DNA from: an uncultured Alphaproteobacteria bacterium
GTDB taxonomy: Bacteria; Pseudomonadota; Alphaproteobacteria; Micavibrionales; UBA2020
Length of the DNA stretch: 64,000 bases
Assembly (NCBI GenBank): GCA_966211335.1
Contig: CBIHNF010000001.1
Span: 730,847 to 794,846, forward strand
Direction of reading: 5' to 3'
Each line of letters begins with the position of its first letter. Positions within the stretch are counted from its first letter, which is position 1. Positions 1 to 64,000 of the stretch are shown here, piece after piece. Made by a program: the position numbers and the translations under genes. The notes below the pieces were generated by a model. That model had not been told where the DNA came from. It did no database searches and saw only the letters and a list, made by a program, of their open reading frames with translations.

Positions 1-1
1 A

Positions 2-406
2 TATGCGCTCATGTCGGTCGCCGCGCTCTTCTTCGCTATGGTCGTCGCCAGCGCCTCCGGCGCGGCACTCGCAACGCTCGGCCTCTACGTCCTCGCGCGC
101 CTCATCGGCACGGTGCTCGGCATCGCGGCGGAGGCACCGGCAAATTATTTTTACGCCATGCTCAACAACGCGGTCGAGCTGATCTCCGTCTTCGTGCCGC
201 GGCTTGACCTGATGGGGCAGACGTCCTGGCTCGTTTACGGCGTTGCGGGCTCCGGCGGCATCGGCTTCACGCAGGAAGCGGGCACCTATGCGCATATGAT
301 GGTGCATCATTTGGGCCTTCTCGGTTTCATCTCCCTGCAGGGGGTGATTTTTATCATGCTGCTCCTCGCGGCCACAGCCTTCGACTTCCTACGCCGGGAG
401 TTCTGA
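2..406 (+). CDS. integral membrane protein, C-terminal fragment (5' end upstream of window)
   Basis: Frame open from window edge (no stop in 2-10). Track ORF 11-406. Several hydrophobic helices and GC3-rich codons. Stop 404-406 abuts the next start. Confidence 0.5.
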   Translation, partial: YALMSVAALFFAMVVASASGAALATLGLYVLARLIGTVLGIAAEAPANYFYAMLNNAVELISVFVPRLDLMGQTSWLVYGVAGSGGIGFTQEAGTYAHMMVHHLGLLGFISLQGVIFIMLLLAATAFDFLRREF

Positions 407-407
407 C

Positions 408-1211
408 ATGCCGCGCGTCTTCGCCAACGACGGCCAACAGCCCCGCACCGCGGTCAGCCTCTGGCTTGCCTTCGCCGTTAGCATTAACTTCATCATCTGG
501 CTCGGCTCCAGCAGCGTCTTCGCCAAATGGGACGGCGTACCGCCGGCCCCCGCGCGCCGCTCCGCGATCATGATGGGACTTGGCGATTCCGAATTCGCTT
601 ATCGCTACGGTGCGCTCGAGCTGCAAAACCTCGGCGATTCCGGCGGCCAGACGACAGCGCTCAAGGATTACGATTATCAAGAGCTCGGCAAATGGTTCTG
701 GCTGCTCGACAGCCTCGATCCCGCCTCCGACCACGTGCCGATGATGGCGGCATACGTCTTCGGCGCGACGCGTGTGCCGAGCGATGTACGTGTCGTTTAC
801 GACTATCTCGCGAAAATTGGCGACAACCCCGCTGGGCAGAAATGGCGCTGGCTGGTGCATGCCATTTTTCTTGCGCGCCATCGCCTCTATGATCTCGACC
901 TAGCGCTCGGCCTTGCCTACAAACTTTCCAAAATGCAGCTGACCGACGACCATCTGCCAGACTGGGCGCGGCGAATGCCTGCGCTTGTCCTCGCCGAAAA
1001 GGGTGACAAGGAAGACGCGCGCAAGATACTCGAGGATATCCTCGTCAGTTCCGATAAAATTCATCCCAATGAGGTCAATTTCATGAAAGATTACCTCATC
1101 CACCAGCTGGGGGTCGACCCGCGCGAGGTGGAGGCCATCGTCGCGCTGCGCGGCAAGCAGTCCGACGACCATACACTGCCCAAGACCAAGCCAGCGCCGA
1201 TGCCCGAATAA
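408..1211 (+). CDS. hypothetical membrane-anchored protein
   Basis: ATG lies 1 nt after the upstream stop (translational coupling). N-terminal TM helix LWLAFAVSINFIIWLG. No domain recognised. Confidence 0.6.
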   Translation: MPRVFANDGQQPRTAVSLWLAFAVSINFIIWLGSSSVFAKWDGVPPAPARRSAIMMGLGDSEFAYRYGALELQNLGDSGGQTTALKDYDYQELGKWFWLLDSLDPASDHVPMMAAYVFGATRVPSDVRVVYDYLAKIGDNPAGQKWRWLVHAIFLARHRLYDLDLALGLAYKLSKMQLTDDHLPDWARRMPALVLAEKGDKEDARKILEDILVSSDKIHPNEVNFMKDYLIHQLGVDPREVEAIVALRGKQSDDHTLPKTKPAPMPE

Positions 1212-1240
1212 GCCAATTTTTTTGGAGTGGCGGTTTTTAA

Positions 1241-2332
1241 ATGCCTTTTGATTACCAAGCCACCTTTAGTCTCATCGAATGGCTTGCGCTGACGGGCCTT
1301 GCGCAAAGCCTGCTGATCCTTGTGTACATTGTTTTCCGTGTCCGCAACTGGCGACAGGCCTCAATCGCGCTTGCCTACTTCACCTTCCTGGCGCTGGCCT
1401 TCGGGTTGCAATTCGCGCTGCGGCTTGACGACTATGAAACCAATATCCGTCTTGGCCTCGGTTTTTCGCGCGCCATGGGCGCGCCGCTCTGCTATCTGCT
1501 CGTACTACAGGTGTCGCGGCCGCAGACCATGCCGCCTGCGCGTCAGTTCCTGATTTTACTTCTGGTGCCACTCGCTTTCGTTCTTGGCTTCCTCACGGCG
1601 CATTTTGAAAAAGTCTGCGATGACGGTGCGCTGCTCTGCACGCGATCCTTTTCGGTTCTTGGCTGGTTCAGCGCTATGGCGGGCGCCTTCTGCATGCTGG
1701 CGATCTGGTTCCAGAAAAATATCTTCACTATTCTGTGGGAAGAAAAGGGTGGGAGGGAGCGTTACTGGCTCGTCATGACGCTCATCGTCGCCAACGTGCT
1801 GCGCACCGGAGTCAGCCTTCTGACGGCGACGGGCCATGTGGCACGGCCTGATTCGGACGCACTGCAGGTCATGCTCGGCATAGCTTTCGCTTACCTTGTC
1901 ATGACAACTCTATTTCGCATTTACCCCCTGCCTGTGCAGCTGCACACCTCGTCTCGCGCACGGCTGCTACTGCTGTCCGACGAGGAAAAAGAGATCGCTG
2001 AGAAGGTGCGCAAGCTCATGGAGCTCGACAAGGTCTATCACGAGCCTTCTTTCAGCCGCGCGGATCTGGCGCGGGAAGTCGGTACTTCCGAAAATACGCT
2101 TTCCCGCGTCATCAACCAAGCCTTTGGCAAAAGTTTCCCCAAATTGCTGAACGAATTCCGTGTGGAAGATGCAAAACGGATGCTGCATAACCCCGCGATT
2201 GCGATCAATGTGCTGGCCTTTGAAGTGGGTTTCAATTCGCTCGCTTCCTTCAACCGCGTCTTCCGCGAAGTAACGGGGGAGACGCCTTCCCGCTACCGCA
2301 GCCGCCACCAACAGCAGAATACCGGCGCGTAA
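1241..2332 (+). CDS. AraC-family transcriptional regulator with about 7 N-terminal TM helices
   Basis: C-terminal AraC HTH (ADLAREVGTSENTLSRVINQAFGKSF ... FEVGFNSLASFNRVFREVTGETPSRYR). About seven hydrophobic helices in the first 230 aa. GGAG upstream of the ATG. Confidence 0.85.
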   Translation: MPFDYQATFSLIEWLALTGLAQSLLILVYIVFRVRNWRQASIALAYFTFLALAFGLQFALRLDDYETNIRLGLGFSRAMGAPLCYLLVLQVSRPQTMPPARQFLILLLVPLAFVLGFLTAHFEKVCDDGALLCTRSFSVLGWFSAMAGAFCMLAIWFQKNIFTILWEEKGGRERYWLVMTLIVANVLRTGVSLLTATGHVARPDSDALQVMLGIAFAYLVMTTLFRIYPLPVQLHTSSRARLLLLSDEEKEIAEKVRKLMELDKVYHEPSFSRADLAREVGTSENTLSRVINQAFGKSFPKLLNEFRVEDAKRMLHNPAIAINVLAFEVGFNSLASFNRVFREVTGETPSRYRSRHQQQNTGA

Positions 2333-2828
2333 AGGGCAAGCCACTGTATTCAAATGCGGATATTAAATTAGTCTGCGGCGAAAGAATCATGTTTTGATAA
2401 TTCTTATTTCGTGTTTTCCCACGGGCAGAGACTCGCGAAAGGGCCGAGAAATTTTTTCCTGAACTGTCGGTCCGCGCACGGTACAAAAACACGTTTTGAG
2501 AATTTAAAGCGCTCCCACTGTGTCATCTTGACAATGTTAAGAGCGTACGTACTTCTGCTCATTTATCAGCGTTTTCATTCCCATATGCGCATCGTACCTG
2601 CTTATCTTGTCATCCTGAGAAATTAAATGACCGGGTTTAAGGATTCATTTAACTTTTTTGTTGAAAGATAGGATGTAGGTCACCAGACTGAAAATCAGCT
2701 TCGTCGCCATCTATGGGGATGTTCCTAATCTCAAGACGGCAATCGGTTTTCGAACGAGGTGACGGGGCTAAAACCGGCAACGGTTTCGTACTTAACCACT
2801 AGGACTTAACAACTGGGGAGATATCTCT

Positions 2829-3629
2829 ATGAAATGTATTAAAACCCAAAAAGGCTTCACACTCGTCGAATTGGCGATCGTGATGACCATCATCGGTCTT
2901 CTGATCGGTGGTATTCTGAAGGGCCAGGAACTGATGGACAACGCCCGCGTCTCCGCAACGATCGCGCAGACCAAGGGTATTGAAGCCGCCACGACCAGCT
3001 TCCGCGACAGCTATAACTCGATGCCGGGCGATATTCCGAACGCCTCCACGCGCGTTCCGTCCTGCAACGCGTCCTGCAACGTTGTTGCGGCCACGGCTGG
3101 CGACGGCATCATCGGTACGGTTGCCGGTTTCTCCGCCAACTATAACCCGCAGCTAACCACCGCCCTTGGCGGTACCGTGACGGATGAAACCCAGCTGTTC
3201 TGGACCGAACTGCTGCTCGCCAACCTGACGTCGGGCTATACCGATGCGCCGATCCGCGCAACGCCGCCCGCACCGTCGTGGGGCATCACCCAGCCCGCAG
3301 CAAAAATCGGCGGCGGCTATTACGTCGGCTACGCCGTCGGCCTGATCGGCCTTAACTCGCCGATGACGGCAGGTTCCGGCCCGTCCGGCACCGTGCTGGT
3401 GCTGGCGCAGAGCCCGACCGCAGCTATCACTGGTACGGCTGGTAACAACCCGCTCACCCCGGGTCGTGCTGCCCAGATCGACCGCAAGCTCGATGACGGC
3501 AAACCCGGTACCGGCTTCGTCCAGGCTTATGGCGTTGCCACCAAGTGCTGGCAGTCTGCCGCTATCGCAGCCTACGACGAATCCGATACCCAGAAAGATT
3601 GCGGCCTGATCCTGCGTATTCAGGGCTAA
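2829..3629 (+). CDS. type IV pilin (prepilin, copy A)
   Basis: Class III signal MKCIKTQKG|FTLVELAIVMTIIGLLIGGIL with Glu5. C-terminal Cys pair (KCW...KDCG). GGGGAG RBS. Terminator follows. Confidence 0.85.
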   Translation: MKCIKTQKGFTLVELAIVMTIIGLLIGGILKGQELMDNARVSATIAQTKGIEAATTSFRDSYNSMPGDIPNASTRVPSCNASCNVVAATAGDGIIGTVAGFSANYNPQLTTALGGTVTDETQLFWTELLLANLTSGYTDAPIRATPPAPSWGITQPAAKIGGGYYVGYAVGLIGLNSPMTAGSGPSGTVLVLAQSPTAAITGTAGNNPLTPGRAAQIDRKLDDGKPGTGFVQAYGVATKCWQSAAIAAYDESDTQKDCGLILRIQG

Positions 3630-3676
3630 GCTTTCTACCAAGACAAAAGAAGAGCCCGGTGCGAAAGTGCCGGGCT
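2847..3676 (+). repeat. direct repeat unit 1 (830 bp) of tandem pilin duplication
   Basis: Matches 3836-4665 at an offset of 989 bp. The only differences I found are at 3626, 3636, 3665, 3668 and 3669. Confidence 0.9.
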
Positions 3677-3686
3677 CTTCCTTTTA
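3651..3686 (+). terminator. rho-independent terminator after pilin copy A
   Basis: agagcccggtgc-GAAA-gtgccgggctct hairpin (two G-U pairs), then a T-rich tract. Confidence 0.75.
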
Positions 3687-3703
3687 TTAGAGAGACTAAA
3701 ACT

Positions 3704-3719
3704 ATTGCAATTCTGCAAT
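3704..3719. promoter_or_regulatory. inverted repeat ATTGCA-N4-TGCAAT, candidate operator upstream of pilin copy B promoter
   Basis: Perfect 6-bp arms, 8 nt upstream of the predicted -35. Confidence 0.3.
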
Positions 3720-3726
3720 CAAAACC

Positions 3727-3754
3727 TTGTCAACGCGCGTCTTGGTACTATACT
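3727..3754 (+). promoter_or_regulatory. sigma70-like promoter of pilin copy B
   Basis: TTGTCA (3727-3732), 16-nt spacer, TATACT (3749-3754). About 65 nt upstream of ATG 3821. Confidence 0.45.
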
Positions 3755-3820
3755 GGATAAAGGTACTCTTATCCGCAAAAAATCTCGGGGCAGCGGTCAA
3801 CGGTTCAGCAAAGGAAATAT

Positions 3821-4618
3821 ATGCAACGCACATTTCAAAAAGGCTTCACACTCGTCGAATTGGCGATCGTGATGACCATCATCGGTCTTCTGATCGGTGG
3901 TATTCTGAAGGGCCAGGAACTGATGGACAACGCCCGCGTCTCCGCAACGATCGCGCAGACCAAGGGTATTGAAGCCGCCACGACCAGCTTCCGCGACAGC
4001 TATAACTCGATGCCGGGCGATATTCCGAACGCCTCCACGCGCGTTCCGTCCTGCAACGCGTCCTGCAACGTTGTTGCGGCCACGGCTGGCGACGGCATCA
4101 TCGGTACGGTTGCCGGTTTCTCCGCCAACTATAACCCGCAGCTAACCACCGCCCTTGGCGGTACCGTGACGGATGAAACCCAGCTGTTCTGGACCGAACT
4201 GCTGCTCGCCAACCTGACGTCGGGCTATACCGATGCGCCGATCCGCGCAACGCCGCCCGCACCGTCGTGGGGCATCACCCAGCCCGCAGCAAAAATCGGC
4301 GGCGGCTATTACGTCGGCTACGCCGTCGGCCTGATCGGCCTTAACTCGCCGATGACGGCAGGTTCCGGCCCGTCCGGCACCGTGCTGGTGCTGGCGCAGA
4401 GCCCGACCGCAGCTATCACTGGTACGGCTGGTAACAACCCGCTCACCCCGGGTCGTGCTGCCCAGATCGACCGCAAGCTCGATGACGGCAAACCCGGTAC
4501 CGGCTTCGTCCAGGCTTATGGCGTTGCCACCAAGTGCTGGCAGTCTGCCGCTATCGCAGCCTACGACGAATCCGATACCCAGAAAGATTGCGGCCTGATC
4601 CTGCGTATTCAGGGTTAA
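3821..4618 (+). CDS. type IV pilin (prepilin, copy B; mature part identical to copy A)
   Basis: Leader MQRTFQKG|FTLVE... Residues after the cleavage site are identical to copy A. AAGGAA RBS. Terminator follows. Confidence 0.85.
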   Translation: MQRTFQKGFTLVELAIVMTIIGLLIGGILKGQELMDNARVSATIAQTKGIEAATTSFRDSYNSMPGDIPNASTRVPSCNASCNVVAATAGDGIIGTVAGFSANYNPQLTTALGGTVTDETQLFWTELLLANLTSGYTDAPIRATPPAPSWGITQPAAKIGGGYYVGYAVGLIGLNSPMTAGSGPSGTVLVLAQSPTAAITGTAGNNPLTPGRAAQIDRKLDDGKPGTGFVQAYGVATKCWQSAAIAAYDESDTQKDCGLILRIQG

Positions 4619-4665
4619 GCTTTCCACCAAGACAAAAGAAGAGCCCGGTGCGACAGCACCGGGCT
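3836..4665 (+). repeat. direct repeat unit 2 (830 bp) of tandem pilin duplication
   Basis: See unit 1. Identity starts at the codons for QKG|F and ends in the terminator stem. Confidence 0.9.
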
Positions 4666-4671
4666 TTTTTT
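4640..4671. terminator. rho-independent terminator between convergent pilin genes
   Basis: agcccggtgc-GACA-gcaccgggct perfect stem followed by T7. An A-rich tract on the other side makes it usable in both directions. Confidence 0.8.
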
Positions 4672-4690
4672 ATAGACCGAAGAGTGTAAA

Positions 4691-5896
4691 TCAGGGGGAG
4701 CAGATGGCGTTGTTGGAGGCGTCGAAACCTGTAATGAACTTCCCTGTGGGGCAGGTGCGCGGGTTATAGAGCGTCGGGGCGAGGGCGGTGACACACTGCA
4801 GCGTGCCGCCGACAATGCCCTCCACAAGCCCGCCATTACAGTTCATGCCAAGCCCGCCGAAAATCTGCGGGTCAAAGCATTTGGTTCCGGAGGCATCGCA
4901 GACCTTGTCGGCATAGACGTTCTTCGCGCGCACTGTGCCGCGCACATCAAGATCGGCCGTCAGCGTGTTTGTATCCGTGCCAATGCCAACGCGGCCGCCT
5001 GTCTTGGTGTAGATAAGGCCCGTGCCCGCACTTGCCATCTTCCATTTGTCGGAGCTTCCTGAAATTTGGAAGATCATGAAGGGGTCGTCGTAATAAAAGG
5101 GGAGCGAGGCGGCGTCTGTGTTCAGCGAATAAAGGTTCGTATTGGCTGCACTCTGCGACAACAGGAACATAGAATCGCCGTTGCAGTTTTCCACGTCCCG
5201 CCCCGGCGGGGTGCAGGGCGCAACGAGCTTGCCGTTATAGTTGTAAGCGCCCTTGCCATTCTGGCCGGCAGAAAAAATAACGAAGGGAATGGCGTTGACC
5301 TGCAGGTTGCCGATTTTGGAGTTGCCGATCGTCCCATCTGCGGCGTTCTTGGAACTGATGGCGATAGCACCTATAAACTCGTTATAGTGCTTGTTGCCGC
5401 CCGAGGAGTCGGTGGAGCGCGTCATATATTCGGTAACCGTATAGGGGAGCTGGTTGTTCCAGCCGTCGAGAACGTCGGTATAAGCCGCGCCAAGCGTCAC
5501 ATAAGGCAGCGCGCCGGTTAACAAAGGGTCGGGTGTCGGCGCGGGATTGACGACGGGGCGCGCGCCGTTGATGCGGCAGACCTTGCCCGTACCGAAGCAG
5601 CCGAGGGCAGTGGTCGCCGGGCTGCATACCTCTTTGCCGGCGTTAGCGTTATCCGGCGGCAGCGAAGGATCTGCCGGGCAAGGCAGGCGGCCGTTTACGA
5701 ACAGGAACTGCTGCATTTTGTCAGTCGCAACCTGGAAAGCGGAGTCGTTGACGTTTTTAAGGCGCGCAATGCGGTATTGACGATAGCTTTGCAGGCAGGT
5801 GGCAACGGCCAGCGACACAATGCAAAGCAGGATCGCAACCTCTAGAAGCGAGAACCCGGCTTCGGACTTTTTCCTCAGTGCAAGCTTGCGGATCAT
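4691..5896 (-). CDS. large prepilin-type N-terminal domain protein (pilin-like adhesin paralogue 3, 401 aa)
   Basis: Start moved to ATG 5896, which has an AGGAGAG RBS 9 nt upstream. Leader MIRKLALRKKSEAG|FSLLEVAILL. Shares PCPA, SAGQNGKGAY, VGIGT..LDVRG and CPTGK..GF motifs with the two upstream genes. Confidence 0.8.
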   Translation of the reverse strand: MIRKLALRKKSEAGFSLLEVAILLCIVSLAVATCLQSYRQYRIARLKNVNDSAFQVATDKMQQFLFVNGRLPCPADPSLPPDNANAGKEVCSPATTALGCFGTGKVCRINGARPVVNPAPTPDPLLTGALPYVTLGAAYTDVLDGWNNQLPYTVTEYMTRSTDSSGGNKHYNEFIGAIAISSKNAADGTIGNSKIGNLQVNAIPFVIFSAGQNGKGAYNYNGKLVAPCTPPGRDVENCNGDSMFLLSQSAANTNLYSLNTDAASLPFYYDDPFMIFQISGSSDKWKMASAGTGLIYTKTGGRVGIGTDTNTLTADLDVRGTVRAKNVYADKVCDASGTKCFDPQIFGGLGMNCNGGLVEGIVGGTLQCVTALAPTLYNPRTCPTGKFITGFDASNNAICSP

Positions 5897-5944
5897 AATA
5901 ATGGCTCTCCTGAAATCATACACATAGATGAAGAGAAGGCACGG

Positions 5945-7114
5945 TCAAGGTAAAGCGCATTGAATGACGCCCGCACTGTTGAACCCGACGGCGTATTTCC
6001 CTGCCGGGCAGCTCTGCACGCCGGCAGGCGCGGGCAGCGGCACCAGTCCGCAAATGACTTTAGCTTTTTGCAGGCCGATAACGACGTTGCGATAGCCGGG
6101 CGGGGTTAAGGTTTGGGAACAAATGTTGCCGGCCGCAGGATCCGCAATGCTGCTCGGGTTCCAGCAGTTGCCACTGCCTGTATCATCACAGACGCTCGGC
6201 TGGGCGATCTGCGTGCCGGCAAGCGTGCCGGCGACGTCAAGTTTGGCCTGGGGGATGTCCACGCCAACGCCGACGCTGCCGCCGTTCACGTTATGAACAT
6301 CAGGCGTATTCGGATCGGAGGGGTTGGCGATAAAGTCCCACAGCCGCGTCAGCGACCGTTCCGTGTGGCGTACGTAGTCGTCGAAATAGGGCACTTGCGC
6401 GCGGATGCCTTGAATGAAGGTGCCGTTCAAGTTGCAGTTCTTGACCTCACTTGTACCGCCAGCAGCGCAGGGAACAGGGATTTTGCCATCCGCGGAATAG
6501 GCGCCGGCGTGGTTCTGGCCGTAGCCGATAATTACATAGTGGGTACTGGCGGCGGGGTTGGCCAAATCCTGGCCATTTTCCGTCTGGACGCCGATGGAAC
6601 CCCAAGCGTTATCGAAGCTCGCCTTGACCGTCAGCGTCTTGGAGACAGCATAGCCGAACTTGTAGCCGTAGGGATCGAGAGAGTCGCTGACGGTAACGTT
6701 CTTAATCGCGCCGGACGCACTCGCTTGCAGGGTCTTAAAAGGCACCGAACCCATGTAAACGGGGTCCATCGCCCCCACCTGCGGTGCGAGTGTCTTGCGC
6801 GCGCCCGGGAAGGTTGCCAGCGCACAATTCTCAACCCCGGCATTGGCGTCCGTGCTGCGCAGGGTCGGGTCCGCGGGGCAGGGGTAGCGGCCAAAGCCGT
6901 TGTAGAAGTCGGATATAGCTGTATCTATCTTTTCCATCGCCTTCAGCGTATCCGCGCGCTTCCCCGACGCGTTGTAAAGGTCATACAGCTTTACACCCGC
7001 GACAAGCATCAGGCTTGAAATAACCATCACCATGGCGACTTCAACCAGGGAAAAGCCGCCCCTGCTGCGGATACCTTTATGCACTCTCGTTCCCATCAGC
7101 TCTCTCCGGATCAT
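5945..7114 (-). CDS. large prepilin-type N-terminal domain protein (pilin-like adhesin paralogue 2, 389 aa)
   Basis: Start set at ATG 7114, in an ATGA overlap with the upstream stop (7111-7113). Leader MIRRELMGTRVHKGIRSRGG|FSLVEVAMV. The track's longer ORF (to 7282) would overlap the upstream gene. Confidence 0.75.
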   Translation of the reverse strand: MIRRELMGTRVHKGIRSRGGFSLVEVAMVMVISSLMLVAGVKLYDLYNASGKRADTLKAMEKIDTAISDFYNGFGRYPCPADPTLRSTDANAGVENCALATFPGARKTLAPQVGAMDPVYMGSVPFKTLQASASGAIKNVTVSDSLDPYGYKFGYAVSKTLTVKASFDNAWGSIGVQTENGQDLANPAASTHYVIIGYGQNHAGAYSADGKIPVPCAAGGTSEVKNCNLNGTFIQGIRAQVPYFDDYVRHTERSLTRLWDFIANPSDPNTPDVHNVNGGSVGVGVDIPQAKLDVAGTLAGTQIAQPSVCDDTGSGNCWNPSSIADPAAGNICSQTLTPPGYRNVVIGLQKAKVICGLVPLPAPAGVQSCPAGKYAVGFNSAGVIQCALP

Positions 7115-9588
7115 TCGCACGAGCAGGTACCGTACTGGTAGCCGCCACCGCCGGGAAGGGCGGCCGAACAGTTGGCCGTGTCGCTGTAGGTCGAGCAGGT
7201 GGTATTGGCTTGGATGGTGCGCGGCAGGGAACCACTGCCGCTGATGCTCTTCATCTTCCAGAAGTACAGGGTGATGAAGCATTCATTGTCATACGTTGTC
7301 CAGGCACCCCAAGTGCCGCTGCCGCAGTCATAGTCGCGGCGCTGGTTGTCCGCGCCCGTCATGCCGCTCGGGCACGTGGCGGCACGCGTTTCCGTTGCAC
7401 CCGCGCAGGTGCAATGGTCACCGCCGGGAATGGTCGCCCAAGCAGACCAGGAACCGCCGCTCCCGCCGCAGGTCCAGACCCGTTGCTGGCTCAGATAGCC
7501 TGAAAAAGCGGTGGGGCAGGAGGTGGTGCGGGTCTGCGGCGCCTGCGCGGCGCAGGTGCAGGTATTGGAAGGATATGTCGGCGTACCGAAGTATCCTGAT
7601 TTCAAATCCGCGTTGCAAAGCCAAGGCGTGACTTTGGTAATAGAGCCCGAGGTATAGGCCGAGCCGCAGGACAGGTATTCCGTTTTCGTATCCGGCACGC
7701 AGGTGCAAAGGTTGATGTCGTTGGTATAGCTATCGGTATCCGCGGGGCATGTATGCGTATGATGCCGCGTATGCGTGCCTGTAAAGCCGAAGGAAGGGCA
7801 ACCCAAGTTTTCATCCGTATCGATGGCGCTGCAGCTGCAAATGCCGCTTTCCCCGATTTTGCCCCACTGCCCATCGCTCTGGCACTGCCAGGTCTGGCCG
7901 TAGCTGATGCCCGAAACCGGGGTTGTGCCCACAATGGCACCCGGCAGCGCGCTAGGCAGCGTGAAGGTGTCGGGCACGCAAAGTGCGACCGTTCGCGTCG
8001 CGCATTTCAGCACGCTGGAGCAATGAATGGTGCCGTCAGCATTGATCGCGTCCATGATAGAGCCACTCGGGCAGGCGACGTTGACGGCGCTTGCCGTCGT
8101 GCAGTCGATGGCGTCATGCGAGAAGCCGACCGCAAAAGGCGGTTTCAGACCGCCGCAATTGTACTTGGGAGAGGCCGGCGACGCGCCCTTGGCGATTTCC
8201 GCGTTTGTGATGCAGGCGGTGCCGTCGTTCCGACAGACGTAATCGCCGACGGTGGTCGAAGTGTCGGTTTTGATGGTGCCGCGGGCATCCAGCGTCTGGG
8301 TGGGGCTCGACGTCTTGACGCCGATCTTGCCGGTGGATTCAGCATCCACCAGGTCGCGGATGTCATGGCCCGCGGGATCCGCGATGCGCCACAGCGGCGT
8401 ATCGGACGAGGCGTAGAATTTGATGACATCGTCATAGTGCGTGGCTTCGTTGGTCGCCTTGGTCGTCGAGCTGTAATTGGTGATTTTGAAAATTGCCTTG
8501 TTGCCGCCAGCGCAGTTGACGCCGTCCTTGGCGACGGCCGAGCACGGAACGCCGATTTTGCCGAAGTGCGTATAAGCGCCGGCACCGTCTTCGCCGCTGC
8601 TCATGATCACGAAGTGAACCTGACCGGAGCCGTTGTCCAGCTTGCGATAATCACCAGAGCCCGCCGTCGTTTCAACGTCGTCGATAACCGAAATGCCACC
8701 GCCGTTGCGGGTATAATCCGCGGCCGTGCGGGCCAGGGGCTCCGTCACCGCGTAGCGGATGCGGTTGTTATAGCCGTCATCCGCATAGCTTTCATCCATG
8801 CCAAGCGTGCGGAACGGCACGCCACCGACTCGCACACGCTGGAATGTGCCTGCGACCGGGCCCGTAGGCGGGCCGTAAAGCGCCGAGACGCGCATTCTCT
8901 TGAAGGTGCCGGAACACGGGTCGCCAAAGTTGGCGTTGGTCGCCGCGAAAGTGGCTGAGTTCAGCCCTAATACAATCCCCTCCACCACGGTTTTACTCGA
9001 CGTCGAATTGCACGCCCCAACGTTATAAGAGCCGCATATGCCGCTTGGCGTGCCGTAGGAAGCGAAAGTGATGCTCTGAATGACGTTACCCGGCGGTGCT
9101 GTCAGCGTAATATTGGTGTTTTCATCGCCTTCCCCGCAAAGAAGGTTCGAGCCCCCTACTGCCGTCTGGCTTTCCTGAATGTAGACACCGCTGCCAGTAT
9201 GAACGCCGGCTGCATTATAACTGGGCTGGAAGGTGCCGACCGCCTGGCCCGTAGCAGTACAGTCACCGGAAACCCCGAACTCCGGCTTATCGGGCGGAAC
9301 ATCGATGGGGGCGGGGCAGGGGTAATGGCCGTTACGCACGAGGTAATCGTTCAAGGCCTGAACCACCTGGCCGGTATTGGTGGTAGTGGTTATCTGTCTC
9401 TGGGTGCGGCTATAAATATTGTACGCCGAAATCAGCGATGCCATCACCAAGCTGAGGACGACGAGAACAATCGCGGTTTCAATCAGCGTATATCCTGCTT
9501 GGTGCCATTTACCCGTATTCAAGCGCGCAGGCGAAGTTGAATGCTGCTTAGACGAGCGACCAAAAAGGACCACGGGAATTCTCCACAC
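7111..9588 (-). CDS. giant prepilin-type protein with lectin-like domain and Cys-rich C-terminal modules (825 aa)
   Basis: ...KWHQAG|YTLIETAIVLVVLSL class III signal. The track start is GTG 9588. An in-frame TTG at 9522 would give a typical 10-aa leader (MNTGKWHQAG). GC3-rich codons throughout. Confidence 0.75.
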   Translation of the reverse strand: MWRIPVVLFGRSSKQHSTSPARLNTGKWHQAGYTLIETAIVLVVLSLVMASLISAYNIYSRTQRQITTTTNTGQVVQALNDYLVRNGHYPCPAPIDVPPDKPEFGVSGDCTATGQAVGTFQPSYNAAGVHTGSGVYIQESQTAVGGSNLLCGEGDENTNITLTAPPGNVIQSITFASYGTPSGICGSYNVGACNSTSSKTVVEGIVLGLNSATFAATNANFGDPCSGTFKRMRVSALYGPPTGPVAGTFQRVRVGGVPFRTLGMDESYADDGYNNRIRYAVTEPLARTAADYTRNGGGISVIDDVETTAGSGDYRKLDNGSGQVHFVIMSSGEDGAGAYTHFGKIGVPCSAVAKDGVNCAGGNKAIFKITNYSSTTKATNEATHYDDVIKFYASSDTPLWRIADPAGHDIRDLVDAESTGKIGVKTSSPTQTLDARGTIKTDTSTTVGDYVCRNDGTACITNAEIAKGASPASPKYNCGGLKPPFAVGFSHDAIDCTTASAVNVACPSGSIMDAINADGTIHCSSVLKCATRTVALCVPDTFTLPSALPGAIVGTTPVSGISYGQTWQCQSDGQWGKIGESGICSCSAIDTDENLGCPSFGFTGTHTRHHTHTCPADTDSYTNDINLCTCVPDTKTEYLSCGSAYTSGSITKVTPWLCNADLKSGYFGTPTYPSNTCTCAAQAPQTRTTSCPTAFSGYLSQQRVWTCGGSGGSWSAWATIPGGDHCTCAGATETRAATCPSGMTGADNQRRDYDCGSGTWGAWTTYDNECFITLYFWKMKSISGSGSLPRTIQANTTCSTYSDTANCSAALPGGGGYQYGTCSCE
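8872..9150 (-). other. SUEL/rhamnose-binding-lectin-like domain inside the 825-aa pilin-like protein (aa 147-239)
   Basis: The motifs FASYGTPSGIC ... FGDPCSGTFKRMRVSALY follow Gal_Lectin hallmark spacing. Confidence 0.6.
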
Positions 9589-9745
9589 AACTTGAAACTA
9601 CCACGCAAAAAGCGAGCAGGCCTCAATACACCAATATTAACTCTACAGAGCAAAGGTAAAGAAGCCCTTAAACCCGAACGGGTCGCTCCATCTCATTGAA
9701 TTGTATATTCAAAAGAGTATCTCCGCAACGCCTTGCGGAATCGGG

Positions 9746-10888
9746 TCAGGCGTTCAAAAACCAACCCGAGAGAATCCGGAAATATATTTCCTTAAGCTTT
9801 GTCATGTCATCGACGGCAACGCGCTCATCCGTTTTATGCATGGTCTGGCCGACGATGCCGAATTCGACGACAGGGCAGTGGTTGCGGATAAAGCGCGCGT
9901 CGGAGGTGCCGCCGGTGGTGCTGAGTTCGGCCTCCCGGCCCGTGACGTCCTTGATGGCCTTTTGCACCATCTCCGAGAGTTTGCCGGGCGGGGTGTAGAA
10001 GCTTTCGCCGCCGGTGCGGGTCGTCAGGGAATAGGGAATTTTTTGCGCGTCCAGCGTCTCGCGCAGCTTCTTCTCAAGGCTCGCGCCCGTATAGCTGTCG
10101 TTGAAGCGCACGTTGAACACGGCCTTTGCCGCCCGAGGAATGATATTTTCGGCGGTGTTGCCGATGTCGATATTTACAACTTCAAGATTGGACGGCTGGA
10201 AATGGGCGGTGCCCTTGTCCAGCTCCAGCCCGTCAATCGCCTGCAGCAGCGTCATCAGCTTCGGGATCGGGTTATCGGCGAGATGCGGATAGGCCACATG
10301 GCCCTGTACGCCTTCAACGCTTAAATACCCGGTAAAGGTGCCCCTGCGACCGATTTTCATCATGTCACCCAGCTGCTCGCGCGATGTCGGTTCGCCGACG
10401 ATACAGAAATCGATTTTTTCCCCGCGCGCGGCCAGCCAGTCCAGCACCTTTTTCGTGCCATTGACGGAGGGGCCTTCTTCATCGCCTGTGATGAGGAAGC
10501 TGATGGAGCCTTTGGGGTTCTGCGCCTTGATGTAATCAATCGCGGCGGCGGCGAAGCAGGCGATGGGGCCTTTCATATCGGCCGCGCCGCGCCCGCAGAC
10601 AAAGCCGTCCTTGATCTCGCCGCCGAAAGGGTCGAAGCTCCAGCTGGCTTCCGCGCCGACCGGCACCACATCCGTATGGCCCGCAAAGCAGATATGCGGC
10701 GCGGCTTTCCCCCAGCGGGCATAAAGGTTTTCAACGTCCGGCGTATCGACGTCGGAGAAGGTGAGGCGGTGGCATTCAAAGCCGTTTTCTTCCAGCAGCT
10801 TTTGCAGCAGCGTGATCGCGCCGCCCTCGGCCGGCGTCACGCTGGGGCAGCGCAGGAGATCCTGCAGGAGTTTTACAGGATCGGTCAT
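9746..10888 (-). CDS. dapE: succinyl-diaminopimelate desuccinylase
   Basis: 380 aa, M20 peptidase. LLRCPSVTPAEGGA and ICFAGHTDVVP motifs. Adjacent to dapD. Confidence 0.9.
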   Translation of the reverse strand: MTDPVKLLQDLLRCPSVTPAEGGAITLLQKLLEENGFECHRLTFSDVDTPDVENLYARWGKAAPHICFAGHTDVVPVGAEASWSFDPFGGEIKDGFVCGRGAADMKGPIACFAAAAIDYIKAQNPKGSISFLITGDEEGPSVNGTKKVLDWLAARGEKIDFCIVGEPTSREQLGDMMKIGRRGTFTGYLSVEGVQGHVAYPHLADNPIPKLMTLLQAIDGLELDKGTAHFQPSNLEVVNIDIGNTAENIIPRAAKAVFNVRFNDSYTGASLEKKLRETLDAQKIPYSLTTRTGGESFYTPPGKLSEMVQKAIKDVTGREAELSTTGGTSDARFIRNHCPVVEFGIVGQTMHKTDERVAVDDMTKLKEIYFRILSGWFLNA

Positions 10889-10893
10889 GCGGA

Positions 10894-11739
10894 TTAATCC
10901 CTGAGCAATTCGTTGATGCCGGTTTTGGAGCGCGTCTGCGCATCGACGCGTTTCACGATGACGGCGCAGTAAAGCCCCGGGCCGGGGGTGCCGTCCGGCA
11001 ACGGTTTGCCGGGCGTGGTGCCGGCGACGACGACGGAATAGGCGGGCACGCGGCCCGTGAAAACCTCGCCTGTCGCGCGGTCGATGATTTTGGTGGAAGC
11101 GCCAAGGTAGACGCCCATGGACAGCACCGCGCCTTCTTCAATGATAACGCCTTCGGCTACTTCCGAGCGCGCACCGATAAAGCAGTTGTCTTCAATAATG
11201 ACGGGGTTCGCCTGCAGGGGTTCCAAAACGCCCCCAATGCCGACGCCGCCCGAGATATGGCAGTTCTTGCCAACTTGTGCGCAGGAGCCGATGGTGACCC
11301 AGGTGTCGACCATGGTGCCTTCGCCGACATAAGCGCCGACGTTGACGAAGGATGGCATCAGCACCGCTTTCGGGGCAATAAACGCAGAGGGGCGCACGAC
11401 AGCGCCCGGCACCGCGCGGTAGCCGCCGGCCTTGAAGGCAGCTTCATCCATGCCCTCGAACTTCGAGCCCATTTTGTCGTACCAGGTGGAGCCTGCAACG
11501 CCGCCCTTCACAGGCGCGTTATCGTTGAAGCGGAAAGAAAGGAGAATGGCTTTCTTCAGCCACTGGTGCGTGACCCAAGCACCGTCAATTTTTTCCGAGA
11601 CGCGCAGCGTGCCGGCGCCCAAGAGCGCCATGATATCCTCGACCGTCTTCTTGCCGATCAGCTTCATCTTGTCGGTCAGCTGTTCGCGGCCGTCCCAGAC
11701 GTTGTTGATGGCGTTTTCAAGATCGGCGTAGTCGGACAT
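10894..11739 (-). CDS. dapD: 2,3,4,5-tetrahydropyridine-2,6-dicarboxylate N-succinyltransferase
   Basis: 281 aa. Hexapeptide-repeat C-terminal half. Typical DapD length and dapE synteny. Confidence 0.9.
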
Positions 11740-11753
11740 GATATGGCGGCCTT

Positions 11754-12422
11754 TCAGGCAGGTTTTTGGATATTGGCGAGGAACCAGTCGGGCAGTTTTT
11801 CCGCCTTCTGGTGGACGTGCGGGTGGTTGAGGTCTTCCGGCGCGACGTTCTTGCCGTGGAACCAGACCGTCGACATGCCGAGCTCATGCGCAGGGCGCAG
11901 ATTGATTTCAAGGTCCTCGAACATGCAGGCCTTTGCCGGTTCCACGTTGTGGCGCTTCAAAAACGTGTGATAGGTGTCGATCTTCGGTTTCGGCCAGTAA
12001 GCGGCGTCTTCAATCGCGAAGATATCTTCGAAATGGTGGCGGATGCCAAGGTGCTGCGTCATTGCTTCCGCAAAGGCCTTTGGCGCATTGGTGAAAACGA
12101 AGCGGCGGCCGGGCAGGTGGGCGAGCGATTCTTGCGTCACCTTGCAGGGCGGCACGACGGAGATGTCGATGTCGTGCACATGCTCGAGAAAATGATAGGG
12201 GTCGATGCCGTGTTCGGTCATGAGGCCGCGCAGCGTCGTGCCATAGGTTTTGTAGTAGTGCTTGCGCAGGCGCCCTGCTTCTTCGCGCTCCACCTTCAGG
12301 TGGTTTTGCACGAAATCGGTCATGCGGTTGCCGACTTCGACGAAGACATGGCTCTCCGCGTCATAGAGCGTGTTGTCGAGGTCAAAGACCCAAGCGTTGG
12401 TGCGGGAAAGAAGGCCGGTCAT
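11754..12422 (-). CDS. HAD-superfamily hydrolase (pyrimidine 5'-nucleotidase-like)
   Basis: Motif I is [10 protein letters not shown]. Start set at ATG 12422, because the track extension would overlap recR (ends 12433). Confidence 0.75.
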
Positions 12423-12432
12423 GATGGTGAGC

Positions 12433-13026
12433 TTAGACAGCCTTTCTGGATTTGAGCGCGGTCGCAAGGGTGCCTTCGTCAAGGTAATCGATCTGGCCGC
12501 CGATGGGCACGCCATGCGCCAGCTGCGTGACTTTCACGCCCGTGGCGGCAAGGCAGTCGGCGATGTAATGCGCCGTCGTCTGCCCGTCGATGGTGGCGTT
12601 AAGGGCGAGGATGACTTCGCGCGCGCCCCGCGTCTTCACGCGTTCGACAAGATGGGGGATGGACAGGTCTTCAGGGCCGATACCATCCAGCGCCGAAAGC
12701 GTGCCGCCAAGGACGTGGTAATAACCCTTAAAGCCGCCCGTCTTCTCAACCGCCCAGAGGTCCGAGACGTCTTCGACGACGCAGAAGACAGCGGTATCGC
12801 GCGCAGCGCTAGAGCAGATGGCGCAAGGCTTTTGCGTATCAAGGCTGTGGCATTCGGGGCATTCTTCAATCACTTCGGCCGCGCGGGCAAGCGCCTGCGC
12901 CAGCGGCAGCATCAGGCTCTCCCGGCTTTTCAGCAGGTGCAGCGCGGCTCTGCGGCCGGAGCGCGGGCCCATGCCCGGCAGGCGGGCGATGAGCTTCATC
13001 AGATGTTCGATTTCGGTCCCGATCAT
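12433..13026 (-). CDS. recR: recombination protein RecR
   Basis: 197 aa. [21 protein letters not shown] HhH motif, [16 protein letters not shown] zinc finger, Toprim region. Confidence 0.92.
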
Positions 13027-13089
13027 GGGCTTGAGTATAGGCCGCCAAAACGCCTTTTTCCAGAGAATTAGGGGAAAAGAGAAGGCGCG

Positions 13090-13806
13090 TTAGCCGCCGA
13101 AAGCATCACTGAAAATAAAGTCTTTTTCCGCGCCTTGCGCCAGCAGCAGCGGCAGGGTCGCCTCCACCATGGCGGCGGGGCCAGCCATGTAGATATTGAA
13201 CCCAGTCAGGTCGGGCATATCCGCCGTGACTGCCGCACCGATATACCCGCTGCGCCGCCCGGCGGCTTCGCCATGGGCGATCACGGGAATATAACGGAAG
13301 GCGGGCTTGCCAGCGGCAAGGTCATTGAAGAAAGCATCAAGGTAGAGATGCGCCTCATCGCGCACGCCCCAGTAAAGCGTGACACGCACATCGCCGGTTT
13401 TATGCGCCAGCTGCGCCTCGATCACGGCTTTCAGCGGCGCAATGCCGACGCCGCCGGCCAGCGCCAGCAGCGGACGTGTGGACGGACGCCAGTAATGGTC
13501 GCCAAAAGGCGCTTCAAGCGTGACAGCATCGCCTTTTTTCAAGCTGGTAAAGACGGCATTGGAAAAACCGCGGTGGCTGTTCTTGATGTGGAATTCCAAA
13601 ACGGGCTGGTGCGGCGCGGAAGCGATAGAAAACGCGCGCGGCTCCAGACCCTCAAGGCTCAAGTGTGCATATTGCCCGGCCAGAAAATCGAGCGCCGCGC
13701 CGCCCGGCAGCGCAAGCCGCAGGATGCGCGTATCGGCGGCGATATCCTCGATCGATGCGACGTGGGCGATATGCGTTGAGGCGGCGGGCAAGCGGGCATC
13801 CTGCAA
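13090..13806 (-). CDS. FNR-like FAD/NAD(P)H oxidoreductase
   Basis: RAFSIAS (RxYS-type FAD site) and LALAGGVGIAPL (NAD(P)-binding) motifs. 238 aa. Confidence 0.75.
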   Translation of the reverse strand: MQDARLPAASTHIAHVASIEDIAADTRILRLALPGGAALDFLAGQYAHLSLEGLEPRAFSIASAPHQPVLEFHIKNSHRGFSNAVFTSLKKGDAVTLEAPFGDHYWRPSTRPLLALAGGVGIAPLKAVIEAQLAHKTGDVRVTLYWGVRDEAHLYLDAFFNDLAAGKPAFRYIPVIAHGEAAGRRSGYIGAAVTADMPDLTGFNIYMAGPAAMVEATLPLLLAQGAEKDFIFSDAFGG

Positions 13807-13890
13807 GGGTGAAAAAGGGGCTGAAAAATGCTTCGGGCCTGTCTCCCTGAAATGGGGGACGGGCCCGAAAAAGTCAAGAATTAAAGAGAT

Positions 13891-15330
13891 TTAGGCCGGA
13901 GCTACCGCATTTTTGGCGGGTTTCGCTTCCTTCGGCACAATGGCGGCCGGCGTTTCTTTCGCAGCAGCGATTGTCACCGCTGGCAGCTTCAAACCGTCAT
14001 TCGCCTTGTCGGCGGTGCGCAGGAAGCCTTCGATCTCGGCGTATTTTTTCGGCTCTGACGGGGTTGTGTCGTCTTTGCCAAGGGAGGAGCGGATCATGCC
14101 GGCCGAGGTTTCATCGACGGCAATCGCGCCGCTCTTGATACCATCACGCAGGGCGGTGATGCCTTTTTGCAGTTCGGGGTCGCCTTTGGCAGCCTCGATC
14201 TTCTTGTCGAGGAAGCCTTCGAGACCTTCAAGCGCTTTCGGCGCTTCGGTCTTGGCGGTTTCAGCAGGCGGCGCGTCGGCAGTGGTTTCCTGCTTTGGCG
14301 CGTCCTGTTTCGGCGCTTCCGTCTCGGGTTTCTTGTCGGTCGCGGCGAATTTGCTGTTCGACAGGTCAATCGGGCCCTGCTCGGCGGCAGAGGCGCCAAC
14401 GACCAGCTGGTCAGCGGTCGCCGAACTCTTCTGCGCTTCAAACTGGGCGAGTTTTTCGTAAACGGCGCTACCTTCGGGCGGCGCAAAGTTTGCAACGCCA
14501 AGGCCCTGCTTTTTCGCTTCCAGCCACATCATTTCTTTTTGCGCATCGTTACCGTAGACGTTGACCGCTTTCCAGCCGCGCTGGCGGGCTGCCGCCATGA
14601 CGCCATGGGCGTCGACTTCGTCAAAATTCTTGGAGCGGTTCGGCATGCCGATGAATTCAGCGCCGCCGAGGTTGGCGTGCCATTCAATCGCGTGGTTGTT
14701 CTGCAGTTCGAAAACGAGGCCGCCTTTGTGCGGATAAACCTTGCCTTCCGGCCCCAGCGCACGCGCCAGTTCCGCGTCCAGCTGGAAGTCGGGATCCGGC
14801 CAGACTTCACGCATTTTTGCGAGGGAGTCGGGGTGCACAGCGAGGTTGGTCGCAAAGCGCGACTGCTGCAGCTGCTCGTTGTCGATCGGCGTATCGGCGG
14901 TCGGCGCGGTTTGCTGTTGCGGCTGCGCAGGCTTGTTTGCATTCGCTTCCGCTTCTTTTTTCTTGCGGATTTCCTCTTCCGTTTCGGCAACGGGGGCGGC
15001 GGGCGCATCGCCGTCTTTCTTTTCTGCTTTTTCTTCAGCCGGCGGCGCGGTGTTCAGCGGCGCATCGGCCTTTTTCTCTTCCACCGGCGCCGTCGCATTC
15101 GCGGCGGGCGGCGTCACGGGGTCGGCTTTCTTTTCTTCCGCGGTCGCGGTGGCGGTCGAGCCTTCGGCCGAGGGTGCGGTCGCCTTCAGGTCGACCGCAG
15201 GGGTGACTTCGTCGGCATTGCGGACGCCCTGAACCGGGTCTTCCTTCGCTGAGGTGAATTTCGTGTCGGGAGGGGTCACCGGTGCGTCATTTTTGGCGGT
15301 GTCGGCGGGTTGCTTCACATCATCAGCCAT
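13891..15330 (-). CDS. hypothetical protein, Ala/Pro/Glu/Lys-rich disordered arms around a folded core
   Basis: Longest of many overlapping ORFs. GC3-rich codons. GGGATGAGG upstream of the ATG. EEKKAD-type low-complexity repeats. Confidence 0.6.
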   Translation of the reverse strand: MADDVKQPADTAKNDAPVTPPDTKFTSAKEDPVQGVRNADEVTPAVDLKATAPSAEGSTATATAEEKKADPVTPPAANATAPVEEKKADAPLNTAPPAEEKAEKKDGDAPAAPVAETEEEIRKKKEAEANANKPAQPQQQTAPTADTPIDNEQLQQSRFATNLAVHPDSLAKMREVWPDPDFQLDAELARALGPEGKVYPHKGGLVFELQNNHAIEWHANLGGAEFIGMPNRSKNFDEVDAHGVMAAARQRGWKAVNVYGNDAQKEMMWLEAKKQGLGVANFAPPEGSAVYEKLAQFEAQKSSATADQLVVGASAAEQGPIDLSNSKFAATDKKPETEAPKQDAPKQETTADAPPAETAKTEAPKALEGLEGFLDKKIEAAKGDPELQKGITALRDGIKSGAIAVDETSAGMIRSSLGKDDTTPSEPKKYAEIEGFLRTADKANDGLKLPAVTIAAAKETPAAIVPKEAKPAKNAVAPA

Positions 15331-15390
15331 TAAAAAACCTCATCCCTTGAACAAAGAGTTAACGTGTTCTTAATCTTTAGTGTTCTTATA

Positions 15391-15419
15391 AGTATATCCA
15401 AGTTTTCGTAATTAGGCAA
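15391..15419 (-). promoter_or_regulatory. sigma70-like promoter for the 13891-15330 gene
   Basis: On the minus strand: TTGCCT, 17-nt spacer, TATACT. About 60 nt upstream of the ATG. Confidence 0.4.
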
Positions 15420-15453
15420 GAAAACGCGGATTACCCTTTATCTTCAAACACTT

Positions 15454-16161
15454 CTAGCGATTGTACCGCGGATTTTTTGCTTCCGGATCGTAGTAATGGA
15501 AGAGTTCGCTGTCGATATCGATTCCCGTTTGCGCTTCCAGCAGCTCGACTTCCGTCACCTGACCCTGGCCGTCAACGACGCGCCATTTTTTCAGCTGCAT
15601 CGGCTTCTCGGAAAACCCAAGCGTCAGGGAACCGGCAAGGCCGTCTTTCGCCTCCACGACGGTGAGATACAGCATGCCGTTGTCGCGGCGGAGATCCGAG
15701 ACGCGCACATCGCCGGACAATTTCAGGTTTTTGCGCAGGAAGAAATCGGCAAGTGATTTGCTGATGGGGGCGGAGGACGCCTGTTTCATCTGGCCGTCGT
15801 AATAGTGAATCTGCAGCCCATCGGCCACAATCAGGTCTGTCACCGGCTTGTCGTACTCGAAACGCAACCGGCCGGGGCGCTTCATATAGAAGTCGCCGGT
15901 GGTCGATTTGCCGTCATTCGCCGTCTGCAGGAAGCGCGCCTTCATGGTGTGGATGCTGTTCAGGTACTGCTCGACAGCCGCAATCTCCGCTTCACCGGGC
16001 TGCGGCGCATCGGGGTTCCCCACATCGGGCGCACTGCGCACGGCTGGTTTTTCTTCCTGCTGCTGTTGCTGGCCCATGATGCTGCCGACCTGCGCGGAAG
16101 CAGGCGTTGCGGCGATGGCGGCCAGAAGGGCGGCGAGGGAAAGGAAGGGGCGAAGGCGCAT
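15454..16161 (-). CDS. lolA: outer-membrane lipoprotein carrier protein LolA
   Basis: Signal peptide ...ATPASAQ. The segment KRPGRLRFEYDKPVTDLIVADG is typical of LolA. Adjacent to ftsK, as in many proteobacteria. Confidence 0.85.
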   Translation of the reverse strand: MRLRPFLSLAALLAAIAATPASAQVGSIMGQQQQQEEKPAVRSAPDVGNPDAPQPGEAEIAAVEQYLNSIHTMKARFLQTANDGKSTTGDFYMKRPGRLRFEYDKPVTDLIVADGLQIHYYDGQMKQASSAPISKSLADFFLRKNLKLSGDVRVSDLRRDNGMLYLTVVEAKDGLAGSLTLGFSEKPMQLKKWRVVDGQGQVTEVELLEAQTGIDIDSELFHYYDPEAKNPRYNR

Positions 16162-16311
16162 GGTGTTAATATCCTGTCGTTTTAAAAACTAACCTCAACA
16201 TAGGCTGATCGCGCGAAAAGCCCAGTGAATTTATAGCAATGCGGCAGCAAGGCTCTCTATAGCCTTGCACGTTATATATAGCCAAACCCTGCCGGTTAAA
16301 TTTTTACAGCG

Positions 16312-17142
16312 TTAATGGACGTCGTTCAGGGCGACGTTCTGCGCGGCGAATTTGTCGAGCAGGTCGGTCATCTGGCCCACCGAGCGGTCCGCCTTGTCTT
16401 TCGCGGTCGAAGCGATGGACACCTGAATCGGGAACTGGCGGATGAGCGTGGTGCCGACGACGCCGACGGTCGCGTATTTGGTGTATTCCATTTCGACGTT
16501 GGTGGAATAGCCGACCGAGACCAGCGAATCCGTGCGGTGCGCGCGCTCGTCAAAGTGATAGGCGCTGGGGTCCGCCTGCAGCGAGCGGGCGGTGATTTTA
16601 TCGTCCAGCTTCACATCGGCCTTCTTGCCGAACAGTTTGTACGACTTGACCATGTTGTCGTGGATGCTGTCGCGGTAGGCCGGCTGCTGCTTGTCGAGGT
16701 ATTCGGCGAGGGTCGCCTTGGTCCGCGGCTCCTTCGGGGTCAGCCAGCTGATGGTGCCCTGATGCATCAGCATCGCGGAGTTGGGGTCCTCACCGTTGTA
16801 GGACGGGCCCTGGTCTTCGCTCGAGGCCAGCTTCTGCAGCTTGCCGACTTCAAGGCAGTCCGCGAAGACGGCGAGCAGGATGCCGCCGCCGGAGGATTTG
16901 TTCTGCGCGCGCAGCTGCTTGATAAGCTGGCCTTCCAAGTATTGCGATTCATCGAGGAAGCACATGCCAAGCGGCGCTTCCAGCACGGTCATGCTCTGGC
17001 CGAAGGGGATGAACAGGGTGCGGCGCATCTCGTAGATGGGGTCTTGGTATTTCGCTTGCGCCGGCGCGGCGCTCAAAGCGGCCGCAAGGCAGGCGCCGAG
17101 GAGGATTTTTTTAAGACCGGAGACGTGCTTGGAATTTTTCAT
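16312..17142 (-). CDS. hypothetical secreted protein
   Basis: ATG 17142 gives MKNSKHVSGLKKILLGACLAAALSAAPAQA, a signal peptide. The track start at 17172 is a TTG overlapping the ftsK stop. Confidence 0.6.
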   Translation of the reverse strand: MKNSKHVSGLKKILLGACLAAALSAAPAQAKYQDPIYEMRRTLFIPFGQSMTVLEAPLGMCFLDESQYLEGQLIKQLRAQNKSSGGGILLAVFADCLEVGKLQKLASSEDQGPSYNGEDPNSAMLMHQGTISWLTPKEPRTKATLAEYLDKQQPAYRDSIHDNMVKSYKLFGKKADVKLDDKITARSLQADPSAYHFDERAHRTDSLVSVGYSTNVEMEYTKYATVGVVGTTLIRQFPIQVSIASTAKDKADRSVGQMTDLLDKFAAQNVALNDVH

Positions 17143-17168
17143 CGATGTACTTTCTTCGAGGTGCCGTT

Positions 17169-19610
17169 TCAAGTGCCGTAATTATCCACCAGAATTTCGC
17201 GCTTGCCCACATGGTTAGCGGTGCTGACGAGGCCTTCCTTCTCCATCCGCTCCACGATACGCGCGGCGCGGTTGTAGCCGATCTGCAGGTGGCGCTGGAT
17301 GAAGGAGGTGGAAATCTTCCGCTCCCTCAAGACAACCGCGACCGCCTGATCGTAAAGGTCGTCGCCGCTGCCTTCGCCGTCACCGCTGCCGCCGGGAAGG
17401 CCGAATCCGCCTTCTTCTTCGTCGCCTTCGGTGACCCCATCAATGTAATTCGGAACGCCCTGACCGCGCAAGAAGCTGACGATCTTCTGCACCTCATCGT
17501 CGCCGACAAAGGGCCCATGGACTCTGGTAATACGCCCGCCGGAGGCCATATACAGCATATCACCCTGTCCCAGCAGCTGTTCGGCACCGCCTTCCCCTAA
17601 TATGGTGCGGCTGTCGATCTTGGAGGTGACCTGGAAGGAGATGCGGGTCGGGAAGTTTGCCTTAATCACGCCCGTGATGACGTCAACGGACGGCCGCTGC
17701 GTCGCCATGATGAGGTGAATGCCGGCCGCCCGCGCCATCTGCGCCAGACGCTGGATCGCGTTTTCGACTTCCTTGCCGGCGACCAGCATGAGGTCAGCGA
17801 ATTCATCGACGACGATGACGATATAGGGCAGGTCGGTCAGCGGGATCGGCTGTTCTTCATACACGGGCTTGCCGGTGTCGGAATCAAAGCCGGTCTGGAT
17901 CTTGTGCATCAGCACGTCGCCGTTGGCCTTCGCCGTGCGCACGCGCTCGTTAAAGCCGTCGATGTTGCGAACGCCGAGCTTCGACATCGCGCGGTAACGG
18001 TCTTCCATCTCCCGCACGGCCCATTTGAGGGCGGTGACAGCCTTATGCGCTTCCGTCACGACGGGGGTGAGCAGATGCGGAATATCATCATAGACCGAAA
18101 GCTCCAGCATCTTCGGGTCGATCATGATGAAGCGGCACTGCTCCGGCGACAGTTTGTAGAGCAGCGACAAAATCATCGTGTTCATAGCGACCGATTTGCC
18201 CGAGCCCGTGGTCCCCGCGACGAGCAGGTGGGGCATTTTGGCAAGGTCGGCAATCACGGGCTCGCCTGCGATATTTTTGCCAAGCACCAGCGGCAGCTTC
18301 GGCGTCGCTTTCTCATAGTCGCGGGAGCCGAGGAGTTCTTTGAGGTAAATCGTCTCGCGCTTCGCGTTCGGCAGTTCAATGCCAATCGCGTTCTTGCCGG
18401 GGACGACGGCGATACGCGCCGAAATCGCTGACATCGAGCGGGCGATATCGTCTGACAGCCCGATGACGCGGGAGGTCTTGGTGCCGGGCGCGGGCTCCAT
18501 TTCATACAGCGTGACGATGGGGCCGGGGCTGACTTTGAGAATGTCACCCTGCACGCCGAAATCGCCCAAGGTGGTCTGCAGCATTTCGGCGTTCTTTTGC
18601 AGCGCCGATTCATCAAGGCGCACCAATTGCGCATGCGGGCGGTCCAGCAGCAGGTCGACATGCGGGAACTGCCATTCTTCATCGGCGGCGCGCAAATTCA
18701 GCTTTTTCTGCTTGTCTTCCTTTTTGGGCTCGGGCTTGGATTTTTCAAGGCGCGGCGTCACCACGGGCTTGCGGCGCGGCGCGGCGAGGGTTTCATCACC
18801 GGCGCTATCATTTACTTCTTCCGGTGCGGTGTCTTCATTCACGCTGAGGCGGATGCGGCGGGGGCGCGGTGCCGCCGCCTCTTCCTCCACCGGCTGACCG
18901 GTGTATTTCGCGTGCCAGGCGCGGAAGGTGGAAATGAAGAAGCCGGTTTTTTCCGCCGCGACGCGCGAGACGGCATGCGTCGTGCGAATGCCGGTGCCCC
19001 ATTCCGCAAGGCTGATGCCCAGCGACATGAGGTAGGAGATAGAGAACATCACCGCCGCCGAAATCGCAACGAACAGGAAAGCCATGGTGCCGAGCCAGCC
19101 CTGCAGATGGTTGCCGATGCCGGCGAAAATCAGCGCACCCGCGCTGCCGCCCATGTAGGAACCGATGCCGAGCGAATGCGGGGAAGGGATGCGCGCCAGG
19201 GCAATCGCGCCGAACAGCACCGCGAAAATCAGCGCCGGCAGGCGGAAGCCGAAGGAGGGCACGGGTTTGCGCTTAATAATGCGCCAGCCCCAGACGATGA
19301 AAGCCGTCGCCAGCAGGTAGGACGCAAAGCCGAGCGTCTGCAGCAGAATATCGGCGCTGTAAGCGCCCGTGCGGCCGAAAATATTATGCACGGTGTCGGA
19401 GGAGCCGGCCGTGTTGAAGGACGGGTCTTGCGCATTGTAAGTCGCAAGCGAGAGGAACAGCGCTGCGCCGAAAGCGGCAAAACCGGCGCCGCCCAAGTCT
19501 GTCAGGCGGTGGGCGATAAAGCTTTGCATGTAGGCGGGCAGCAATGGCTGCTTGGCGTGACGCGAACGCGAGTTCATTTTGCGCGTGCCGGCGCGTGACA
19601 GAATACCCAT
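17169..19610 (-). CDS. ftsK: DNA translocase FtsK
   Basis: 813 aa. N-terminal TM helices, Walker A GTTGSGKS, C-terminal gamma wHTH. GGAGG RBS. Confidence 0.95.
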   Translation of the reverse strand: MGILSRAGTRKMNSRSRHAKQPLLPAYMQSFIAHRLTDLGGAGFAAFGAALFLSLATYNAQDPSFNTAGSSDTVHNIFGRTGAYSADILLQTLGFASYLLATAFIVWGWRIIKRKPVPSFGFRLPALIFAVLFGAIALARIPSPHSLGIGSYMGGSAGALIFAGIGNHLQGWLGTMAFLFVAISAAVMFSISYLMSLGISLAEWGTGIRTTHAVSRVAAEKTGFFISTFRAWHAKYTGQPVEEEAAAPRPRRIRLSVNEDTAPEEVNDSAGDETLAAPRRKPVVTPRLEKSKPEPKKEDKQKKLNLRAADEEWQFPHVDLLLDRPHAQLVRLDESALQKNAEMLQTTLGDFGVQGDILKVSPGPIVTLYEMEPAPGTKTSRVIGLSDDIARSMSAISARIAVVPGKNAIGIELPNAKRETIYLKELLGSRDYEKATPKLPLVLGKNIAGEPVIADLAKMPHLLVAGTTGSGKSVAMNTMILSLLYKLSPEQCRFIMIDPKMLELSVYDDIPHLLTPVVTEAHKAVTALKWAVREMEDRYRAMSKLGVRNIDGFNERVRTAKANGDVLMHKIQTGFDSDTGKPVYEEQPIPLTDLPYIVIVVDEFADLMLVAGKEVENAIQRLAQMARAAGIHLIMATQRPSVDVITGVIKANFPTRISFQVTSKIDSRTILGEGGAEQLLGQGDMLYMASGGRITRVHGPFVGDDEVQKIVSFLRGQGVPNYIDGVTEGDEEEGGFGLPGGSGDGEGSGDDLYDQAVAVVLRERKISTSFIQRHLQIGYNRAARIVERMEKEGLVSTANHVGKREILVDNYGT

Positions 19611-19769
19611 GAAACCTCCGCCGGTTTAATGCAACCGGCATAACAGCTAAACCCTAGTAACCCAAAAACCAGTCTAGCAAACCGCGGCCCGATTTGGCCA
19701 TACGAAAGCAGGGCGCGAAGGGGCTTCGCGCGCAGTTTGAATCAATATTTCAGGGTTTCGGGAAGAAGC

Positions 19770-19967
19770 TTACTTCTTCTTGTTCTCTTCGGCGCCGAGG
19801 TCGAGGATGCCGTTCGGGTCTTTCTCAACCAGATCAGCGACTTGATCATAGACCGAGGCGTTGTCGTTCATCTGCTCGCGCAGGGGCTCGTTCTGCGCGC
19901 CCACATTGCGGAAGAAGGTCGCGGCATCGCGGAGAAGCTTGGCGGCAAGGTGCGCGTAGGTGGCCAT
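19770..19967 (-). CDS. small hypothetical protein (65 aa)
   Basis: Start set at ATG 19967 (MATYAHLAAKLL...). GC3-rich codons. Weak RBS. Confidence 0.4.
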   Translation of the reverse strand: MATYAHLAAKLLRDAATFFRNVGAQNEPLREQMNDNASVYDQVADLVEKDPNGILDLGAEENKKK

Positions 19968-20061
19968 TTCGGTTGCCCTATCAATCGGTTGAGAACTGCA
20001 TGGAAAAATAGCACGGCTTTTTGATCGCCGCATTGGTTAAATTTATTGCCATAAGTTGTGG

Positions 20062-20901
20062 TTATTTCCGGAATGCGTGGGAGGGGTAGGTGCCGAGCAT
20101 GCGGATATCGGCCGCATAGAACTGCAGCTCGTCAATCGCGTGCTGGAAGCCGGTTTCATCGGGGTGGCTTTCAAATTCGCAGTAGAAGAGGGCGGACTGG
20201 AATTTATTCCCCTCAAGGTAGCTTTCAAGCTTCAGAATGTTGATGCCATTGGTGGCAAAGCCGCCGAGCGCCTTGTAGAGCGCGGCCGGAATGTTGCGCA
20301 CCTTGAAGAGGAGGGAGGTGATATAAACCTCGTCCTTTTTCTTCGCCGGCGTCTTGGCGGTTTTAGCGAGCACGATAAAGCGCGTCGTATTGCCGGCTTC
20401 ATCCTCGATATTTTTTTTGAGAATTTTCAGGCCGTAGAGTTCGGCCGACAGCTCCGATGCAATCGCCGCATGGGTGACGTCTTTTTCCTCGGCGACTTTC
20501 ACGGCGGAACCTGCGGTATCTTCAAACACCACGGGTTTTAAACCCAGCTCGGCAATAAGTTTCCGGCACTGCGGCAGCGCATGTACATGGCTGTAGACCG
20601 TTTTGATGTCGGAAATTTTGGAGCCTGGCACGCCGAGCAGGCAATGATGCACGGGAATAAAATGCTCGCCGACAATCGACAGTTTTGATCGCGGCAGCAG
20701 GTGGTGAATATCGGCGACGCGCCCCGCGATGGAGTTGTCGATGGGAATCATCGCGTAATCTGCCTTGCCGGTCTCGACTGCCTTGAACGCATCCGCAAAG
20801 GAAGGGCAGGGCAGTGGCTCCAGCTTCGGAAAGGCGGTCAAACACGCCATATGCGAATAAGCGCCGGGGCGGCCCTGAAAGGCGATTTTATCGGTCATCA
20901 T
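20062..20901 (-). CDS. pheA: prephenate dehydratase
   Basis: 279 aa. [14 protein letters not shown]-terminus, PDT domain plus C-terminal ACT. ATGA overlap with kdsB. Confidence 0.9.
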
Positions 20902-21650
20902 TTTTGTCCTAGGGTATGGCGCGCGGCTTCAAGGTCTTCCGGTGTGTCGACGCCGAGCGGGACGGTATCGACGACGGCGATATCGATGCGCATGCCGAGT
21001 GCCAAAGCGCGTAGCTGCTCCAGCTTTTCGCGTTTTTCGAGGGCGGAAGGCGGTGACGCAACAAATTTTTCCAAGGCTGCGCGTTTATAGGTGTACAGGC
21101 CGATGTGGTGCAGCAAAGGTCCGTCGCCCGATGGCGCGGTGGTGCGCGAGAAATACAGCGCGCGGCCTTGCCGTTCATTTTTAGCAAAATCAATTTCGGC
21201 AATCGCCTTCACGACGTTGGGGTTGGTTTTTTCCGCGTCCTTCGTGATGATGCAGCCGAGCGTGCCGATATCCGTTGCGGGGTTATCCAGCAGCGCGAAA
21301 GCCGTTTTGATCAGCTTCGGATCCAGCGTCGGCAAATCGCCCTGTACGTTGATGACGGCGTCATGTTCGCCTTTCGCATCCAGGGTTTTCAGCGCTGCGA
21401 GAATGCGGTCGGAGCCCGAGGGCAAATTCGGGTCCGTCAGCACCGCTTCGCCGCCCGCTTTTTCGACCGCGGCTTTAATTTCCGCTTCCGCGCAGGCAAT
21501 CACGACGCGGCCGAGTTTGGCCTCTTCCGCGCGGCGCAGCACATGCACAATCATCGGCAGGCCATGGATATCCGCCAGCGGCTTGTTCGGCAGCCGCGTC
21601 GACGCCATCCGCGCCGGAATCATGACGATGGGGTTTTTAGGGGACGACAT
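20898..21650 (-). CDS. kdsB: 3-deoxy-manno-octulosonate cytidylyltransferase
   Basis: 250 aa. [15 protein letters not shown] motif. Confidence 0.9.
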
Positions 21651-21652
21651 GC

Positions 21653-22057
21653 TTAAACAACCGTCAGCGTCACAGGCACGTTGTTGCGGGTGGCTTTGGA
21701 ATAGGGGCAGATTTGATGCGCTTCCTCGACAAGGGCGGTGAGTTTATCTTTATCGGCGCCGGGCAGGCTGACTTTCAGCTCGGCCTTCAGCGCGAAGCTG
21801 GTTGCATCTTTATCGAGCGTGACGGCGCAGGTGACGCGCGCGGCCGAACCATCCAGCCCATGTTTTTTTGCCAGCAGCAAAATGGCCGAGCCGAAGCAGG
21901 ACGACCAGCCGAGGGCGAAGAGCTGTTCAGGGTTATGCCCCTCGCCGGAGCCGCCGATATCCTTCGGCAGCGCCATGGCCAGCGCAAGGCCGCCGTTTTC
22001 AAGAACCGCGCGGCCATCGCGGCCGCCTTTGGTGGTTGCCTGGGTGGTGTAAGCCAT
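21653..22057 (-). CDS. ohr: OsmC/Ohr-family peroxiredoxin (organic hydroperoxide resistance-like)
   Basis: Start set at ATG 22057, which has an AAGGAG RBS. Conserved Cys contexts GWSSCF and HQICPYS. Confidence 0.8.
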
Positions 22058-22281
22058 GATGGAGCTCCTTAAGATATGTTGAGAATGAATTTCAGCGTCA
22101 TCATTGGGAAATTCGCCGTGCTTGGCAAGGAAAAGCCGCCCGCCCACAATGCGTGGCTCGCCTATCTTGAATTATGAAAACCTGTAAAAAGATTCCAGTT
22201 GGCCTCGCTGTTGCGCTGCCGTAAAACAAAGCTGTAAACAGCCGTTTACGTTTGGGTTGCCATAACAGCAAGAAAACAGCC

Positions 22282-24222
22282 ATGCAGTCCGCTTCCTCCT
22301 CCGCCTCCACTGATAGTCACGCAGCTGATGGCCATGGCCACGGGCATGATGATTCAAAACTGATGTCCCTCACCGTCGGCGCCATCGGCGTCGTTTACGG
22401 CGACGTCGGCACCAGCCCGCTTTACGCGTTTCGCGAGGCGCTGCACTCCATCACCGAAGGCGGCACGGTCGCCATCGGCCAGCCCGAAGTTTTCGGCCTG
22501 CTTTCCCTCATCCTTTGGTCGATGACTCTGATCATCACCTTAAAGTACGTCTCTTTCCTTCTCCGCATCGACAACAGAGGCGAGGGCGGCACGCTCGCGC
22601 TCATGGCACTTGCGCGCTCGGTCATCTACCGCAACACCATCGGCTTCCTCTTCCTCGGCATGGCGGGCGCGGCGCTGTTCTATGGCGACGCCATTATTAC
22701 CCCCGCCATCTCCGTCCTCTCTGCCATTGAGGGTGTGGAAGTTGTGGCGCCACACTTCGGCCCTTATATTATCCCGACGACTCTTGTCATCATCCTCGGC
22801 CTTTTCACCTTCCAGTCGAAGGGCACGGAAAAAGTATCCACCTTCTTCGGCCCTATCATGGTCTTGTGGTTTGCCGTTCTTGGCATCACAGGCGTGAAGC
22901 ACCTGATCCAGATGCCGAGCGTGATTTTGTCCGCCAACCCGATTTACGCGATCCAGTTCATGATCACGCATGGCAAGCTCGCCATGGTCGCGGTCGGCTC
23001 CGTCTTCCTCTGCGTCACGGGCGCGGAAGCGCTTTATGCCGACCTTGGCCACTTCGGCCGCAAGCCGGTGCAGATGGCATGGCTCTGCTTCATCTTCCCC
23101 TGCCTCGCACTGAACTACTTAGGCCAAGGCGCGATGGTCCTGCTCGACCCCTCGACCATGGATAACCCGTTCTTTAAGCTCGTCTCCGACACCTGGCAGA
23201 TCCCCTTCGTACTGCTGGCGACCTGCGCCACCATCATTGCCAGCCAGGCGGTTATCACCGGCGCGTATTCGCTCACACGTCAGGCGGTTAACCTTGGCCT
23301 GCTGCCGCGCATGAAGATTTTGCACACGTCCGAACATTCGGGGCAGGTTTATATGCCGCAGGTGAACTACATCCTGATGGTTGGCGTCATCATCCTCGTC
23401 CTGCTGTTCAAAACCTCCACCAACCTTGCCGCCACCTACGGCATTTCGGTCACGGGCGCGATGTGCGTGGACGCCATCATGGGTTTCTTCGTCGTCTGGC
23501 AGATCCGCGAATGGTCGCTGTGGAAGACAATTGCTATTTTCGGCACCTTCCTGTTTGTCGACCTCGTCTTCCTCGGCTGTAACCTGATGAAGCTGTTTTC
23601 GGGCGGCTGGGTTCCGCTCGCCATGGCCTCGGTCATGATGGCGATCATGACGACCTGGATTCAGGGCACCTTCATCCTCACCTCCCGCGCGCGCAAACGC
23701 GAAGTGAAGGTCGACAAGTTCATCGAGGAATATAAAACCCGCCACGGCGACCTGAAGCGCGTCAAGGGCTCCGCCTTCTTCTTCGCGGGCGACCCCAACC
23801 ATGCGCCGACATCGCTTATGCAGAACATCCGCCACAACAAGGTTCTGCATGAAAAGAACATCATTTTGTCGGTGAAGATCGAGCCGTTCCCGCATGTGGA
23901 GCCGGAACACCGCGCGCTGGTCCAGCACCTCAACCATGAATTCAGCGTCGTCGTGCTGCGCTTCGGGTTTAAAGACCATCCGGACGTTCAGGAAGAACTT
24001 ATCAAGCTTAATCGCAAGGACGGCAACGGCATTCATTTCGACTGGGAAGATACGTCGCTGTTCCTCTCCCGCCGCTCCATCAAGTCACACCCGAAATACG
24101 GCCTGCCAGGCTGGCAGGACCTGATTTACATCTGGCTGTCGAAACACGCGGCGGAGCCGACCGACTTCTATAAACTGCCCGTCGGCCGCGTCATCGAAAT
24201 CGGCCGGCACGTCATTATCTAA
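22282..24222 (+). CDS. kup: KUP-family potassium uptake transporter
   Basis: GVVYGDVGTSPLY signature and about 12 TM helices. ATG 22282 preferred over the track's TTG 22252. Confidence 0.92.
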   Translation: MQSASSSASTDSHAADGHGHGHDDSKLMSLTVGAIGVVYGDVGTSPLYAFREALHSITEGGTVAIGQPEVFGLLSLILWSMTLIITLKYVSFLLRIDNRGEGGTLALMALARSVIYRNTIGFLFLGMAGAALFYGDAIITPAISVLSAIEGVEVVAPHFGPYIIPTTLVIILGLFTFQSKGTEKVSTFFGPIMVLWFAVLGITGVKHLIQMPSVILSANPIYAIQFMITHGKLAMVAVGSVFLCVTGAEALYADLGHFGRKPVQMAWLCFIFPCLALNYLGQGAMVLLDPSTMDNPFFKLVSDTWQIPFVLLATCATIIASQAVITGAYSLTRQAVNLGLLPRMKILHTSEHSGQVYMPQVNYILMVGVIILVLLFKTSTNLAATYGISVTGAMCVDAIMGFFVVWQIREWSLWKTIAIFGTFLFVDLVFLGCNLMKLFSGGWVPLAMASVMMAIMTTWIQGTFILTSRARKREVKVDKFIEEYKTRHGDLKRVKGSAFFFAGDPNHAPTSLMQNIRHNKVLHEKNIILSVKIEPFPHVEPEHRALVQHLNHEFSVVVLRFGFKDHPDVQEELIKLNRKDGNGIHFDWEDTSLFLSRRSIKSHPKYGLPGWQDLIYIWLSKHAAEPTDFYKLPVGRVIEIGRHVII

Positions 24223-24974
24223 TGAAGCGCGTTCTTCATATCTCTCGCCGCGCGGCGCGGGTCTGCGCCGGCGTTGCGGTTGCGGGCGCCCTTTATTACT
24301 TCGTCTCCAGCGGCTATGAAGACGGCAAGCGGCAGTCGCAGGAACAGCAGCTGCGCGAAACCCCCGTCTATGCGCAGCTGAAAGCGCAAGCGGCCGAACT
24401 TGATGAAAACGCCATGACGCTGAAGATTGATGAAGCCATCGGAAATATGAAGGACAAGCAGACCGGCGATGCGATCATCCAGTACCTCGAGGATGACAGC
24501 TACGACCACGGCGACGACGCGCGGCTGAAAACCAGCTATTTCGCGCGGCTTGCGGATTTATACATTTCCGAAGCGCGCGGCTTTTCGGCCGAGGCCGATA
24601 AGGCGACGGCCTACCGCAAAGGCCTCGGCGCCCTGCTGACGCTGGAAGCGCTGGCAAGGGCGGATGCGCTGCGCTGTAAAGACACCACGGCCTTCAACGG
24701 CTTTGCCGAAGATGTGCTGAACCCGCGCTATCTTGCGCTGCAGCCGGGCTTTAAATATGTGGGCGACAGCAATGCCTCCCGCCTCGTCAACGATGCCTTC
24801 GCTTTTGAAATGTCGCATAGCCATCGCGCGCCAAACGCCGCCGTCTGCAAGCGCGGCGCGGAAGAAACGCCGCAATATATCGAACCCGATTTGTGGCAGG
24901 CCAAGCGCATTGCCCTGCAGGCAGGCCTGCGCGACGCGCTGAACGCGCGCCTCGCGTCTATTTCAAAACGGTAA
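24222..24974 (+). CDS. hypothetical membrane-anchored protein
   Basis: TAATG overlap with the kup stop. N-terminal TM helix VCAGVAVAGALYYFV. Confidence 0.55.
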   Translation: MKRVLHISRRAARVCAGVAVAGALYYFVSSGYEDGKRQSQEQQLRETPVYAQLKAQAAELDENAMTLKIDEAIGNMKDKQTGDAIIQYLEDDSYDHGDDARLKTSYFARLADLYISEARGFSAEADKATAYRKGLGALLTLEALARADALRCKDTTAFNGFAEDVLNPRYLALQPGFKYVGDSNASRLVNDAFAFEMSHSHRAPNAAVCKRGAEETPQYIEPDLWQAKRIALQAGLRDALNARLASISKR

Positions 24975-24987
24975 CTTGAAAAAAAAA

Positions 24988-25569
24988 TCAGCGGCCCGGC
25001 GGTTTTTGCGTCGCGGGGTTTTGCTGGACCATCTTCGGCGCCTCGAAAGGCTTCACGAACTGCTGCCACTTGTTCTGCAGCGCCGCGATGGCGAGATGGG
25101 TGGAGGAAAGATTTTTGGTATCTTTGTCCTGCGCCGAGGCGATAAGACCGACACCCCAGTTGCAATTGCCGAATTTGTCGGTCGCATTCGCGGCCTTGGC
25201 GAGCGCCGCCACCGCCTGACCGCGGCCTTGCGGTTTGGATGCCGCCGCTTTCAAAATCGCGTCAACAACGGGTGCCGCCGCCTTGTAGGTGACATGGCCG
25301 GAGCGGTCGCTGTTATTGATCTGCACGGATTCCAGCTTGCCCTTGTCGTCATAGGTCATGCGCGCCGGCGCGAAATTGGGATCGCCGAGGCCGAACATAA
25401 GGTTCACTTTGCCGTTTTCAACAAGAATGCCGACCGAAGGATTTTTCTGCGAGGAGGACTGCAGCCGCCCAATGCTCTGGATGTGCTTCGAGCCCGCAAC
25501 GCCGGCCAGATCATCCGCGCCAATGCGTTTTAGGTGTTCGCTGATATCGGAGGTCTGTGGCTGCGGCAT
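24988..25569 (-). CDS. hypothetical protein
   Basis: Start set at ATG 25569, which has an AAGGA RBS. GC3-rich codons. Confidence 0.55.
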   Translation of the reverse strand: MPQPQTSDISEHLKRIGADDLAGVAGSKHIQSIGRLQSSSQKNPSVGILVENGKVNLMFGLGDPNFAPARMTYDDKGKLESVQINNSDRSGHVTYKAAAPVVDAILKAAASKPQGRGQAVAALAKAANATDKFGNCNWGVGLIASAQDKDTKNLSSTHLAIAALQNKWQQFVKPFEAPKMVQQNPATQKPPGR

Positions 25570-25665
25570 ATCGGAATCCTTCAAAAAATGCTGATGAGGC
25601 AAAGGATAAAGCAAATTCGTTAAGAACGGGTTATTGACATATAAATAGTCATTTACCTTACGTTC

Positions 25666-27396
25666 TCAAGGCGATGGCGTCCGGCGGAGACGCGATGCGC
25701 GCGGCAGGGCGGGCAGTGCTTCGATGCCGAAGGTTTTTGCTGTCTCCGCATCGATGCCGCGCAGCTTTTCGGCGGACTCCAGGCGGAGGGTTTTCAAGGC
25801 ATCGGTTTCCGTCGGTACGGCACCCTGCGTTGCGAGGAAGTTCATCACTTCCGCCAGCGGCTTGAGGCCCGCGAAATCCGCCTTGAAGAAATTATAGCCT
25901 GCGGCGGATTGCAGCAAGGCTGTCGGCGCATCGGCGACCTCTTGCGTATAGGGCACGGCGTGCTCATCGTGCAGATAGCGCATGAAGTCTACCGCCTCTG
26001 CACCTGAAACGTTGCGTTCCATCGGAAATCCCCTACCGTAAAAAACCGGCGTCAGCAGCTTGATCATCAGCGAAGCATCGGGCAGCGCACCCGCCTCGAT
26101 CAGGATTTTCGCAAGGTCAAGGTTGCCGTTCTCGACCGCCATCTGCACGGGCGTGCCGGCGGGGCCTTTGGAGGTGAAATCATAACCATTGTCGATCAGG
26201 TAGTGCAGCATGGCGGGATAACCGTCTTCAGCGCCCATGGCAGCCGCACGTTGGCGTCGGCCGCTCGCGACAACCGCATGGACGAAGGAGCGGAGGTTAT
26301 TCCCCGCCGTTTGCGTTTTGTCGAGCCCTTGCGACTCCAGCCATTTAAAGGCGTCAAGATCGGCGCGGCAGGCGGCGTTGCCGCCGGCGCTATTATCGAA
26401 TTTTTTTGCGTTCACATCGGGTGCATAGGGGCGCAGGACTTTCAGCGTCTCCAGCGTCGGCCCCTGCGGGTCATGGTCGCCGGCATCGACAAAATGCGAG
26501 GCGTCGGGCCGTGCGCCCAGCTCAATCAGGCGGGGGATAAGGTCGTAAACGTTATGCAGCGATGCCTGACGCAGCGTCATATCGCTGTGGATTTTGTCGT
26601 TGTCTTTTGCCTGTGCAGCCACGGCTTCGAACAACTCTCGGCGCTGTTCGGGTGTAAAGGGCGCGGCGTTGTTTTTGTGGCCGATCTCTTCATGGCGCGA
26701 CATCAGCACCCAGTCGAGCGGCAGGAACTTGCCGGGATATTCATCGTAGACATGGGCGGGGTTCATGCCGCTGGTCACGAAGTCCAGCACCTTTTCAAAC
26801 GGTGCTGATTTGATGATCTCGAGGAAAACAGCCGGGCGGTAGTCGACGGTTTCAATCAACCTCTGCAGCACAGGTGCAGCCTGCGCGGCGGGGATGCGGA
26901 AAGATGAATCAAGGTGATTTGCCAGTTTTCCCTCGACGTCTGCCATGGTTGCGGCGGGGCCATTCTGTATCATGGCAAGGCTGATACCGCCGGCTCCGGA
27001 ATTTTCCTCCGCCTCGACGAAGTAGCCGGCGTCGGTCGCCGATACCTTGAAGTTCATCAGTTGCTTGCCGTCCTGCAGCAGCTGCACCTTCGCGCCCGTG
27101 ACGTTGAAGTCCCAGACATCGTCAGGAACATCTTCCATGATTTGCTCGGCGCTCAGCTTTAGCGGCACTTTCATTTTTTCCAGCGCGAAGCTGAGCTGGT
27201 AGACCTCGTTGACGAAGTTCGCCAGTAGATCTGTCTTTAGCGCTTTCGGCGTCATTCCCGCCCGCTCGGCGTCACGTTCTGGCAACGTGGGTGTAATGGG
27301 GTCGGCTTTCACGCCTTCCGCCAGCAATTCTTTGGCCGTATCCGCATCGGGAATACGCGCGGCAATTTTCTCGAACAACGCGGAGAAGACAGTCAT
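25666..27396 (-). CDS. ankyrin-repeat protein (576 aa)
   Basis: ANK-type repeats in the C-terminal half (e.g. TPVQMAVENGNLDLAKILIEAGALPD, YPAMLHYLIDNGYDF). Confidence 0.7.
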   Translation of the reverse strand: MTVFSALFEKIAARIPDADTAKELLAEGVKADPITPTLPERDAERAGMTPKALKTDLLANFVNEVYQLSFALEKMKVPLKLSAEQIMEDVPDDVWDFNVTGAKVQLLQDGKQLMNFKVSATDAGYFVEAEENSGAGGISLAMIQNGPAATMADVEGKLANHLDSSFRIPAAQAAPVLQRLIETVDYRPAVFLEIIKSAPFEKVLDFVTSGMNPAHVYDEYPGKFLPLDWVLMSRHEEIGHKNNAAPFTPEQRRELFEAVAAQAKDNDKIHSDMTLRQASLHNVYDLIPRLIELGARPDASHFVDAGDHDPQGPTLETLKVLRPYAPDVNAKKFDNSAGGNAACRADLDAFKWLESQGLDKTQTAGNNLRSFVHAVVASGRRQRAAAMGAEDGYPAMLHYLIDNGYDFTSKGPAGTPVQMAVENGNLDLAKILIEAGALPDASLMIKLLTPVFYGRGFPMERNVSGAEAVDFMRYLHDEHAVPYTQEVADAPTALLQSAAGYNFFKADFAGLKPLAEVMNFLATQGAVPTETDALKTLRLESAEKLRGIDAETAKTFGIEALPALPRASRLRRTPSP

Positions 27397-27541
27397 TACA
27401 CACCTGATTTTTTGTTTTTATCGTTTTTGCAGTTTAACATAACTATCACTGCGCGGCGTGGATTGTCAAATGCGATGCAGCCATGGAATGCACAACGCAA
27501 CAGTGTTGCGCGATGGCTGAAATTGGTTTTTTGGGGGGAAG

Positions 27542-27616
27542 TGGTGGACACAACAGGGATTGAACCTGTGACCCCTACCATGTCAAGATAGTGCTCTACC
27601 GCTGAGCTATGTGTCC
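27542..27616 (-). tRNA. tRNA-Val: tRNA-Val (anticodon GAC)
   Basis: 75-nt cloverleaf GGACACATAGCTCAGCGGTAGAGCA CTATC-TTGACAT-GGTAG GGGTC ACAGGTTCAATCCCTGT TGTGTCCACCA. CCA is encoded. Confidence 0.9.
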
Positions 27617-27821
27617 GTACCAAGGTGCTATTAGGTAGCATAAGTGCGCGTTTTGCGGCAAGCGATTCTTTAAATCATTGAAATAAAGGCCTTCCCCGCC
27701 CTTTTTTGGCTGGAAGTTGCTGCTGATTCCCAAAAGTTTGCCCCCGCCGGGGGGACGGCGGGGGCAGGGGTTACGGAGTGGGGGAAGTGCTCCGTTGGGG
27801 TCAATCTATATGTGGTGCCAT

Positions 27822-28286
27822 TTACTGCGCGTGTTGATGGCGCGGCGTGGTTCTGGCGAAATCTGCGTAGATAATTTTGCCGTCGGTATTGCCGGGGCCG
27901 AAGCTTGCTTTCTGCGGCAGGCTGCCCTGGCCCATCATGTAGCGGACGCGGCTGACAATCTCCTTCAGGTGGAAGGGACGCGATGTGACAGGTGCCGGCG
28001 CATAAGCGGGGGTTGCATGGGTATCCATGGCGACGCCGGCGAAACCGGTCAGGAAAATCACCTGCAGGCCGGGGTTATCCTGCAGCGCTTTCTGCGCGAG
28101 GACGAAACCATCGATGCCGGGCATCACGACGTTCACGAGCAGAACGTCATACAAATCTTTGGAAGACACGCGCCAGGCATCCAGGCAATTGTCGACGATC
28201 TCGACGCTGTTGCCGGCCTTTTTCAGCGTGGTGTAGAGGTAATCTGCGGTGGTGGTGTTGTGTTCTGCGATCAGGATGCGTGCCAT
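27822..28286 (-). CDS. CpdR-like single-domain response-regulator receiver with substituted phospho-acceptor pocket
   Basis: The receiver fold aligns with CpdR (RILIAE..., LLVNVVMPGIDG, FLTGFAGVA, SRPFHLKEIV). It has H9/N10, N52 and R103 where D/D, D and K are expected. Confidence 0.7.
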   Translation of the reverse strand: MARILIAEHNTTTADYLYTTLKKAGNSVEIVDNCLDAWRVSSKDLYDVLLVNVVMPGIDGFVLAQKALQDNPGLQVIFLTGFAGVAMDTHATPAYAPAPVTSRPFHLKEIVSRVRYMMGQGSLPQKASFGPGNTDGKIIYADFARTTPRHQHAQ

Positions 28287-28606
28287 TTGTTCAGTACTCC
28301 CCAGTATGTTTTGCGTTCTTAAGGCTTCTTAACCCCAACTAAGTCTTCATCTGTGCGTCGTCGTTATCGTCTTTTTCATCGCCTTTTTCGTCGGCGTCTT
28401 ATGTTAATAGTAAAACATCTTACGGAAACTAGGTCAAGGGTCTTTATGAACAAAAGGTTAAGGATTGGCGACAGATAATTTCTTGGTCAAGTGTGAAAGG
28501 CTTTTATATCAATCACTTGCAGAAACCGGCACAGAGGGCGAAAACTTTACAAATTGTTAAAACTTCGCGCTATGGTTTGGGCACTGGCAAGCCTTCAGGA
28601 GTTTTC

Positions 28607-29575
28607 ATGGCCCGTTTATTCACCGCTATGCTGCTGTTTTCGCTGCTGTTTACAGGAGTCGCGCAAGCTGCGGATCCGGCTCCCGTCGCGAACCCACGGC
28701 CGTTAACGCTTCAGGAATTTAAGGAAGCGCTGCCGGTGAACGCGGAAGAGCTCGATATGGCGGGTTTCAAGGCGCTACAGGCCAAGGGCGGCGTTGTGGT
28801 GCTGGATGTGCGCTCCAAGGAAAGCTTCGCCTACCGCCACCTCAAAGGCTCCGTGAATGCGCCGCTGACGGATCTGACCGAAAAGAACCTGCCGCAGCTG
28901 GCGCCCGATAAATCCGCCCCGGTTGTCCTCGCCTGCGATTACAGCTTCATGCCGACGCGCATGGTCGCCATGACCATCCAGGCCTATCCGGTGCTGAAGG
29001 CAAGCGGCTACCAGCATATTTACCGCCTCAACCTCTGGAAGGGTGCTGCTAATTCGCAGATGCTGATGGACGCGGCGCAGGAAAAAGAACTCAGCTTTGA
29101 GGGCACCGGGGTGCAGAAAAGCACCGCGAAGGAATTGCTCGGCATTCCGCTCACCGACGATACGGCAACGAATGCGCGCTATCCGTTTTTGAAAGACCTT
29201 AAATCCGAAAACGACGAGCTCGTTGATAAAAATCAAATCGACTTCACGCTTTATAATTTTTCGACCGCCGATATCGTGGCCGTCAGCCTGCAGCACCATG
29301 AGCTATGCAAGAACGGCAGCTGCCCTTTGGCTCTCTTCCGCCGCAGCGGCGTGATTTATGAGAGAATTCCAACAACCGTGGTGGTCAACGGCTCAAAGCT
29401 GTTTGAACTCGCCTGCGGTGGTGCCACGGGCATCGTCTTTACCGGTGCCAATGCCGCACATCTCTGGACGTACAACGGCGGCGATTTTAAAGGTAAAGAT
29501 TTTAAGGATGTGAAGGGTGCTTTGACGCATGTGCGCGATTACAACGCGCCGGAAGACATCCATGATTGCCAATAA
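28607..29575 (+). CDS. secreted rhodanese-domain protein
   Basis: ATG 28607 has an AGGAG RBS. Signal peptide MARLFTAMLLFSLLFTGVAQA. Rhodanese-like VVVLDVRSKESFAYRHLKGSVNAP ... VVLACD. Confidence 0.7.
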   Translation: MARLFTAMLLFSLLFTGVAQAADPAPVANPRPLTLQEFKEALPVNAEELDMAGFKALQAKGGVVVLDVRSKESFAYRHLKGSVNAPLTDLTEKNLPQLAPDKSAPVVLACDYSFMPTRMVAMTIQAYPVLKASGYQHIYRLNLWKGAANSQMLMDAAQEKELSFEGTGVQKSTAKELLGIPLTDDTATNARYPFLKDLKSENDELVDKNQIDFTLYNFSTADIVAVSLQHHELCKNGSCPLALFRRSGVIYERIPTTVVVNGSKLFELACGGATGIVFTGANAAHLWTYNGGDFKGKDFKDVKGALTHVRDYNAPEDIHDCQ

Positions 29576-29608
29576 AAAAACGGCGCCTGTTAAAGGGCGC
29601 CGTTTTTA
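29574..29608. terminator. bidirectional rho-independent terminator
   Basis: A7-cggcgcc-tgttaaag-ggcgccg-T5, between convergent genes. Confidence 0.8.
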
Positions 29609-29628
29609 ATTATATCGCGAGGGAAAGA

Positions 29629-30489
29629 TTACTCTTTCTTGTCGTCGTCTTTCTTTTCGTCTTTCGCGTCATCTTTCACAGAGTCGTCCTTGCCGGTCAG
29701 GCTATCTTTGTCGTCGGCCTTGGCGTCATCGGGTTTCTTGTCATCGGCGCTATCCTTGGCGGCGCGCACATCAGCGATTTTCTTTTTCAGGTCTTCCTTA
29801 TCAGGAACGCCCGAGAAAGCGGTTTCGTTGATGACGAAGCTCGGCGTGCCGTTGAAGGACATCTGGCTGGCAAGGGCGCGGTTGCGCTCCAGCTGCATCA
29901 TGGCGTCGGTGCTATCGACATAGCTGCGGGCCGCCGACAGGTCCAAGTTCACGGCTTTGGCGACTTTCTCGATGTCTTCATCAGTGATGGGGCCTTTATG
30001 CTCCATCATCTTCTGGTGGAATTCAAAATACTTGTCCTGACGCTGCGCGGCGAGCGCCCATTTGGCGGCGGTTTCCGACGACGGGGCGAGGATGGGGAAA
30101 TCCTTGAAGATGATCTTCAGGTTCTTGTCGCCGTCCGACAGCGACTTCAGCGTCGGGAAGACGTCTTTGCAATAGTGGCAGTTGTAATCGAAGAATTCGA
30201 TGAGCGTCACATCGCCCTTCGGGTTGCCGATGAAGGGGGATTTTTCGTTGTTGAACAATTCATCGTGGTTGACCTTCAGCGCCTGCGCCTGACGGTCGTT
30301 GAGGTCTTTTTTCTGGTAGCTCTCGACCGAGTTCAGCACAACGTCGCCATGCGCCATCAGGTAATCATGCACAATCGTCTCGACCTGCTCCTTCGTCAGC
30401 GCATCGGCCGCGAAAGAAGCCGTGGAGCCCATCAGCCCCAGCACGATCACGGCGGAGGTTGCGAATTTCTTGAAAGAAGTCTGGAACAT
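29629..30489 (-). CDS. DsbA-family thiol:disulfide oxidoreductase
   Basis: CXXC in FFDYNCHYCK. Signal peptide. Lys/Asp-rich C-terminal tail. ATG 30489 preferred (SD-like AGGGGTGA upstream). Confidence 0.85.
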   Translation of the reverse strand: MFQTSFKKFATSAVIVLGLMGSTASFAADALTKEQVETIVHDYLMAHGDVVLNSVESYQKKDLNDRQAQALKVNHDELFNNEKSPFIGNPKGDVTLIEFFDYNCHYCKDVFPTLKSLSDGDKNLKIIFKDFPILAPSSETAAKWALAAQRQDKYFEFHQKMMEHKGPITDEDIEKVAKAVNLDLSAARSYVDSTDAMMQLERNRALASQMSFNGTPSFVINETAFSGVPDKEDLKKKIADVRAAKDSADDKKPDDAKADDKDSLTGKDDSVKDDAKDEKKDDDKKE

Positions 30490-30599
30490 AAAGGTCACCC
30501 CTGAAAGCTGTTGTATTGTTTTATTAAACCACGAATTATCTTAACAATTTCAACCCACCCGAAACAATCTGGTTGCGGATGCGCCGTTATCAATAGCGG

Positions 30600-31964
30600 C
30601 TACTCACCGTGATCATGTTTATCCTTGTCCTTGCGGGCGCGGATGGCGGCATCAAGGATATCATCGGCGCGAAGCCAACCGGTTGAATTCTTTGGCAAAC
30701 CCTGCCGCGCCAGCTTGGCTTGGCGGAAGGCGAAATCAAATTTCCCCTGCATCAGGGATTCTTCCGCCAGATGCAGCTGCGCTTCCGGCTGGTTGCCCTG
30801 TTTGCCATAGGCAATGGCGAGATAGCGGTGAATCGCGGGCTCTTTCTTTTCCGTCTGAAGGGATGCTTCAAACTGGCGTATGGCTTCGGCGGTATTGGCC
30901 TTTTCATTGGTTTTGGATTCCAGCAGCGCATGGCCATAGGCGGTGCGGATAAGGCCGGAGCGCGGGGCGTACTGCGCGGCCTTGGCATAGGCCGCAACGG
31001 CGTCATCCACTTTCGCATGCTCGAATAATATCTGGCCCTTCAGCTCGTAGAAGTAGGGATTCTGCGGTTCCGCCTTGATGAGCGGCTCCAGCTGCGCCAG
31101 CGCGGCATCGCTCCGGCCCAGGCGATAGGTCGCAACGGCGCGGCCGTATTGCGACGCGATAGATGTGCCCTTATCCGCAAGCGCGCGGTCAGGGAACAGG
31201 TAGCCCATCAGTTTCGCTTTCAGCCGCGCGTGCATTTCGACCCAGGCGGGCGGCACATGGGCATCGCTGCCTTTGGCCTGCGCCACCATGTTCTCAAGGA
31301 AGTTCACGCGGTCTTGCGTCAGCGGGTGGGTCTGCACATATTCCGACTGCTGCGATTCCGGCAGCAGTTCCTGGTTTTTCAGCTTCTCCATGAAGCTGAG
31401 GAAGCCGGTAATCGGCAGGTGGGAATCTTCAAGGAAGCGGACGCCCGCCTGATCGGCCGCCGTCTCCGCCATGCGGTTATGGCGCAGAATGACGCGCGTG
31501 CCATAGGTGCCGGCGCCCGAAAGCACGGCCGCCGCGGCGTCCGAGGAGCCGGAGGCGGCAGCGCCCGCAAGGCCCAGCAGGCTCATCAAAATCGTCTGTA
31601 CCGTCGCATCGCGAATTTCTTCCTTCATGCGGAAGAGGTCGCCGTGCGCGATGTGGCCCGTCTCGTGCGCGACAACGCCGAGGAGTTCTTCGGGATTGGA
31701 GGTCTCAAGGATCAGGCCGGAGTAGATGAAAATATTCTGCCCGCCCGCGACAAAGGCGTTGAGGTCATTCTGATCGACCAGCACGAAGCGCACAGCCTCC
31801 GGCGACACGCCTGCCTGCTGGAAGATAGGGCGGCAAAAGGTGCGAAGGTCGCTCTCTGTCTCCTCGTCGCGCAGAATCGACATGCCTCCCGCCGCCTCGG
31901 CCGATGCGGCAGAGGCGAGGAGGGAGAAAATTAGCGCGGTGATGAAGAGGCAGGTTTTTGTCAT
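30600..31964 (-). CDS. M48-family metallopeptidase with TPR repeats (BepA-like)
   Basis: Signal peptide. HExxH in VAHETGHIAHGD. TPR-like C-terminal half. Confidence 0.85.
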   Translation of the reverse strand: MTKTCLFITALIFSLLASAASAEAAGGMSILRDEETESDLRTFCRPIFQQAGVSPEAVRFVLVDQNDLNAFVAGGQNIFIYSGLILETSNPEELLGVVAHETGHIAHGDLFRMKEEIRDATVQTILMSLLGLAGAAASGSSDAAAAVLSGAGTYGTRVILRHNRMAETAADQAGVRFLEDSHLPITGFLSFMEKLKNQELLPESQQSEYVQTHPLTQDRVNFLENMVAQAKGSDAHVPPAWVEMHARLKAKLMGYLFPDRALADKGTSIASQYGRAVATYRLGRSDAALAQLEPLIKAEPQNPYFYELKGQILFEHAKVDDAVAAYAKAAQYAPRSGLIRTAYGHALLESKTNEKANTAEAIRQFEASLQTEKKEPAIHRYLAIAYGKQGNQPEAQLHLAEESLMQGKFDFAFRQAKLARQGLPKNSTGWLRADDILDAAIRARKDKDKHDHGE

Positions 31965-32018
31965 GGCTGTTTCGGATGAGGTGCCGAGCGGCGCTGCCCC
32001 TTTGCGCTGATCAGCTGG

Positions 32019-32780
32019 TTATTTATTGACGGCGGTGCCGGCGGTTTTGTAATCGCTCTGGCTCCAGCCATTGTCTTTCCATTTCCAGCCGGTGTAATCG
32101 TCGGGCCAGAAGGCGCCGGAGAGTTTCGTCGTGACCATGCCGGTTTTATCCATGCTCGCAAGCTGGAAGTGGAAATCATCCCCCCAGATCACGCCTTCGG
32201 AATTGGTTTTCTGGTAGCCGGCCGGTTCACCCTCGACGGCGAGGCGGATATGCGCCTTGCGGAAGCTCAAAGCCTTGAAGTCTTCCATCGGCGTCGTGAC
32301 AGAAATGGGCAGCCATTCGCTGCCATCAGTCGCGGCAACAGCGGGGCCCTTGTAGCAGACGGGGTCTTTCTTGGCGGTGTCGTAGCAGATTTCAAGGCGC
32401 GCCGAATAGCCTTTCAGGCTGCGGGTCTTGATGAATGCCTGCGCGCCGACCGCCATTTGGCACTTGTCGCCGCAGGAGGCGAGCGAAAGCATCGCGCCCT
32501 TGTTACCCGAGGTTTCGTTCCAGTCGAACCAGGGCTCTACATTGCCGGCGAAGGGCGGCGTGCCGCGCATGGTGAAAGAACGATCGCCGACCTTGAACAC
32601 ATGTGTATCCGTGCCGGTGAAGCCGTTGACGTAGGGCGTGTAGCCTTCGTTATGCGGCGCGTAGGTGGTGCCGGTCGCGGGCGAGAAATCCGCCAGCATA
32701 TTGTCCATCTCGCCGCGGTGGCAGCCGGCGGTGGCGAACAGCGCCATCAGCGCGAAAGCGGGAAGGAGGGCTTTTTTCAT
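32019..32780 (-). CDS. hypothetical lipoprotein
   Basis: ATG 32780 gives MKKALLPAFALMALFATAGC (lipobox). Confidence 0.6.
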   Translation of the reverse strand: MKKALLPAFALMALFATAGCHRGEMDNMLADFSPATGTTYAPHNEGYTPYVNGFTGTDTHVFKVGDRSFTMRGTPPFAGNVEPWFDWNETSGNKGAMLSLASCGDKCQMAVGAQAFIKTRSLKGYSARLEICYDTAKKDPVCYKGPAVAATDGSEWLPISVTTPMEDFKALSFRKAHIRLAVEGEPAGYQKTNSEGVIWGDDFHFQLASMDKTGMVTTKLSGAFWPDDYTGWKWKDNGWSQSDYKTAGTAVNK

Positions 32781-32838
32781 GTCGTCAACTTTCAAAAGAG
32801 ATTTCGAGTTGAAGTGCCAGATGGAAAATAGAGTGGGG

Positions 32839-33426
32839 TTAGTTTAGGAACATGCCTTTTTCGGTGTAGGTGCCGACCATTTTATGCGTGTGCCAGTCAA
32901 CCAGCTCGATCACGGGGAAATTCTGCTCGAAGATCTGGTTATAGTCGGCGATCAATTTAAGCATGCGGCGCTGGTCGAGATCCGACAGGCCGTAGAAATT
33001 GGGGCCGAGTTCCAGCACCGGCAGCGGCGGCTTGCCTTGCTTCATGTATTGGCGCTCGAAATAGCGGTTCTGGTAGAATTTGTTGATGGCGATTTCGGGC
33101 GTCCATTGCGCCTGGTTCCACATGGACGGATCCCAGTCCTGGCCCTGCCACTGCTGCGGGTGCTTGTTCTGCGCATCCCAGTTGGAGACGAGCGGCAGGA
33201 AGCCGTAATGTTCCGGCTTGATGGTGATGCGTTCCGGCACGTAAATCACGCCGGCGGGCAGGCGGTTGACGGTGCGCATCTCTTCCGTGAAGTGCGGGCT
33301 GTTCGGCACATAGTCGCCGTCGTTGTCATTGGGGAAGTGGCCTGCCTGCGCGGTCGAGGCACTGAAAAGCGCCGCAAAACCGATGGCGGTCGAAACCGAC
33401 AGAAGGCGTTTGAAGGTGATGGACAT
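32839..33426 (-). CDS. hypothetical secreted protein
   Basis: Signal peptide ...LFSASTAQA. Trp/Gln-rich mature region. Confidence 0.55.
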   Translation of the reverse strand: MSITFKRLLSVSTAIGFAALFSASTAQAGHFPNDNDGDYVPNSPHFTEEMRTVNRLPAGVIYVPERITIKPEHYGFLPLVSNWDAQNKHPQQWQGQDWDPSMWNQAQWTPEIAINKFYQNRYFERQYMKQGKPPLPVLELGPNFYGLSDLDQRRMLKLIADYNQIFEQNFPVIELVDWHTHKMVGTYTEKGMFLN

Positions 33427-33638
33427 TATATGACTCCCCGAAAGAACGTGTCGCTACCTTGCTCGAATCTAAACCAAATTTACTATATAATCAAAAGCAT
33501 AACTTATTATTAAGCGCTCATATGGCATAATGAAACTATCGCTTGGACTCTGTAATCTCCACTCCGCCGTATTTGGGAAAAGCGGCGGTATGTTTCGTGG
33601 GTTTTACCGGGGTGCGATTTGGGAACGGGGATAACGTC

Positions 33639-34043
33639 ATGACCGATGCGTTGACGATTGCGATATCCGGCCTGCGCGCGCAGGAAACGCGGCTGAATGC
33701 GGCGGCGAGCAATATCGCCAATGTCAGCACCAGTGGCGCGGTCCCAAGCAGCGATCCCGCAGCGCCGGCCTCCACCGTCTACCGTCCGTTGCAAGTGAAT
33801 CTCACCTCGCTGGAATCGGGCGGCGTTCAGGCCAATGTGACGGCCGATCCCAAGGGCTATACCCTCGCCTATGACCCTTCCTCGAGTTATGCAAATAGCG
33901 AGGGGCTTGTTGCGACGCCGAACTTCGATCTTGCCACCGAGGCGGTCAATACCATTGAAAGCAAAGCGCTTTTCAAGGCCAACCTTGCCGTCATCAAAAC
34001 GCAGGACAAGCTTCTCGGCGAGCTGATCGACTCTATCGCCTGA
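33639..34043 (+). CDS. FlgC-like flagellar basal-body rod protein (orphan)
   Basis: ATG 33639. N-terminus ISGLRAQETRLNAAASNIANVST. C-terminus YDPSSSYANSEGLVATPNFDLATEAVN. The layout matches rod-protein FlgC. Confidence 0.65.
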   Translation: MTDALTIAISGLRAQETRLNAAASNIANVSTSGAVPSSDPAAPASTVYRPLQVNLTSLESGGVQANVTADPKGYTLAYDPSSSYANSEGLVATPNFDLATEAVNTIESKALFKANLAVIKTQDKLLGELIDSIA

Positions 34044-34092
34044 TATTCAGTATCCCGCGCAGGCGTTCATTAGTTTCTATAAACATTCCAGC

Positions 34093-34120
34093 TTGACTCG
34101 TTTTTCCGGAACTCTATAGT
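34093..34120 (+). promoter_or_regulatory. sigma70-like promoter
   Basis: TTGACT (34093-34098), 16-nt spacer, TATAGT (34115-34120). Confidence 0.5.
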
Positions 34121-34263
34121 CCGGTTCACAGCAAAGCTTTGCCTGCGGCCATACCGAAAGAGGGTGTGGATAAGATTTTGAGAAAACGGCCACATCGTGC
34201 CGCACCTCATGCAGGGTTTTGAATGACTGAACCCTAATTTATTTTGTTTGGAGAGTACCCCTT

Positions 34264-35097
34264 ATGGACAACCCCGGTTTCGACCTGCTCAAAGCAGCTT
34301 TCAATAAATTCGCCCAGAAACTTGATGGCGACGATATCAGCAACCGCCTGACGCGCAGCGTCGCCGCCGGTGCTGAAGCCGCCGTCAACAAAGCCGTCAT
34401 CGAATTCCCGAAACCCTTCGTGAAGACGATCGCGCAAGACTTCTACGCCATGGTCACCAGCCAGGAAATCGCCGACGGCGTTTCCCTGACCGTCCGTTCC
34501 TTCGACGAAGAAAAAGTGAAAGACGTCCTCGACCAGCTGGTCACCAAGCTGCAAGAGCCGGAAACCTCGCTCAAAGTCGCAAAGCAAATCAAAGACGTGC
34601 TGTCCAAAGCATCGACCGATGACCTCGAAGGCTCGATCGAAGCCCTCATCTCCGGCCGTCCGATGGGCGAGCAGATGGTCTTCAAGATGTTCTTCGCGCA
34701 GGCTAAACCGATGATCGACGGCATGCGCAACTCTTCGGAAGAAGAAATCGCCGAGCAGATCAAAGACCTCGCAGCGACGATCCCGACCGACGCCATCGCC
34801 CAGCAAGTGGCGGCGCTGACGAAAGAAGTCACGCCCGAGCGCGTTTCCAAGCAAGCCCATGACGTCGTCGGCAAACTGCCCTCGGCCAACGCGGTTGCGG
34901 AAATCCTGCACGGCGTTGCCGGCCTCGCGTCGGAAAAACTGAAACAGATCAGCAATGCTGCCGACGCGAAAGCGGAAGCGCAAGGCGTTCTCGGCCAGTT
35001 CGTGTCCGAAGCGCAAGCGATCGTCTCCGACAAAATCGCCAACGACAACAACAACAAGAAAACCTTCAAAAAAGGCGGCCAGGACTTCTCCCTGTAA
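34264..35097 (+). CDS. hypothetical helical protein (277 aa)
   Basis: GGAGAG RBS and GC3-rich codons. The 346-aa antisense ORF (34234-35274) is judged a shadow. Confidence 0.65.
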   Translation: MDNPGFDLLKAAFNKFAQKLDGDDISNRLTRSVAAGAEAAVNKAVIEFPKPFVKTIAQDFYAMVTSQEIADGVSLTVRSFDEEKVKDVLDQLVTKLQEPETSLKVAKQIKDVLSKASTDDLEGSIEALISGRPMGEQMVFKMFFAQAKPMIDGMRNSSEEEIAEQIKDLAATIPTDAIAQQVAALTKEVTPERVSKQAHDVVGKLPSANAVAEILHGVAGLASEKLKQISNAADAKAEAQGVLGQFVSEAQAIVSDKIANDNNNKKTFKKGGQDFSL

Positions 35098-35237
35098 GCT
35101 TTGACTTGAAGTCATAGAATTCTTCTTTCCGATTTCCCTATTGGAAGAAGAGGTTGGACGGGCAGGAACACCTTTATGGTTTCCTGCCCGTTTTCTTTTG
35201 GTGTAGGCTTCGGATGGTTTCAAAGGGGACGCCTGCC

Positions 35238-36440
35238 ATGACCTCCCGCAGCTTCTACAAAAATCTATCCGCAACGCCGCCGAGCGGGCTGGTTGACCGT
35301 GCGTCTTACCGCGCCGCGCCGGATGACTGGTATATTTTGGTTGCGGATATCGTCGGCTCGACCAAGGCGATTGCGGCGGGGAAATATAAAGACGTTAATA
35401 TGGTCTCGGCCTCCGCCATTACGGCGGTCATCAATGCGGCCGATAAATCGGAAATCGCCTATATTTTCGGCGGCGACGGCGCAACCCTCCTCGTGCCGCC
35501 GGATGTGCTGCTGGAAGTGGCGCAGGCGCTGCATGGCACAAGGGTTATGGCGCGGGATGCCTTCCAGCTGGAAATGCGCGTCGGCGCGGTGAAGTTGGCA
35601 GACCTTGCCGCCAAAGGCGCGCCCGTGCGTGTTGCGAAAACCGAAACCGCACCTGCGATTTATCAGGCGGCCCTTGCAGGGGAGGGCGTGACGCTGGCGG
35701 AAAAGCTCATCAAGGATAAAGAACATGGCAGCCGCTACGACATCACGCAATTGTTCAGCTCAGAACAACTGACGGCGAAGGAAGCGAACTTTAACGGCCT
35801 TGAATGCCGCTGGCAGCCGCTGCACAGCCGCCACGGTGCCGATGTATCTCTTATCATCGCGGCGCGGGGGACAGATGAAGCCGCAAATGCCGCTCTATAT
35901 GCGGAGGTGCTGGCAAAGGTTGGCGATATCTGCGGCCATGCGGATGACTGGAAACCCGCCCATGCCGATAACCTAAATGTGAGCGCCACCGCCGGCGGCA
36001 TCGCCGGGGAAACCCGCGTGCGCACCCATGGCATGGGCAGCTTCGCGCGCCTTAAATATATCGTGAATGTCCGGCTGCTGTGCTGGACAGGCATTCTCTG
36101 CCTTGCCACCGGCAAAAAGGCCGGCAACTTCGACGGCGCGAAGTACCGTGACGACACCGCCCGCCATACCGACTTCATCAAGTTTGATAACGCCCTGCGC
36201 CTTGTCATGGATGTGACCAGGGAACAGCAGAAAAATTTGACTGCGTATCTTGAAGACCTGCGCAGCGCCGGAAAAATTTTCTATGGTCTCCACGCCGCAC
36301 CCGCCGCGCTGATGACCTGTTTGGTGTTCGACTACGGCCACGACCACTTCCACTTCGTTGACGGCGCCGACGGTGGCTATGCCTTGGCCGCTCTCCAGCT
36401 TAAGAGCCAGATCAGGGAAGCTTCTGACCTGCCAATTTAA
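35238..36440 (+). CDS. DUF3095-like protein (nucleotidyl-cyclase-like N-terminal motif)
   Basis: ATG 35238 has an AAAGGGGA RBS. N-terminal WYILVADIVGSTKAIAAGKYKDVN resembles the metal-binding strand of class III cyclases. Confidence 0.55.
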   Translation: MTSRSFYKNLSATPPSGLVDRASYRAAPDDWYILVADIVGSTKAIAAGKYKDVNMVSASAITAVINAADKSEIAYIFGGDGATLLVPPDVLLEVAQALHGTRVMARDAFQLEMRVGAVKLADLAAKGAPVRVAKTETAPAIYQAALAGEGVTLAEKLIKDKEHGSRYDITQLFSSEQLTAKEANFNGLECRWQPLHSRHGADVSLIIAARGTDEAANAALYAEVLAKVGDICGHADDWKPAHADNLNVSATAGGIAGETRVRTHGMGSFARLKYIVNVRLLCWTGILCLATGKKAGNFDGAKYRDDTARHTDFIKFDNALRLVMDVTREQQKNLTAYLEDLRSAGKIFYGLHAAPAALMTCLVFDYGHDHFHFVDGADGGYALAALQLKSQIREASDLPI

Positions 36441-37350
36441 AATAGACGCTTTTTACAGTAAGGTATTCTTATGAAGTTAGTTTTAAGAAAATACATACGA
36501 CAGCTTGCTGTTTTACTGGTTATTTTCATGTTGGCTTTCGGGTTTTATTATAGCCGGCCGCAGAAAATGGGTAGCAATCTTACGACATCCATTAATGGTA
36601 GAGAAATAGAGCCATATTTAACGAAGGGCTTTTCAACAGCCAAAGATGACTGGATAGGATTAGGGTACACTAGTGCATTAATTTCAGAGTATTTAAAAAT
36701 CGCGTACGACGGTGGAAAAATAAGCGCAGATGATTTAGAGGCGTTGGACTTCCAAAACGGAAATCCATTAATCGGCTGGAAGCGGATTAATCAAAATACT
36801 CCGGGCGATGAAAGAACAGAATACATTTTCCCAAAAGGTTCATTCGAGGCGGTGAAAATTAAAAGTCAGGTTACGGCTTTTAGTGAAAATGGTGACGGAG
36901 AGGTTAAAATAAATCTGCGCCACGTCGCGCCCAACGAAGACGTTCTGTACTTGATTTTAACGAATGTCAGTGAATCTCATTGTCGCCCTAGAATTAGTGG
37001 TGAGACTGAGAAAAAATTTACAATCGCCGCTGACAATCATCAAGTTATAGATGAGCCGGGTTATATGTACGGATGTGGAAAAACTTTTGACAATCATAAT
37101 TACATTTTCTTACCGATAATTTCTAGAATTTATAACAACGATTCTAAATCGTTGGCATTCAAGAAAGAAGGGTATGCCTTTGCCATGAACTGCGCGCTTG
37201 GCGTGAGGGAGCCGCCGGTAAACTTTGTAAACAATGTCGATAAGTTTTTGATCGACATTCTTGTTAAAATTTTAAATTTTTAGAGTTTAGATCATGAAAT
37301 ATTACAGCCGAATAACCCTAGCTTCCTTTATTTCTATATTCTTTTTTTCT
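36441..37350. other. AT-rich compositional island
   Basis: Abrupt switch to AT-rich sequence and rare codons (AGA, ATA, TTA). GC-rich composition resumes inside the next gene at about 37350. Confidence 0.7.
36471..37283 (+). CDS. hypothetical membrane-anchored protein, atypical composition
   Basis: N-terminal TM helix LAVLLVIFMLAFGFYY. AT-rich codon usage unlike the neighbouring genes. Confidence 0.6.
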   Translation: MKLVLRKYIRQLAVLLVIFMLAFGFYYSRPQKMGSNLTTSINGREIEPYLTKGFSTAKDDWIGLGYTSALISEYLKIAYDGGKISADDLEALDFQNGNPLIGWKRINQNTPGDERTEYIFPKGSFEAVKIKSQVTAFSENGDGEVKINLRHVAPNEDVLYLILTNVSESHCRPRISGETEKKFTIAADNHQVIDEPGYMYGCGKTFDNHNYIFLPIISRIYNNDSKSLAFKKEGYAFAMNCALGVREPPVNFVNNVDKFLIDILVKILNF

Positions 37351-38217
37351 TACGCTCACGCCGGCCTCCTCGACAACCTGAAAACACGGTTTGATAGCCG
37401 CTCAGGGGCGCGGCAGCATGAGAATAGGACGGAGTCCGACAAGGCGGTGGCGGAGCCGCATGCTTCGGTGACGCGGATGAACGGCATCACCGTTGCCTAC
37501 TGGTTGCCGCCAACGGAAATGCTGCCGGCGCCGCTGGTGATTTTCTCGCATGGTTTCCACGGCTGCAAAACCCAGAGCGCATTTTTGATGGAGGCGCTGG
37601 CGGCGCATGGCTATGTCGTCGTCGCGCCGGACCATGAAGACAATTCCTGCGGCACCGGCAACATGAAGCCGCCGGTCGAGGCCTTCCGCAAGGTCGACGG
37701 CTGGACGGAGAACACCTATGTCAACCGCGCCGACGATATTAGGTCGGTTTATAAGTCACTGCATGATGACCGTATCTGGTCAAAGCGCATCGACTGGAAC
37801 AATGTAGGCTTGGCTGGCCATTCGCTCGGCGGTTACACGGTGCTGGGGCTCGGGGGTGCTTGGAAGAAATGGACGATGGCGGGCATCAAATCCATCCTCG
37901 CGCTCTCGCCTTATTGCGCGCCCTTTGTCGCCGAAGAAACCTTGAAGAATATTTCGGTGCCGGTCATGTATCAGGGCGGCACGCGTGATCTTGGCATTAC
38001 GCCTGGCCTGCGGCAGGAACACGGCGCCTTTGACCAGACGCCGCATGGCTATTATGTGGAGCTGGATAGAACCGGCCATTTCGGCTGGACAAACCTCATG
38101 ACCGAAACGCATGACGAAATTTCCAAATACGCGCTGGCCTTCTTCGACAAGACGCTGAAGGGCGATGATACGCCCATCACCAAAGATGCGGGCGTCGTCA
38201 CGCTGCGCTCAAAGTAA
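37294..38217 (+). CDS. secreted alpha/beta hydrolase (PAF-acetylhydrolase/dienelactone-hydrolase-like)
   Basis: Signal peptide. GHSLGG nucleophile elbow. VIFSHGFHG ... VVAPDHED. Confidence 0.8.
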   Translation: MKYYSRITLASFISIFFFSYAHAGLLDNLKTRFDSRSGARQHENRTESDKAVAEPHASVTRMNGITVAYWLPPTEMLPAPLVIFSHGFHGCKTQSAFLMEALAAHGYVVVAPDHEDNSCGTGNMKPPVEAFRKVDGWTENTYVNRADDIRSVYKSLHDDRIWSKRIDWNNVGLAGHSLGGYTVLGLGGAWKKWTMAGIKSILALSPYCAPFVAEETLKNISVPVMYQGGTRDLGITPGLRQEHGAFDQTPHGYYVELDRTGHFGWTNLMTETHDEISKYALAFFDKTLKGDDTPITKDAGVVTLRSK

Positions 38218-39861
38218 TCAGTCTTTGCGCTTGAAGCCCGGGAAGCGCTTCGGCTCTTCCAAGGGGCCAACGCAGGTCTGCGTTGTCTGGTAGTTGCCGC
38301 GGTCGCGCTTACCGTTACCGCCGACATAGCTTTCCGCCTTCGGCGCGCCGAAGGTCGTGATGAGATAGGCGTTGTCGCGATAATCGAACTTCGCGCCCAC
38401 ATCCGGTGTGCAGCCCGCAAAACAGGTCAGCAGGTTCTGGCTGGCGTTCAGCGATTTGATCGGCGCGGTGGGCAGGCCTTCGAGCGTCAAAAGTTTGTTG
38501 CCGGAAACGTCGATCGAGCCATTGACGATCACATCGCGGAGATCCGGCAGGCGCGAGAGGCCCATTTTCGACATATTGATATCGCCATCCACCGTGATCT
38601 GACCATCGCGGTCTTTTTTGAATTTGACGCCGAGCCATTTCAGCGCGCCTTCGGCATCCTGCGGGATGCGGGTGCGTTGTGTCAGCTCCTGATAGGATTC
38701 GCAATTGTCCGGCAGCTTGAACTTGCCGTATTTCTGGCCGTTCAGGTTCTCTTCCGCAAAGCGGTTCACGGCATCGACAAAGCCTGGGTGGTGCAGGCCG
38801 ATGGGGTTGAAAGTCATGTAAATCGTATCGCTCTTCGGACCGTCGTTATCCATGCGGTGATAGGGCTTGAGGTTGATGCGGCCGAGCGGGTTGTGGATAT
38901 CGGGGTCGTCTTCCCGCACCAGATAGGCGGCGATGACACCGAGGTCGATTTCAGCGACGCCATAGCGCACGGCGGTCGAGCTTTCGGCACGGCAGCTCTG
39001 CCAGCCGCGGGCGTAGGACGCTCTGGCCAGGTCTTCATAGCTGCGCGTCAATACCACGGTGAGTCCGCCGCTGTTGAGGCGGTAGGGGTCTTCCTGATAG
39101 GCCTGCAGCAGCGCCGGCTGGTCTTTCAACAGTTTGCCGATTTTAAGGGTGTTCTTGCGATTATCTGTCGCATAGCCGCCGGCATAGTCGGAAATTTTAT
39201 AGCCCTGTTCCGTCAGATATTTTTCAATATAGGGCAGCACGGGGGAAGAGCTGGAATCCGCGAGCTTAAAGTAGATGCGCTGGTTTTCATTCCAGCTGAA
39301 TTCCTGCGGCTTGTTTTCATTCGCGGGGGCTTCGGCATTTTCGGGCGTGGGCGGGCTCACGGCCTTGGTGCCGAACATATTGCGGAAGAAGGAAACAACC
39401 GGATGCACCGGTTTTTCAATGAAAGGCGCGACGGAGGCGCTGGATTTCGGGTTATCCCTGCGGCGACGCAATTCGCGTTGCAAATCCTGCTCCAGCTCGT
39501 CCAGCTTGTACATCATGGAACGGATATCTTGCTTGATTGCCGCTTCGCCTTGCGCAAATTTTTCTTTCAGTTCTTTACCGGTTTTATCGGTGCGCGTACG
39601 GGAAAGCGCGATGCAGTATTCGGTCGCCGCGGCACGCAACGTTTCGCTGGCGCCTTCCGGCAATGCCGCATCCACTTTAGCTTTGATCTGCTGCTGATGG
39701 CGTTCGTACATTCCCTTCACGGCATCCATCGATGCTTGTGTGAGCTCGCCATGGATAAAGCTGGCGGCCTTGTCAAAGGCGGCGCTGAGTGCGCCTTTGA
39801 CAAGCGTTTCATCACTCAACGGAGCAAAGGCGGCAGCCTGTTCCTGCGGGGCGAACTCCAT
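38218..39861 (-). CDS. hypothetical protein with central GWQSC-motif domain and C-terminal LRR-like repeats (547 aa)
   Basis: LSRLPDLRDVIVNGSIDVSGNKLLTLEGLP..IKSLNASQNLLT is LRR-like. The start overlaps the upstream stop (TAATG). Confidence 0.6.
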   Translation of the reverse strand: MEFAPQEQAAAFAPLSDETLVKGALSAAFDKAASFIHGELTQASMDAVKGMYERHQQQIKAKVDAALPEGASETLRAAATEYCIALSRTRTDKTGKELKEKFAQGEAAIKQDIRSMMYKLDELEQDLQRELRRRRDNPKSSASVAPFIEKPVHPVVSFFRNMFGTKAVSPPTPENAEAPANENKPQEFSWNENQRIYFKLADSSSSPVLPYIEKYLTEQGYKISDYAGGYATDNRKNTLKIGKLLKDQPALLQAYQEDPYRLNSGGLTVVLTRSYEDLARASYARGWQSCRAESSTAVRYGVAEIDLGVIAAYLVREDDPDIHNPLGRINLKPYHRMDNDGPKSDTIYMTFNPIGLHHPGFVDAVNRFAEENLNGQKYGKFKLPDNCESYQELTQRTRIPQDAEGALKWLGVKFKKDRDGQITVDGDINMSKMGLSRLPDLRDVIVNGSIDVSGNKLLTLEGLPTAPIKSLNASQNLLTCFAGCTPDVGAKFDYRDNAYLITTFGAPKAESYVGGNGKRDRGNYQTTQTCVGPLEEPKRFPGFKRKD

Positions 39862-40142
39862 TATTCTTTCTCCTTCACGGCAAGGGCGACGGTGCTGTCG
39901 GGGGAGGTGTGCTTTAAAATCTCGTCCATTACATTGCGGATCTGCGCAAAGGCGGCATCCAGGCTTTCGGCGTCGCCCTTCAGGGTTTTGTCTTCATCCT
40001 TCAGTACCATCTTCCAGGCGACGTCGCCGCTATACAGCATGGAAAGGCCGGACGTGAGGAAATGGTCAATCTGCTCCTGCTTCTGGCGCAGGGGGCCGGG
40101 GCGCAAAATTTCCGCGACTTTTTTCATTGTGTTCTTTGTCAT
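39861..40142 (-). CDS. small hypothetical protein (93 aa), translationally coupled to the 547-aa gene
   Basis: ATG 40142 has a GAGAAGGA RBS. The track's N-terminal extension lacks an RBS. Confidence 0.55.
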   Translation of the reverse strand: MTKNTMKKVAEILRPGPLRQKQEQIDHFLTSGLSMLYSGDVAWKMVLKDEDKTLKGDAESLDAAFAQIRNVMDEILKHTSPDSTVALAVKEKE

Positions 40143-40277
40143 GGGCCCGGTCCTTCTCTCCGCTGAATCAGTCGAATGAAAGTGATGGTGAATAATATTA
40201 TATTTGCCATAAAAATTCAAGGAAATTGAGTATTGGAATACCCCAGCGCGGGGTTTAGCGCGCGAGATCGCGGACAT

Positions 40278-40316
40278 AATAAAAGCCCGCCTTTGGAGGA
40301 GCGCGGGCTTTTATAT
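40278..40316. terminator. rho-independent terminator downstream of the 81-aa gene
   Basis: aagcccgc-12 nt-gcgggctt, flanked by A-rich and T-rich tracts. Confidence 0.65.
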
Positions 40317-40338
40317 TTTGGAGAAACTGTTGTGGTGC

Positions 40339-40584
40339 CTAGCGGCGGAAAACCCGCTTCGCAACGGCCGGCACGGTGGCAAGCGCCATCTCGCGGCCAA
40401 AGGCGGCTGACTGGAAGGTTTCCTTGAGGGATTCCGCGCCCATCATGGCGCCGGTAATGCCAAGAAGCACAGCGCCGACAGGATTGCCGCCGGTAAGTAC
40501 GTAGCCCGCAGACGCGCCCATGGCTGCCCCTTTGACACGGTCCATGGAGAAGATATCGTTAAATGCGTCCTGCAAACGGCTCAT
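40339..40584 (-). CDS. small Gly-zipper membrane protein (81 aa)
   Basis: GGAAGGGA RBS. Gly/Ala-rich segment GAAMGASAGYVLTGGNPVGAVLLGITGAMMGA. Confidence 0.6.
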   Translation of the reverse strand: MSRLQDAFNDIFSMDRVKGAAMGASAGYVLTGGNPVGAVLLGITGAMMGAESLKETFQSAAFGREMALATVPAVAKRVFRR

Positions 40585-40775
40585 CGCGTTTATGTCCCTT
40601 CCTCTATGCTGTTGTAATTATGAATATAACAATCGCATAAGGAAATGTCAAGGAAGAGTCATAAAATGACAGAATATTATTACATTATGGAAGAAAACGG
40701 GTGGTTTTTGATGCTTTCCGCCCGCGCGGCCCGCGGTGGCGCAAGGGAATCGAGATGTAAGGGGAGGGGGAGGAA

Positions 40776-40850
40776 TGGTGCCGACGGAGAGGATTGAACT
40801 CCCGACCTTCGGTTTACAAAACCGCTGCACTACCGCTGTGCTACGTCGGC
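40776..40850 (-). tRNA. tRNA-Thr: tRNA-Thr (anticodon TGT)
   Basis: 75-nt cloverleaf GCCGACG TA GCAC AGCGGTA GTGC A GCGGT-TTTGTAA-ACCGA AGGTC GGGAG TTCAATC CTCTC CGTCGGC A CCA. One G-A mismatch at the top of the anticodon stem. Confidence 0.85.
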
Positions 40851-41105
40851 ACTAATCTTGGGTGCAGAATACATAAATTTTCCGCGAAAATAACCTCTTT
40901 TTTGCATAGCGCTTGAATATTCAGCGCCCACGCCCGCGCCGTTTATCCATTCTCAATAATAATCATATAGCCTTGAAAGACGGGCGGTTGTTTTACGGCA
41001 TATATATTAATGTCGGGATTGAAACTCTGGCGGCAGGGGCAATATGTGTTAATATATCAGGATGATATTCCGATGATGCCGCTTTTCAGGGGAAAGTTTT
41101 AAAGC

Positions 41106-42287
41106 GTGTCGCAAGCCAAAAGTCCGCATGAAGATTTCATCATGACGTTCACCGTCTGCTTCATCGTGGGCGGTCTTGCCTGGGTCATCTGGCACTTCTT
41201 TCACATTCAGCTCACCTGGGCGCTGTCCCGCATCCGCATCGGCGAGCTGTATCTCGACTATTTCCTCTTCGGCGACAAGACGACCTCCGTCACTTCCGTG
41301 GGCCCTGAAACCGTTGGCGTCTGGCGCAATTACCTGCCCAAAATGGCCATCCCCGACATCAGCGTCGATGTGCTGAAACGCACGACCGTCGTCGCAGTGC
41401 AGCCGCTGCGCGTCGTCTTCCTCGCCTTCATGAGCGTCATGGTCATCGCCATTATTTTCCGCGGCCCCGGCACGCAGTACAAGCGCCGCATGGGGCTTGA
41501 AACGCTGCTGAAGGAACAGGCCAAATCCTTCCCCGCTATCCGCCCCTTCATCAAGTTCGATCCGCGCAAACTGCCCTTCCGCGCGCCCGGCCAGCCGGTG
41601 CCGGCGCAGCTGCCGCTGTTCTCCGAGCAGTTGTCGCCGGAGGAGTGGATGTCGTACCACGAAATCTCCATCGTTAACGGGCAGATCGATTATAACCGCG
41701 CCTACCAGGCCATGGCCGAGCAGCTCGGCCGCCGCTGGCAGGGGCCGGAAAAACTGCCGCTCTATGCCCAAGGCCTCTATGCCGTCTGCGCGCTGAAAAT
41801 GGTGCGCAAACGCAAAGAGAGCGTCGAGATGATGAACATGCTGTCCGATTCCTGGACCGCGGAAAAAGGCTTCCGCCCGACGGCGAAAGTGAAGTCGAAA
41901 ATCCGCGCCGTGCTGAAAAACCCGAAGCAGGGCGAGGCCTTGCGCAAGTTCGCGGATATGCACGCCTATGAAACCACCGCCCTTATGCGCTGCTTGCAGC
42001 GCGCAAGGGAGGAGGGCGGGGTTCTGGCTCCTGCAGAATTCATCTGGCTGCGCGGCGTCGACCGCACGCTGTGGTATCCGCTCAACAACCTTGGCCGCAA
42101 GTCGTACTGCGCCGAAGCCTCCGGCGCCATGGTGCATTACACTAACGAACTTATCGCCGGGCAGAAAATCCCGACGCCGCGCTTTGATGAATCTATCCGC
42201 GGCCTCGAAGGCTATATGAAAGGCCCGGCAGGGCGCGCGATACCGGAACTCGACAAATCGGCCGGCGGCCGTAAATACTTCAAGTAA
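41106..42287 (+). CDS. dotM: DotM/IcmP-like (IncI TrbA-like) type IVB coupling-complex protein
   Basis: GTG start with an AGGGGAAAG RBS. N-terminal TM helices. The C-terminal block HAYETTALMRCLQRAREEGGVLAPAEFIWLRGVDRTLWYPLNNLGR matches my recollection of the Legionella DotM conserved region. Sits upstream of the DotL-like gene. Confidence 0.65.
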   Translation: MSQAKSPHEDFIMTFTVCFIVGGLAWVIWHFFHIQLTWALSRIRIGELYLDYFLFGDKTTSVTSVGPETVGVWRNYLPKMAIPDISVDVLKRTTVVAVQPLRVVFLAFMSVMVIAIIFRGPGTQYKRRMGLETLLKEQAKSFPAIRPFIKFDPRKLPFRAPGQPVPAQLPLFSEQLSPEEWMSYHEISIVNGQIDYNRAYQAMAEQLGRRWQGPEKLPLYAQGLYAVCALKMVRKRKESVEMMNMLSDSWTAEKGFRPTAKVKSKIRAVLKNPKQGEALRKFADMHAYETTALMRCLQRAREEGGVLAPAEFIWLRGVDRTLWYPLNNLGRKSYCAEASGAMVHYTNELIAGQKIPTPRFDESIRGLEGYMKGPAGRAIPELDKSAGGRKYFK

Positions 42288-42299
42288 GGAGCTACGCTG

Positions 42300-42803
42300 A
42301 TGTTCGCCTTCACAGAGAAAGACGTCGACGCGAAAATCGTCAACAACGCGCTCGTCGTTTCCCTTCTCGGCACCGACCAGCCGCGCGTCTGGCGCGCGGA
42401 CATGACGGGCCTCAGCTCCGCCACGCTCGATGTGATGGAAGAAAAAGGCAAATATTCGGTCGTCCTGCGCCGCAACGGCGCGGCGCCTGAAAGCATCGTC
42501 ACCTTCAACGACAAGGACAGCGCCAGCTATGCCCTGCGCACCCTGTCAGACGCGATGCTGAAGGGCGAGGCGCGCGGCGTCATCCAGGGCGGCGGCGGCG
42601 TTTTCGGCACGCTGCTGCGCACGCTCGTCGTCGTCGGCATCGTGCTCGGACTTGGCAGCCTTGTCGTCAGCCACCTGTTCACGCCGCCGGCGACCGATGT
42701 GTCGACCTCCAGCCGCGTGCCCATTCCGGCGCTTGGCAAATCGTCGGGCTCGAAAGTTGAAAGCGGCAAGCCGGTGCCGGCAGACCAGCTGTTCGGCAAG
42801 TAA
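42300..42803 (+). CDS. hypothetical protein with C-terminal TM helix, between dotM-like and dotL-like genes
   Basis: AAGGAG RBS 8 nt upstream. TM helix VFGTLLRTLVVVGIVLGLGSLVV. No Cys and no recognisable domain. Confidence 0.6.
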   Translation: MFAFTEKDVDAKIVNNALVVSLLGTDQPRVWRADMTGLSSATLDVMEEKGKYSVVLRRNGAAPESIVTFNDKDSASYALRTLSDAMLKGEARGVIQGGGGVFGTLLRTLVVVGIVLGLGSLVVSHLFTPPATDVSTSSRVPIPALGKSSGSKVESGKPVPADQLFGK

Positions 42804-42828
42804 TTTTTTTTGAAGGGTTAAGCGTCAC

Positions 42829-45441
42829 GTGGCGTTAAAGGAGAAATATCAGATCAAAGGCGCGGACCTCCTCCGCGATGCGCGTCCCTGGACGACGCGC
42901 ATGACCGACGCCGCGCGCGACCCTTCCACCGCCGGCGTCGCTTTTGCCATGGCGGGTATCGGCATTTTCACCGACCCCATGGTGTCGAACTTCGCAGACC
43001 TTATCTTCTTCATCTTCTGCATCTATTTTTACTGGCTGATGTCCCGGCCGGTGAAGCTGCCTTTCAAGCTGCCGAAATCTGCCGGTATCAAAGACCCCAA
43101 CTACAAGCGCCCCGACGGCTCGCTCGGCATTGCCGACGGCATTCTTTATCTTGGCAACGACAGCGACACGCAGGAAGAGATCTGGTTCACCAACTCCGAC
43201 GCGCGGACGCACTGCCTCTACCTCGGCACGACGGGTTCGGGTAAAACCTTTGGTCTTAAGTCATACGCCGTCAACGCGCTCTGCTGGGCGTCGGGCTTCA
43301 TCTACATCGACGGTAAAGCGGATACCGATTTGTGGTCGACGCTCTCCGCCATGGCGCGCCGCTTCGGCCGTGACGACGATCTGCTCATCATGAACTACAT
43401 GACGGGTAACGCGACCGGCCGCGTGCCGTCCAACACCATGAACCCGTTCTCTTCCGGTTCGGCGTCGTACCTTACCAACATGCTCGTCTCGCTGATGCCG
43501 GATTCCGAAGGCGACAACGCGATGTGGAAAGACCGCGCCGTCGCGCTCGTCTCCGCCCTTATGCCCTGCCTTGTCTGGAAGCGCGAAAACCAGAACATGC
43601 CGCTCTCCATCGGCGTCATTCGTACTTATCTTACCTTCAAGGCGGTCATTAAACTGTCGCGCGACAGCGTCATTCCTGACCTGCTGCGCTCGCCCGTGCG
43701 CGGCTACCTGAACGAGCTGCCCGGCTATGTCGACCATGTCTTCGATGACGAGGGCAACGAAAAGCCGATGCCGCCCGATGCCGGCGCCGTTGATACTTCC
43801 GTCCCGCGCCAGCAGCACGGTTACCTGTCCATGCAGTTCACGCGCTCCATGCAGTCGCTGGGTGACGACTACGGCTTTATCTTCGACACGCAGGCGGCCG
43901 ACATCGACATGCTCGACGTGGTCCTCAACCGCCGCATCCTCATCGTCCTCATCCCCGCCCTTGAAAAATCGTCGGATGAAACGGCCAACCTTGGTAAAAT
44001 CATTTCGTCCACGCTGAAGGGGATGATGGGCGCGACGCTCGGCAACTCGGTCGAGGGCTCGACCGAGACGGCGATCGAGAACAAGCCGACGCGCTCCGAA
44101 ACCCCCTTCATCGCCATCTTCGACGAGGTCGGTTACTATACGGCGCAGGGTATGGCGGTCATGGCGGCGCAGGCCCGCTCGCTCGGCTTCTCCCTCGTCT
44201 TCGCGGGTCAGGATTTACCCGCCCTTGAAAAGCGCGTGAAGGAAGAAGCGCGTTCCATCACGGCGAACTGCAACATCAAATTGTTCGGCAAGCTCGAGGA
44301 TCCGACCCAGACGAAGGACTTTTTCGAGAAAACCGTTGGTACCGCGCTTGTCACCGAAGTCTCCGGCTTCCAGCGGGGCGGCCAGCAGGGCGGCGGCGGC
44401 AGGGGCTATACCGATTCCGCCAACGCCTCCGTCCAGTCGCGCGCACGCGCGTCCTATGACGGCCTTAAAGGTTTCAACGAAGGCCGCGCCGTCGCCGCCT
44501 TCGGCAAGAGCGTTGTTGAAATTCAAGTCTATAACTCCGACATCGGCCATGCGAAGGCGATGCGCGTCCACCGCTTCCTGCCCATCCCACCGCCGGCGGA
44601 AGAAGCGCTGGAATCCCTCCGCCTCGTCAACGATGTGCTGAAGCGCATCCGCAACCCGAAGTGGAGCGCGGAAGCGCTACAGTCCCCGCCGTCCGCCGAT
44701 ATCGAGGCGCTGGCGCAGGGCTTTGCCGCCGCGAAAAAGGGCGGCGCGAACCTGCTCGAATGCGGCATCAACGGCGTTGCCGCGGTTGCCGAAGCGCATA
44801 GCACCATCAAGCCGGAAGACGCTAATGCCGCCGACACGCCGGCTGGCGATTCCACCGTCCGCAAACAGCCCGCTGCCATGGCGGAGGCCGAAAAAGCCGC
44901 TGTTGCCGCCGTTGCGAAAGCGACGGGTAATGCAGGCCCGCTCAGCTGGACGGAAGTTATTGGCGGCGCTGCCGCGGCCGAAGCAACGCAGCTGCGCCGC
45001 GACCCCCCTGTCACGGAAGCGCCTGCGCAAAAACAACAGGCCGCCGCCGCAGCCGCTGCACCGGCACCGGTTACTTGGGAAGATGTCATCAGTTCCGGCG
45101 GCCGTCAGGCGAAGGAATCCGCGGCCTCCGCCGCTTCCGCCGCCCTGCCGCAGCCGATTTCCTGGATGGATGTTATCGGCGGCGCTGCCGCAACGCTCGG
45201 CCCCAATGCCGTGCAGGAAATGACGCTTGGCAGCCTCACGGGCATGCCCGACCTTGCCGGCGTCGGCCCCGCCGATGCGACACCGCCGTGGCAGGCAGCA
45301 GCGGAAACGCCGGCGGCGCCTGCGGAAAGCCCGCTGAAGGCGCCTGAAGACAATACCGTCAAGTCACCGCTCAGCTGGGCCGATGTTATCGGCGCGGCGA
45401 CACAAACGGCTGCCAAAGAAGGCGGCGAAGCTGCGGAATAA
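42829..45441 (+). CDS. dotL: DotL/IcmO-like (IncI TrbC-like) type IV coupling protein ATPase
   Basis: 870 aa. Two N-terminal TM helices. Walker A LGTTGSGKT. Walker B region FIAIFDEVGYY. Blocks LNRRILIVLIPALEKSSDE and AQARSLGFSLVFAGQDLPAL resemble IcmO as I recall it. GTG start. Confidence 0.8.
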   Translation: MALKEKYQIKGADLLRDARPWTTRMTDAARDPSTAGVAFAMAGIGIFTDPMVSNFADLIFFIFCIYFYWLMSRPVKLPFKLPKSAGIKDPNYKRPDGSLGIADGILYLGNDSDTQEEIWFTNSDARTHCLYLGTTGSGKTFGLKSYAVNALCWASGFIYIDGKADTDLWSTLSAMARRFGRDDDLLIMNYMTGNATGRVPSNTMNPFSSGSASYLTNMLVSLMPDSEGDNAMWKDRAVALVSALMPCLVWKRENQNMPLSIGVIRTYLTFKAVIKLSRDSVIPDLLRSPVRGYLNELPGYVDHVFDDEGNEKPMPPDAGAVDTSVPRQQHGYLSMQFTRSMQSLGDDYGFIFDTQAADIDMLDVVLNRRILIVLIPALEKSSDETANLGKIISSTLKGMMGATLGNSVEGSTETAIENKPTRSETPFIAIFDEVGYYTAQGMAVMAAQARSLGFSLVFAGQDLPALEKRVKEEARSITANCNIKLFGKLEDPTQTKDFFEKTVGTALVTEVSGFQRGGQQGGGGRGYTDSANASVQSRARASYDGLKGFNEGRAVAAFGKSVVEIQVYNSDIGHAKAMRVHRFLPIPPPAEEALESLRLVNDVLKRIRNPKWSAEALQSPPSADIEALAQGFAAAKKGGANLLECGINGVAAVAEAHSTIKPEDANAADTPAGDSTVRKQPAAMAEAEKAAVAAVAKATGNAGPLSWTEVIGGAAAAEATQLRRDPPVTEAPAQKQQAAAAAAAPAPVTWEDVISSGGRQAKESAASAASAALPQPISWMDVIGGAAATLGPNAVQEMTLGSLTGMPDLAGVGPADATPPWQAAAETPAAPAESPLKAPEDNTVKSPLSWADVIGAATQTAAKEGGEAAE

Positions 45442-45465
45442 TTTGCGGCATAAAGGAAGCGCATC

Positions 45466-45804
45466 ATGGAAATTTTCAAAAAGCTCGGCATTCTGTTTTT
45501 CGTTCCCGGCGTCGTCATGCTGGTATGGGATCTGGTCGAGCAGTTCTTCGTCCACAACCGCTTCATGATCCGCAGCTTCAAGGAATGGGGCAATTTCATT
45601 TCCGTGACAGGCTACAGCAAACTGCAGAACGGCATGCATGTCATCTTTCCGTCCGACATCTGCGCCAAAATCGGCGATTATCCCGCGCCACTCGTTTTCA
45701 TCGTGCCGGGTGTCGTTTTTTACCTGCTCTACCGCATCTTCTTCATGGTCTTCGGCGGCAAGAGCGGCGGCGACGGCGGCTTTGTCTATAAATCGCGCCA
45801 CTAA
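45466..45804 (+). CDS. small membrane protein (112 aa)
   Basis: AAAGGAAG RBS. Two hydrophobic helices. 24 nt after the dotL-like stop. Confidence 0.55.
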   Translation: MEIFKKLGILFFVPGVVMLVWDLVEQFFVHNRFMIRSFKEWGNFISVTGYSKLQNGMHVIFPSDICAKIGDYPAPLVFIVPGVVFYLLYRIFFMVFGGKSGGDGGFVYKSRH

Positions 45805-45894
45805 GCGACTGATTTTACTCCAGCAAATTTAATTGCCTTGCGGCTTTTGCCGCCGTGGCTAGTATTGCCTTCTTAAATCAACAAGGATGCAATC

Positions 45895-46614
45895 ATGCTC
45901 GGCGGTGCTTTCCGGCGCAAGAAGGACGATGACTGGCTCGTGCAGCTCGAGCGCAGCGATCCCAACCGCGCCCTAGTGCAATACGCCGGTGCCGGTAAAA
46001 CAGCGAAGGTCGAAGAATTATTGCAGCAGGGTACTGACCCTGATCTGCTGGTGCTGTTCGATATCACCGTCGATACCGTCGCCGATGCCGCGCTGAACGC
46101 CGCCGCCGAAAACGGCCATATCAAAACCGCCGAGGCCCTGCTGAAAGCGGGCGCGAACTTGAACATCAAGGTCGAGAACGATTATACACCCCTGCTCAGC
46201 GCCGCGCTGAACGGCAAGGCCGAGATGATCAGCTTCCTCGCCGGTAAAGGCGCAGACCTTGAAGCGCGGGATGATATGTACCAGCGCACCCCGCTGCAGC
46301 TCGCCTGCCGCATGGGGCATATCGCCGCCGTGCGCGCGCTGATTGCAGCAGGGGCCGACCGCACTTCGCGCGATGGCGACAATCTCCGCGCGCAGGATAT
46401 GATCTGCGATCAGGCAGGCTTAGAGCCGCAACAGAAGCTAAATGTCCACAAGACTATTCTTGAGCTGTTTTTTCAGGCCGAGCAGAACGACAAGCGCATC
46501 GCCGCCGAAAAAGCCGCCGCGCTAAAGGTGGAACAGGAGGCCTTGAAAAAAGCGCCCGTCCTGCAGCGCGGCATGAATCCGGTCCGCACCGTCCGCTTCA
46601 AAGGACCGCAGTAG
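45895..46614 (+). CDS. ankyrin-repeat protein (239 aa)
   Basis: Clear ANK repeats (NAAAENGHIKTAEALLKAGANLN, TPLLSAALNGKAEMISFLAGKGADL, TPLQLACRMGHIAAVRALIAAGAD). AAGGA RBS. Confidence 0.85.
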   Translation: MLGGAFRRKKDDDWLVQLERSDPNRALVQYAGAGKTAKVEELLQQGTDPDLLVLFDITVDTVADAALNAAAENGHIKTAEALLKAGANLNIKVENDYTPLLSAALNGKAEMISFLAGKGADLEARDDMYQRTPLQLACRMGHIAAVRALIAAGADRTSRDGDNLRAQDMICDQAGLEPQQKLNVHKTILELFFQAEQNDKRIAAEKAAALKVEQEALKKAPVLQRGMNPVRTVRFKGPQ

Positions 46615-47394
46615 CTATTTTTCTTCCGTCTGTTCCAGCTGGTACATATGACTCAGCTCCACGACGGCGGCGTCGATGGCGGCGAGGTCTGTGGGCGTCG
46701 ACAGGCGATGGTCGCCGTCATCCAGATAGGTAATTTTCACATCGCGCGAAGTGAGCCGAGATTTTATCTGCTCTGATTTTTGCCACGGCACCGATTTATC
46801 CTTGCGACCGTGGATCAGCCGCACCGGCGCGTGGATATTGATGCGGTCGTGCAATAGCAGGTGCTTGCGTCCGTCGTCAAACAGCTGCTGGGTGAGAGGG
46901 TAGGGATCGCCGTAATCGCTGGGGCGGTAGATAAGGCCGGTTTTGGCAAGGTGCCGCCGTTCTTCCTCGCCGAATTCCTGCCAGTAAATATCTTCGGAAA
47001 AATCCGGCGCCGGTGCGAGCAGCACAAGACCGCACACACGTTCCGGCCGCGACAGGGCGAGGAGGAGCGCAAGCCAGCCGCCCATGGAGGAGCCGACGAT
47101 AACCTGTTCGCCCTCCGTCAGCTCGTCCAGCACGAGCTGGCTGTCGCGCAGCCAGGTGGAAATATTCCCCGCGGTGAATTCGCCGCTCGATTTGCCGTGA
47201 CCTGTGTAATCAAAGCGGATGTAGCTCTGGTGCCGCTCGAAGCAGCGGCCTTCAAGGTAGGTCGCCTTGGTGCCCGTCATATCCGACATAAAGCCGCCCA
47301 TGAACATGACGCCGGGCAAAGTGGCGGAAGCGCCTTCCGTGCGGTGGAAGGCAATCGTCGTGTCTTTGCGCGGGCTGAAGGTCTGGTGCGTCAT
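46615..47394 (-). CDS. alpha/beta-fold hydrolase
   Basis: 259 aa. GSSMGG nucleophile elbow. Its stop abuts the stop of the convergent ANK gene. Confidence 0.8.
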   Translation of the reverse strand: MTHQTFSPRKDTTIAFHRTEGASATLPGVMFMGGFMSDMTGTKATYLEGRCFERHQSYIRFDYTGHGKSSGEFTAGNISTWLRDSQLVLDELTEGEQVIVGSSMGGWLALLLALSRPERVCGLVLLAPAPDFSEDIYWQEFGEEERRHLAKTGLIYRPSDYGDPYPLTQQLFDDGRKHLLLHDRINIHAPVRLIHGRKDKSVPWQKSEQIKSRLTSRDVKITYLDDGDHRLSTPTDLAAIDAAVVELSHMYQLEQTEEK

Positions 47395-47421
47395 GCCGAC
47401 ATGCTAGCGCAAATATCCGCA

Positions 47422-47454
47422 CAAAAAAAGAGCCCGGCGGGTGAACGCCGGGCT
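47422..47454 (-). terminator. rho-independent terminator after phoH
   Basis: Minus strand: agcccggcg-ttcaccc-gccgggct, followed by CTTTTTTTG. Confidence 0.7.
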
Positions 47455-47518
47455 GCAAGGCTTAAAGGCAGGTGCTCAAGAAGGAGTGCCAAGTACCATG
47501 ACAAGTGCCGAGTAAACG

Positions 47519-48274
47519 TTAGATGACTTCCAGCATTTTCGCGACCAGCGGGTGGCGCACGATGTCGGTGTCTTTCAGATATTCAACCGCGATGCCTTCG
47601 ACGGTCGCAAGCTTCTTCGCCATGTCGCGCAGGCCCGAAATGCCGTCCAGCAGGTCGCTCTGGTCGGGGTCGCCCGTGATGATCATGGTGGAATTGTGGC
47701 CAAGGCGGCTGACGATCATTTTGATTTGCGCGTAGGTGCAGTTCTGCGCCTCGTCTATCACGACATAGGCGTTGTTGAGGGTGCGGCCGCGCATGTAACC
47801 GATCGGCGCAATCTCGATCTCGCCGGTGTCGATGCAGTTTTTGAGGCGCTTGATGCCCATGCGGTCATTGAGCGCGTCGTAGAGCGGGCGCAGGTACGGC
47901 GCCATCTTGTCCTGCAGGTCGCCCGGCAGGAAGCCGATTTTTTCGCCGGCTTCAACGGCGGGGCGGGAGAGAATGATGCGGTCGACCTTGCCGGCCTCGA
48001 AAGCCTCGACGGCGGCGGAGACGGCGAGGTAGGTTTTGCCAGAGCCCGCGGGGCCGATCGCGAAGACAAGGTTGTGATTGTCGATCGCCGTCATCAGCCG
48101 TTTCTGGCCTTCCGAGCGGGGACGGACGTTCTTGACGTATTTCTGGTCGCGCTGGCCGCCGATTTTCTCCAGCGGATCCCAAGAGCCGTGATTACTGCCG
48201 AAAAGACTGGTGACGCGCTCGGACGAGGGCGCCTTGTTGGCGTTGTACGCGGCGATCTTGGATTTTTTCCCCAT
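47519..48274 (-). CDS. phoH: PhoH-family ATPase
   Basis: Walker [19 protein letters not shown] Walker B. AAAGGGGAAG RBS. Confidence 0.88.
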
Positions 48275-48631
48275 GCTTATTTCTTCCCCTTTGTTGTCGT
48301 GGATGGTTTCAGCTTCTGCGGTTTCGGTAGTAATGGATGGAAAACTGGCCGGCGTGTTCCGGGCGTAAAAAAACCTCCCAAGGGGAGGCGGCGGAACACT
48401 TGACGATGCGGGTGGCGGGGCTGGCGATGATGAGACGCGCGATGTCTTGGGCGCGATACGAAGGGGGTAGGACGTGAAGCCTGATGAGATCCAAAGGAAC
48501 TCCCCGAAGTTTGAGGTTAATCGAAAATTAACTAAAACTCTTAATTTGAATATACGTCAGACCGAATCACTTGTCATCAAGATTTTGCGGCGGTGCGAAA
48601 AATTTCTTCCATTAGTTGTGCCTCGACTCTT

Positions 48632-48674
48632 TCGGGAAAACAAAAACGCCGCGTGCAAATTTGCGCCGCGGCGT
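48632..48674 (-). terminator. rho-independent terminator after sodC
   Basis: acgccgcg...cgcggcgt stem. The minus strand continues TTTTTGTTTT. Confidence 0.7.
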
Positions 48675-48698
48675 TTTGTAGGAGTAAAAAACGAGTGC

Positions 48699-49253
48699 TT
48701 ATTTCTTGTCGCTCTCCGCAACGCTGATCACGCCGCAAATCACGCGGTCGCCGGAATTGCCGGCGGGATCTGTTTTGTAATCATCCTCGCCTGCGTGAAT
48801 CATGAGGGCAGAACCGTCCGCATCTTTCAATGACGCCAGAGAAATTTCCGGCGTGTAAAACGCGGCCTTTCCGCTGCCATCCGTACCGATCCACATATTC
48901 GGCAGGTCGCCGGTATGCGGGCCTTTGGCGCTGAAAAAGCCATGCGTCTGGCCCTCGTCCTTCATATGGCCGCCAGCGTTATTGAAATGTTCGTGATCAC
49001 TGCAGTTGCCGAAGGCGTGAATATGCACGCCGTGCCAGCCGGGGGCGAGGCCGTTTGCGGAAACTTCAAACACAACGCCCTTCGTCGCTTCGGAAATTTT
49101 CACGTTGCCGGCGGCCTTGTTGTCATGGCTCAGCAGCATGATTTCCAGCGGAACGGCATCCGCCTGTTTTTCGGTGACCACCGGTTTATCGGCGGGCTTG
49201 TCTTCTGCATAGGCAGAAGGAACAGCGGCAAACAGAAACAGCGCGAGCAGCAA
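48699..49253 (-). CDS. sodC: periplasmic Cu,Zn superoxide dismutase
   Basis: HGVHIHAFGNC, GGHM, HTGDLPN and GDRVICGVI motifs. The start is uncertain: the track start is a TTG without an SD (see finding). Confidence 0.88.
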   Translation of the reverse strand: MLLALFLFAAVPSAYAEDKPADKPVVTEKQADAVPLEIMLLSHDNKAAGNVKISEATKGVVFEVSANGLAPGWHGVHIHAFGNCSDHEHFNNAGGHMKDEGQTHGFFSAKGPHTGDLPNMWIGTDGSGKAAFYTPEISLASLKDADGSALMIHAGEDDYKTDPAGNSGDRVICGVISVAESDKK

Positions 49254-49347
49254 AGATTTTTTAATGACAGGAGATCCTTTGATGAGACGGAAACCGATGC
49301 CGCCATTATGGCGGATAGCGGCGGGCAGGCCAAGAAATTAGCGGGGA

Positions 49348-49755
49348 TTATATCCTGCGGCTTTCAACCGACTGGCGCACAGCCTCCGACCCGTGGCGGG
49401 CGGCATAATCCACCAGCGCGGGCGTGATCGTCACATGGGTCATCAGCATATCGGCAAGCCGCGCGTCGCGCATATCAATCGCAAAGCGCACCATGGCTTC
49501 ATTCGGCTTGACGCCGCCATCAAGGCAGGCGCGTGAGAGGTTGTGGTCACGAAAGCCCACGGCCACCTGCAGCATTTCCGCATTGAACTGCGCGCCCTGG
49601 CCCGCCAGCAGCACAACGGTTTCATGCTCCCGCCGGTAAAAGGCCTGCAGCATGCTTTCGGACAGGGCGCTGGTGTGAAAGTCATTCGCAATGCGCCCGT
49701 TGAAGATGGCGCTGATGGAGGCGACGGAAATGACTTTGCCGAGGAGAGCTTTCAT
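49348..49755 (-). CDS. hypothetical protein (weak ANK-like helices)
   Basis: 135 aa with GC3-rich codons. Only a weak repeat resemblance. Confidence 0.45.
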   Translation of the reverse strand: MKALLGKVISVASISAIFNGRIANDFHTSALSESMLQAFYRREHETVVLLAGQGAQFNAEMLQVAVGFRDHNLSRACLDGGVKPNEAMVRFAIDMRDARLADMLMTHVTITPALVDYAARHGSEAVRQSVESRRI

Positions 49756-49902
49756 TGGAAGACTCTTTTTTTCTGAGAATAATTCTCAACTATTATTATA
49801 CATAAATATTAAAAATGATTTTTGAGCGCCTGCGCAGCGAAGAAATAAATTCAAAATTATTCTTTATAATCAGAGCCTTATAAATAATTTTGCCGAGTTT
49901 TG

Positions 49903-49931
49903 TTGACATAACTAAACCCGAGGCCTAACAT
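49903..49931 (+). promoter_or_regulatory. sigma70-like promoter for the 49962 gene
   Basis: TTGACA, 17-nt spacer, TAACAT, within an AT-rich intergenic region. Confidence 0.45.
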
Positions 49932-49961
49932 CTCCCGAATTGAAATTGAAGGAGAGAACGT

Positions 49962-50420
49962 ATGCGCGAGATCGCGGGTGAAAAATACAAACTGGCCGGC
50001 ATCGGCGTTTATCAAAAAGGCACGCTGGTGGATGTTTTCGCCAAATTCTGCCGCACCGATGAAAACATCGAGCAGATCATCGCGGATGAAAACAAGGCGC
50101 AGAAACCCCGCGGTAACGCCAAGGCAAAACCCGGCACTGTCGGCGCGCTGCTCGCCAACCTTCCGCCGCTGCCGCGCATGGCCTCCCTTCCCTCGCTCTC
50201 CGTCCAGGATATCGTCGAAGCTGTCGCCGGCAAAAGCGACCTGCAGCGCAGCGAGATGAGCCGCCTGCGCCTGACTGATACTGAAGGCGTCATCAAGGAC
50301 TTGGGCCCCGAAAAACTGGCGCAAGTCCTCGTCGAAATGGGTGAAGCCCGCAAACAGGTTCTGGAGCAGGGCCAATACACCTTCGTCCCGCTCAAAGCGC
50401 CGGCGGCACCGAAGGCGTAA
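49962..50420 (+). CDS. hypothetical protein (152 aa)
   Basis: AAGGAGAG RBS. The antisense ORF 49878-50375 is judged a shadow. Confidence 0.55.
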   Translation: MREIAGEKYKLAGIGVYQKGTLVDVFAKFCRTDENIEQIIADENKAQKPRGNAKAKPGTVGALLANLPPLPRMASLPSLSVQDIVEAVAGKSDLQRSEMSRLRLTDTEGVIKDLGPEKLAQVLVEMGEARKQVLEQGQYTFVPLKAPAAPKA

Positions 50421-50483
50421 CGCTTCAACATATTGTCATTCCGAACGAAGTGAGGAATCTCCCTTCGTGCCGCAAGCCGCGTT

Positions 50484-50882
50484 CTATTTTATCTCGGCTA
50501 TTTTTTCTATGCGCGAGGCTTTGCGGTTTTTCGCCTGCAGGTGTTTCAGCAGCGGGTCGAAGCCCTTATCCTTCGACAGCACAAAGCATTCCGCCAGCGG
50601 CTCCTTCTCGAAAATTTTGCCGAGCTGGTAGGCGATGAAGAAGTCGAGCGCATTGTTGCCCGCCTTGTCGATATGCTTCCATTCAAGGCGGCTGCCCATC
50701 TTCTGCGTCTTCGCCACAAGCTCCAGCGGAATTTTCGTCTGCGCCGCGCCCGTGAAAACGACAACATGAATGCTGCCATCGAGCTTGGCAAAATCAACCG
50801 CCTGCACGTTTTCAAAGTCGATGAGCAGATAGCGGTGTTGTTTGGGAGCTTGGGATTTTTCGGGCAACGAATATACCTCCAA
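50484..50882 (-). CDS. NYN/LabA-like (PIN-fold) nuclease-domain protein
   Basis: YLLIDFENV, GNNALDFFIAYQLG and VLSKDKGFDPLLKHL follow the NYN/LabA motif order. Confidence 0.5.
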   Translation of the reverse strand: MEVYSLPEKSQAPKQHRYLLIDFENVQAVDFAKLDGSIHVVVFTGAAQTKIPLELVAKTQKMGSRLEWKHIDKAGNNALDFFIAYQLGKIFEKEPLAECFVLSKDKGFDPLLKHLQAKNRKASRIEKIAEIK

Positions 50883-50883
50883 A

Positions 50884-51396
50884 TCAATGGATATCGGTAA
50901 CAGGTTTCCAGTTATGAATTCGGGTCTTAAGTTCGCCTAGTTTTTCAGGAGTGAGTTTAGTAGCCAGTTGTCGACGTAGCACAATGCAGTAGTTATCGCT
51001 GACGGGCTTGACATTACAAGATACAGAAAGCCAAAAATAAGCCTCTTGCTTATTTGATGTAAAATTTACACCACCATACCGTCCTTCATTATATGCGATA
51101 GCCACCAAAATTTGTGCGCCCGTATCGCCGTGCTGTGCGGTGGTTAAGTAGTAATTAAAATTTTTATATGCAAAAAAGTTCGCCCAAATAATAGGCTGAA
51201 ATATAGCAATAGCTGCAAGGGTCAGGAAAAATTTATAAAACCTTTTCTTTTGCTCCTTGGAACGATGTTCGCGCCAGAAAATAAGACACCCTAAAAGAAG
51301 GGCGGCCAAGAAGCATAGTATGTTCAATAATAAATGAGTTTCGATACTCCACGGGCAGCTACCGGGGCATCTCATATAGTCGATTATCATTGCCAT
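50884..51396 (-). CDS. membrane protein with one Sel1-like repeat, AT-rich composition
   Basis: Two TM helices. AQILVAIAYNEGRYGGVNFTSNKQEAYFWLSVS is Sel1-like. Its stop is 1 nt from the NYN gene start. Confidence 0.5.
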   Translation of the reverse strand: MAMIIDYMRCPGSCPWSIETHLLLNILCFLAALLLGCLIFWREHRSKEQKKRFYKFFLTLAAIAIFQPIIWANFFAYKNFNYYLTTAQHGDTGAQILVAIAYNEGRYGGVNFTSNKQEAYFWLSVSCNVKPVSDNYCIVLRRQLATKLTPEKLGELKTRIHNWKPVTDIH

Positions 51397-51499
51397 GATT
51401 TTGCCAATTAAAAATTATTGCAATTTTTTTTGCCGACTTTCACTAATCAAAGTGGGCAAAACCAAGACAAAAAATAATCTATGCAAAAGCTGATCGGGA

Positions 51500-51802
51500 T
51501 CAGAAATTATCCGACAGGTAGCAGGGCGTGCAGCGCATGGGCTGCTGGTTCTCGAATTCGACGAGCATGAGGACGCCGCGCTGGCGGGCGGTGTCGAGGA
51601 TGGTGGGGCTGACGTCTTCGAAAATCGCGTAATTGGTTTCGGTGCCGGCGATGATGCGGCTTTCCTGGATGGTGAACCAGAAGGGGCCTTCTTCCGCGTT
51701 ATTATCCAGCGTGTTGTGGCGGTAGAAGAAGAACGCCAGCGCGTTGCGCCCGTTCTTGAAGACTTCGTATTCGGAAACGACTGCGTTATTGGCCTGCGCC
51801 AT
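51500..51802 (-). CDS. hypothetical protein (100 aa)
   Basis: GC3-rich ORF. No domain recognised. Confidence 0.45.
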   Translation of the reverse strand: MAQANNAVVSEYEVFKNGRNALAFFFYRHNTLDNNAEEGPFWFTIQESRIIAGTETNYAIFEDVSPTILDTARQRGVLMLVEFENQQPMRCTPCYLSDNF

Positions 51803-51828
51803 GATATGCCCCGGTTGGAATTAGCTGA

Positions 51829-52008
51829 TTAACGCGGCTCGATGAGCTTGTCGCCGGCGCCGGTGCCTTTCGGCTGGTTGCCCGCGGTCATTTCAATGGT
51901 GCGGTTGAGGGCCATGGTGGGGCTGGTCGCGACATAGGCCTGCAGAATGGCCTTGGCGTCTTCGCCATCCTTGCGCCCGACGGCGGTGGTGTTCAACAGG
52001 CTGGACAT
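51829..52008 (-). CDS. small hypothetical protein (59 aa, below the ORF-track cutoff)
   Basis: My translation: MSSLLNTTAVGRKDGEDAKAILQAYVATSPTMALNRTIEMTAGNQPKGTGAGDKLIEPR. GAGGGAG RBS about 10 nt upstream. GC3-rich. Confidence 0.45.
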   Translation of the reverse strand: MSSLLNTTAVGRKDGEDAKAILQAYVATSPTMALNRTIEMTAGNQPKGTGAGDKLIEPR

Positions 52009-52179
52009 GTTCTAAACACTCCCTCGTAGAATTCTTTTGCTACTTCCATTGTAACGTACAATGTCATTAAACAGCAAAAAAGTTAATTTTGCATTTACAT
52101 ATGGATTGCAAAAAACGTGAATTATCAGACTCGTAAGATTGTTACGAGAGGGGCCTGAAAAAACCCAAAAACAGGGGGA

Positions 52180-52677
52180 TCAGAGCGCGAAGCTGCGCGG
52201 CAGCGGCTTGTCTTCCGGCTCCGGCAGGCCGGCGGCCTTGCGCAGCGTCGTCAGTTCCTTCTTCGCTTCCAGCAGCTGCTGGCGCAAAAGGTCGCATTCG
52301 TAATCCTTGCGCATGAAGCGCAGCTTCACGAGATAGTCATTCGCCTGTTCCGACGGCACGGCGGAGGCAAAATCAAAACCCTTGTCGACCAGCAGGCGGA
52401 ACATATCAACATTACCGGCATAGACGGTCGAGCGCAGGGAAGAATTGCTGATGGCGCGTGTGCCAGGTGCCGCCAGCAGCATTTCGGCGAGGCGCACCTG
52501 ATTTTTATCGACCGCGCGGGTGAGCGGGTCGTTGAGCGCTTCCGGCGGCGCGTCGATGTTCGACTTCAGCAGTTCCTGCAGCTGCGCGGTGTCGCCGTTT
52601 TTCACGGCGGCCATCAGGCTCCGGCGGTAGATGGTGACGGCATCATCGGTGCCGCCGAACAGGGTGCGCAGGCTCAT
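52180..52677 (-). CDS. ANK-like repeat protein (165 aa)
   Basis: LMAAVKNGDTAQLQELLKSNID, DPLTRAVDKNQVRLAEMLL and TVYAGNVDMFRLLVDKGFDF. Confidence 0.55.
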   Translation of the reverse strand: MSLRTLFGGTDDAVTIYRRSLMAAVKNGDTAQLQELLKSNIDAPPEALNDPLTRAVDKNQVRLAEMLLAAPGTRAISNSSLRSTVYAGNVDMFRLLVDKGFDFASAVPSEQANDYLVKLRFMRKDYECDLLRQQLLEAKKELTTLRKAAGLPEPEDKPLPRSFAL

Positions 52678-52688
52678 GGTGTCAGCTC

Positions 52689-53282
52689 CTAATCAAATAT
52701 CTTGGGCGCTTTGATGCGCGGCTTGTTCACGGGCACGCCGTGATTGGCTTCGTATATCTCTTTTTTAATCGCGCGTATTTCGCGCAAGGTTTCCTGCTGC
52801 AGCCGCACGGATTCCAGCGGCATAATTTCGGCGATGAATTTCTTCTGGTAGTCCTCGAGGGTTTTGACGAGTGTGGCGATGTCACTCCAGCGGGCTTTCT
52901 CCACCTTGTTCTTGAAGGTGTAGCCGGTGCTGTCGCCCCATTCGTTGTATTTCTTCTTGCGCTGGATGGCGGCTTGCTCCGCCTTCAGGTTTTCGACCGC
53001 ATGGGGGATATCCGCGCCGTTCACGACCAGCTCTTTCATGAACAGGAAGTTACGGGCGGCAGCCGCTTCCTGCAGCGGTTTGCCACCGGCATAATTCACA
53101 TCGGCTTCCGCCGCGATCGCGCGCTTGAAGACATGGCTGTCGCCGGTGCGGATGGCGCTGAGCAGGTATTCGTTGATACGGGTATGACGCTCCAGTGCCT
53201 CAAGTGCATCGTCCGGCGCGGAGGCATCGCCGAAAACGCGGGCAAGGCTGGCGGCATCGGGTGGGGGTGTCGGCATCGGCAA
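52689..53282 (-). CDS. ANK-like repeat protein (197 aa)
   Basis: LLSAIRTGDSHVFKRAIAAEADVN and GKPLQEAAAARNFLFMKELVVNGADI. Helical C-terminus. Confidence 0.55.
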   Translation of the reverse strand: MPMPTPPPDAASLARVFGDASAPDDALEALERHTRINEYLLSAIRTGDSHVFKRAIAAEADVNYAGGKPLQEAAAARNFLFMKELVVNGADIPHAVENLKAEQAAIQRKKKYNEWGDSTGYTFKNKVEKARWSDIATLVKTLEDYQKKFIAEIMPLESVRLQQETLREIRAIKKEIYEANHGVPVNKPRIKAPKIFD

Positions 53283-53361
53283 TTCCCGCGATAAATGGAT
53301 TCGTCAGAACAGCCCAAGTCTTACGACAAACGGCGTATTCTGTCAATGCGGGAGAAATTCA

Positions 53362-53982
53362 TCAACGAGTTGATTTGAAAGTCTTTTTCGGGCGGGGAGT
53401 GAGCTTGTCGCGGGGCGTCACATGGCGGCGGATATGCTGGATCGCGGAATCCAGCACGTAGCGCGGCGATTTGTCGGCGCGGATGACGCACCACGGCAGG
53501 TCGCGCACGGGGCGTTTGGAGGCGCCCTTGAATTGCCGCTGCACGACGCTCGGCGTTGCATCCGAGGCGCTGTCCTTGCGGCGGGCGACGCGGTCATAGA
53601 GCGTGCCGAGCGGCGCATGTAGGTAGAGGCCGATAAAATCGGCACCGTTGCGTGACGCCAGTTTTTCCTGCTTGTGGCGCGTGTCATGGTCGAGGAAGGT
53701 GCCGGTCACGACAACGCTTTTGCCGGCGCGCAAATGCTTGGCCGCCTGCGCATGCAGGTATGAAATCAGTCTTTCGCGGTTGTGCTTCGCATAGGCTTCC
53801 AGCGGCAGCGGCGTTTTGGGATCAACGCCGTGCATCTGCTTGTGCAGCACATCTGAATCGAGGATGACGAGGTCGGGATAGGCTTTGCCAAGGCTCTCGG
53901 CCAGCGTCGATTTGCCGCTGCCCGACATGCCGCCAATCGCAATCATACCCTTGCGTGCGGTAAATGGATTGGCTGCGTTCAT
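53362..53982 (-). CDS. P-loop kinase/ATPase (AAA_33-like)
   Basis: Walker A GGMSGSGKSTLAE. Start uncertain: ATG 53982 chosen, the track's TTG is at 54114. Confidence 0.6.
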   Translation of the reverse strand: MNAANPFTARKGMIAIGGMSGSGKSTLAESLGKAYPDLVILDSDVLHKQMHGVDPKTPLPLEAYAKHNRERLISYLHAQAAKHLRAGKSVVVTGTFLDHDTRHKQEKLASRNGADFIGLYLHAPLGTLYDRVARRKDSASDATPSVVQRQFKGASKRPVRDLPWCVIRADKSPRYVLDSAIQHIRRHVTPRDKLTPRPKKTFKSTR

Positions 53983-54188
53983 GGGCGGCGTTGCCCCGCC
54001 GGTAAAGACATTCGTGCCATGCTGATAAAGAATTCCCCCGTTATCGGCATTATTATAGCTATTTCCGTAATAAACTGTCAAGAGAATAGCTAGTGTATTG
54101 TTATTTAATGACAATTTTTAGCGCCATGGAACTGTCGCGAGGCTTAACGGTAAGCTGCTGCATTGGTTTTCAAAACAAGGAGCAGCCC

Positions 54189-54560
54189 ATGCGCGTAATG
54201 GTATTCGTGAAAGCGACGGAAGAGAGCGAAAAGGGCTTCAAGATGACGCCCGAAAATAAAATCCTGCTGGAGGAGATGGGCCGCTATAACGACGAACTTA
54301 TAAAAGCCGGCATTCTTGTGACCGCAGACGGGTTGAAAGAGTCTGCCGCCGGCAAGCGCGTCGCTTTTGACGGCAAGACCCGCACGGTCAGCGACGGTCC
54401 TTTCGAAAACCCGCGCGATCTTGTGGCTGGTTTCTGGCTCTGGGAAGTGAAGGACATGGATGAAGCGGTCGAATGGGTCAAGCGCTGCCCTAACCCCATG
54501 CCCGGCCCCAGCATCATCGAAATCCGCCCGCTGCACGGGCCGGAGGATTTTGAGGAGTAA
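54189..54560 (+). CDS. YCII-related (DGPF) domain protein
   Basis: ATG 54189 has an AAGGAG RBS. SDGPFENPRDLVAGFWLWEV motif. Confidence 0.75.
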   Translation: MRVMVFVKATEESEKGFKMTPENKILLEEMGRYNDELIKAGILVTADGLKESAAGKRVAFDGKTRTVSDGPFENPRDLVAGFWLWEVKDMDEAVEWVKRCPNPMPGPSIIEIRPLHGPEDFEE

Positions 54561-54571
54561 ATCCCCAAAAG

Positions 54572-54601
54572 AAAACCCCGGCGTTACGGGCCGGGGTTTT
54601 T
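54572..54601. terminator. bidirectional rho-independent terminator
   Basis: aaaaccccggc-gttacgg-gccggggtttt, between convergent genes. Confidence 0.8.
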
Positions 54602-54626
54602 ATGCTCCAAGGAGATGGAGAATTTT

Positions 54627-55610
54627 TTAGGCGACTTTAAAGACTTCGTCTTCGAAGGCTTCTTCCCATGAACCTTGGGTCGAGGCTTTAGAATATTCCG
54701 TCGCGCGGTTTTCGAAGAAGTTGGTGTGCTCGGCGCCGTTCAGCATCGCGTCCATCCAGGGCAGCGGGTTTTTCTCGATGCCGAAGACGGGGACGAGGCC
54801 GAGCTGGGTCAGGCGGCGGTCGCCGATGTAGCGGATGTAATCCTTCACTTCCTGCGCGGTGAGGCCTTCGACTTCGCCCATTTCAAAGGCGAGGTCGATG
54901 AAGGCGTCTTCATGGTGGATGATGGTCTTGCAGGCTTCCGTGATGTCGGTGCGGAGCTTTTCCGTCCAGACTTCCGGGTTTTCCTGGATGAAGGTCTTGA
55001 ACAGTTTGATGACGGAGAGCGTGTGCAGCGTTTCATCGCGCACCGACCAGGTCACGATCTGCCCCATGCCCTTCATTTTATTGAAGCGCGGGAAGTTCAT
55101 GAGCATGGCGAAGGAGGCGAACAGCTGCAGGCCTTCCGTGAAGCCGCCGAAAACCGCCATGGTCATGGCGATGCTTTCCTTGTCCTTCACGTTGAAGCTC
55201 TGCATGTAGTCGAACTTGTCCTTCATTTCCTTGTATTTCATGAAGGCCGAATATTCGACTTCCGGCATGCCGAGAGTGTCGAGCAGGTGGGAATAGGCCG
55301 CGATGTGGATCGTCTCGATGTTCGAGAAGGCGCAAAGCATCATCTGCACTTCGGTCGGCTTAAAGACCTGGCTGTAATGCTTCATGTAGCAGTTGTTGAC
55401 TTCGACGTCAGCCTGCGTGAAGAAGCGGAAGATCTGCGTCAGCAGGTTTTTCTCCGCCGGCGTCAGCTTCTTCTTCCAGTCGCGCACGTCTTCCGCCATC
55501 GGCACTTCTTCCGGCAGCCAGTGCACGCGCTGCTGCGTCAGCCAGGCTTCATAGGCCCAGGGATAGTAGAAGGGTTTGTAAACGTGGTTCTCGGTCAGAA
55601 GACGCGACAT
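54627..55610 (-). CDS. nrdB: ribonucleoside-diphosphate reductase beta subunit
   Basis: 327 aa, ferritin-like R2. Typical N-terminus and acidic C-terminal tail. Confidence 0.9.
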   Translation of the reverse strand: MSRLLTENHVYKPFYYPWAYEAWLTQQRVHWLPEEVPMAEDVRDWKKKLTPAEKNLLTQIFRFFTQADVEVNNCYMKHYSQVFKPTEVQMMLCAFSNIETIHIAAYSHLLDTLGMPEVEYSAFMKYKEMKDKFDYMQSFNVKDKESIAMTMAVFGGFTEGLQLFASFAMLMNFPRFNKMKGMGQIVTWSVRDETLHTLSVIKLFKTFIQENPEVWTEKLRTDITEACKTIIHHEDAFIDLAFEMGEVEGLTAQEVKDYIRYIGDRRLTQLGLVPVFGIEKNPLPWMDAMLNGAEHTNFFENRATEYSKASTQGSWEEAFEDEVFKVA

Positions 55611-55641
55611 TTTTTTCTCCGGTATTTTTGCTTATTCCCAA

Positions 55642-55995
55642 TTATACTTTGGCATATGTAGGTTGCAGGCGCTCGTCGTGCGGATTGTAATCGGGTCTGT
55701 TTTCTAAGAACACCTTGTCCGATATGATTAGATCCTTGATTTCCTCGACTTTAAAAGTTCTCCAAGGTGGATCTTGGTTGGATTTGCTGGCTCCAGCAAT
55801 TTGGTAACCAATCAAGACAGTCCTGCCATTTTCAAAGACTCCACAAGCATGGGGTTCAACTATTCTGACGCGGTCATCATAAATAAATTGGACTATTTGC
55901 CGCTTCTCTATTGCCAGCAATAAAGAAGGTGGCGGAGCTGCCGTGTATACTTTTGTGCTAGGCTTAGCCTTTTTTTTGGTCGGTTTAAAAAACAT
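55642..55995 (-). CDS. WYL-domain protein (117 aa), AT-rich
   Basis: IVQFIYDDRVRIVEPHACGVFENGRTVLIGYQ...PPWRTFKVEEIKDL fits the WYL pattern. Lies between nrdA and nrdB. Confidence 0.55.
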   Translation of the reverse strand: MFFKPTKKKAKPSTKVYTAAPPPSLLLAIEKRQIVQFIYDDRVRIVEPHACGVFENGRTVLIGYQIAGASKSNQDPPWRTFKVEEIKDLIISDKVFLENRPDYNPHDERLQPTYAKV

Positions 55996-56168
55996 TAGCT
56001 TTTGACCTGAAGTAATACTTGTCCCTTGGGGGACAGGCAGACGCCGCCCGCGCAGGGCTCGATAAGGTCAAGGCGGGAAAGCTTCTCGAGATGCGAGCGG
56101 GAAACCGGCTCGCAGCGCTCGGGGTTCGACAAAATTTCAAGCGTGGTCAGTTCAGCTGTGCTCAACAT
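55995..56168 (-). CDS. small winged-helix-like protein (57 aa, below the ORF-track cutoff)
   Basis: My translation: MLSTAELTTLEILSNPERCEPVSRSHLEKLSRLDLIEPCAGGVCLSPKGQVLLQVKS. GGAG RBS. TAATG overlap with the WYL gene start. Confidence 0.45.
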   Translation of the reverse strand: MLSTAELTTLEILSNPERCEPVSRSHLEKLSRLDLIEPCAGGVCLSPKGQVLLQVKS

Positions 56169-56235
56169 GATTTGTTGCTCCGTGACGTTTCTTTTTAACG
56201 TGAAATTATCGGCAATAGATTATTGGCAAGCCCAA

Positions 56236-58056
56236 TTACTGGCAAGCCAGGCATTCGTCGTACTTGTTGCCCGTCTCCGATGACCGCGCGGTGGCGGAGG
56301 TCTTCGACTTGCCATCGCCACCATGCGCGTTTTCGGCGCGCTGGATGGATTTGGAGCGGCAGTAGTACAGCGACTTGACGCCGCGCTTCCAGGCCATCCA
56401 GTGAATCTGGTGCAGGTCGCGCTTGTGCACGTCTGCCGGCAGGAAGATGTTCAGCGACTGCGCCTGGCACACATAGGGCGTGCGGTCGGCGGCATGTTCG
56501 ATCAGCCAGCGCTGGTCCAGCTCGAAGGCCGTCTTGAAAACGTCCTTCTCGTCGGCCGAGAGGAAGTCGAGATGCTGGACGGTGCCTTCATTGGTGATGA
56601 TGGACGACCAGGTCTCTTCGTCGTTCTTGCCCTTCTGCTCCAGCAGCTGCTCGAGGTACTTGTTGCGCACGAAATGCGAACCGGAAAGGGTTTTATGTGT
56701 GTAGGCGTTGGCCGTGTTCGGCTCGATGCCCGGCGATGCGCCGCCCGTGATGATCGAGATCGACGCCGTCGGCGCAATCGCGATCTTGTTGGAGAAGCGT
56801 TCCATGATGCCGTATTCCTTGGCATCGGGGCAGGGGCCGCGCTCGTGCGCCAGTTTAATGGAGGCCGCGTCGCAATCTTTCTTGATGTGCTTGAACATGC
56901 GCTTGTTCCAGACTTTCGCCATCACGGATTCAAGCGGGATCATTTTGGACTGCAGGAAGGAGTGGAAGCCCATGACGCCAAGGCCAATCGAGCGCTCGCG
57001 CATGGCGGCGTATTTGGCGCGCATCATGCTGTCCGGCGCACGCGTGATGAAATCGGTCAGCACGTTGTCGAGGAAGCGGGTGCAGTCTTCGATAAAGGTC
57101 GGGTGATCTTCCCATTCCTCGAAATTCTCGAGGTTGAGGGAGGAGAGGCAGCAGACCGCGGTGCGTTCCTGGCCGTGATGGTCTTTCCCCGTCGGCAGCG
57201 TGATTTCCGAGCAGAGGTTGGACATCTTCACGTTGAGGCCCGCAAGCTTGTGATGCTCGGGGATCGCGCGGTTGACGTGATCGGAGAAGAGCAGGTACGG
57301 CTCGCCCGTTTCGATGCGGGCGGTGAGGATGCGGATCCAGAGGGCGCGCGCATTGATGCGCTCCACAACCGAACCGTCTTTCGCCGACAGCAGTGCCCAT
57401 TCTTCGTCTTTTTCGACAGCGCGCATGAACGCATCGGAAATGACAACGCCATGGTGCAGGTTGAGGGCTTTGCGGTTAGGGTCGCCGCCGGAAGGTTTGC
57501 GGAGTTCGACGAACTCTTCAATTTCCGGGTGATGGACGGGCAGGTACACAGCGGCAGAACCGCGGCGCAGCGAACCTTGGGAAATCGCGAGGGTCAGGCT
57601 GTCCTGAACGCGGATGAAGGGGATGATGCCGGAGGTCTTGCCGTTGCGGCCGACTTTTTCGCCGATGGAGCGCAGGTTACCCCAGTAGGAGCCGATGCCG
57701 CCGCCGCGGGAGGCGAGCCAGACGTTCTCGTTCCAAAGGTCGACGATGCCGGACAGGCTGTCATCGCATTCGTTCAGGAAGCAGGAGATGGGCAGGCCGC
57801 GGTCGGTGCCGCCGTTCGAGAGAACGGGGGTTGCGGGCATGAACCAGAGTTTCGAGATATAGTCGTACAGACGCTGCGCATGCGCAGAATCGTCGCTATA
57901 GAACATCGCCACGCGGGCGAAGAGGTCCTGGAAGGACTCGCCCGGCAGCAGATAGCGATCCAGAAGGGTGGCTTTGCCGAATTCCGTTAAATTAGCGTCC
58001 CGTGCGCGGTCAATCGTGACTTTCGCGCCCTTCGCAACCTGTGCGACATCGAACAT
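56236..58056 (-). CDS. nrdA: ribonucleoside-diphosphate reductase alpha subunit
   Basis: Active-site MSNLCSEITLP. C-terminal YDECLACQ. Start set at ATG 58056 (GGGGAGAAG RBS). The track extension to 58200 lacks an RBS. Confidence 0.9.
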   Translation of the reverse strand: MFDVAQVAKGAKVTIDRARDANLTEFGKATLLDRYLLPGESFQDLFARVAMFYSDDSAHAQRLYDYISKLWFMPATPVLSNGGTDRGLPISCFLNECDDSLSGIVDLWNENVWLASRGGGIGSYWGNLRSIGEKVGRNGKTSGIIPFIRVQDSLTLAISQGSLRRGSAAVYLPVHHPEIEEFVELRKPSGGDPNRKALNLHHGVVISDAFMRAVEKDEEWALLSAKDGSVVERINARALWIRILTARIETGEPYLLFSDHVNRAIPEHHKLAGLNVKMSNLCSEITLPTGKDHHGQERTAVCCLSSLNLENFEEWEDHPTFIEDCTRFLDNVLTDFITRAPDSMMRAKYAAMRERSIGLGVMGFHSFLQSKMIPLESVMAKVWNKRMFKHIKKDCDAASIKLAHERGPCPDAKEYGIMERFSNKIAIAPTASISIITGGASPGIEPNTANAYTHKTLSGSHFVRNKYLEQLLEQKGKNDEETWSSIITNEGTVQHLDFLSADEKDVFKTAFELDQRWLIEHAADRTPYVCQAQSLNIFLPADVHKRDLHQIHWMAWKRGVKSLYYCRSKSIQRAENAHGGDGKSKTSATARSSETGNKYDECLACQ

Positions 58057-58704
58057 CGACTTCTCCCCGTAATACATTTTTTTGTTTTTGTTTTCCGCTT
58101 CGACTTTCCGCGCTAAGCCATTCATGTTGAATGAAAAGCACCCGCGAATGATCAGGCTAAGGCACAAGACCTTGGGGCCCGATGAAACAAAGCATACCAC
58201 ATCTTGGTGGGCTGTCTATAAACGGGAGCCGACTAAATTTTCTGCAACAGTCACTTTTTCTCTTGAAAAATAGCGAAGCCCAATAAAAAACCGCGCCGCA
58301 GCATCGCAAGTTTTTTTGCGCTGCAATCGGCGGTCAGAGCTTCGCGCATTCTCCTAATAAACATATGGTAAGCGGAGGGCGCAAAATCCAGTTTCAGAGG
58401 CGTCTTGAGGTTTGATTTTAGCCTTGCCGTCTTAAAAAACCGTTAAGCGAAAAGGCCGCGCCGCGTCGGCAACCCGCGTGGGTCACAAAGTTTTATTGGC
58501 GGATAATTTTTTGGATGATTGTTATGCGTGTGGGCTTATCATACCCCATTTTGCACTTTTTTTACGCATTTTCTGCATTTATTGCACCGCAACACGATAA
58601 TGAATAACGAAGCCGCCGCTTGTGAGTCTATTCCTTGCGGAACCGGGCTTCCGAGAGACCGGCAATACGATCTCCCCGACATACATGTAAGAAAGTAACT
58701 AACA

Positions 58705-58995
58705 ATGCGACCCGATTCCGCGCGCAGCAACCGCTTTGCGCGCAGCCTGACGATTGCCTTTTTGCTGGCCGGCCTTGGCAGTGAAGCCGTCCATACCGAA
58801 GAGGTGCATAACCCCCACGGCAACCGCCGCGAACGTATTGAAGAAATGCGCCAGCGCAGCTTTGAAGCCGCGCACAGCCGCCACGCGCAGCGCAATTTCA
58901 ACGATGGCAACGGCGGGCCTGATCCGCATCCGCTGCTGTCGCAACTGCGCTATGGCCTGCGCCGCCGTGATAAGAAGGGCAGCCAGCCCGCCTGA
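58705..58995 (+). CDS. small hypothetical secreted protein (96 aa)
   Basis: Signal-like N-terminus. Two hairpins and a T-tract follow the stop. Weak RBS. Confidence 0.35.
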   Translation: MRPDSARSNRFARSLTIAFLLAGLGSEAVHTEEVHNPHGNRRERIEEMRQRSFEAAHSRHAQRNFNDGNGGPDPHPLLSQLRYGLRRRDKKGSQPA

Positions 58996-59024
58996 TTGCC
59001 GGGGTTTAACCCCGGTATTCTCCG

Positions 59025-59056
59025 AAAACCCGCGGGCCGTAACCCCGCGGGTTTTT
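59025..59056 (+). terminator. rho-independent terminator
   Basis: acccgcggg-7 nt-cccgcgggt followed by T5. Confidence 0.7.
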
Positions 59057-59310
59057 CATTTGGGTGGAAAGATTCGCCAAAACCTTGAAACGAAGTTGCG
59101 AGCGGTGAGTAATAATATTACCCGCGCAATAAAATAACCAGCCCTAAAGTTGCCGTAGGAACGAGTGACGCAGCAACTTTCCGTTTATTTTCTGAGCCTT
59201 ATTGACATTGGTGCGCTGCGGCATGATGTTGTGCGCGAAATCAACGGCGACCCCGCCCAAAAGCAATCAAGCAATAACCGGGGCGCTTCTTTAAACTCAA
59301 GGTGTGCACT

Positions 59311-59523
59311 ATGCGTCATAATAACTCTGCTACGGAATGCTTCTTCACCCGCTCGCTGATGGACGTCTTCGTCGTCGCGCTCGCGGCTCCCGAAACCTTC
59401 AAAACCCCCGCTGCCCGCAAAGCCTTCCCCCGCGCGAACCCCTTCGCGATCCAGGAAGTCCGTGTCGACATCAACAAGCGCAGCAACGACGGCTGGGACA
59501 ACCCGCCCATGATGTGCGCGTAA
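59311..59523 (+). CDS. small hypothetical protein (70 aa)
   Basis: ATG 59311 has an AAGGTG RBS. Terminator downstream. Confidence 0.4.
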   Translation: MRHNNSATECFFTRSLMDVFVVALAAPETFKTPAARKAFPRANPFAIQEVRVDINKRSNDGWDNPPMMCA

Positions 59524-59569
59524 CAAGTTTCTTGAACTAAAGCCTTTTACTTGGCCTCTCCAAGCCTTA

Positions 59570-59608
59570 AACCCCTTTAGCCCTTACCGGCGAAGGGGTT
59601 TTTCTTTT
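59570..59608 (+). terminator. rho-independent terminator
   Basis: aacccctt...aaggggtt followed by TTTTCTTTT. Confidence 0.6.
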
Positions 59609-59616
59609 GGCGTATA

Positions 59617-60210
59617 TCACAGGAAATCGCAGCCGCTCGAAGTGAACGTCTCAAAGCCGCTGATCTTCCAGGCGATGAGTTTCAACGACGCATCGTATTC
59701 CGCGCGTATGCGAACGCCGGGGCTTCCACCCATCGGGAAACACACCCATTTTGACACGGAAAGCCGGTAAATCGCGATTGCGGTGTCTTTTTTCTTAAGC
59801 TCGTCTGTAATGACATCAGCTGCGTCGGTTGATGCCCCTTCGCGCAGCACAAGGATGTCGTCGATCTGTTGCTTCGGGGTGCCTGCGGGAAACAGTTTAT
59901 CAAGCACAAATTTCAATGCCGAATGGCTTTGATAATAGTCAGCCATATGAAAGGTCTCTATCGAGACAGTTTCCGGCGCCGGAACTTTCGGCGTCAGAGC
60001 AGACTTGATTGAGGTAAAGCTGAAAAACAGAACAACAGAAAGCGCGCAGGTGAGCAGGAATACATCTCTCAGGGCGCTTTTAAACGAAGGACGCTTTTTT
60101 GGTACGACAGACCTAAGCAAGACAATACCGATTGCCAGCGCCGCGCAAGGGATCGCAAAGCTCAGGAATAGAGCGAAAAAAATTGATAAAACGGCCAGAG
60201 GTTCTCCCAT
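59617..60210 (-). CDS. hypothetical membrane protein
   Basis: ATG 60210 (the track's TTG 60264 is unlikely). Two N-terminal TM helices. Confidence 0.55.
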   Translation of the reverse strand: MGEPLAVLSIFFALFLSFAIPCAALAIGIVLLRSVVPKKRPSFKSALRDVFLLTCALSVVLFFSFTSIKSALTPKVPAPETVSIETFHMADYYQSHSALKFVLDKLFPAGTPKQQIDDILVLREGASTDAADVITDELKKKDTAIAIYRLSVSKWVCFPMGGSPGVRIRAEYDASLKLIAWKISGFETFTSSGCDFL

Positions 60211-60429
60211 AAAAAACACTGTAACGGCTCGAGACAGTTTTTGCCCGTGCAATTCCGGCGGCAAATGCGGCAGCTTTATTCATAATACAAGGTATTTTGG
60301 TGCAAGGCGTCATTTCCCATGCCCCAACGCTTGCCCATCGGTTTCACGGGCGGTAAAAGAAGGGCAACGGCGGCGGGGACAAGCCTCGACCGAATGAACT
60401 CGACCTCAGCGGAAAGATAAAAAATCGTC

Positions 60430-61848
60430 ATGGCCAAACGCAACCGCAAGACAAAAATCGTCGCCACCCTCGGCCCCGCGTCCTCGACGCCGGAGATGGT
60501 GCGCAAATTGTTTGATGCGGGCGTCGATATTTTCCGCCTCAACTTCAGCCATGGCGTGCATGAAGACCATGCGAAACGCGTCGAGATGATCCGCGCGCTT
60601 GAAAAAGACGTCGGCACACCAATTGGCATTTTCGCCGACCTGCAGGGCCCGAAATTGCGCCTTGGCACCTTTAAAGATGGTTTCATCGACATTGAAAAGG
60701 GCATGCGCATCACGCTCGACTCAAACCCCGCGCCCGGCAACCAGCAGCGCATCTTTTTGCCGCACCCTGAAATCATGGAGGTGCTGGTCGAAGGCGCCGA
60801 TATTCTGCTCGATGACGGCAAGGTGCATCTGCATGTCATTAAAAAAGGCGCCGACTTTGTTGAAACCGAAGTCATCGCCGGCAAGCGCCTGTCTGACCGC
60901 AAGGGCGTCAACCTGCCGAACGTGCTGCTGAAAGTTTCCGTCCTCACCGAAAAAGACCGCAGAGACCTTGAGGCCGCTCTCAACATGGGCGTTGAATGGA
61001 TTGCGCTGTCCTTCGTGCAGCGCCCGGATGACGTCGCCGAAGCCCGCCGCCTTATTAATGGCCGCGCGAAAATTATCGCCAAACTCGAAAAACCCTCCGC
61101 CATCGAACACCTGGCGCAGATCGTCGATATGTCGGATGCCATCATGGTCGCGCGCGGCGACCTCGGCGTTGAAATTCCGTCGGAAAAAGTGCCGGCCGTG
61201 CAAAAGCGCATCATCCGCGCCTGCCGCCACGCGGGCAAGCCCGTGATCGTGGCAACGCAGATGCTGGAATCCATGATCTCCTCGCCGCGCCCGACGCGGG
61301 CCGAAGCCTCCGACGTTGCGACCGCCATTTATGACGCGGCCGATGCCGTGATGCTCTCGGCCGAAACTGCCTCCGGCGAATATCCCATCGAAGCCGTCTC
61401 CATCATGGACCGCATCGCGATTGATGTGGAGAAGGATGATCTTTACCGCAAAATCATGGACGCGGAACACCCCGACCCCGATAAAAACTCGTCCGACGCT
61501 ATTACGGCGGCTGCCTCTGAAGTCGCCTCCACCATTTCGGCGGCGGCGATTGTGAACTACACGACGTCGGGCTCCACGACGCTCCGCACCGCGCGGGAGC
61601 GGCCGTCTGTGCCCATCCTCTGCCTCACGGCGCATCTGGAAGTCGCGCGGCGTCTGCAGCTGTCTTACGCCGTCCATGCCGTGCATACCGACGATATCGA
61701 CAATTTTGCCGATATGGTGAAAAAGGCCGTGCGCTTTGCGCAGGAACATGGCATCGCCGCCAGCGGCCAGCGCGTCGTCATTACCGCCGGCGTTCCCTTC
61801 GGCACGCCCGGCTCCACCAACATCCTGCGCGTGGCATGGGTTGAATAA
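60430..61848 (+). CDS. pyk: pyruvate kinase
   Basis: 472 aa. KIVATLGPAS N-terminus. MVARGDLGVEIP signature. The large antisense ORFs are shadows. Confidence 0.95.
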   Translation: MAKRNRKTKIVATLGPASSTPEMVRKLFDAGVDIFRLNFSHGVHEDHAKRVEMIRALEKDVGTPIGIFADLQGPKLRLGTFKDGFIDIEKGMRITLDSNPAPGNQQRIFLPHPEIMEVLVEGADILLDDGKVHLHVIKKGADFVETEVIAGKRLSDRKGVNLPNVLLKVSVLTEKDRRDLEAALNMGVEWIALSFVQRPDDVAEARRLINGRAKIIAKLEKPSAIEHLAQIVDMSDAIMVARGDLGVEIPSEKVPAVQKRIIRACRHAGKPVIVATQMLESMISSPRPTRAEASDVATAIYDAADAVMLSAETASGEYPIEAVSIMDRIAIDVEKDDLYRKIMDAEHPDPDKNSSDAITAAASEVASTISAAAIVNYTTSGSTTLRTARERPSVPILCLTAHLEVARRLQLSYAVHAVHTDDIDNFADMVKKAVRFAQEHGIAASGQRVVITAGVPFGTPGSTNILRVAWVE

Positions 61849-61896
61849 CTTTTAACGAAGCATTTTAAAAATCGAATTTTCATCAAGGGGCGAAAT

Positions 61897-63777
61897 ATGT
61901 CTTTTAAAACCTTTCTTCAGCGTTTTCAGGTCGAATATCTGGTCAATGTATTGAAAGCGGCCTTCAACCGCTTCCCGCTGTCGGTCAGCGTTTGTGCCTT
62001 CGGTACCGTGCTTTGCATGCTGATGACGCATGACGTGAAAATTTTCAGCGACGACATGAATGCCCGCATCATGCTGTTTGTTTCCAACAGCGCGGTGCTG
62101 TTCACCGCGGCGAAGCTGTTTGCTGAAAGTTCCGGTTTTGATGCGGCGAAGCGTTGGAGCGTGATGGCGGTTTGCGGTGCGGTTGTTGCCGCGTTCGCCT
62201 TTATCCCCGATCATTTTTCGGCATCGCACCTGTTCTTCGGCGCGGCGCTCTCCCTCTCGATGCTTTTCGCGCCGTACATTCTGCGCAAAAGCGATGAAGA
62301 CAGCGTCTGGTATTACAACTACAGCAACGGTATCTCGCTGGTTATTTCGGGCCTTTCAACACTTCTGCTGTGCATCGGCCTCTGCGCCATTGTCGGCAGC
62401 ATGGATTATCTGTTCGAGCTGCATGTGCCCGGCAAGCTGTACGGCGATATCTGGATTTTCGGCGCCGGTTTCTTCGGCCCGCTGTTGTTCCTCTCCTACC
62501 TGCCGCGCCAGTTCGATTTCGCCAAGGAAGAATGCGTCCTGCTGCCCGGCATCTATTTCATCGCCAATTATCTCCTCGTGCCGCTTGTCCTGATCATGAC
62601 CTGGGTGCTCTACGCCTATTTCGCCAAGATTGTGTACAAATGGGAACTGCCGCGCGGCAACCTTGCCTATATGGTGACGGGCTTTGGCGCGGCCGGCATC
62701 ATCGCCCGCCTAGCCGTCTTCCCGATGCGCGAGAATGGCACCAAGCTGCTGCAGCAGTTCTACCGCTATTTCTATTACCTGCTGCTGATCCCCGTTGGCC
62801 TGCTCGCCTTGGGGCTTTACACGCGCCTGACACAATACGGCATGACGGAGGAACGCTACGCCATTCTGCTGGCGCTTATCTGGCTGGCGGCGCTGTCCGT
62901 CTTTTCCTTCATCAAACCGAAGCAGGCGCATATCAAGCATGTGCCCATGCTGCTGTGTGCCCTGTTTCTGCTCGCTTCCTTCGGCCCCTGGGGCGCCGTG
63001 CCGGTCTCGACCGCCAGCCAGGTCTCCCGCCTTGAAAACTTCCTGAAAGCGGCGGAGGTGATAAAGGCCGACGGCAGCATCGCCAAAACCACCAAAGAAG
63101 TCGCCTTCAACGACCGCAAGGAAATCAGCTCGATTACCGAATACCTGATCTCCCGCGACCGCGAAGCGTCGATCGATAAATATGTCGCGCCTTTCGCCAA
63201 AGAAATCGCCCCGACCAAAGAACAGGTAAGCTACAGCGATGCCTGCAAGGAGCGCAGCTTCTTCAACTGCACCGCGCAATATGACCGCGCCGAAAAACTC
63301 GTCAATGCCTGGGGCATGAAATGGGTGACGCGCTGGGACAGCGATGAGTCGGACGAATATTATTCCCTGACCACGACCGACAATAACTGGTACGGCGACA
63401 AGCTGATGAAGGTTGCGCCCTATGAATATATCGCACGGCTCAATCTCGGCGTTGGCGAAAACCCGTCGGCGCAGCCCTTCTCCCAGCAGGACAAGGACGG
63501 CATCAAGCTGAAGTATAAGCTGTCGCCGGATGGTAAGCTGCAGCTGCAGGAAGGGGAGGCAGGACCCCTGCTGGCCTTCGACCTCGCCCCCATTGCGAAA
63601 AAATTCTATGACGAGAAAGTCACCAGCGTTCCGGCGGATAAAGCCGCCACCATGGTGCTGACCGCAGAATCGGGCAGCTTCCGGGCACGTCTCGAGATAT
63701 CGGACATCCGCGGGCGCATGAAAAACGGCGTGCTGGTATTTGAATCCGCCACCATGACGGCCTTCATTTCGCCTTGA
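61897..63777 (+). CDS. polytopic membrane protein with C-terminal soluble domain (DUF4153-like?)
   Basis: 626 aa. About 10-12 hydrophobic helices in the first 370 aa. The family assignment comes from memory only. Confidence 0.65.
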   Translation: MSFKTFLQRFQVEYLVNVLKAAFNRFPLSVSVCAFGTVLCMLMTHDVKIFSDDMNARIMLFVSNSAVLFTAAKLFAESSGFDAAKRWSVMAVCGAVVAAFAFIPDHFSASHLFFGAALSLSMLFAPYILRKSDEDSVWYYNYSNGISLVISGLSTLLLCIGLCAIVGSMDYLFELHVPGKLYGDIWIFGAGFFGPLLFLSYLPRQFDFAKEECVLLPGIYFIANYLLVPLVLIMTWVLYAYFAKIVYKWELPRGNLAYMVTGFGAAGIIARLAVFPMRENGTKLLQQFYRYFYYLLLIPVGLLALGLYTRLTQYGMTEERYAILLALIWLAALSVFSFIKPKQAHIKHVPMLLCALFLLASFGPWGAVPVSTASQVSRLENFLKAAEVIKADGSIAKTTKEVAFNDRKEISSITEYLISRDREASIDKYVAPFAKEIAPTKEQVSYSDACKERSFFNCTAQYDRAEKLVNAWGMKWVTRWDSDESDEYYSLTTTDNNWYGDKLMKVAPYEYIARLNLGVGENPSAQPFSQQDKDGIKLKYKLSPDGKLQLQEGEAGPLLAFDLAPIAKKFYDEKVTSVPADKAATMVLTAESGSFRARLEISDIRGRMKNGVLVFESATMTAFISP

Positions 63778-63885
63778 TTTACGGGCTTTTCGGGCAATTG
63801 TACCGCAGGCGGCTTTTCTGATTGACATATACTCTTAACGACTATATGTTATGCTCTTATTGAGAATAACAGAAAAGAGCCCGTC

Positions 63886-64000
63886 ATGATGTTCGCCGCC
63901 CTCAAATACGCTGCACCCGCAACGCCTGCCCCCACCAACGACCAGCTAAATGCACTGCTGGCCGCAGCGGGCGTCAGTAAAACGGTGTACAGCTACGTCA
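63886..64000 (+). CDS. hypothetical protein, 5' fragment (runs off window)
   Basis: ATG 63886, frame open to the window end (MMFAALKYAAPATPAPTNDQLNALLAAAG...). Confidence 0.3.
   Translation, partial: MMFAALKYAAPATPAPTNDQLNALLAAAGVSKTVYSYV

Follow-up and report, generated by a model that had tools for sequence, protein, structure and literature searches.

The window, the whole 64,000-nt stretch of DNA that was analyzed, encodes the Dot/Icm coupling proteins DotM and DotL, separated by the gene of a small membrane protein (X). [quoted passage not shown] Synteny, dN/dS ratios, and the dotO clusters of relatives indicate that the module belongs to a functioning machine and is neither a relic nor a newly acquired island. 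Translocation of effectors by Dot/Icm systems is commonly regarded as a hallmark of the Legionellales and of an intracellular lifestyle in eukaryotic hosts; Micavibrio-like bacteria, as a group, are known as epibiotic predators of other bacteria. The related loci document a well-conserved, vertically inherited Dot/Icm system in a large clade of Alphaproteobacteria that are relatives of a bacterial predator, and this suggests a candidate mechanism for protein delivery into prey or hosts.

Gene layout and the DotM and DotL proteins

ORF calling found five plus-strand ORFs at 41106-46614 (Table 1). The original prediction had described a three-gene module with downstream genes; all five ORFs were found again at the positions it gave, and every motif it quoted was present in the corresponding protein. 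The operon would comprise dotM, X, dotL, and Y112, probably with the downstream ankyrin gene, and the five genes from dotM to the ankyrin gene are likely to share one transcript. A sigma-70 consensus scan of the plus strand of the intergenic stretch upstream of dotM gave no convincing site. Y112 starts 24 bp downstream of dotL, has its TM helices at aa ~3-25 and 77-95, shows no Pfam or NCBIfam match, and directly follows dotL in 21 related loci; it is probably a lineage-restricted operon member. The ankyrin gene (Pfam Ank_2, 1.4e-20) follows Y112 in 10 related loci, and the dotO cluster of L056, L057, and L064 is likewise flanked by ankyrin proteins. The product of this gene is a candidate substrate.

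Table 1. Features of the coupling-protein locus, in window positions
Feature	Position	Strand	Basis
tRNA-Thr(UGU), conserved divergent neighbor of dotM	40776..40850	-	ARAGORN, Rfam
AT-rich intergenic stretch, presumed operon promoter region	40851..41105	+	position only
dotM/icmP (TrbA homolog), 393 aa	41106..42287	+	Pfam, NCBIfam, PDB matches
X, 167 aa, single-pass membrane protein	42300..42803	+	alignments, AF2 model, hhalign
dotL/icmO, whole gene, 870 aa	42829..45441	+	ORF and PDB match
dotL membrane anchor and ATPase core, aa 1-598	42829..44622	+	phmmer vs. PDB
dotL C-terminal tail, aa 599-870	44623..45441	+	composition, motif scan
Y112, 112 aa, two TM helices	45466..45804	+	ORF, TM prediction
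Ankyrin-repeat protein, 239 aa, last co-directional gene	45895..46614	+	Pfam Ank_2

The 393-aa protein is DotM, as its first description as DotM/IcmP-like had proposed. It matched Pfam DotM_C (PF23127; 8.4e-49, 166.5 bits, cutoff 27), NCBIfam DotM_IcmP_IVB (NF033890; 2.6e-49, 168 bits, which is below the equivalog cutoff of 230), and, over its full length, PDB 6sz9_B (5.9e-23). Two N-terminal TM helices (aa 11-29 and 100-118) precede the cytoplasmic DotM_C domain, and the block AREEGGVLAP...NNLGR is found at aa 300. The gene caller preferred an alternative ATG at 41142, which would give a protein of 381 aa. The dN/dS ratio of DotM was 0.18-0.37.

The 870-aa protein is DotL. Residues 6-598 aligned with residues 8-602 of PDB 6sz9_A (IcmO/DotL; phmmer, 1.2e-140), IcmO(DotL) was its only PDB sequence match, and its core is 46-47% identical to DotL of Legionella pneumophila, whereas the same coupling protein (T4CP) is only 25-32% identical to TrbC. 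The NCBIfam output contained no DotL-specific model; TrbC_conju (1.8e-115) scored far above SXT_TraD (1.7e-17). With 387 bits under an equivalog cutoff of 800 for TrbC_conju, the protein is a family member and not an equivalog of IncI TrbC. The assignment of the ATPase as a DotL/IcmO-like T4CP was therefore borne out. The "IncI-like" label of the original prediction fits the trbA-trbB-trbC parallel but undersells the protein, since it is closer to chromosomal DotL than to TrbC. The N-terminal anchor has a TM helix at aa 52-70. LGTTGSGKT (Walker A) starts at aa 132, with GTTGSGKT at aa 133-140, and IFDEVGYY (Walker B region) starts at aa 430, with DE at aa 432-433; LNRRILIVLIPALEKS and AQARSLGFSLVFAGQDLPA lie at aa 366 and 447, respectively. 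The core is under strong purifying selection (dN/dS 0.10-0.16). The true FtsK of the window is a separate gene (17169-19610). DotL would be the inner-membrane hexameric ATPase that receives substrates, with DotM as its membrane partner.

The alignment to Legionella DotL (6sz9_A) stops at residue 598/602, and the tail beyond it is Ala/Pro-rich (26% Ala). This tail contains four P-[LIV]-[ST]-W-x-[DE]-V-I motifs, at aa 704-711, 747-754, 776-783, and 847-854 (starting at nt 44938, 45067, 45154, and 45367). The core of the motif, W-x-[DE]-[VIL]-[IVL], was present in two to four copies per DotL tail in 108 of 120 homologs. In the window and eight related loci, the motif was confined to DotL tails except for one match in L037, which falls in a short, probably spurious ORF. 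The tail motifs may serve as docking sites.

The middle protein and TrbB

An ORF fills the gap between dotM and dotL in all 44 sequences compared (the window and 43 loci). The protein was originally described as cysteine-free with one C-terminal TM helix, and we found no cysteine among its 167 residues and a single helix, predicted at aa 109-127. The cytoplasmic N-domain spans aa ~9-95 and the TM segment as a whole aa ~101-127; from there, a variable linker leads to a C-terminal motif, G-x-P-V-P-A-D-Q-L-F-G, that is conserved. X had no Pfam match. Its dN/dS ratio was 0.43-0.65, and it is faster-evolving than the core genes.

The AF2 model of X had a mean pLDDT of 82, with 90-97 in the N-domain. 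The top Foldseek matches were PTB/PH/FERM-F3 domains but were not significant (best E 0.05-0.09); the N-domain is confidently modeled, and its predicted fold is PH/PTB-like. Against the TrbB N-domain, hhalign gave a probability of 77% (E 2e-5) and a score of 36.0 over 73 columns; 100 shuffled controls scored 9.2 on average (maximum 14.4) and the reversed alignment scored 10.6. At the level of sequence profiles, the N-domain of X is a remote homolog of the IncI/IncM TrbB N-domain. X lacks a thioredoxin/DsbC domain and catalytic cysteines. Its family comprises 551 representative clusters, and all 150 of these that were listed are short (81-209 aa), too short for a TrbB-type C-terminal domain. 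The earlier view of X as an unknown protein that is no thiol-disulfide enzyme was therefore right about the missing thioredoxin, whereas a lack of relationship to TrbB is contradicted by the hhalign match.

By its position only, X is a putative part of the coupling complex. The gene order was said to mirror trbA-trbB-trbC, and IncI/IncM plasmids indeed have the same order and orientation. Each of trbA, trbB, and trbC is needed for transfer of the IncM plasmid pCTX-M3 (PMC6112013), which supports a functional role of the middle gene. X would be a third, lineage-typical subunit that shares an ancestor with the N-terminal part of IncI/IncM TrbB. Its PH/PTB-like domain would face the cytoplasm, and its short tail, with the conserved terminal motif, would lie in the periplasm. 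A more tentative idea, which we regard as possible but rather doubtful, is contact-dependent Dot/Icm injection by Micavibrio-like bacteria into prey bacteria or unrecognized protist hosts in which X, and not IcmS/IcmW/LvgA, reads the P-L-S-W-x-D-V-I motif of the DotL tail or substrate peptides.

Conservation and location of the remaining machine

Over the first 604 DotL residues, 48 genome loci were 53-97% identical to the window, several of them from Micavibrio sp., and the locus belongs to a Micavibrio-like clade. The arrangement tRNA-Thr-dotM-X-dotL was syntenic, with intact ORFs, in about 45 related Micavibrio-like loci. The cassette is set among housekeeping genes, and distant members have different neighbors. 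Among 33 related loci scanned, distant ones included, 26 had tRNA-Thr(UGU) directly upstream of dotM, in 25 cases on the opposite strand; the tRNA is missing where dotO abuts dotM.

In the window, Pfam scans covered 40 ORFs (most large ORFs of the 64 kb), to which precomputed Pfam results from a near-identical contig were added for genes at about 32.8-55.4 kb. The scanned ORFs were housekeeping genes, pilin-like proteins, and ankyrin proteins; Pfam recognized neither a further Dot/Icm protein nor a relaxase or integrase in this set, and the module is locally isolated, as first proposed. The missing genes were found in relatives. In the syntenic GCA_029945425.1, dotM-X-dotL shares a contig with an icmL/M-K-E-G-(C/D-like)-icmJ-icmB cluster, the two being about 468 kb apart. 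On this contig, JAQSDV010000004.1, the IcmB protein (P0169) maps to about 0.54 Mb, and the DotL locus (L004) to about 1.01 Mb. Upstream of this IcmB (DotO) are DotI (two copies), DotH, DotG, DotF (1.6e-5), a TraQ/IcmC-like protein (2.1e-7), and DotN (6e-26). The same icmL-to-icmB cluster was present on two further large contigs (817,858 bp and 621,054 bp), whose lengths equal the longest-contig values of the DotL homologs P0040 and P0092. In deeper relatives, dotO abuts dotM-X-dotL (L041 and L043), and in L037 it lies 4 kb upstream.

Co-residence of the cluster in a relative and the abutting dotO of deeper relatives indicate that, of the two options first offered, a system split over several loci is the right one. 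Of the genes for which the original prediction proposed a whole-genome search, dotO, dotG, dotH, and dotF were found in the syntenic relative. Judging from this relative (85% DotL-core identity), dotO and other machine genes are probably present in the window's organism. DotI/J, DotH, DotG, DotF, IcmC/D-like proteins, DotN, DotO, and presumably others would be encoded elsewhere on the chromosome. The ancestral order may have been dotO-dotM-X-dotL, with dotO separated in the window's lineage and tRNA-Thr now upstream of dotM. No match was obtained when Piscirickettsia DotA/B/C/D/IcmT were compared by tblastn with roughly 0.9 Mb of Micavibrio-like sequence, and no IcmS/IcmW/LvgA homologs were seen in the related loci compared.

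A conjugative element of the MPF_I (IncI-like) type that integrated next to tRNA-Thr and uses the T4CP for DNA transfer would explain the trbA-trbB-trbC-like order, which also occurs on an alphaproteobacterial MPF_I plasmid, the adjoining tRNA, and the IncI-type TrbC as top NCBIfam model. We consider it improbable: the scanned window ORFs gave no sign of a relaxase or an integrase, no direct repeat of the tRNA end was noticed, the GC content is not deviant, and the T4CP is far nearer to DotL than to any plasmid TrbC. No relaxase, oriT, or integrase linked to the T4CP was recognized in these ORFs or in the flanks of related loci. Conservation of the tRNA-Thr-dotM adjacency and of the housekeeping flanks over a deep clade is in line with vertical inheritance; the tRNA reported beside the module is indeed there, but as an ancient conserved neighbor and not as an integration scar. 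The literature also classes Micavibrionales systems as relaxase-free pT4SSi (PMC9418006). The system is likely to export proteins, not DNA.

Slightly less probable still is a decaying or stand-alone coupling module, the other option first offered, in which the T4BSS was lost and DotM/DotL, left without a channel, are non-functional or co-opted. It would agree with the 64 kb in which no further Dot/Icm gene was recognized and with the 2011 genome paper of the cultured Micavibrio aeruginosavorus ARL-13, which reports no type IV secretion system (PMC3189940) and according to which some members of the group may lack the system. The clade-wide synteny with intact ORFs and the strong purifying selection on the DotL core contradict it, as do the eight-gene, dotO-containing cluster on the contig of the syntenic relative, its recurrence, by contig-length match, on the two further contigs, and the contiguity of dotO with the cassette in deep relatives.

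Least probable of all is that the module feeds another envelope machine, for instance the type IV pilus or pilin-like system that lies 33-38 kb upstream and includes N_methyl pilin-like proteins and a pilin with a lectin domain (2829-9588). In IncI systems, a T4BSS does occur together with a thin pilus. Nothing, however, ties the pilin-like genes (2.8-9.6 kb) to a thin pilus of IncI type, as had been speculated: the four pilin-like ORFs and scanned neighbors gave no match to pilN/Q/R/S-type assembly proteins of IncI, synteny between the pilin locus and the cassette is lacking in the relatives compared, and relatives have a cognate Dot/Icm core cluster.

Comparison with known systems

A dispersed Dot/Icm system has implications for annotation: T4BSS genes can be spread so widely that they may escape annotation by locus, such as that of the 2011 genome paper. 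That Micavibrionales carry a T4BSS was already known from a passing mention in one paper (Needham et al. 2022, PMC9418006), in which TXSScan detected pT4SSi without relaxase in seven marine Micavibrionales MAGs, with icmB and more than six accessory genes. That system is of the same kind and from the same order, and its gene content is consistent with the cluster in the Micavibrio-like relatives. The mention is a one-line count that leaves gene organization, coupling module, X, and DotL tail undescribed; new here are the PH/PTB-like X as a TrbB N-domain homolog without thioredoxin and the repeat motif of the DotL tail.

In L. pneumophila, the coupling complex consists of DotL-DotM-DotN with IcmS/IcmW/LvgA/DotY/DotZ (PDB 6SZ9, 7OVB). 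As in Legionella, the DotL core aligns end to end and DotM over its full length, dotM is upstream of dotL, and DotN and DotO are encoded together (in relatives) in a separate icmL-to-icmB-like cluster. In contrast to Legionella, X is inserted between dotM and dotL, the DotL tail that binds the adaptors (DotN, IcmS-IcmW, LvgA) is not alignable and has repeated W-motifs instead, and the host is an alphaproteobacterium from a group known for bacterial predators. The basic patch with which Legionella DotM binds Glu-rich signals (R196/R197, R217, and R314/R315; PMC5802825) is partly kept in the 6sz9_B alignment: R314 is retained, but R217 is K and R196/R197/R315 are D/Y/T. In composition, the coupling complex would differ by a TrbB-derived PH-like subunit and by a DotL tail with repeated motifs instead of the adaptor-binding one.

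The closest plasmid T4CP (41.6% identity) belongs to the Dot/Icm cluster of Piscirickettsia salmonis plasmid NZ_CP039048.1. There, too, dotL and dotM are separated by a gene for a protein of 167 aa, but the order is reversed (dotL-h167-dotM) and all T4BSS genes form one contiguous cluster. The h167 protein differs from X: it is soluble and acidic and was not among the X-profile matches (E up to 10).

The TrbA-TrbB-TrbC module of MPF_I plasmids (IncI1 R64-type and IncL/M pCTX-M3-type) is identical in gene order and orientation, with TrbA corresponding to DotM and TrbC to DotL, and the N-domain and TM helix of X match those of TrbB. Unlike TrbB, X has no periplasmic DsbC/thioredoxin domain and no cysteines, and it has its own conserved C-terminal motif. 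Unlike the plasmid modules, to which its T4CP shows the low identity given above, the locus has no relaxase (nikB) or oriT-type neighbors and is chromosomal and vertically inherited. Through a third subunit that they have in common and that Legionella lacks, the conjugative trbA-trbB-trbC module and the Dot/Icm coupling complex would be linked.

The dotM-X-dotL cassette and its surroundings

The locus is the operon for the coupling complex of a Dot/Icm-type T4BSS, chromosomal and split, that belongs to a Micavibrio-like alphaproteobacterium. All five co-directional ORFs of the original prediction, the neighboring tRNA-Thr(UGU), and every motif quoted from the proteins were found, the motifs at sensible positions. 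The assignments of DotM (IcmP/TrbA counterpart) and DotL (IcmO/TrbC counterpart; the coupling protein, T4CP) were upheld, the former by profile searches and a PDB alignment and the latter by PDB and NCBIfam matches, and neither outcome that would have overturned the original prediction occurred. The 393-aa protein contained the DotM_C domain (Pfam, 8.4e-49, 166.5 bits vs. a cutoff of 27), matched the NCBIfam model DotM_IcmP_IVB (2.6e-49, under the equivalog cutoff), and could be aligned from end to end to the L. pneumophila DotM of PDB 6SZ9 (5.9e-23). The 870-aa ATPase matched IcmO/TrbC models over TraD/VirD4 models: its sole PDB sequence match was L. pneumophila IcmO/DotL (1.2e-140, residues 6-598; 47% identity over 573 aligned positions), and its top NCBIfam model was IncI-type TrbC (1.8e-115), whereas TraD/VirD4-type models scored 1.7e-17 or weaker. 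The arginines of DotM that bind Glu-rich signals were mapped by Meir et al. (PMC5802825), who remarked that only R314 is widely conserved. In agreement with this remark, the alignment of the window DotM showed R314 kept, R217 replaced by K, and R196/R197/R315 replaced by D/Y/T.

Coordinates of features in the window and in related Micavibrio-like genome loci (L-numbers)
Sequence	Feature	Position	Strand
Window	Pilin-like (N_methyl) gene, first of pair	2829-3629	+
Window	Pilin-like (N_methyl) gene, second of pair	3821-4618	+
Window	Two further pilin-like proteins	5945-9588	-
Window	479-aa LPD7 protein	13891-15330	-
Window	Ankyrin-repeat gene	25666-27396	-
Window	547-aa protein	38218-39861	-
Window	tRNA-Thr(UGU)	40776-40850	-
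Window	dotM	41106-42287	+
Window	X	42300-42803	+
Window	dotL	42829-45441	+
Window	Alanine-rich tail of DotL	44623-45441	+
Window	Y112	45466-45804	+
Window	Ankyrin gene	45895-46614	+
Window	Ankyrin-repeat gene	52180-52677	-
L018	Variant X	3878-4258	
L020	Variant X		
L024	Variant X	5911-6336	
L025	Variant X	2447-2866	
L026	Variant X	9554-9976	
L031	Variant X	9569-9982	
L039, L040	dotL	10001-11880	
L056	Ankyrin gene beside dotO cluster	13082-14098	
L057	Ankyrin gene beside dotO cluster	14123-15115	
L064	Ankyrin gene beside dotO cluster	21493-23015	
L063	Lone dotO	5727-8855	
L063	Phage-type integrase and D5_N primase element	16544-18855	

Forty-eight loci in species-representative genomes, all of them MAGs and several titled Micavibrio sp., showed 53-97% identity to the first 604 DotL residues; these titles are the basis of the taxonomic placement. 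When the window proteins were compared with related loci (tblastn), the order dotM-X-dotL, optionally followed by Y112 (a 112-aa two-TM protein), was syntenic, and an ORF filled the dotM-dotL gap in 44 of the 44 sequences having both genes (window included). The cassette of closer relatives was flanked by the same housekeeping genes (e.g., PhoH and an alpha/beta hydrolase), whereas distant members (53-62% full-length DotL identity) kept the three-gene cassette among different housekeeping neighbors. Against three relatives, dN/dS was 0.10-0.16 in the core of DotL and 0.19-0.34 in its tail, with DotM at 0.18-0.37 and X at 0.43-0.65; these values are rough because dS was near saturation, yet they mark dotM, X, and dotL as working genes. 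Two distant loci (L039 and L040) had dotL with no detectable dotM upstream, and a tRNA-Leu lay directly upstream of dotL in L040, another rearrangement of the module. A database protein (P0001, 867 aa; locus L049, ENA contig of 116,742 bp) showed a three-residue difference from the 870-aa window DotL, most likely located in the alanine-rich tail, so that this contig and the window stem from different assemblies or strains.

Intergenic gaps across the five genes were 12, 25, 24, and 90 bp, a 255-bp AT-rich stretch lay upstream of dotM, and GC content was unremarkable across the locus. Promoter and terminator scans were uninformative, with no convincing plus-strand terminator between the five genes, and a single transcript would be likely. 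Of the 33 loci scanned, 26 had a tRNA-Thr(UGU) directly upstream of dotM, which in 25 cases was encoded on the opposite strand. This adjacency, kept clade-wide, rules out the tRNA as an island integration site and marks it as an ancient neighbor with no integration scar.

Pfam searches of 40 window ORFs, together with annotation precomputed for a near-identical contig, described an otherwise ordinary chromosome (FtsK, LolA, DapD, DapE, Kup, PheA-type dehydratase, KdsB, PhoH, Cu/Zn-SOD, ribonucleotide reductase, and pyruvate kinase), and recognised neither a relaxase nor an integrase nor any further Dot/Icm protein; the module is thus locally isolated among the scanned ORFs, as had been claimed. 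Rfam returned two tRNAs and nothing else. Amid the housekeeping genes, a 479-aa protein carried LPD7 (large polyvalent protein-associated domain 7), whose usual home is the polyvalent proteins of mobile elements. A 547-aa protein had no Pfam or NCBIfam match and a C-terminus that was leucine-rich-repeat-like by eye; its gene, present in three close relatives only (L002, L013, and L044), is a variable one beside the conserved cassette.

The middle protein X and the DotL tail

The 167-aa protein X, encoded between dotM and dotL, had 0 cysteines and one TM helix, as predicted. It had no match in Pfam or NCBIfam, and the PDB sequence search gave chance-level matches only. An exhaustive profile search yielded a family of 551 representative clusters, the best 150 of which were all short (81-209 aa). 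In the family alignment, a conserved N-terminal region of ~90 residues was followed by a single TM helix, a variable linker, and a nearly invariant C-terminus (G-x-P-V-P-A-D-Q/E-L-F-G). The AlphaFold model (89-sequence alignment; mean pLDDT 82, N-domain 90-97) had six strands, a short helix, and a long C-terminal helix followed by the TM helix. The top Foldseek matches in the PDB were PTB, PH, and FERM-F3 domains (probability up to 0.99, rmsd ~4.5 Å, ~80 columns), with no Legionella coupling-complex subunit among the matches. Because no Foldseek E-value was <0.05, a PH/PTB-like fold is proposed with moderate confidence.

All MPF_I plasmids examined had the order TrbA-TrbB-TrbC, and their TrbB proteins (316-384 aa) combined an N-terminal domain and a single TM helix with a DsbC/thioredoxin part. 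When X was compared profile to profile with TrbB N-terminal regions, the probability was 77% and the score 36.0 over 73 columns; 100 column-shuffled controls averaged 9.2 and reached at most 14.4, and the reversed alignment scored 10.6. Given the same gene position and a score above all controls, X is best read as a TrbB counterpart without the thioredoxin domain. Since the thioredoxin domain of TrbB must lie in the periplasm, the N-domain of X and TrbB should be cytoplasmic and the C-terminal motif of X periplasmic. trbB is required for transfer in IncM pCTX-M3 and is needed for high efficiency in R64 (PMC6112013). The 167-aa gene between dotL and dotM of the Piscirickettsia plasmid was rejected as an X homolog, its soluble, acidic product being absent from X-profile matches (E up to 10), and the 203-aa middle protein of a Komagataeibacter plasmid gave a nonsignificant E of 0.34 with the X profile (five-sequence database).

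A variant X was found in a minority of loci, with a two-TM segment (YFLP..VA..R.H.N...GWT..GW) in place of the PH-like N-domain and a PVPADELLGK-type C-terminal motif wherever the C-terminus was readable. Retention of this motif when the N-domain is replaced suggests that the C-terminal peptide may be the indispensable part of X.

Residues 599-870 of DotL gave no alignment with Legionella DotL. This tail was 26% alanine and contained P-[LIV]-[ST]-W-x-[DE]-V-I four times; the core motif, W-x-[DE]-[VIL]-[IVL], was present two to four times per tail in 108 of 120 homologs and in no other real ORF of the window and the eight related loci scanned. In Legionella, DotN, IcmS-IcmW, and LvgA bind to the DotL tail (PMC7251119). 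As speculation, the W-motif repeats would be docking sites for an adaptor. The PH/PTB-like domain of X might read these repeats, because PTB domains bind short peptides, and we offer X as the possible adaptor as speculation.

Location of the remaining machine and candidate substrates

Probing with the proteins of the Piscirickettsia plasmid Dot/Icm cluster detected DotO (IcmB) in three related loci. The order was dotO-dotM-X-dotL in L041 and L043, with dotO directly upstream, and a 4-kb insertion and a tRNA separated dotO from dotM in L037. When Piscirickettsia DotA, DotB, DotC, DotD, IcmT, IcmW, and DotN were searched against the window and the Micavibrio-like loci (tblastn), only DotL, DotM, and DotO were found. 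A protein-database search with the L037 DotO gave 120 close homologs, some named IcmB from Micavibrio sp. and several encoded on contigs equal in length to contigs that bear DotL homologs. One IcmB protein (P0169) was encoded at ~0.54 Mb on JAQSDV010000004.1 (1,349,295 bp), which also carried, at ~1.01 Mb, a DotL locus (L004) syntenic with the window along its full 21.8 kb. Upstream of this dotO were two DotI/IcmL-family genes, DotH/IcmK, and DotG (TrbI), then a weak DotF/IcmG match (1.6e-5), small paralogous membrane proteins (one a TraQ match, 2.1e-7), and DotN/IcmJ (6e-26), as in the icmL-to-icmB region of Legionella. The cluster recurred on two further contigs, 817,858 bp and 621,054 bp long. 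A system split over several loci, one option of the original prediction, was therefore borne out in the syntenic relative, where ~468 kb separate the cluster from the DotL locus, and the window's own genome would carry the rest of the machine as its relatives do.

A lone dotO lay amid housekeeping genes on a 39.8-kb JGI contig (Ga0248672_100239; L063). Because the dotO cluster lies apart from the cassette and this dotO stands alone, scattered T4BSS genes seem typical of the clade. The JGI contig also encoded a phage-type integrase and D5_N primase element ~7.7 kb downstream of dotO and, nearby, a DsbD-type thiol-disulfide protein. DUF6782 proteins were conserved just downstream of dotO and could be substrates or accessory factors.

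Ankyrin-repeat proteins adjoined the window cassette and, in three other genomes, the dotO cluster, and for this reason they could be candidate substrates or accessory factors. Ankyrin-repeat genes were frequent in the window (three or four in 64 kb). Ankyrin proteins can also give predators self-protection (PMC4686830), so the target may be either a prey bacterium or a eukaryote.

A cluster of pilin-like N_methyl proteins was found at 2829-9588 of the window (Pfam). The suggested link between this pilus locus and the T4BSS was unsupported: none of the ORFs scanned there matched an IncI thin-pilus assembly protein. Two of the pilin-like genes, whose products were 100% identical over 260 aa, were perfect tandem duplicates repeated every 989 bp (300 nt at 100%, the reporting length of the repeat tool), and this duplication is either very recent or an assembly artefact. 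One of the two further pilin-like proteins (825 aa) had a SUEL-type galactose/rhamnose-binding lectin domain and could be a pilus-tip adhesin.

Comparison with known systems

The genome paper of M. aeruginosavorus ARL-13 (PMC3189940) reported no evidence of secretion by a type III or type IV system, and work on the Legionellales (PMC8896642) regards the T4BSS as a hallmark of these bacteria. One sentence in Needham et al. 2022 (PMC9418006) noted a relaxase-free pT4SSi, found with TXSScan, in seven marine Micavibrionales MAGs. No paper in the literature searched connected the Micavibrionales to DotL, T4BSS, or similar terms. This kind of system is thus not new, and one earlier mention places it in the order; the make-up of the coupling complex and the scattering of the genes are new variations that merit specialist attention. 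The observation behind the original prediction was real, and its interpretation was largely right.

Among 72,556 plasmids (tblastn), the best match to the window T4CP was a Piscirickettsia plasmid (41.6% identity), compared with 29-32% identity to plasmid IncI/IncL/M TrbC. In a neighbor-joining tree of 652 columns, the Micavibrio-like T4CPs were monophyletic (100/100) and nearer to Legionella/Piscirickettsia DotL than to enterobacterial TrbC, with deep nodes unresolved. The proposed likeness to IncI held for the shared TrbA-TrbB-TrbC order, but the window proteins resembled Legionella DotL/DotM more than they did IncI TrbC/TrbA. The window coupling complex differs from that of Legionella in its DotL tail, the substrate- or adaptor-binding part, and in keeping a putative TrbB-derived third subunit that is missing in Legionella.

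Follow-up and report, generated by a model that had tools for sequence, protein, structure and literature searches.

Introduction

How a coupling protein chooses its substrates is best understood in Legionella, in which the DotL tail carries a single folded adaptor module. The structures of the Legionella coupling complex (PDB 6sz9 and 7ovb) are reportedly those of Kwak 2017, Kim 2020, and Meir 2020. In the F plasmid, the TraD tail is disordered: a short acidic/aromatic peptide docks in pockets of the TraM tetramer, and avidity comes from the many tails on each hexamer. Some eukaryotic arrays, such as the FG repeats of nucleoporins and the NPxY/F motifs bound by PTB domains, consist of short aromatic motifs that form conserved islands between flexible linkers and also work through avidity. 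Among type IV coupling proteins (T4CPs), there is precedent for tails that dock auxiliary proteins or substrates (PMC7280309; PMC12857230). In the Legionella coupling complex, the DotL tail lies along DotM and DotN as an integral component of the assembly (PMC7280309), and direct recruitment of substrates by T4CP tails is exemplified by R388 TrwB-TrwA and F TraD-TraM (PMC12857230). The adaptors IcmS and IcmW were gained within the Legionellales (PMC8896642). What, then, might a DotL tail carry in other bacteria? Here, we describe a DotL of a Micavibrio-like alphaproteobacterium, in which a short tryptophan motif, repeated four times in a disordered tail, may serve as a docking array.

A DotL/IcmO-type protein with a distal tail predicted to be disordered

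The window, by which we mean the whole 64-kb stretch of DNA analyzed, contains a plus-strand ORF of 870 aa (42829..45441) with the translation given in an earlier, sequence-only reading. Homology places it among the type IVB coupling proteins of the DotL/IcmO type, in the VirD4 family of T4CPs, and its layout is as follows:

42829..44625, plus strand: DotL/IcmO core, aa 1-599; N-terminal hydrophobic helices and an FtsK/HerA-type ATPase
44626..44823, plus strand: proximal tail module, aa 600-665; a conserved two-helix element
44824..45438, plus strand: distal disordered tail, aa 666-870, rich in Ala, Pro, Gly, and Glu; gap-rich, unconserved columns, pLDDT mostly below 50
44935..44964, plus strand: motif copy 1, GPLSWTEVIG, aa 703-712; ortholog consensus GPLSWmEVIGG; AF2 helix 707-710
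45064..45093, plus strand: motif copy 2, APVTWEDVIS, aa 746-755; ortholog consensus KPVSWeDVI[SG]; AF2 helix 751-754
45151..45180, plus strand: motif copy 3, QPISWMDVIG, aa 775-784; ortholog consensus aPLSWMDVIG; AF2 helix 779-783
45364..45393, plus strand: motif copy 4, SPLSWADVIG, aa 846-855, close to the C-terminus; ortholog consensus PlSWADVIG

The DotL-like identity proposed by the sequence-only reading is borne out by a phmmer match of aa 6-598 to residues 8-602 of IcmO/DotL (PDB 6sz9_A; E = 1.2e-140) and by the presence of dotM upstream. All 107 sequences compared share the Walker A sequence GTTGSGKT (aa 133-140), Pfam TraG-D_C scores 36.7 bits (cut-off, 22), and GC3 supports the plus-strand frame as coding in this region. 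The best NCBIfam model is TrbC (NF041447); its score of 386.9 bits falls short of the 800-bit equivalog cut-off, and the protein is thus a homolog of IncI TrbC and not an equivalog.

The tail beyond the ATPase has two parts. The last 230 aa or so had been described as low-complexity; this holds for the motif-bearing, disordered stretch of ~205 aa (~aa 666-870) but not for residues ~600-665, which form the conserved two-helix module. The latter contains the block VL.RLRNPKW...DI.ALA.GF...ECGI.AVAAVAEAHGTI.PEDA, and AF2 places helices at 623-637 and 642-656 with pLDDT of 88-95. When the tail is compared with Legionellales tails by hhalign, a weak match is confined to this module (probability 29%, E = 5.8e-4); it is possibly equivalent to the DotN-binding helices (alpha14-alpha16) of Legionella DotL. 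Residues 601-870 comprise 26% Ala, 9% Pro, 8% Gly, and 7% Glu; the net charge of the tail is negative and the motif flanks are acidic. Scans against Pfam, NCBIfam, and PHROG assign the tail to no family.

Four copies of a tryptophan motif

The distal tail carries four copies of the full motif [GA]-P-[LIMV]-[STN]-W-x-[DE]-[VI]-I-[GS]. The pattern P.[ST]W.[DE]VI[GS] finds exactly four matches in the ORF, at the places where the repeats had been noticed: aa 704-712 (nt 44938-44964), 747-755 (45067-45093), 776-784 (45154-45180), and 847-855 (45367-45393). Position 45364, given earlier for the fourth copy, is sound because it marks the Ser codon that precedes the Pro of this copy. A PPW element (aa 819-821), considered as a fifth motif, was rejected: it is kept in merely 7 of 117 orthologs.

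Such an array does not arise readily from the composition of the tail: even the loose core W.[DE]VI appeared once in only 177 of 200,000 shuffles and never more than once. At the DNA level, the copies are identical to one another at only 18-26 of 36 nt. No further [ST]W.[DE]VI occurs elsewhere in the 64-kb window in any of the six frames.

Conservation and phylogenetic distribution

The motif, in one to five copies, is present in 117 of 120 DotL orthologs (53-100% identity), which makes it a selected element; had the repeats been random low-complexity drift, as the sequence-only reading allowed, orthologs should lack them, an expectation that clearly fails. Across 392 instances, Trp is invariant (100%), followed by S/N/T/D at -1 (99%), Gly at +5 (91%), D/E at +2 (86%), Ile at +4 (82%), and Pro at -3 (79%). 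Every copy has its own signature conserved across orthologs; copy 2 is the most variable and is lost in some, and the median distance between the final motif Trp and the C-terminus is 16 residues. In close orthologs, identity is 75-89% in the motifs and 83-92% in the ATPase core vs 32-64% in the linkers: the motif is under strong purifying selection at the protein level. Synonymous differences amount to 10-47% within the motifs vs 27-48% in the core, a pattern that points to selection on the peptide rather than on the DNA or RNA. With conserved 10-residue islands set in fast-evolving flanks of predicted disorder, the tail qualifies as an array of short linear motifs (SLiMs) or MoRFs, which are typically 3-12 residues long.

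The multi-copy motif is confined to DotL tails. All 81 strict matches in the six-frame translation of related loci (1.44 Mb) fall inside DotL, and a profile search of 1.84 billion representative proteins returned just 17 significant matches, all of them DotL tails or their fragments; no other protein among these representatives matched at E < 1e-3, a search in which single-copy cases would score below significance. The array is also clade-specific, a question raised at the same time: it marks one sub-clade of Micavibrio-like bacteria and is absent from the Legionellales (0 of 27 DotL tails).

The sister clades, M. aeruginosavorus and its relatives, share the orthologous core (63-66% identity), a dotM-X-dotL trio, and the proximal module, and their distal tails are also disordered, Pro/Ala-rich, and dotted with short aromatic motifs. 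These motifs are different ones: of 44 sister-clade tails, 29 have [ND]PM[GS]FF and eight have KP[AS][IV]FGG in up to seven copies, and a C-terminal amphipathic helix is present. The W-array is found in none of the 44; at most one W-motif-like element, PLSW[DE]ELV, which lacks the final Gly, occurs in 14 of them. Repeats that differ between clades are what would be expected of an interface that co-evolves quickly with its partner.

Predicted structure of the motifs

The motif peptide had been called amphipathic. More specifically, residue pattern and AF2 model suggest a single helical turn with caps at its ends. Each copy would be self-capped, with a hydrophobic staple (L/M/I/V), an N-cap (S/N/T), Trp at N1, an acidic residue (D/E) at N3, hydrophobic residues at N4/N5 (V/I, I/L), and a Gly that terminates the helix; the product would be a small Trp/Ile knob between flexible, mildly acidic linkers. 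AF2 draws one-turn helices at copies 1-3, within the low-pLDDT tail, and a coil at copy 4; copy 3 has the highest local pLDDT of the distal tail (~68). The full-length model is of low confidence (mean pLDDT 63, pTM 0.45), and in this poor model no motif docks confidently onto the DotL core (motif pLDDT ~41-68).

Neighboring genes

Three genes surround dotL or its array as possible sources of a partner:

41106..42287, plus strand: dotM/icmP, 393 aa; Pfam DotM_C, E = 8e-49
42300..42803, plus strand: p167, 167 aa, between dotM and dotL; a beta-rich N-terminal domain plus helix, one TM helix
45466..45804, plus strand: p112, a small membrane protein of 112 aa after dotL; candidate clade-specific partner

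The dotM product scores 168 bits with the NCBIfam model DotM_IcmP_IVB, under its 230-bit cut-off, and the gene is syntenic with dotL in more than 70 related loci; together with p167, the two form a trio conserved across these loci. p167 has an N-terminal domain of ~95 aa and a conserved C-terminal end, G-x-P-V-x-A-D-x-[LF]-[FL]; AF2 predicts six strands, a helix (72-96), and a TM segment (102-127) with a mean pLDDT of 63. It belongs to no Pfam, NCBIfam, or PHROG family and matches no PDB entry by sequence or profile; the top Foldseek matches are PTB, PH, and FERM-F3 domains, all non-significant (best E = 0.06). p112 is likewise without a Pfam, NCBIfam, or PHROG family and without a PDB match by sequence or profile. 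In 19 loci of the W-motif clade, dotL is followed by an ORF of its type (105-114 aa, one or two hydrophobic segments), whose start lies between -3 and +18 nt relative to the dotL stop codon; no sister-clade locus has one there. No neighbor tracks the motif perfectly: the p167 slot is occupied across the whole order, motif-less clades included, and p112 is absent from about ten motif-bearing loci.

The dotL gene is chromosomal and lies among housekeeping genes. The rest of the type IVB machine (IcmB/DotO, DotB, DotC/D/G/H, and others) is found neither in the 64-kb window nor in the L063 flanks, and the window has no genes for IcmS or IcmW. The first M. aeruginosavorus genome paper is said to report no type IV secretion system. 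With the machine genes outside the window, their presence in the host genome is presumed from other members of the order: a survey found pT4SSi systems (IcmB plus more than six component genes) in seven marine Micavibrionales (PMC9418006).

A candidate docking array

We propose, with a probability of roughly 0.55, that the copies are multivalent short linear motifs on the DotL tail which dock a putative clade-specific partner. We infer the helical microstructure, the cytoplasmic location (from homology with the Legionella complex), docking, and multivalency; docking is suggested by the anatomy of the tail and by what T4CP tails do elsewhere. With two to five copies per chain, up to 24 knobs (for a four-copy tail) or 30 would hang from each hexamer, below the channel mouth. 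The array occupies the position of the IcmS/IcmW-binding region of Legionella DotL and most likely does an equivalent job: several copies of one partner would be bound with high avidity and kept near the ATPase. The partner could be an adaptor or chaperone, a subunit of the coupling complex, or a domain common to the substrates; candidates would include p112, p167 with its weakly PH/PTB-like domain, DotM, and the substrates themselves.

Might the motifs serve the coupling complex itself? They could bind the ATPase or all-alpha domain of DotL (in cis or in trans), or else DotM or p167, and act as latches that control hexamer assembly or channel gating instead of recruiting a partner from outside. 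The course of the Legionella tail along DotM and DotN, as an integral part of that complex (PMC7280309), is a model for such contacts, and the conserved dotM-p167-dotL trio, with a soluble p167 domain that weakly resembles peptide-binding PH/PTB folds, could supply them. However, clades without the motif also conserve p167 and DotM, four or five copies per chain exceed the need of a single latch, and the AF2 model, weak as it is, docks no motif (pLDDT ~41-68) onto the core; we consider latching unlikely, if a serious contender. Direct capture of substrates is a sub-case of the docking array rather than an alternative to it: effectors would share a domain that recognizes the Trp knob, so that the tail could line them up like a queue or "fishing line" and need no adaptor. 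Multivalency would suit many substrates, IcmS and IcmW are a Legionellales innovation (PMC8896642), and TrwB-TrwA of R388 and TraD-TraM of F set the precedent (PMC12857230), but no shared recognition domain is seen in the 64-kb window, which leaves this version rather doubtful. We know of no effector set for the host lineage. In a bolder form, to which we give similarly little credence, Micavibrio-like predators would have replaced the adaptor-binding domain by aromatic motif arrays that differ from clade to clade, the W-motif here and the FG-like KPAIFGG or NPMGFF in the sister clades, and the hexamer would carry, at the cytoplasmic channel mouth, a multivalent capture brush that recruits substrates directly. 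If true, a Dot/Icm-type system would here select its substrates in a new way, with no adaptor, and its targets might be bacterial prey instead of eukaryotic hosts.

Short Trp-containing amphipathic elements are common at membrane interfaces and the DotL N-terminus is anchored in the membrane, so the one-turn helices, with their Trp, Ile, and Val, might instead insert into the inner leaflet and so hold the tail at the membrane. This we find quite improbable: an invariant acidic residue, acidic flanks, and a negative tail are unfavorable at an anionic bacterial membrane, and we count against lipid anchoring both that Pro, Ser, and Gly are conserved more tightly than lipid binding usually needs and that the sister clades use quite different motifs. 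The biased composition of the tail and two minus-strand shadow ORFs (44529..45089 and 45105..45599) could hint at chance drift, at a recent duplication of the DNA, or at something encoded on the opposite strand. These are refuted, and have next to no probability, given the shuffles, the conservation over 120 orthologs, copies with just 18-26 of 36 nt in common, motif synonymous sites that vary like those of the core, and a GC3 profile that favors the plus-strand frame. A reading of S-W-x-[DE]-V as a eukaryotic LIR (Atg8-binding) motif was dismissed because DotL is a component of an inner-membrane machine, not a translocated protein.

Comparison with known coupling proteins and motif arrays

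Legionella DotL shares with the present protein its family, the dotM-dotL context, a long C-terminal extension after the ATPase, and the tail as a platform for auxiliary proteins; its helices at aa ~580-650 are the possible equivalent, by the weak hhalign match, of the proximal module. The distal tails differ. In Legionella, residues 672-783 are non-repetitive, Trp-free, and folded around one IcmS-IcmW heterodimer, whereas here its place is taken by ~205 disordered residues that include four 10-residue Trp motifs; also unlike in Legionella, a 167-aa gene separates dotM and dotL. The tail has no similarity to any solved structure in the PDB at E <= 10, shows no significant BLASTP similarity to the L. 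pneumophila DotL tail, and aligns by hhalign to Legionellales tails only up to a point before the IcmSW-binding region (DotL 672-783), in agreement with the initial impression that the two are unrelated. The ATPase core is also homologous to that of the TrbC proteins of IncI/IncM plasmids, the DotL homologs of I-type conjugation systems: 29-33% of residues are identical in alignments that cover 64-87% of the core and stop at aa 583 or before.

Each F TraD chain ends in a single motif and serves conjugative DNA transfer; in the chromosomal Dot/Icm-type system described here, the tail of a chain has two to five copies, all internal and of unrelated sequence. The eukaryotic motif arrays are an analogy, not homologs; the context here is bacterial and cytoplasmic. 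The tail array would be a new variant of a known principle, docking on the tail of a coupling protein. It would be a second solution within the DotL family: next to the single folded module of Legionella stands a disordered tail with repeated, strongly selected motifs that differ between neighboring clades, an example from nature of how motifs turn over in a disordered part of a bacterial protein. The single Trp in each copy offers a mutable handle with which to reach the recruiting partner, and hence the substrates, in predatory Alphaproteobacteria.

The DotL gene and its surroundings

The 3' end of an ORF of 870 codons encodes a repeated Trp motif (the W-motif; its copies form the W-array). 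The plus-strand frame of this ORF is coding by GC3; by the same measure, long minus-strand ORFs over this DNA are shadow ORFs. The genes concerned are:

41106..42287, upstream of dotL: dotM/icmP (Pfam DotM_C, E = 8e-49)
42300-42803, between dotM and dotL: p167 gene, 167 aa, no family assignment
42829..45441 (+): dotL, motif array in its 3' end
directly after dotL: p112 gene, a 112-aa membrane protein

Homology identifies the 870-codon product as a type IVB coupling ATPase of the DotL/IcmO type: its sole phmmer match in the PDB is L. pneumophila IcmO (DotL; 6sz9_A, E = 1.2e-140, colinear over residues 6-598), and Pfam detects a TraG/TraD ATPase domain. The top NCBIfam model, IncI-type TrbC, scores 387 bits against a cut-off of 800; thus, the protein is a homologue but no equivalog. 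No further secretion-system genes were found in the 64-kb window beyond the dotM-p167-dotL-p112 region; the remaining genes are ordinary chromosomal ones (FtsK, Kup, DapD, ribonucleotide reductase, pyruvate kinase, a flagellar rod protein).

Four motifs in a disordered tail

P.[ST]W.[DE]VI[GS] occurs exactly four times in the DotL tail, at aa 704-712, 747-755, 776-784, and 847-855 (starting at nt 44938, 45067, 45154, and 45367), and nowhere else in the window in six frames. This count, together with tail shuffles of which 0/200,000 contain the looser core W.[DE]VI twice or more, confirms the four copies proposed by the sequence-only reading. That reading also described the tail as low-complexity, which holds for the Ala/Pro/Gly/Glu-rich, disordered part (~aa 666-870) but not for residues ~600-665, a conserved proximal module of two helices (623-637 and 642-656; AF2 pLDDT 88-95). 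Between copies 3 and 4, one more Trp is found within PPW[DEQA] (aa 819-821, 45283-45291); kept in only 7/117 orthologues, it is probably not a general motif.

Selection acts on the peptide

Random drift of a low-complexity region predicts that the motif is missing from orthologues, and the outcome went against it. A large family emerged when 5.8 billion proteins were searched; among the best 120 matches (53-100% identity), 117 carry one to five copies in the tail. Of the other three, two are truncated, and in one the pattern either missed a variant or the motif is truly absent. Four copies are present in 60 proteins, three in 35, and two in 18, spaced by 24 to 209 residues, with a median of 16 residues from the final Trp to the C-terminus. 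The consensus of 392 instances is [GA]-P-[LMIV]-[SNT]-W-x-[DE]-[VIL]-[IL]-G (W 100%, S/N/T/D 99%, G 91%, D/E 86%, I 82%, P 79%). Across species, every copy retains a signature of its own (GPLSWmEVIGG, KPVSWeDVI[SG], aPLSWMDVIG, and PlSWADVIG for copies 1-4), so the duplication is old.

In a 118-sequence alignment, the motifs form conserved islands among gap-rich, unconserved linkers; against eight close orthologues, identity is 75-89% in motif residues, 83-92% in the ATPase core (aa 1-599), and 32-64% in linkers. Conserved motif codons differ at synonymous positions about as often as core codons do, and the four window copies share only 18-26 of 36 nucleotides, so selection acts on the peptide. 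On this comparative evidence, the motif is under selection, not drift; shuffles, orthologue conservation, and synonymous change refute chance or a DNA-level artefact.

The motif also belongs to DotL. All 81 strict matches in the window and related loci (1.44 Mb, six frames) fall within DotL ORFs, and a 30-column profile built from 101 motif units, searched against 1.84 billion representative proteins, returned 17 significant proteins, all DotL tails or fragments thereof. By these searches the motif is exclusive to DotL among multi-copy proteins; any single-copy proteins would score below the search threshold.

Motif repertoires differ between neighbouring clades

Among GTDB species genomes, a scan picked out 416 with a relative, the best 80 being Micavibrio sp. 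or unclassified alphaproteobacterial MAGs, complete M. aeruginosavorus genomes included. With the array defined as two or more strict copies, 29 complete tails have it, and all of them belong to nearer relatives with cores at least ~71% identical (the W-clade). Another 44 tails have fewer than two: two nearer relatives with one copy each, and 42 from the more distant sister clade (core 63-66%), in which the array is found in 0/42. A single related element occurs in 14/44 tails, the two nearer relatives included; the sister-clade version, PLSW[DE]ELV, lacks the final Gly. By contrast, [ND]PM[GS]FF (29/44) and KP[AS][IV]FGG (one to seven copies, 8/44) are absent from all W-array tails. The distal tail thus behaves as a fast-evolving disordered region whose motif repertoire is swapped between neighbouring clades; the array of the window's clade probably arose by amplification of one ancestral W-element.

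Most sister tails combine [ND]PM[GS]FF with a C-terminal amphipathic helix (ETxxILxxAAKxxxKxIF) not seen in W-array tails, and the tails of six sister-clade loci (L035, L055, L064, L068, L069, L073; ~11900-13300 in each) have three to seven tandemly spaced FG-like repeats, KPAIFGGAP/KPSVFGGAP, in Pro/Ala/Thr-rich disorder. Several Micavibrio-type dotM-dotL contigs are filed under Patescibacteria (L006, L034), Bdellovibrionales (L009, L077), Alcanivorax (L064), or Pseudobdellovibrionaceae (L050, L059, L065); these MAGs look mis-binned or mislabelled.

A putative docking array

What could such a peptide do? When helix-capping rules are applied to the residue statistics, the preferences match an N-terminal capping box with a hydrophobic staple: L/M/I/V would be the staple residue N', S/N/T/D (99%) the N-cap, W N1, D/E/Q N3, and V/I/L N4, with the Gly after N5 acting as a helix stop and the preceding Pro blocking extension on the N-terminal side. 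The AF2 model has isolated one-turn helices at 707-710, 751-754, and 779-783 within low-confidence sequence, and copy 4 as coil. Together, these suggest a small, partly pre-formed knob showing Trp and Ile, which would be typical of peptide docking into a pocket. By homology, the tail would be cytoplasmic, below the hexameric ATPase, and four copies per chain would present 24 per hexamer. T4CP tails are known docking sites of adaptors, substrates, or auxiliary proteins (PMC12857230); the W-array is therefore best read as a set of docking sites that would bind a clade-specific partner multivalently, a reading to which we assign a probability of about 0.55. The motifs might instead latch the tail within the protein or its complex, which is unlikely, or anchor it in the membrane, which is very improbable.

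Candidate partners of a docking array are p112, p167, DotM, or a domain common to substrates. In 19 W-clade loci, a p112-like ORF starts -3 to +18 nt from the dotL stop; none of the sister-clade loci has one there, and about ten motif-bearing loci lack it. p167 is kept between dotM and dotL throughout the order, also where the motif is absent. Its N-terminal domain is modeled as six strands and a helix, with PTB/PH/FERM-F3 peptide-binding domains as top fold matches (best E = 0.06, none significant); p167 may be an undescribed coupling-complex subunit. A conserved peptide, G-x-P-V-[SP]-A-D-x-[LF]-[FL], follows its TM helix; a cytoplasmic N-terminal domain would place this peptide in the periplasm.

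In many loci of the sister clade (L040, L045, L048, L057, L061, L063, L066, L067, L075, L076), the slot of p112 is occupied by a gene that overlaps or abuts the dotL stop and encodes a 230-260-aa protein with a hydrophobic N-terminal segment, GNA[FL]F.VLIGVALF, resembling a pseudopilin-like leader.

Predation and secretion in Micavibrio

Other window genes of note are:

2829-3629 (+) and 3821-4618 (+): two paralogous proteins with prepilin-type N-terminal methylation motifs
7111-9588 (-): 825-aa protein with a SUEL-type galactose/rhamnose-binding lectin domain
25666-27396 (-), 45895-46614 (+), and 52180-52677 (-): three ankyrin-repeat proteins

The prepilin-type pair and the lectin protein are possible predator attachment factors. 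In Legionella and Coxiella, ankyrin proteins are typical effectors of the Dot/Icm system, so one may ask whether this lineage targets eukaryotes, either instead of bacteria or as well. One ankyrin-repeat gene lies two genes downstream of dotL, and several relatives keep it in synteny (37-43% identity in L002, L010-L013, L015, L018).

M. aeruginosavorus HCB189 (L063, NZ_CP195303.1) encodes dotM, a p167-like gene, and dotL at 8007-12598; this trio, also present in L071, lies a few kb from argS, gyrB, recF, dnaN, and dnaA. The 2011 ARL-13 genome paper reported no evidence of a type IV secretion system (PMC3189940) and seems to have missed the Dot/Icm-type genes; a later marine survey lists seven Micavibrionales with Dot/Icm-like pT4SSi systems (PMC9418006).

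Comparison with Legionella DotL

In Legionella, the DotL tail runs from residue 572 in a DotM groove, then places helices α14-16 on DotN and residues 672-783 on IcmS-IcmW (PMC7280309). Phmmer homology of the window protein to Legionella DotL stops at aa 598; a profile-profile comparison extends weakly to ~aa 650 (probability 29%, E = 5.8e-4), so the proximal module may be a DotN-binding equivalent. The IcmSW-binding part has no match in the window tail, bearing out the earlier view that the tail is unrelated to the Legionella adaptor-binding region. Even the loose motif is found in 0/27 Legionellales DotL tails, and the L. pneumophila tail has no Trp. Since IcmS and IcmW were reportedly gained within Legionellales (PMC8896642), the W-array occupies the position of the adaptor platform in a lineage not expected to have those adaptors.

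In a literature search, neither this motif nor repeated motifs in any T4CP tail turned up. The finding would gain sharply in value if the substrates proved to be the partner, or if the system targets bacterial prey. That a T4CP tail serves as a docking platform is already known; what is new is a repeated capped-helix Trp motif array in place of a folded adaptor-binding region, and the swapping of motifs by clade.

Follow-up and report, generated by a model that had tools for sequence, protein, structure and literature searches.

The WYL proteins studied to date are, to our knowledge, without exception multi-domain proteins, and most of them are HTH transcription factors. The WYL domains of DriD, PafBC and PIF1 bind ssDNA, and that of WYL1 binds RNA. 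In the WYL1 of Cas13d, which carries an RHH domain and is CRISPR-linked, the WYL domain acts as a nucleic-acid-binding accessory to the effector and not as a transcription factor. Among the references cited in PMC12409362 are reports of ssDNA or RNA binding by characterised WYL domains, and among the domain fusions listed in PMC4012209 are some without an HTH domain. According to the latter paper (Makarova et al. 2014) conserved basic residues and a frequent cysteine line the predicted ligand groove of WYL domains. Among the genes embedded in type I restriction-modification (R-M) systems, defence functions are over-represented (bioRxiv 10.1101/2024.01.29.577857, PMC11411939).

Here we describe a stand-alone WYL gene which is located in a ribonucleotide reductase (RNR) operon. 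The window analysed is a stretch of 64,000 nt from an uncultured alphaproteobacterium of the Micavibrionales.

The nrdAB operon of the window

On the minus strand nrdA is followed by a 57-aa ORF, called sm57 in the following, by a 117-aa ORF coding for the WYL protein, and by nrdB (Table 1). From the nrdA stop codon (56236-56238) to the nrdB ATG (55610) the interval measures 625 nt; coordinates and sequences confirm that it holds two co-oriented small ORFs joined by TAATG, as reported in a preliminary description of the window. The locus is a class I RNR operon, because the genes of the alpha and beta subunits are adjacent on one strand and their Pfam and NCBIfam equivalog matches exceed the cut-offs. 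The order of nrdA and nrdB is identical in 25 related loci. From an alignment of 20 genomes we infer that nrdA starts with the ATG of MFDVAQ at 58053 and not at the longest-ORF start at 58200, and a GGGGAG Shine-Dalgarno is conserved in front of the former start in this alignment.

Scanning of positions 54400-58800 resulted in a single sigma-70-like site upstream of nrdA, a count which about equals the chance expectation; this site and the leader behind it are kept in 20 genomes. The region upstream of nrdA is strongly conserved and includes the conserved blocks GTCAAGA and CCCAAGATGTGG. In the scanned region we found neither another promoter-like site nor a convincing terminator between nrdA and nrdB, and the predicted site is probably the sole promoter for all four genes. 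With RNAalifold the nrdA leader yielded no more than a weak consensus, and Rfam matched neither spacer nor leader nor operon, be it at gathering thresholds or at E<=1.

Table 1. Features of the nrdAB locus in the window and relatives of the WYL gene
Feature	Coordinates	Strand	Evidence
Promoter-like site TAGACA, 16 nt, TG-TATGCT (58218..58191) and conserved operon leader of ~140 nt	58054..58218	-	sigma-70-like scan; 20-genome conservation
nrdA, class I ribonucleotide reductase alpha subunit, 605 aa, no ATP-cone	56236..58053	-	Pfam Ribonuc_red_lgN and lgC; NCBIfam NF006577, 1030 bits, full length
sm57, minimal winged-helix-like protein (modelled), 57 aa, lineage-specific resident of the nrdA-nrdB spacer	55995..56168	-	homologues, AF2, Foldseek
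TAATG junction, sm57 stop and WYL start sharing one base (gcTAATGttt)	55993..55997	-	sequence
Stand-alone WYL-domain protein, 117 aa, assigned as horizontally acquired	55642..55995	-	PADLOC, Pfam near-threshold, Foldseek, GC3
Spacer upstream of nrdB, 31 nt, with GGAG Shine-Dalgarno for nrdB	55611..55641	-	sequence comparison
nrdB, class I ribonucleotide reductase beta subunit, 327 aa	54627..55610	-	Pfam Ribonuc_red_sm E 3e-74; NCBIfam NF007186, 567 bits
R-M-embedded relatives of the WYL gene: P0004, P0005/6, P0007, P0181, P0182, P0183			

Two small proteins between nrdA and nrdB

The sequence of sm57 is MLSTAELTTLEILSNPERCEPVSRSHLEKLSRLDLIEPCAGGVCLSPKGQVLLQVKS. In a homologue search (23 clusters, 55-60 aa) the protein was found solely between nrdA and nrdB of a single lineage of Alphaproteobacteria, and it sits between the two genes in 25/25 Micavibrio-like lineages examined. 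These 25 lineages, which form our survey, comprise 20 species-representative genomes, the loci L009 and L013, and three carriers of the WYL gene. Over the 25 loci the codon positions 1, 2 and 3 of the invariant HLEKLSRLDLIEP block have entropies of 0.11, 0.03 and 0.97 bits, respectively; this third-position variation shows sm57 to be a real protein-coding gene and not a chance ORF.

As had been proposed for the 57-aa ORF, its AF2 model (pLDDT 90.5) is winged-helix-like. It consists of helix 4-14, a loop (15-23), helix 24-32, a hairpin (36-45) and helix 47-56, so that the middle HTH helix is absent and the loop is found in its place. The top Foldseek matches are wHTH domains of MarR-family, CggR and PhiH1-repressor proteins with TMq values of 0.65-0.77, at E values of just 0.02-0.4. 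Comparing the sm57 profile to PDB sequences gave weak matches with E values of 0.007-0.6, the best of which is a SorC-family wHTH (E 0.0066). No significant Pfam, NCBIfam, PADLOC or PHROG family was found, and no Pfam match was better than E 0.1. An assignment of sm57 as NrdH, NrdI or YfaE was rejected, since family, fold and cysteine pattern do not match.

In summary, sm57 is a strongly constrained protein of 55-60 aa with, according to the model, a truncated winged-helix-like fold, and the sequence comparison identifies nrdA-sm57-nrdB as the ancestral operon of the Micavibrio-like Alphaproteobacteria. Our literature search found no paper describing sm57. The RNR operon of an entire predatory lineage includes an undescribed and very strongly conserved protein, which we regard as a candidate local regulator or RNR partner.

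The 117-aa protein is composed of a disordered Lys-rich tail (residues 1-20, with a pLDDT below 50 at residues 6-9), a WYL barrel (~21-95) and a conserved tail (96-117) with the motif NRPDYNPxDxRL...A.V. The PADLOC WYL model recognises it with E 1.5e-6. Pfam PF13280 covers it with 6-68 of 70 model positions at E 1.4e-3, but the score of 19.1 bits lies just below the cut-off of 21.8. Of 38 sampled WYL-family members 14 match PF13280 at E<=0.01, down to E 3.8e-6, and a precomputed PF13280 match exists for P0005 and P0006 of the clade. For the 117-aa protein no NCBIfam match was obtained, and the profile of the mini-WYL family did not find a solved WYL structure among the PDB sequences, these being found by the fold search alone. 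Because of the score below the Pfam gathering threshold and the missing NCBIfam and PDB sequence matches, the membership in the WYL family rests on PADLOC, the relatives and the fold. The profiles thus recognise one of the two small proteins as the preliminary description had expected, namely the WYL protein by PADLOC and sub-threshold by Pfam, and find no HTH family in sm57.

The AF2 model of the 117-aa protein (pLDDT 85, pTM 0.75) shows one helix and then five strands. In the Foldseek search of the PDB ranks 1-17 are all occupied by DriD (its C-domain), PafBC or BrxR (probability 1.0, E 2e-3 to 6e-2, TMq about 0.5), and Sm/Lsm proteins follow after rank 17. By model and fold search the protein is an Sm-like/SH3 beta-barrel which can be superposed on solved WYL domains, in agreement with the WYL-type Sm-like core claimed at the outset. 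The invariant residues of the WYL clade include R32, R44, R58, R79, H49 and C51, which as a pattern fits the description in PMC4012209 and makes them candidate groove residues. An N-terminal wHTH is absent from the chain according to Pfam, NCBIfam and the model, and so is a C-terminal extension (WCX) domain, only 22 residues with one short strand following the barrel. As far as can be judged from the model, the gene encodes a single-domain WYL protein with an Sm-like beta-barrel, a basic disordered tail and no DNA-binding domain.

Within the WYL clade 42 residues are invariant among seven sequences, and the non-synonymous differences amount to 0.25-0.35 per site versus 0.8-0.9 for the synonymous ones. 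With an intact ORF in all copies, the gene is by this comparison maintained under purifying selection. RNR genes are classic targets of homing endonucleases. A homing endonuclease or another selfish nuclease was rejected here, because the WYL barrel makes up the entire protein and there is no nuclease domain.

Origin and relatives of the WYL gene

With a GC content of 0.429 and a GC3 of 0.42 the WYL gene differs from nrdA (0.603 and 0.81), nrdB (0.557 and 0.82) and sm57 (0.569 and 0.69), and the median GC3 over 63 long ORFs of the window is 0.71. The AT-richness relative to its neighbours, already noticed in the preliminary description, is therefore real. It is also found in all three carrier lineages, where the GC3 of the WYL gene is 0.41-0.43 in comparison to 0.64-0.82 in the flanking genes. 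Close to this are the values of 0.45-0.46 in two loci with an R-M context (L002, L003), and L035 has 0.53.

The closest relative, L015, whose nrdA and nrdB are 98.2% and 98.8% identical to those of the window, has no WYL gene, and its slot measures 39 nt as opposed to 384 nt in the window. The 31-nt spacer in front of nrdB is unrelated to this 39-nt spacer, which means that the native spacer was replaced. Furthermore the final ~6 codons of sm57 are AT-rich, unlike those of the closest relative; the left boundary of the foreign DNA is therefore probably situated within the 3'-terminal part of sm57. Judged from composition and from the comparison with relatives, the WYL gene came in later by horizontal transfer and replaced the short sm57-nrdB spacer together with the last few sm57 codons. 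The insertion suspected earlier is hence upheld for the WYL gene, by its foreign GC3 and its absence from L015, and given up for sm57, which is resident in all 25 lineages. The interval is not a conserved non-coding spacer either, as both ORFs evolve as protein-coding sequences and the WYL slot is reduced to 39 nt in L015.

Among the 25 lineages the WYL gene is present in three, which are non-sister on the nrdAB tree, while nrdA-sm57-nrdB without a WYL gene was found in 20/20 species-representative genomes as well as in L009 and L013 (22/25). Two other metagenome assemblies of this organism contain an identical WYL gene. The three nrd-context alleles share one slot, are all AT-rich and have saturated synonymous sites. 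They are 59-64% identical to each other and 55-63% identical to the R-M-context alleles, a comparison by which a clade of nrd-context alleles is rejected and which neither supports nor contradicts a single vertical origin. A comparison of the three insertions in nrd context with four in R-M context revealed no junction motifs, target-site duplications or shared flanks. Because such a junction motif is absent, three independent captures at one slot are awkward for the explanation that we prefer below; selection for AT-richness or transfer by flanking homology might instead account for three AT-rich alleles at the same place.

The slot holds other elements in other lineages. L018 harbours dinD in it (NCBIfam NF008573, 369 bits; PADLOC PDC-S13, E 1.6e-112), which is missing from the slot of its sister L025, and L017, L020 and L027 contain palindromic elements of ~100 nt. 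The longer sm57-nrdB spacers of WYL-less genomes contain no WYL remnants but palindromic repeat elements instead. An essential metabolic operon has repeatedly taken up defence-island genes, namely the WYL gene three times and dinD/PDC-S13 once, besides palindromic repeats, and this bears on the spread and expression of "embedded" genes. A phage origin of the WYL gene is unsupported, given that tblastn found no match in phage genomes, that a scan of viral contigs revealed just two distant relatives (33-36%) and that Foldseek against viral models retrieved uncharacterised proteins alone.

Outside the nrd slot every context examined for the WYL clade (6/6) is a type I R-M operon with the gene placed between hsdS and hsdR, whereas the window copy is flanked by sm57 and nrdB and not by hsd genes. 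Most of these relatives are encoded directly upstream of variable defence cargo (Kiwa KwaAB, ThsB-like TIR, PDC-S21, DUF6119), and their neighbours score as KwaA/KwaB, ThsB-like TIR/PDC-M50B, PDC-S21, PDC-M48B and PDC-S16; P0004 has no downstream effector. The upstream neighbour is hsdS, DUF2188/PDC-S16, an 80-aa membrane-like protein or a 209-aa protein, and neither sm57 nor any HTH gene stands beside the clade members in these six contexts.

The wider mini-WYL family comprises 2585 clusters (50% identity) at E<=1e-3, mostly of 95-105 aa, and a fused HTH-WYL form is not found among the best 150 WYL-family representatives. Many members of ~130-170 aa carry Sec/Tat-like signal peptides, therefore nucleic-acid sensing can not be assumed for the whole family. 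Scanning metagenome contigs added distant ~97-aa relatives only, in unrelated contexts (e.g. after valS), which are uninformative for the clade. Plasmid copies annotated as WYL proteins adjoin AAA-ATPase or SbcCD-like genes.

Possible functions and comparison with known systems

We consider it likely that the window contains a horizontally acquired, HTH-less WYL sensor/adaptor in a permissive spacer, whose function at this locus we infer as follows. The gene would lack a promoter of its own and depend on the nrdA promoter for its transcription, and its translation would be coupled to that of sm57, as the TAATG overlap suggests. By analogy with the characterised domains the WYL barrel and the basic tail probably bind single-stranded nucleic acid or a nucleotide-type ligand, and the protein could act as a sensor/adaptor through protein or RNA contacts and not as a classical HTH transcription factor. 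Its location in the RNR operon would reflect a permissive, well-expressed slot which repeatedly catches small foreign elements, and not a designed regulatory circuit with sm57. Counting against this explanation, the TAATG coupling is compatible with a functional link to sm57 in this one genome. A one-base overlap with the upstream gene exists in the R-M contexts L003, L035/L036 and L050 as well.

Such a link is the core of the preliminary description, which took the two genes for a split HTH-WYL regulator, that is a two-chain equivalent of BrxR, DriD and PafBC in which the WYL protein would sense a ligand and sm57 would bind DNA to regulate nrd. The two folds fit this idea, as do the adjacency, the common orientation and the TAATG overlap in the window, and the strongly conserved region upstream of nrdA could hold an operator. 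We nevertheless hold it to be quite improbable, because sm57 lives without a WYL gene in 22/25 lineages and the WYL clade without an sm57 or HTH neighbour in 6/6 contexts. The two genes lie 17-30 nt apart in L001 and L039, where a strong Shine-Dalgarno of its own precedes the WYL gene. No consistent sequence change of sm57 is seen in WYL-bearing lineages, its GC3 (0.69) differs from that of the WYL gene (0.42), and it is unlike the HTH_11/DeoR-type N-domains of known WYL regulators, resembling MarR, CggR and SorC instead. The WYL gene could also be a neutral or selfish passenger, namely a fragment of a defence cassette (a head without its effector) which sits in a tolerant spacer and is eventually lost. 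Its patchy occurrence in 3/25 lineages and its foreign composition would agree with this, and so would the dinD and repeat elements in the same slot and the effector gene which follows most R-M-context relatives and is missing here. However, the ORF has stayed intact in all three nrd-context lineages although their synonymous divergence is saturated, none of the 42 clade-invariant residues has been lost, and non-synonymous differences remain far below the synonymous ones. Moreover, the R-M-context member P0004 likewise has no downstream effector, and the identical gene is present in two more assemblies of the organism; a passenger is therefore unlikely in our opinion.

A third reading, to which we give very little credence, is that the protein was co-opted onto RNR as an Sm-like RNA/ssDNA binder, which would tune nrdB translation or RNR activity under ssDNA, infection or replication stress and so link the dNTP supply to damage or phage sensing. 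In R-M contexts the WYL gene is located immediately upstream of the module it presumably controls, and here nrdB takes that position; the DNA-damage-linked dinD was caught in the same slot, three diverged alleles are retained at one place, and binding of ssDNA or RNA by characterised WYL domains is covered by references in PMC12409362. Yet our literature search gave no paper tying WYL proteins to RNR operons, and 22/25 related lineages run the operon without the gene. A broader and rather improbable reading would see the mini-WYL protein as the shared sensor head of operon-embedded cassettes (Kiwa, TIR, PDC-S21, DUF6119), which gates the downstream module by direct nucleic-acid sensing without promoter binding. 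This head, and separately dinD, would have been recruited repeatedly to nrdAB in predatory Micavibrio-like bacteria, coupling dNTP synthesis to a sensor of ssDNA, infection or replication stress, in which sm57 might also take part.

Returning to the sensor/adaptor in a permissive slot, we note that selection here maintains a bare WYL barrel with its basic tail, which elsewhere fronts interchangeable defence effectors in type I R-M operons. The latter arrangement points to an action of WYL without a DNA-binding domain and provides a compact set of cassettes to test. If nothing proves functional, the locus is still a well-documented horizontal insertion into an operon spacer.

In comparison to described proteins, the model of sm57 aligns with the winged helices of MarR, SorC-CggR and PhiH1-repressor in the region of recognition helix and wing (TM about 0.7), but sm57 has just 57 aa with a loop for the second HTH helix and neither a dimerisation nor a ligand domain. 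The WYL protein shares its WYL/Sm-like barrel with the HTH-WYL regulators BrxR/CapW, DriD and PafBC, which are its best structural matches, and its relatives have in common with them the association with phage defence as far as this is described in PMC12255303. In contrast to these proteins of ~280-330 aa it has only 117 aa, no wHTH, no WCX-type C-domain and no conserved HTH neighbour, and it possesses a disordered basic N-tail and a conserved C-tail of 22 residues. It is unable to work as a one-chain DNA-binding regulator. From WYL1 it differs in having neither an RHH domain nor a CRISPR linkage. Core and C-terminal motif are homologous to the PGAP-annotated single-domain "WYL domain-containing proteins" (~97-100 aa, uncharacterised); in distinction to those, the window clade adds a basic N-tail of ~20 residues, has no signal peptide and is tied to the hsdS-hsdR slot outside Micavibrio. 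The non-nrd members of the clade are embedded, beside Kiwa, TIR and PDC-S21, in the same way as the genes known from type I R-M systems (TgvAB, PrrC and PDC candidates; "guilt by embedding", PMC11411939, bioRxiv 10.1101/2024.01.29.577857), whereas the window copy, with no effector gene, is embedded in the essential metabolic operon nrdAB.

Organization and composition of the nrd operon

Re-reading the sequence returned the same ORF coordinates, peptide sequences, 625-nt nrdA-nrdB interval and TAATG junction as the preliminary description, which had proposed a split winged helix-turn-helix (wHTH) and WYL gene pair inserted between nrdA and nrdB. The WYL gene has a GC content of 0.429 and a GC3 of only 0.42, compared with 0.81 in nrdA, 0.82 in nrdB, 0.69 in sm57 and a window median of 0.71, so that its AT-richness relative to the neighbours holds. 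A promoter and terminator scan of positions 54400-58800 found a single sigma-70-like site (58218..58191), located 5' of nrdA, and neither a convincing intrinsic terminator nor a promoter-like site in the nrdA-nrdB interval.

Genes of the nrd operon in the window
Gene	Position	Strand	Product and assignment
nrdA	56236..58053	-	class I RNR alpha subunit; Pfam and NCBIfam equivalog above cut-offs
sm57	55995..56168	-	57-aa ORF
WYL gene	55642..55995	-	117-aa ORF
nrdB	54627..55610	-	class I RNR beta subunit; Pfam and NCBIfam equivalog above cut-offs

The region upstream of nrdA (58054-58330, minus strand) is conserved in 20 Micavibrio-like genomes. It contains a promoter-like TAGACA-16-TG-TATGCT followed by a leader of ~140 nt with the invariant blocks GTCAAGA, CCCAAGATGTGGTATGCT, ACAAGG, TCGAAGCG plus an A-run, and GTATTACGGGGAG. 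An Rfam search with this region gave no match; RNAalifold found a weak consensus for the leader, with a CUCC-type stretch that may base-pair to the Shine-Dalgarno sequence. The conserved region may act as an operator, in translational control, or both.

The genes adjoining nrdB (52180-54114, minus strand) are conserved across the lineage (syntenic in the homologous loci L001, L007, L009 and L013). They encode an AAA_33/Zeta-toxin-like kinase, small ankyrin-repeat-like proteins and, in the window and L007, a YCII protein, a set consistent with a host- or prey-interacting lifestyle. Two further ORFs (36471-37283, plus strand; 50884-51396, minus strand) are foreign-looking against the same window median (GC3 0.40 and 0.41), have no significant Pfam or PADLOC match and may be other recent acquisitions. 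The neighbouring ORFs at 2829-3629 and 3821-4618 (plus strand; 266 and 265 aa) share an identical composition profile and look like tandem paralogues.

The small protein sm57

Homologues of sm57 form 23 clusters, every one of 55-60 aa and with an invariant HLEKLSRLDLIEP block. The codon-position entropies of this block in 25 related loci (0.11, 0.03 and 0.97 bits) point to purifying selection on sm57 as a protein. Judged by sequence, both sm57 and the 117-aa ORF are genuine genes.

No curated family in Pfam, NCBIfam, PADLOC or PHROG matched sm57. Its structural model is a confident one (pLDDT 90.5) and shows the order helix, loop, helix, beta-hairpin, helix, and the top structural matches are wHTH DNA-binding domains (TM ~0.7, modest E-values) such as HucR and other MarR proteins, CggR and PhiH1 repressor-like proteins; the sequence profile weakly matches a SorC-family wHTH (E 0.0066). 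The model lacks one of the helices of a canonical HTH. We call the predicted fold winged-helix-like. We regard sm57 as a small protein of the RNR operon that is specific to this lineage and previously undescribed.

Two cysteines, C39 and C44, one on each strand of the wing hairpin, are near-invariant (window 55995-56168; L009, L013, L015-L034). A few lineages, namely L001, L039, L030 and that of the protein P0016, have both of them replaced jointly (IEPG..GP.L). The two cysteines may form a cross-strand disulfide or redox switch in the RNR operon. L009 carries an additional 87-aa ORF (3744-4007) between nrdA and the sm57 homologue, which has no Pfam match and resembles a divergent sm57 paralogue (pattern ..EELGLL..H.LRLLDEGFLEE...G.GLSRKGRDF..).

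Insertion of the WYL gene into the sm57-nrdB slot

A scan of species-representative genomes located sm57 in 20 MAGs, all but a few of which bear the label Micavibrio or Alphaproteobacteria. All 20, as well as the metagenomic loci L009 and L013, have nrdA-sm57-nrdB without the WYL gene. Only the window organism (also recovered as L007 and L008), L001 and L039 carry it in this context, three branches which are non-sister on the nrdA+nrdB tree and in which the GC3 of the WYL gene is 0.41-0.43 against 0.64-0.82 in flanking genes. In L015, the nearest relative of the window (identity 98.2% for nrdA, 98.8% for nrdB, 92% for sm57), sm57 and nrdB are 39 nt apart instead of 384 nt; together with the foreign GC3 this bears out the proposed insertion. 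According to an alignment with L015 and L016, the foreign segment displaced the native spacer together with the ribosome-binding site of nrdB and probably also the final ~6 codons of sm57. L001 and L039 have 17-30 nt between sm57 and the WYL gene, which in these two loci is preceded by a strong Shine-Dalgarno sequence of its own.

The slot is permissive to insertions. L018, another Micavibrio-like genome, harbours a 295-aa dinD (DNA damage-inducible protein D) gene exactly there (4248-5135; NCBIfam equivalog NF008573, 369 bits; Pfam Bro-N; PADLOC PDC-S13, E 1.6e-112), which is absent from its sister lineage L025, and in three further genomes, L017 (4172-4290), L020 (4169-4281) and L027 (478-603), the slot is filled by REP/MITE-like palindromes about 100 nt long (CGTCATCCCCGCGAAAGCGGGGATC ... 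GATCCCCGCTTTCGCGGGGATGACG, for instance).

The WYL protein, its relatives and its possible role

The 117-aa protein matches the PADLOC WYL model (E 1.5e-6) and covers almost the full Pfam WYL model (E 1.4e-3), though with 19.1 bits below the gathering score of 21.8; an NCBIfam search gave no match. The AF2 model (pLDDT 85) comprises a disordered Lys-rich N-terminus, one helix, a five-stranded barrel and a short conserved tail, and its PDB matches are WYL domains of DriD, PafBC and BrxR at ranks 1-17, followed by Sm/Lsm proteins. When 1.84 billion representative proteins were scanned in full with HMMER, a mini-WYL family of 2585 clusters (E<=1e-3) emerged, mostly single-domain proteins of 95-105 aa matching over barrel and C-terminal tail. 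PF13280 was found in 14 of 38 sampled members, and plasmid copies carry the PGAP annotation "WYL domain-containing protein". Model matches, fold and relatives together indicate a stand-alone WYL-domain protein, as the preliminary description had recognized for the core; it has neither an HTH nor a WCX-type C-terminal domain.

Many family members (P0033-P0103) of 130-170 aa have N-terminal Sec- or Tat-like signals (e.g. MNRRGFMGAAGLLAV..., MQRRGFLRAVGAAVA...); one would not expect WYL-like barrels to be exported if their supposed role is to sense nucleic acids. Further members occur as fusions with DinB, TPR or AbiEii/DUF6036 nucleotidyltransferase domains.

All other close relatives with readable context (P0004, P0005/P0006, P0007, P0181, P0182, P0183; 49-61% identity to the window protein) lie between hsdS and hsdR of type I restriction-modification (R-M) operons, in defence-island contexts. 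Genes that lie inside such operons form an established class in which defence functions are enriched (PMC11411939; bioRxiv 10.1101/2024.01.29.577857). On the downstream side lie KwaA/KwaB (Kiwa), a ThsB-like TIR protein (PDC-M50B), PDC-S21 (DUF4917; two contexts), DUF6119 or hsdR itself; upstream are hsdS, DUF2188/PDC-S16, an 80-aa membrane-like protein or a Csx27-like 209-aa protein, none of them an HTH protein. Bro-N and RhuM genes also occur in these operons. Several R-M loci share with the window the one-base overlap of the WYL start with the upstream stop. The GC3 of the WYL gene is near that of the window copy in the R-M loci L002 and L003 (0.45-0.46); in L035 it is 0.53.

The three nrd-context alleles share slot and low GC3, are 59-64% identical to one another and 55-63% to R-M-context alleles, and are saturated at synonymous sites. 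A search for a junction motif at the insertions found none. Three independent captures, passage among relatives via the conserved flanks, and selection for AT-richness are all possible.

The observation itself is confirmed and its interpretation supported in part. The WYL fold, the winged-helix-like model of sm57 and the insertion hold, but the comparative genomics of both genes contradicts the central idea of a split pair of HTH and WYL genes: sm57 persists without WYL, the close WYL relatives with readable context lack an HTH neighbour, and the 150 best family representatives include no sm57-WYL fusion. That the two adjoining genes form a functional regulator is very unlikely. It is also unlikely that the WYL gene is a functionless passenger of a permissive slot; 42 residues are invariant across seven sequences of its clade, and per-site differences of 0.25-0.35 (non-synonymous) and 0.8-0.9 (synonymous) indicate purifying selection. 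Co-option for tuning nrdB or RNR is likewise very unlikely.

We favour instead a stand-alone sensor or adaptor, not a transcription factor. The gene would be transcribed from the nrdA promoter, its translation may be coupled to sm57, and by analogy with characterised WYL domains the protein might bind single-stranded nucleic acid or a nucleotide-type ligand. A ligand groove was predicted for WYL domains (PMC4012209), and work referenced in PMC12409362 gives ssDNA as ligand of DriD and other WYL proteins. The inserted gene encodes the WYL fold and no DNA-binding domain; it represents a known kind of gene in a form that lacks the HTH, at an unusual location.
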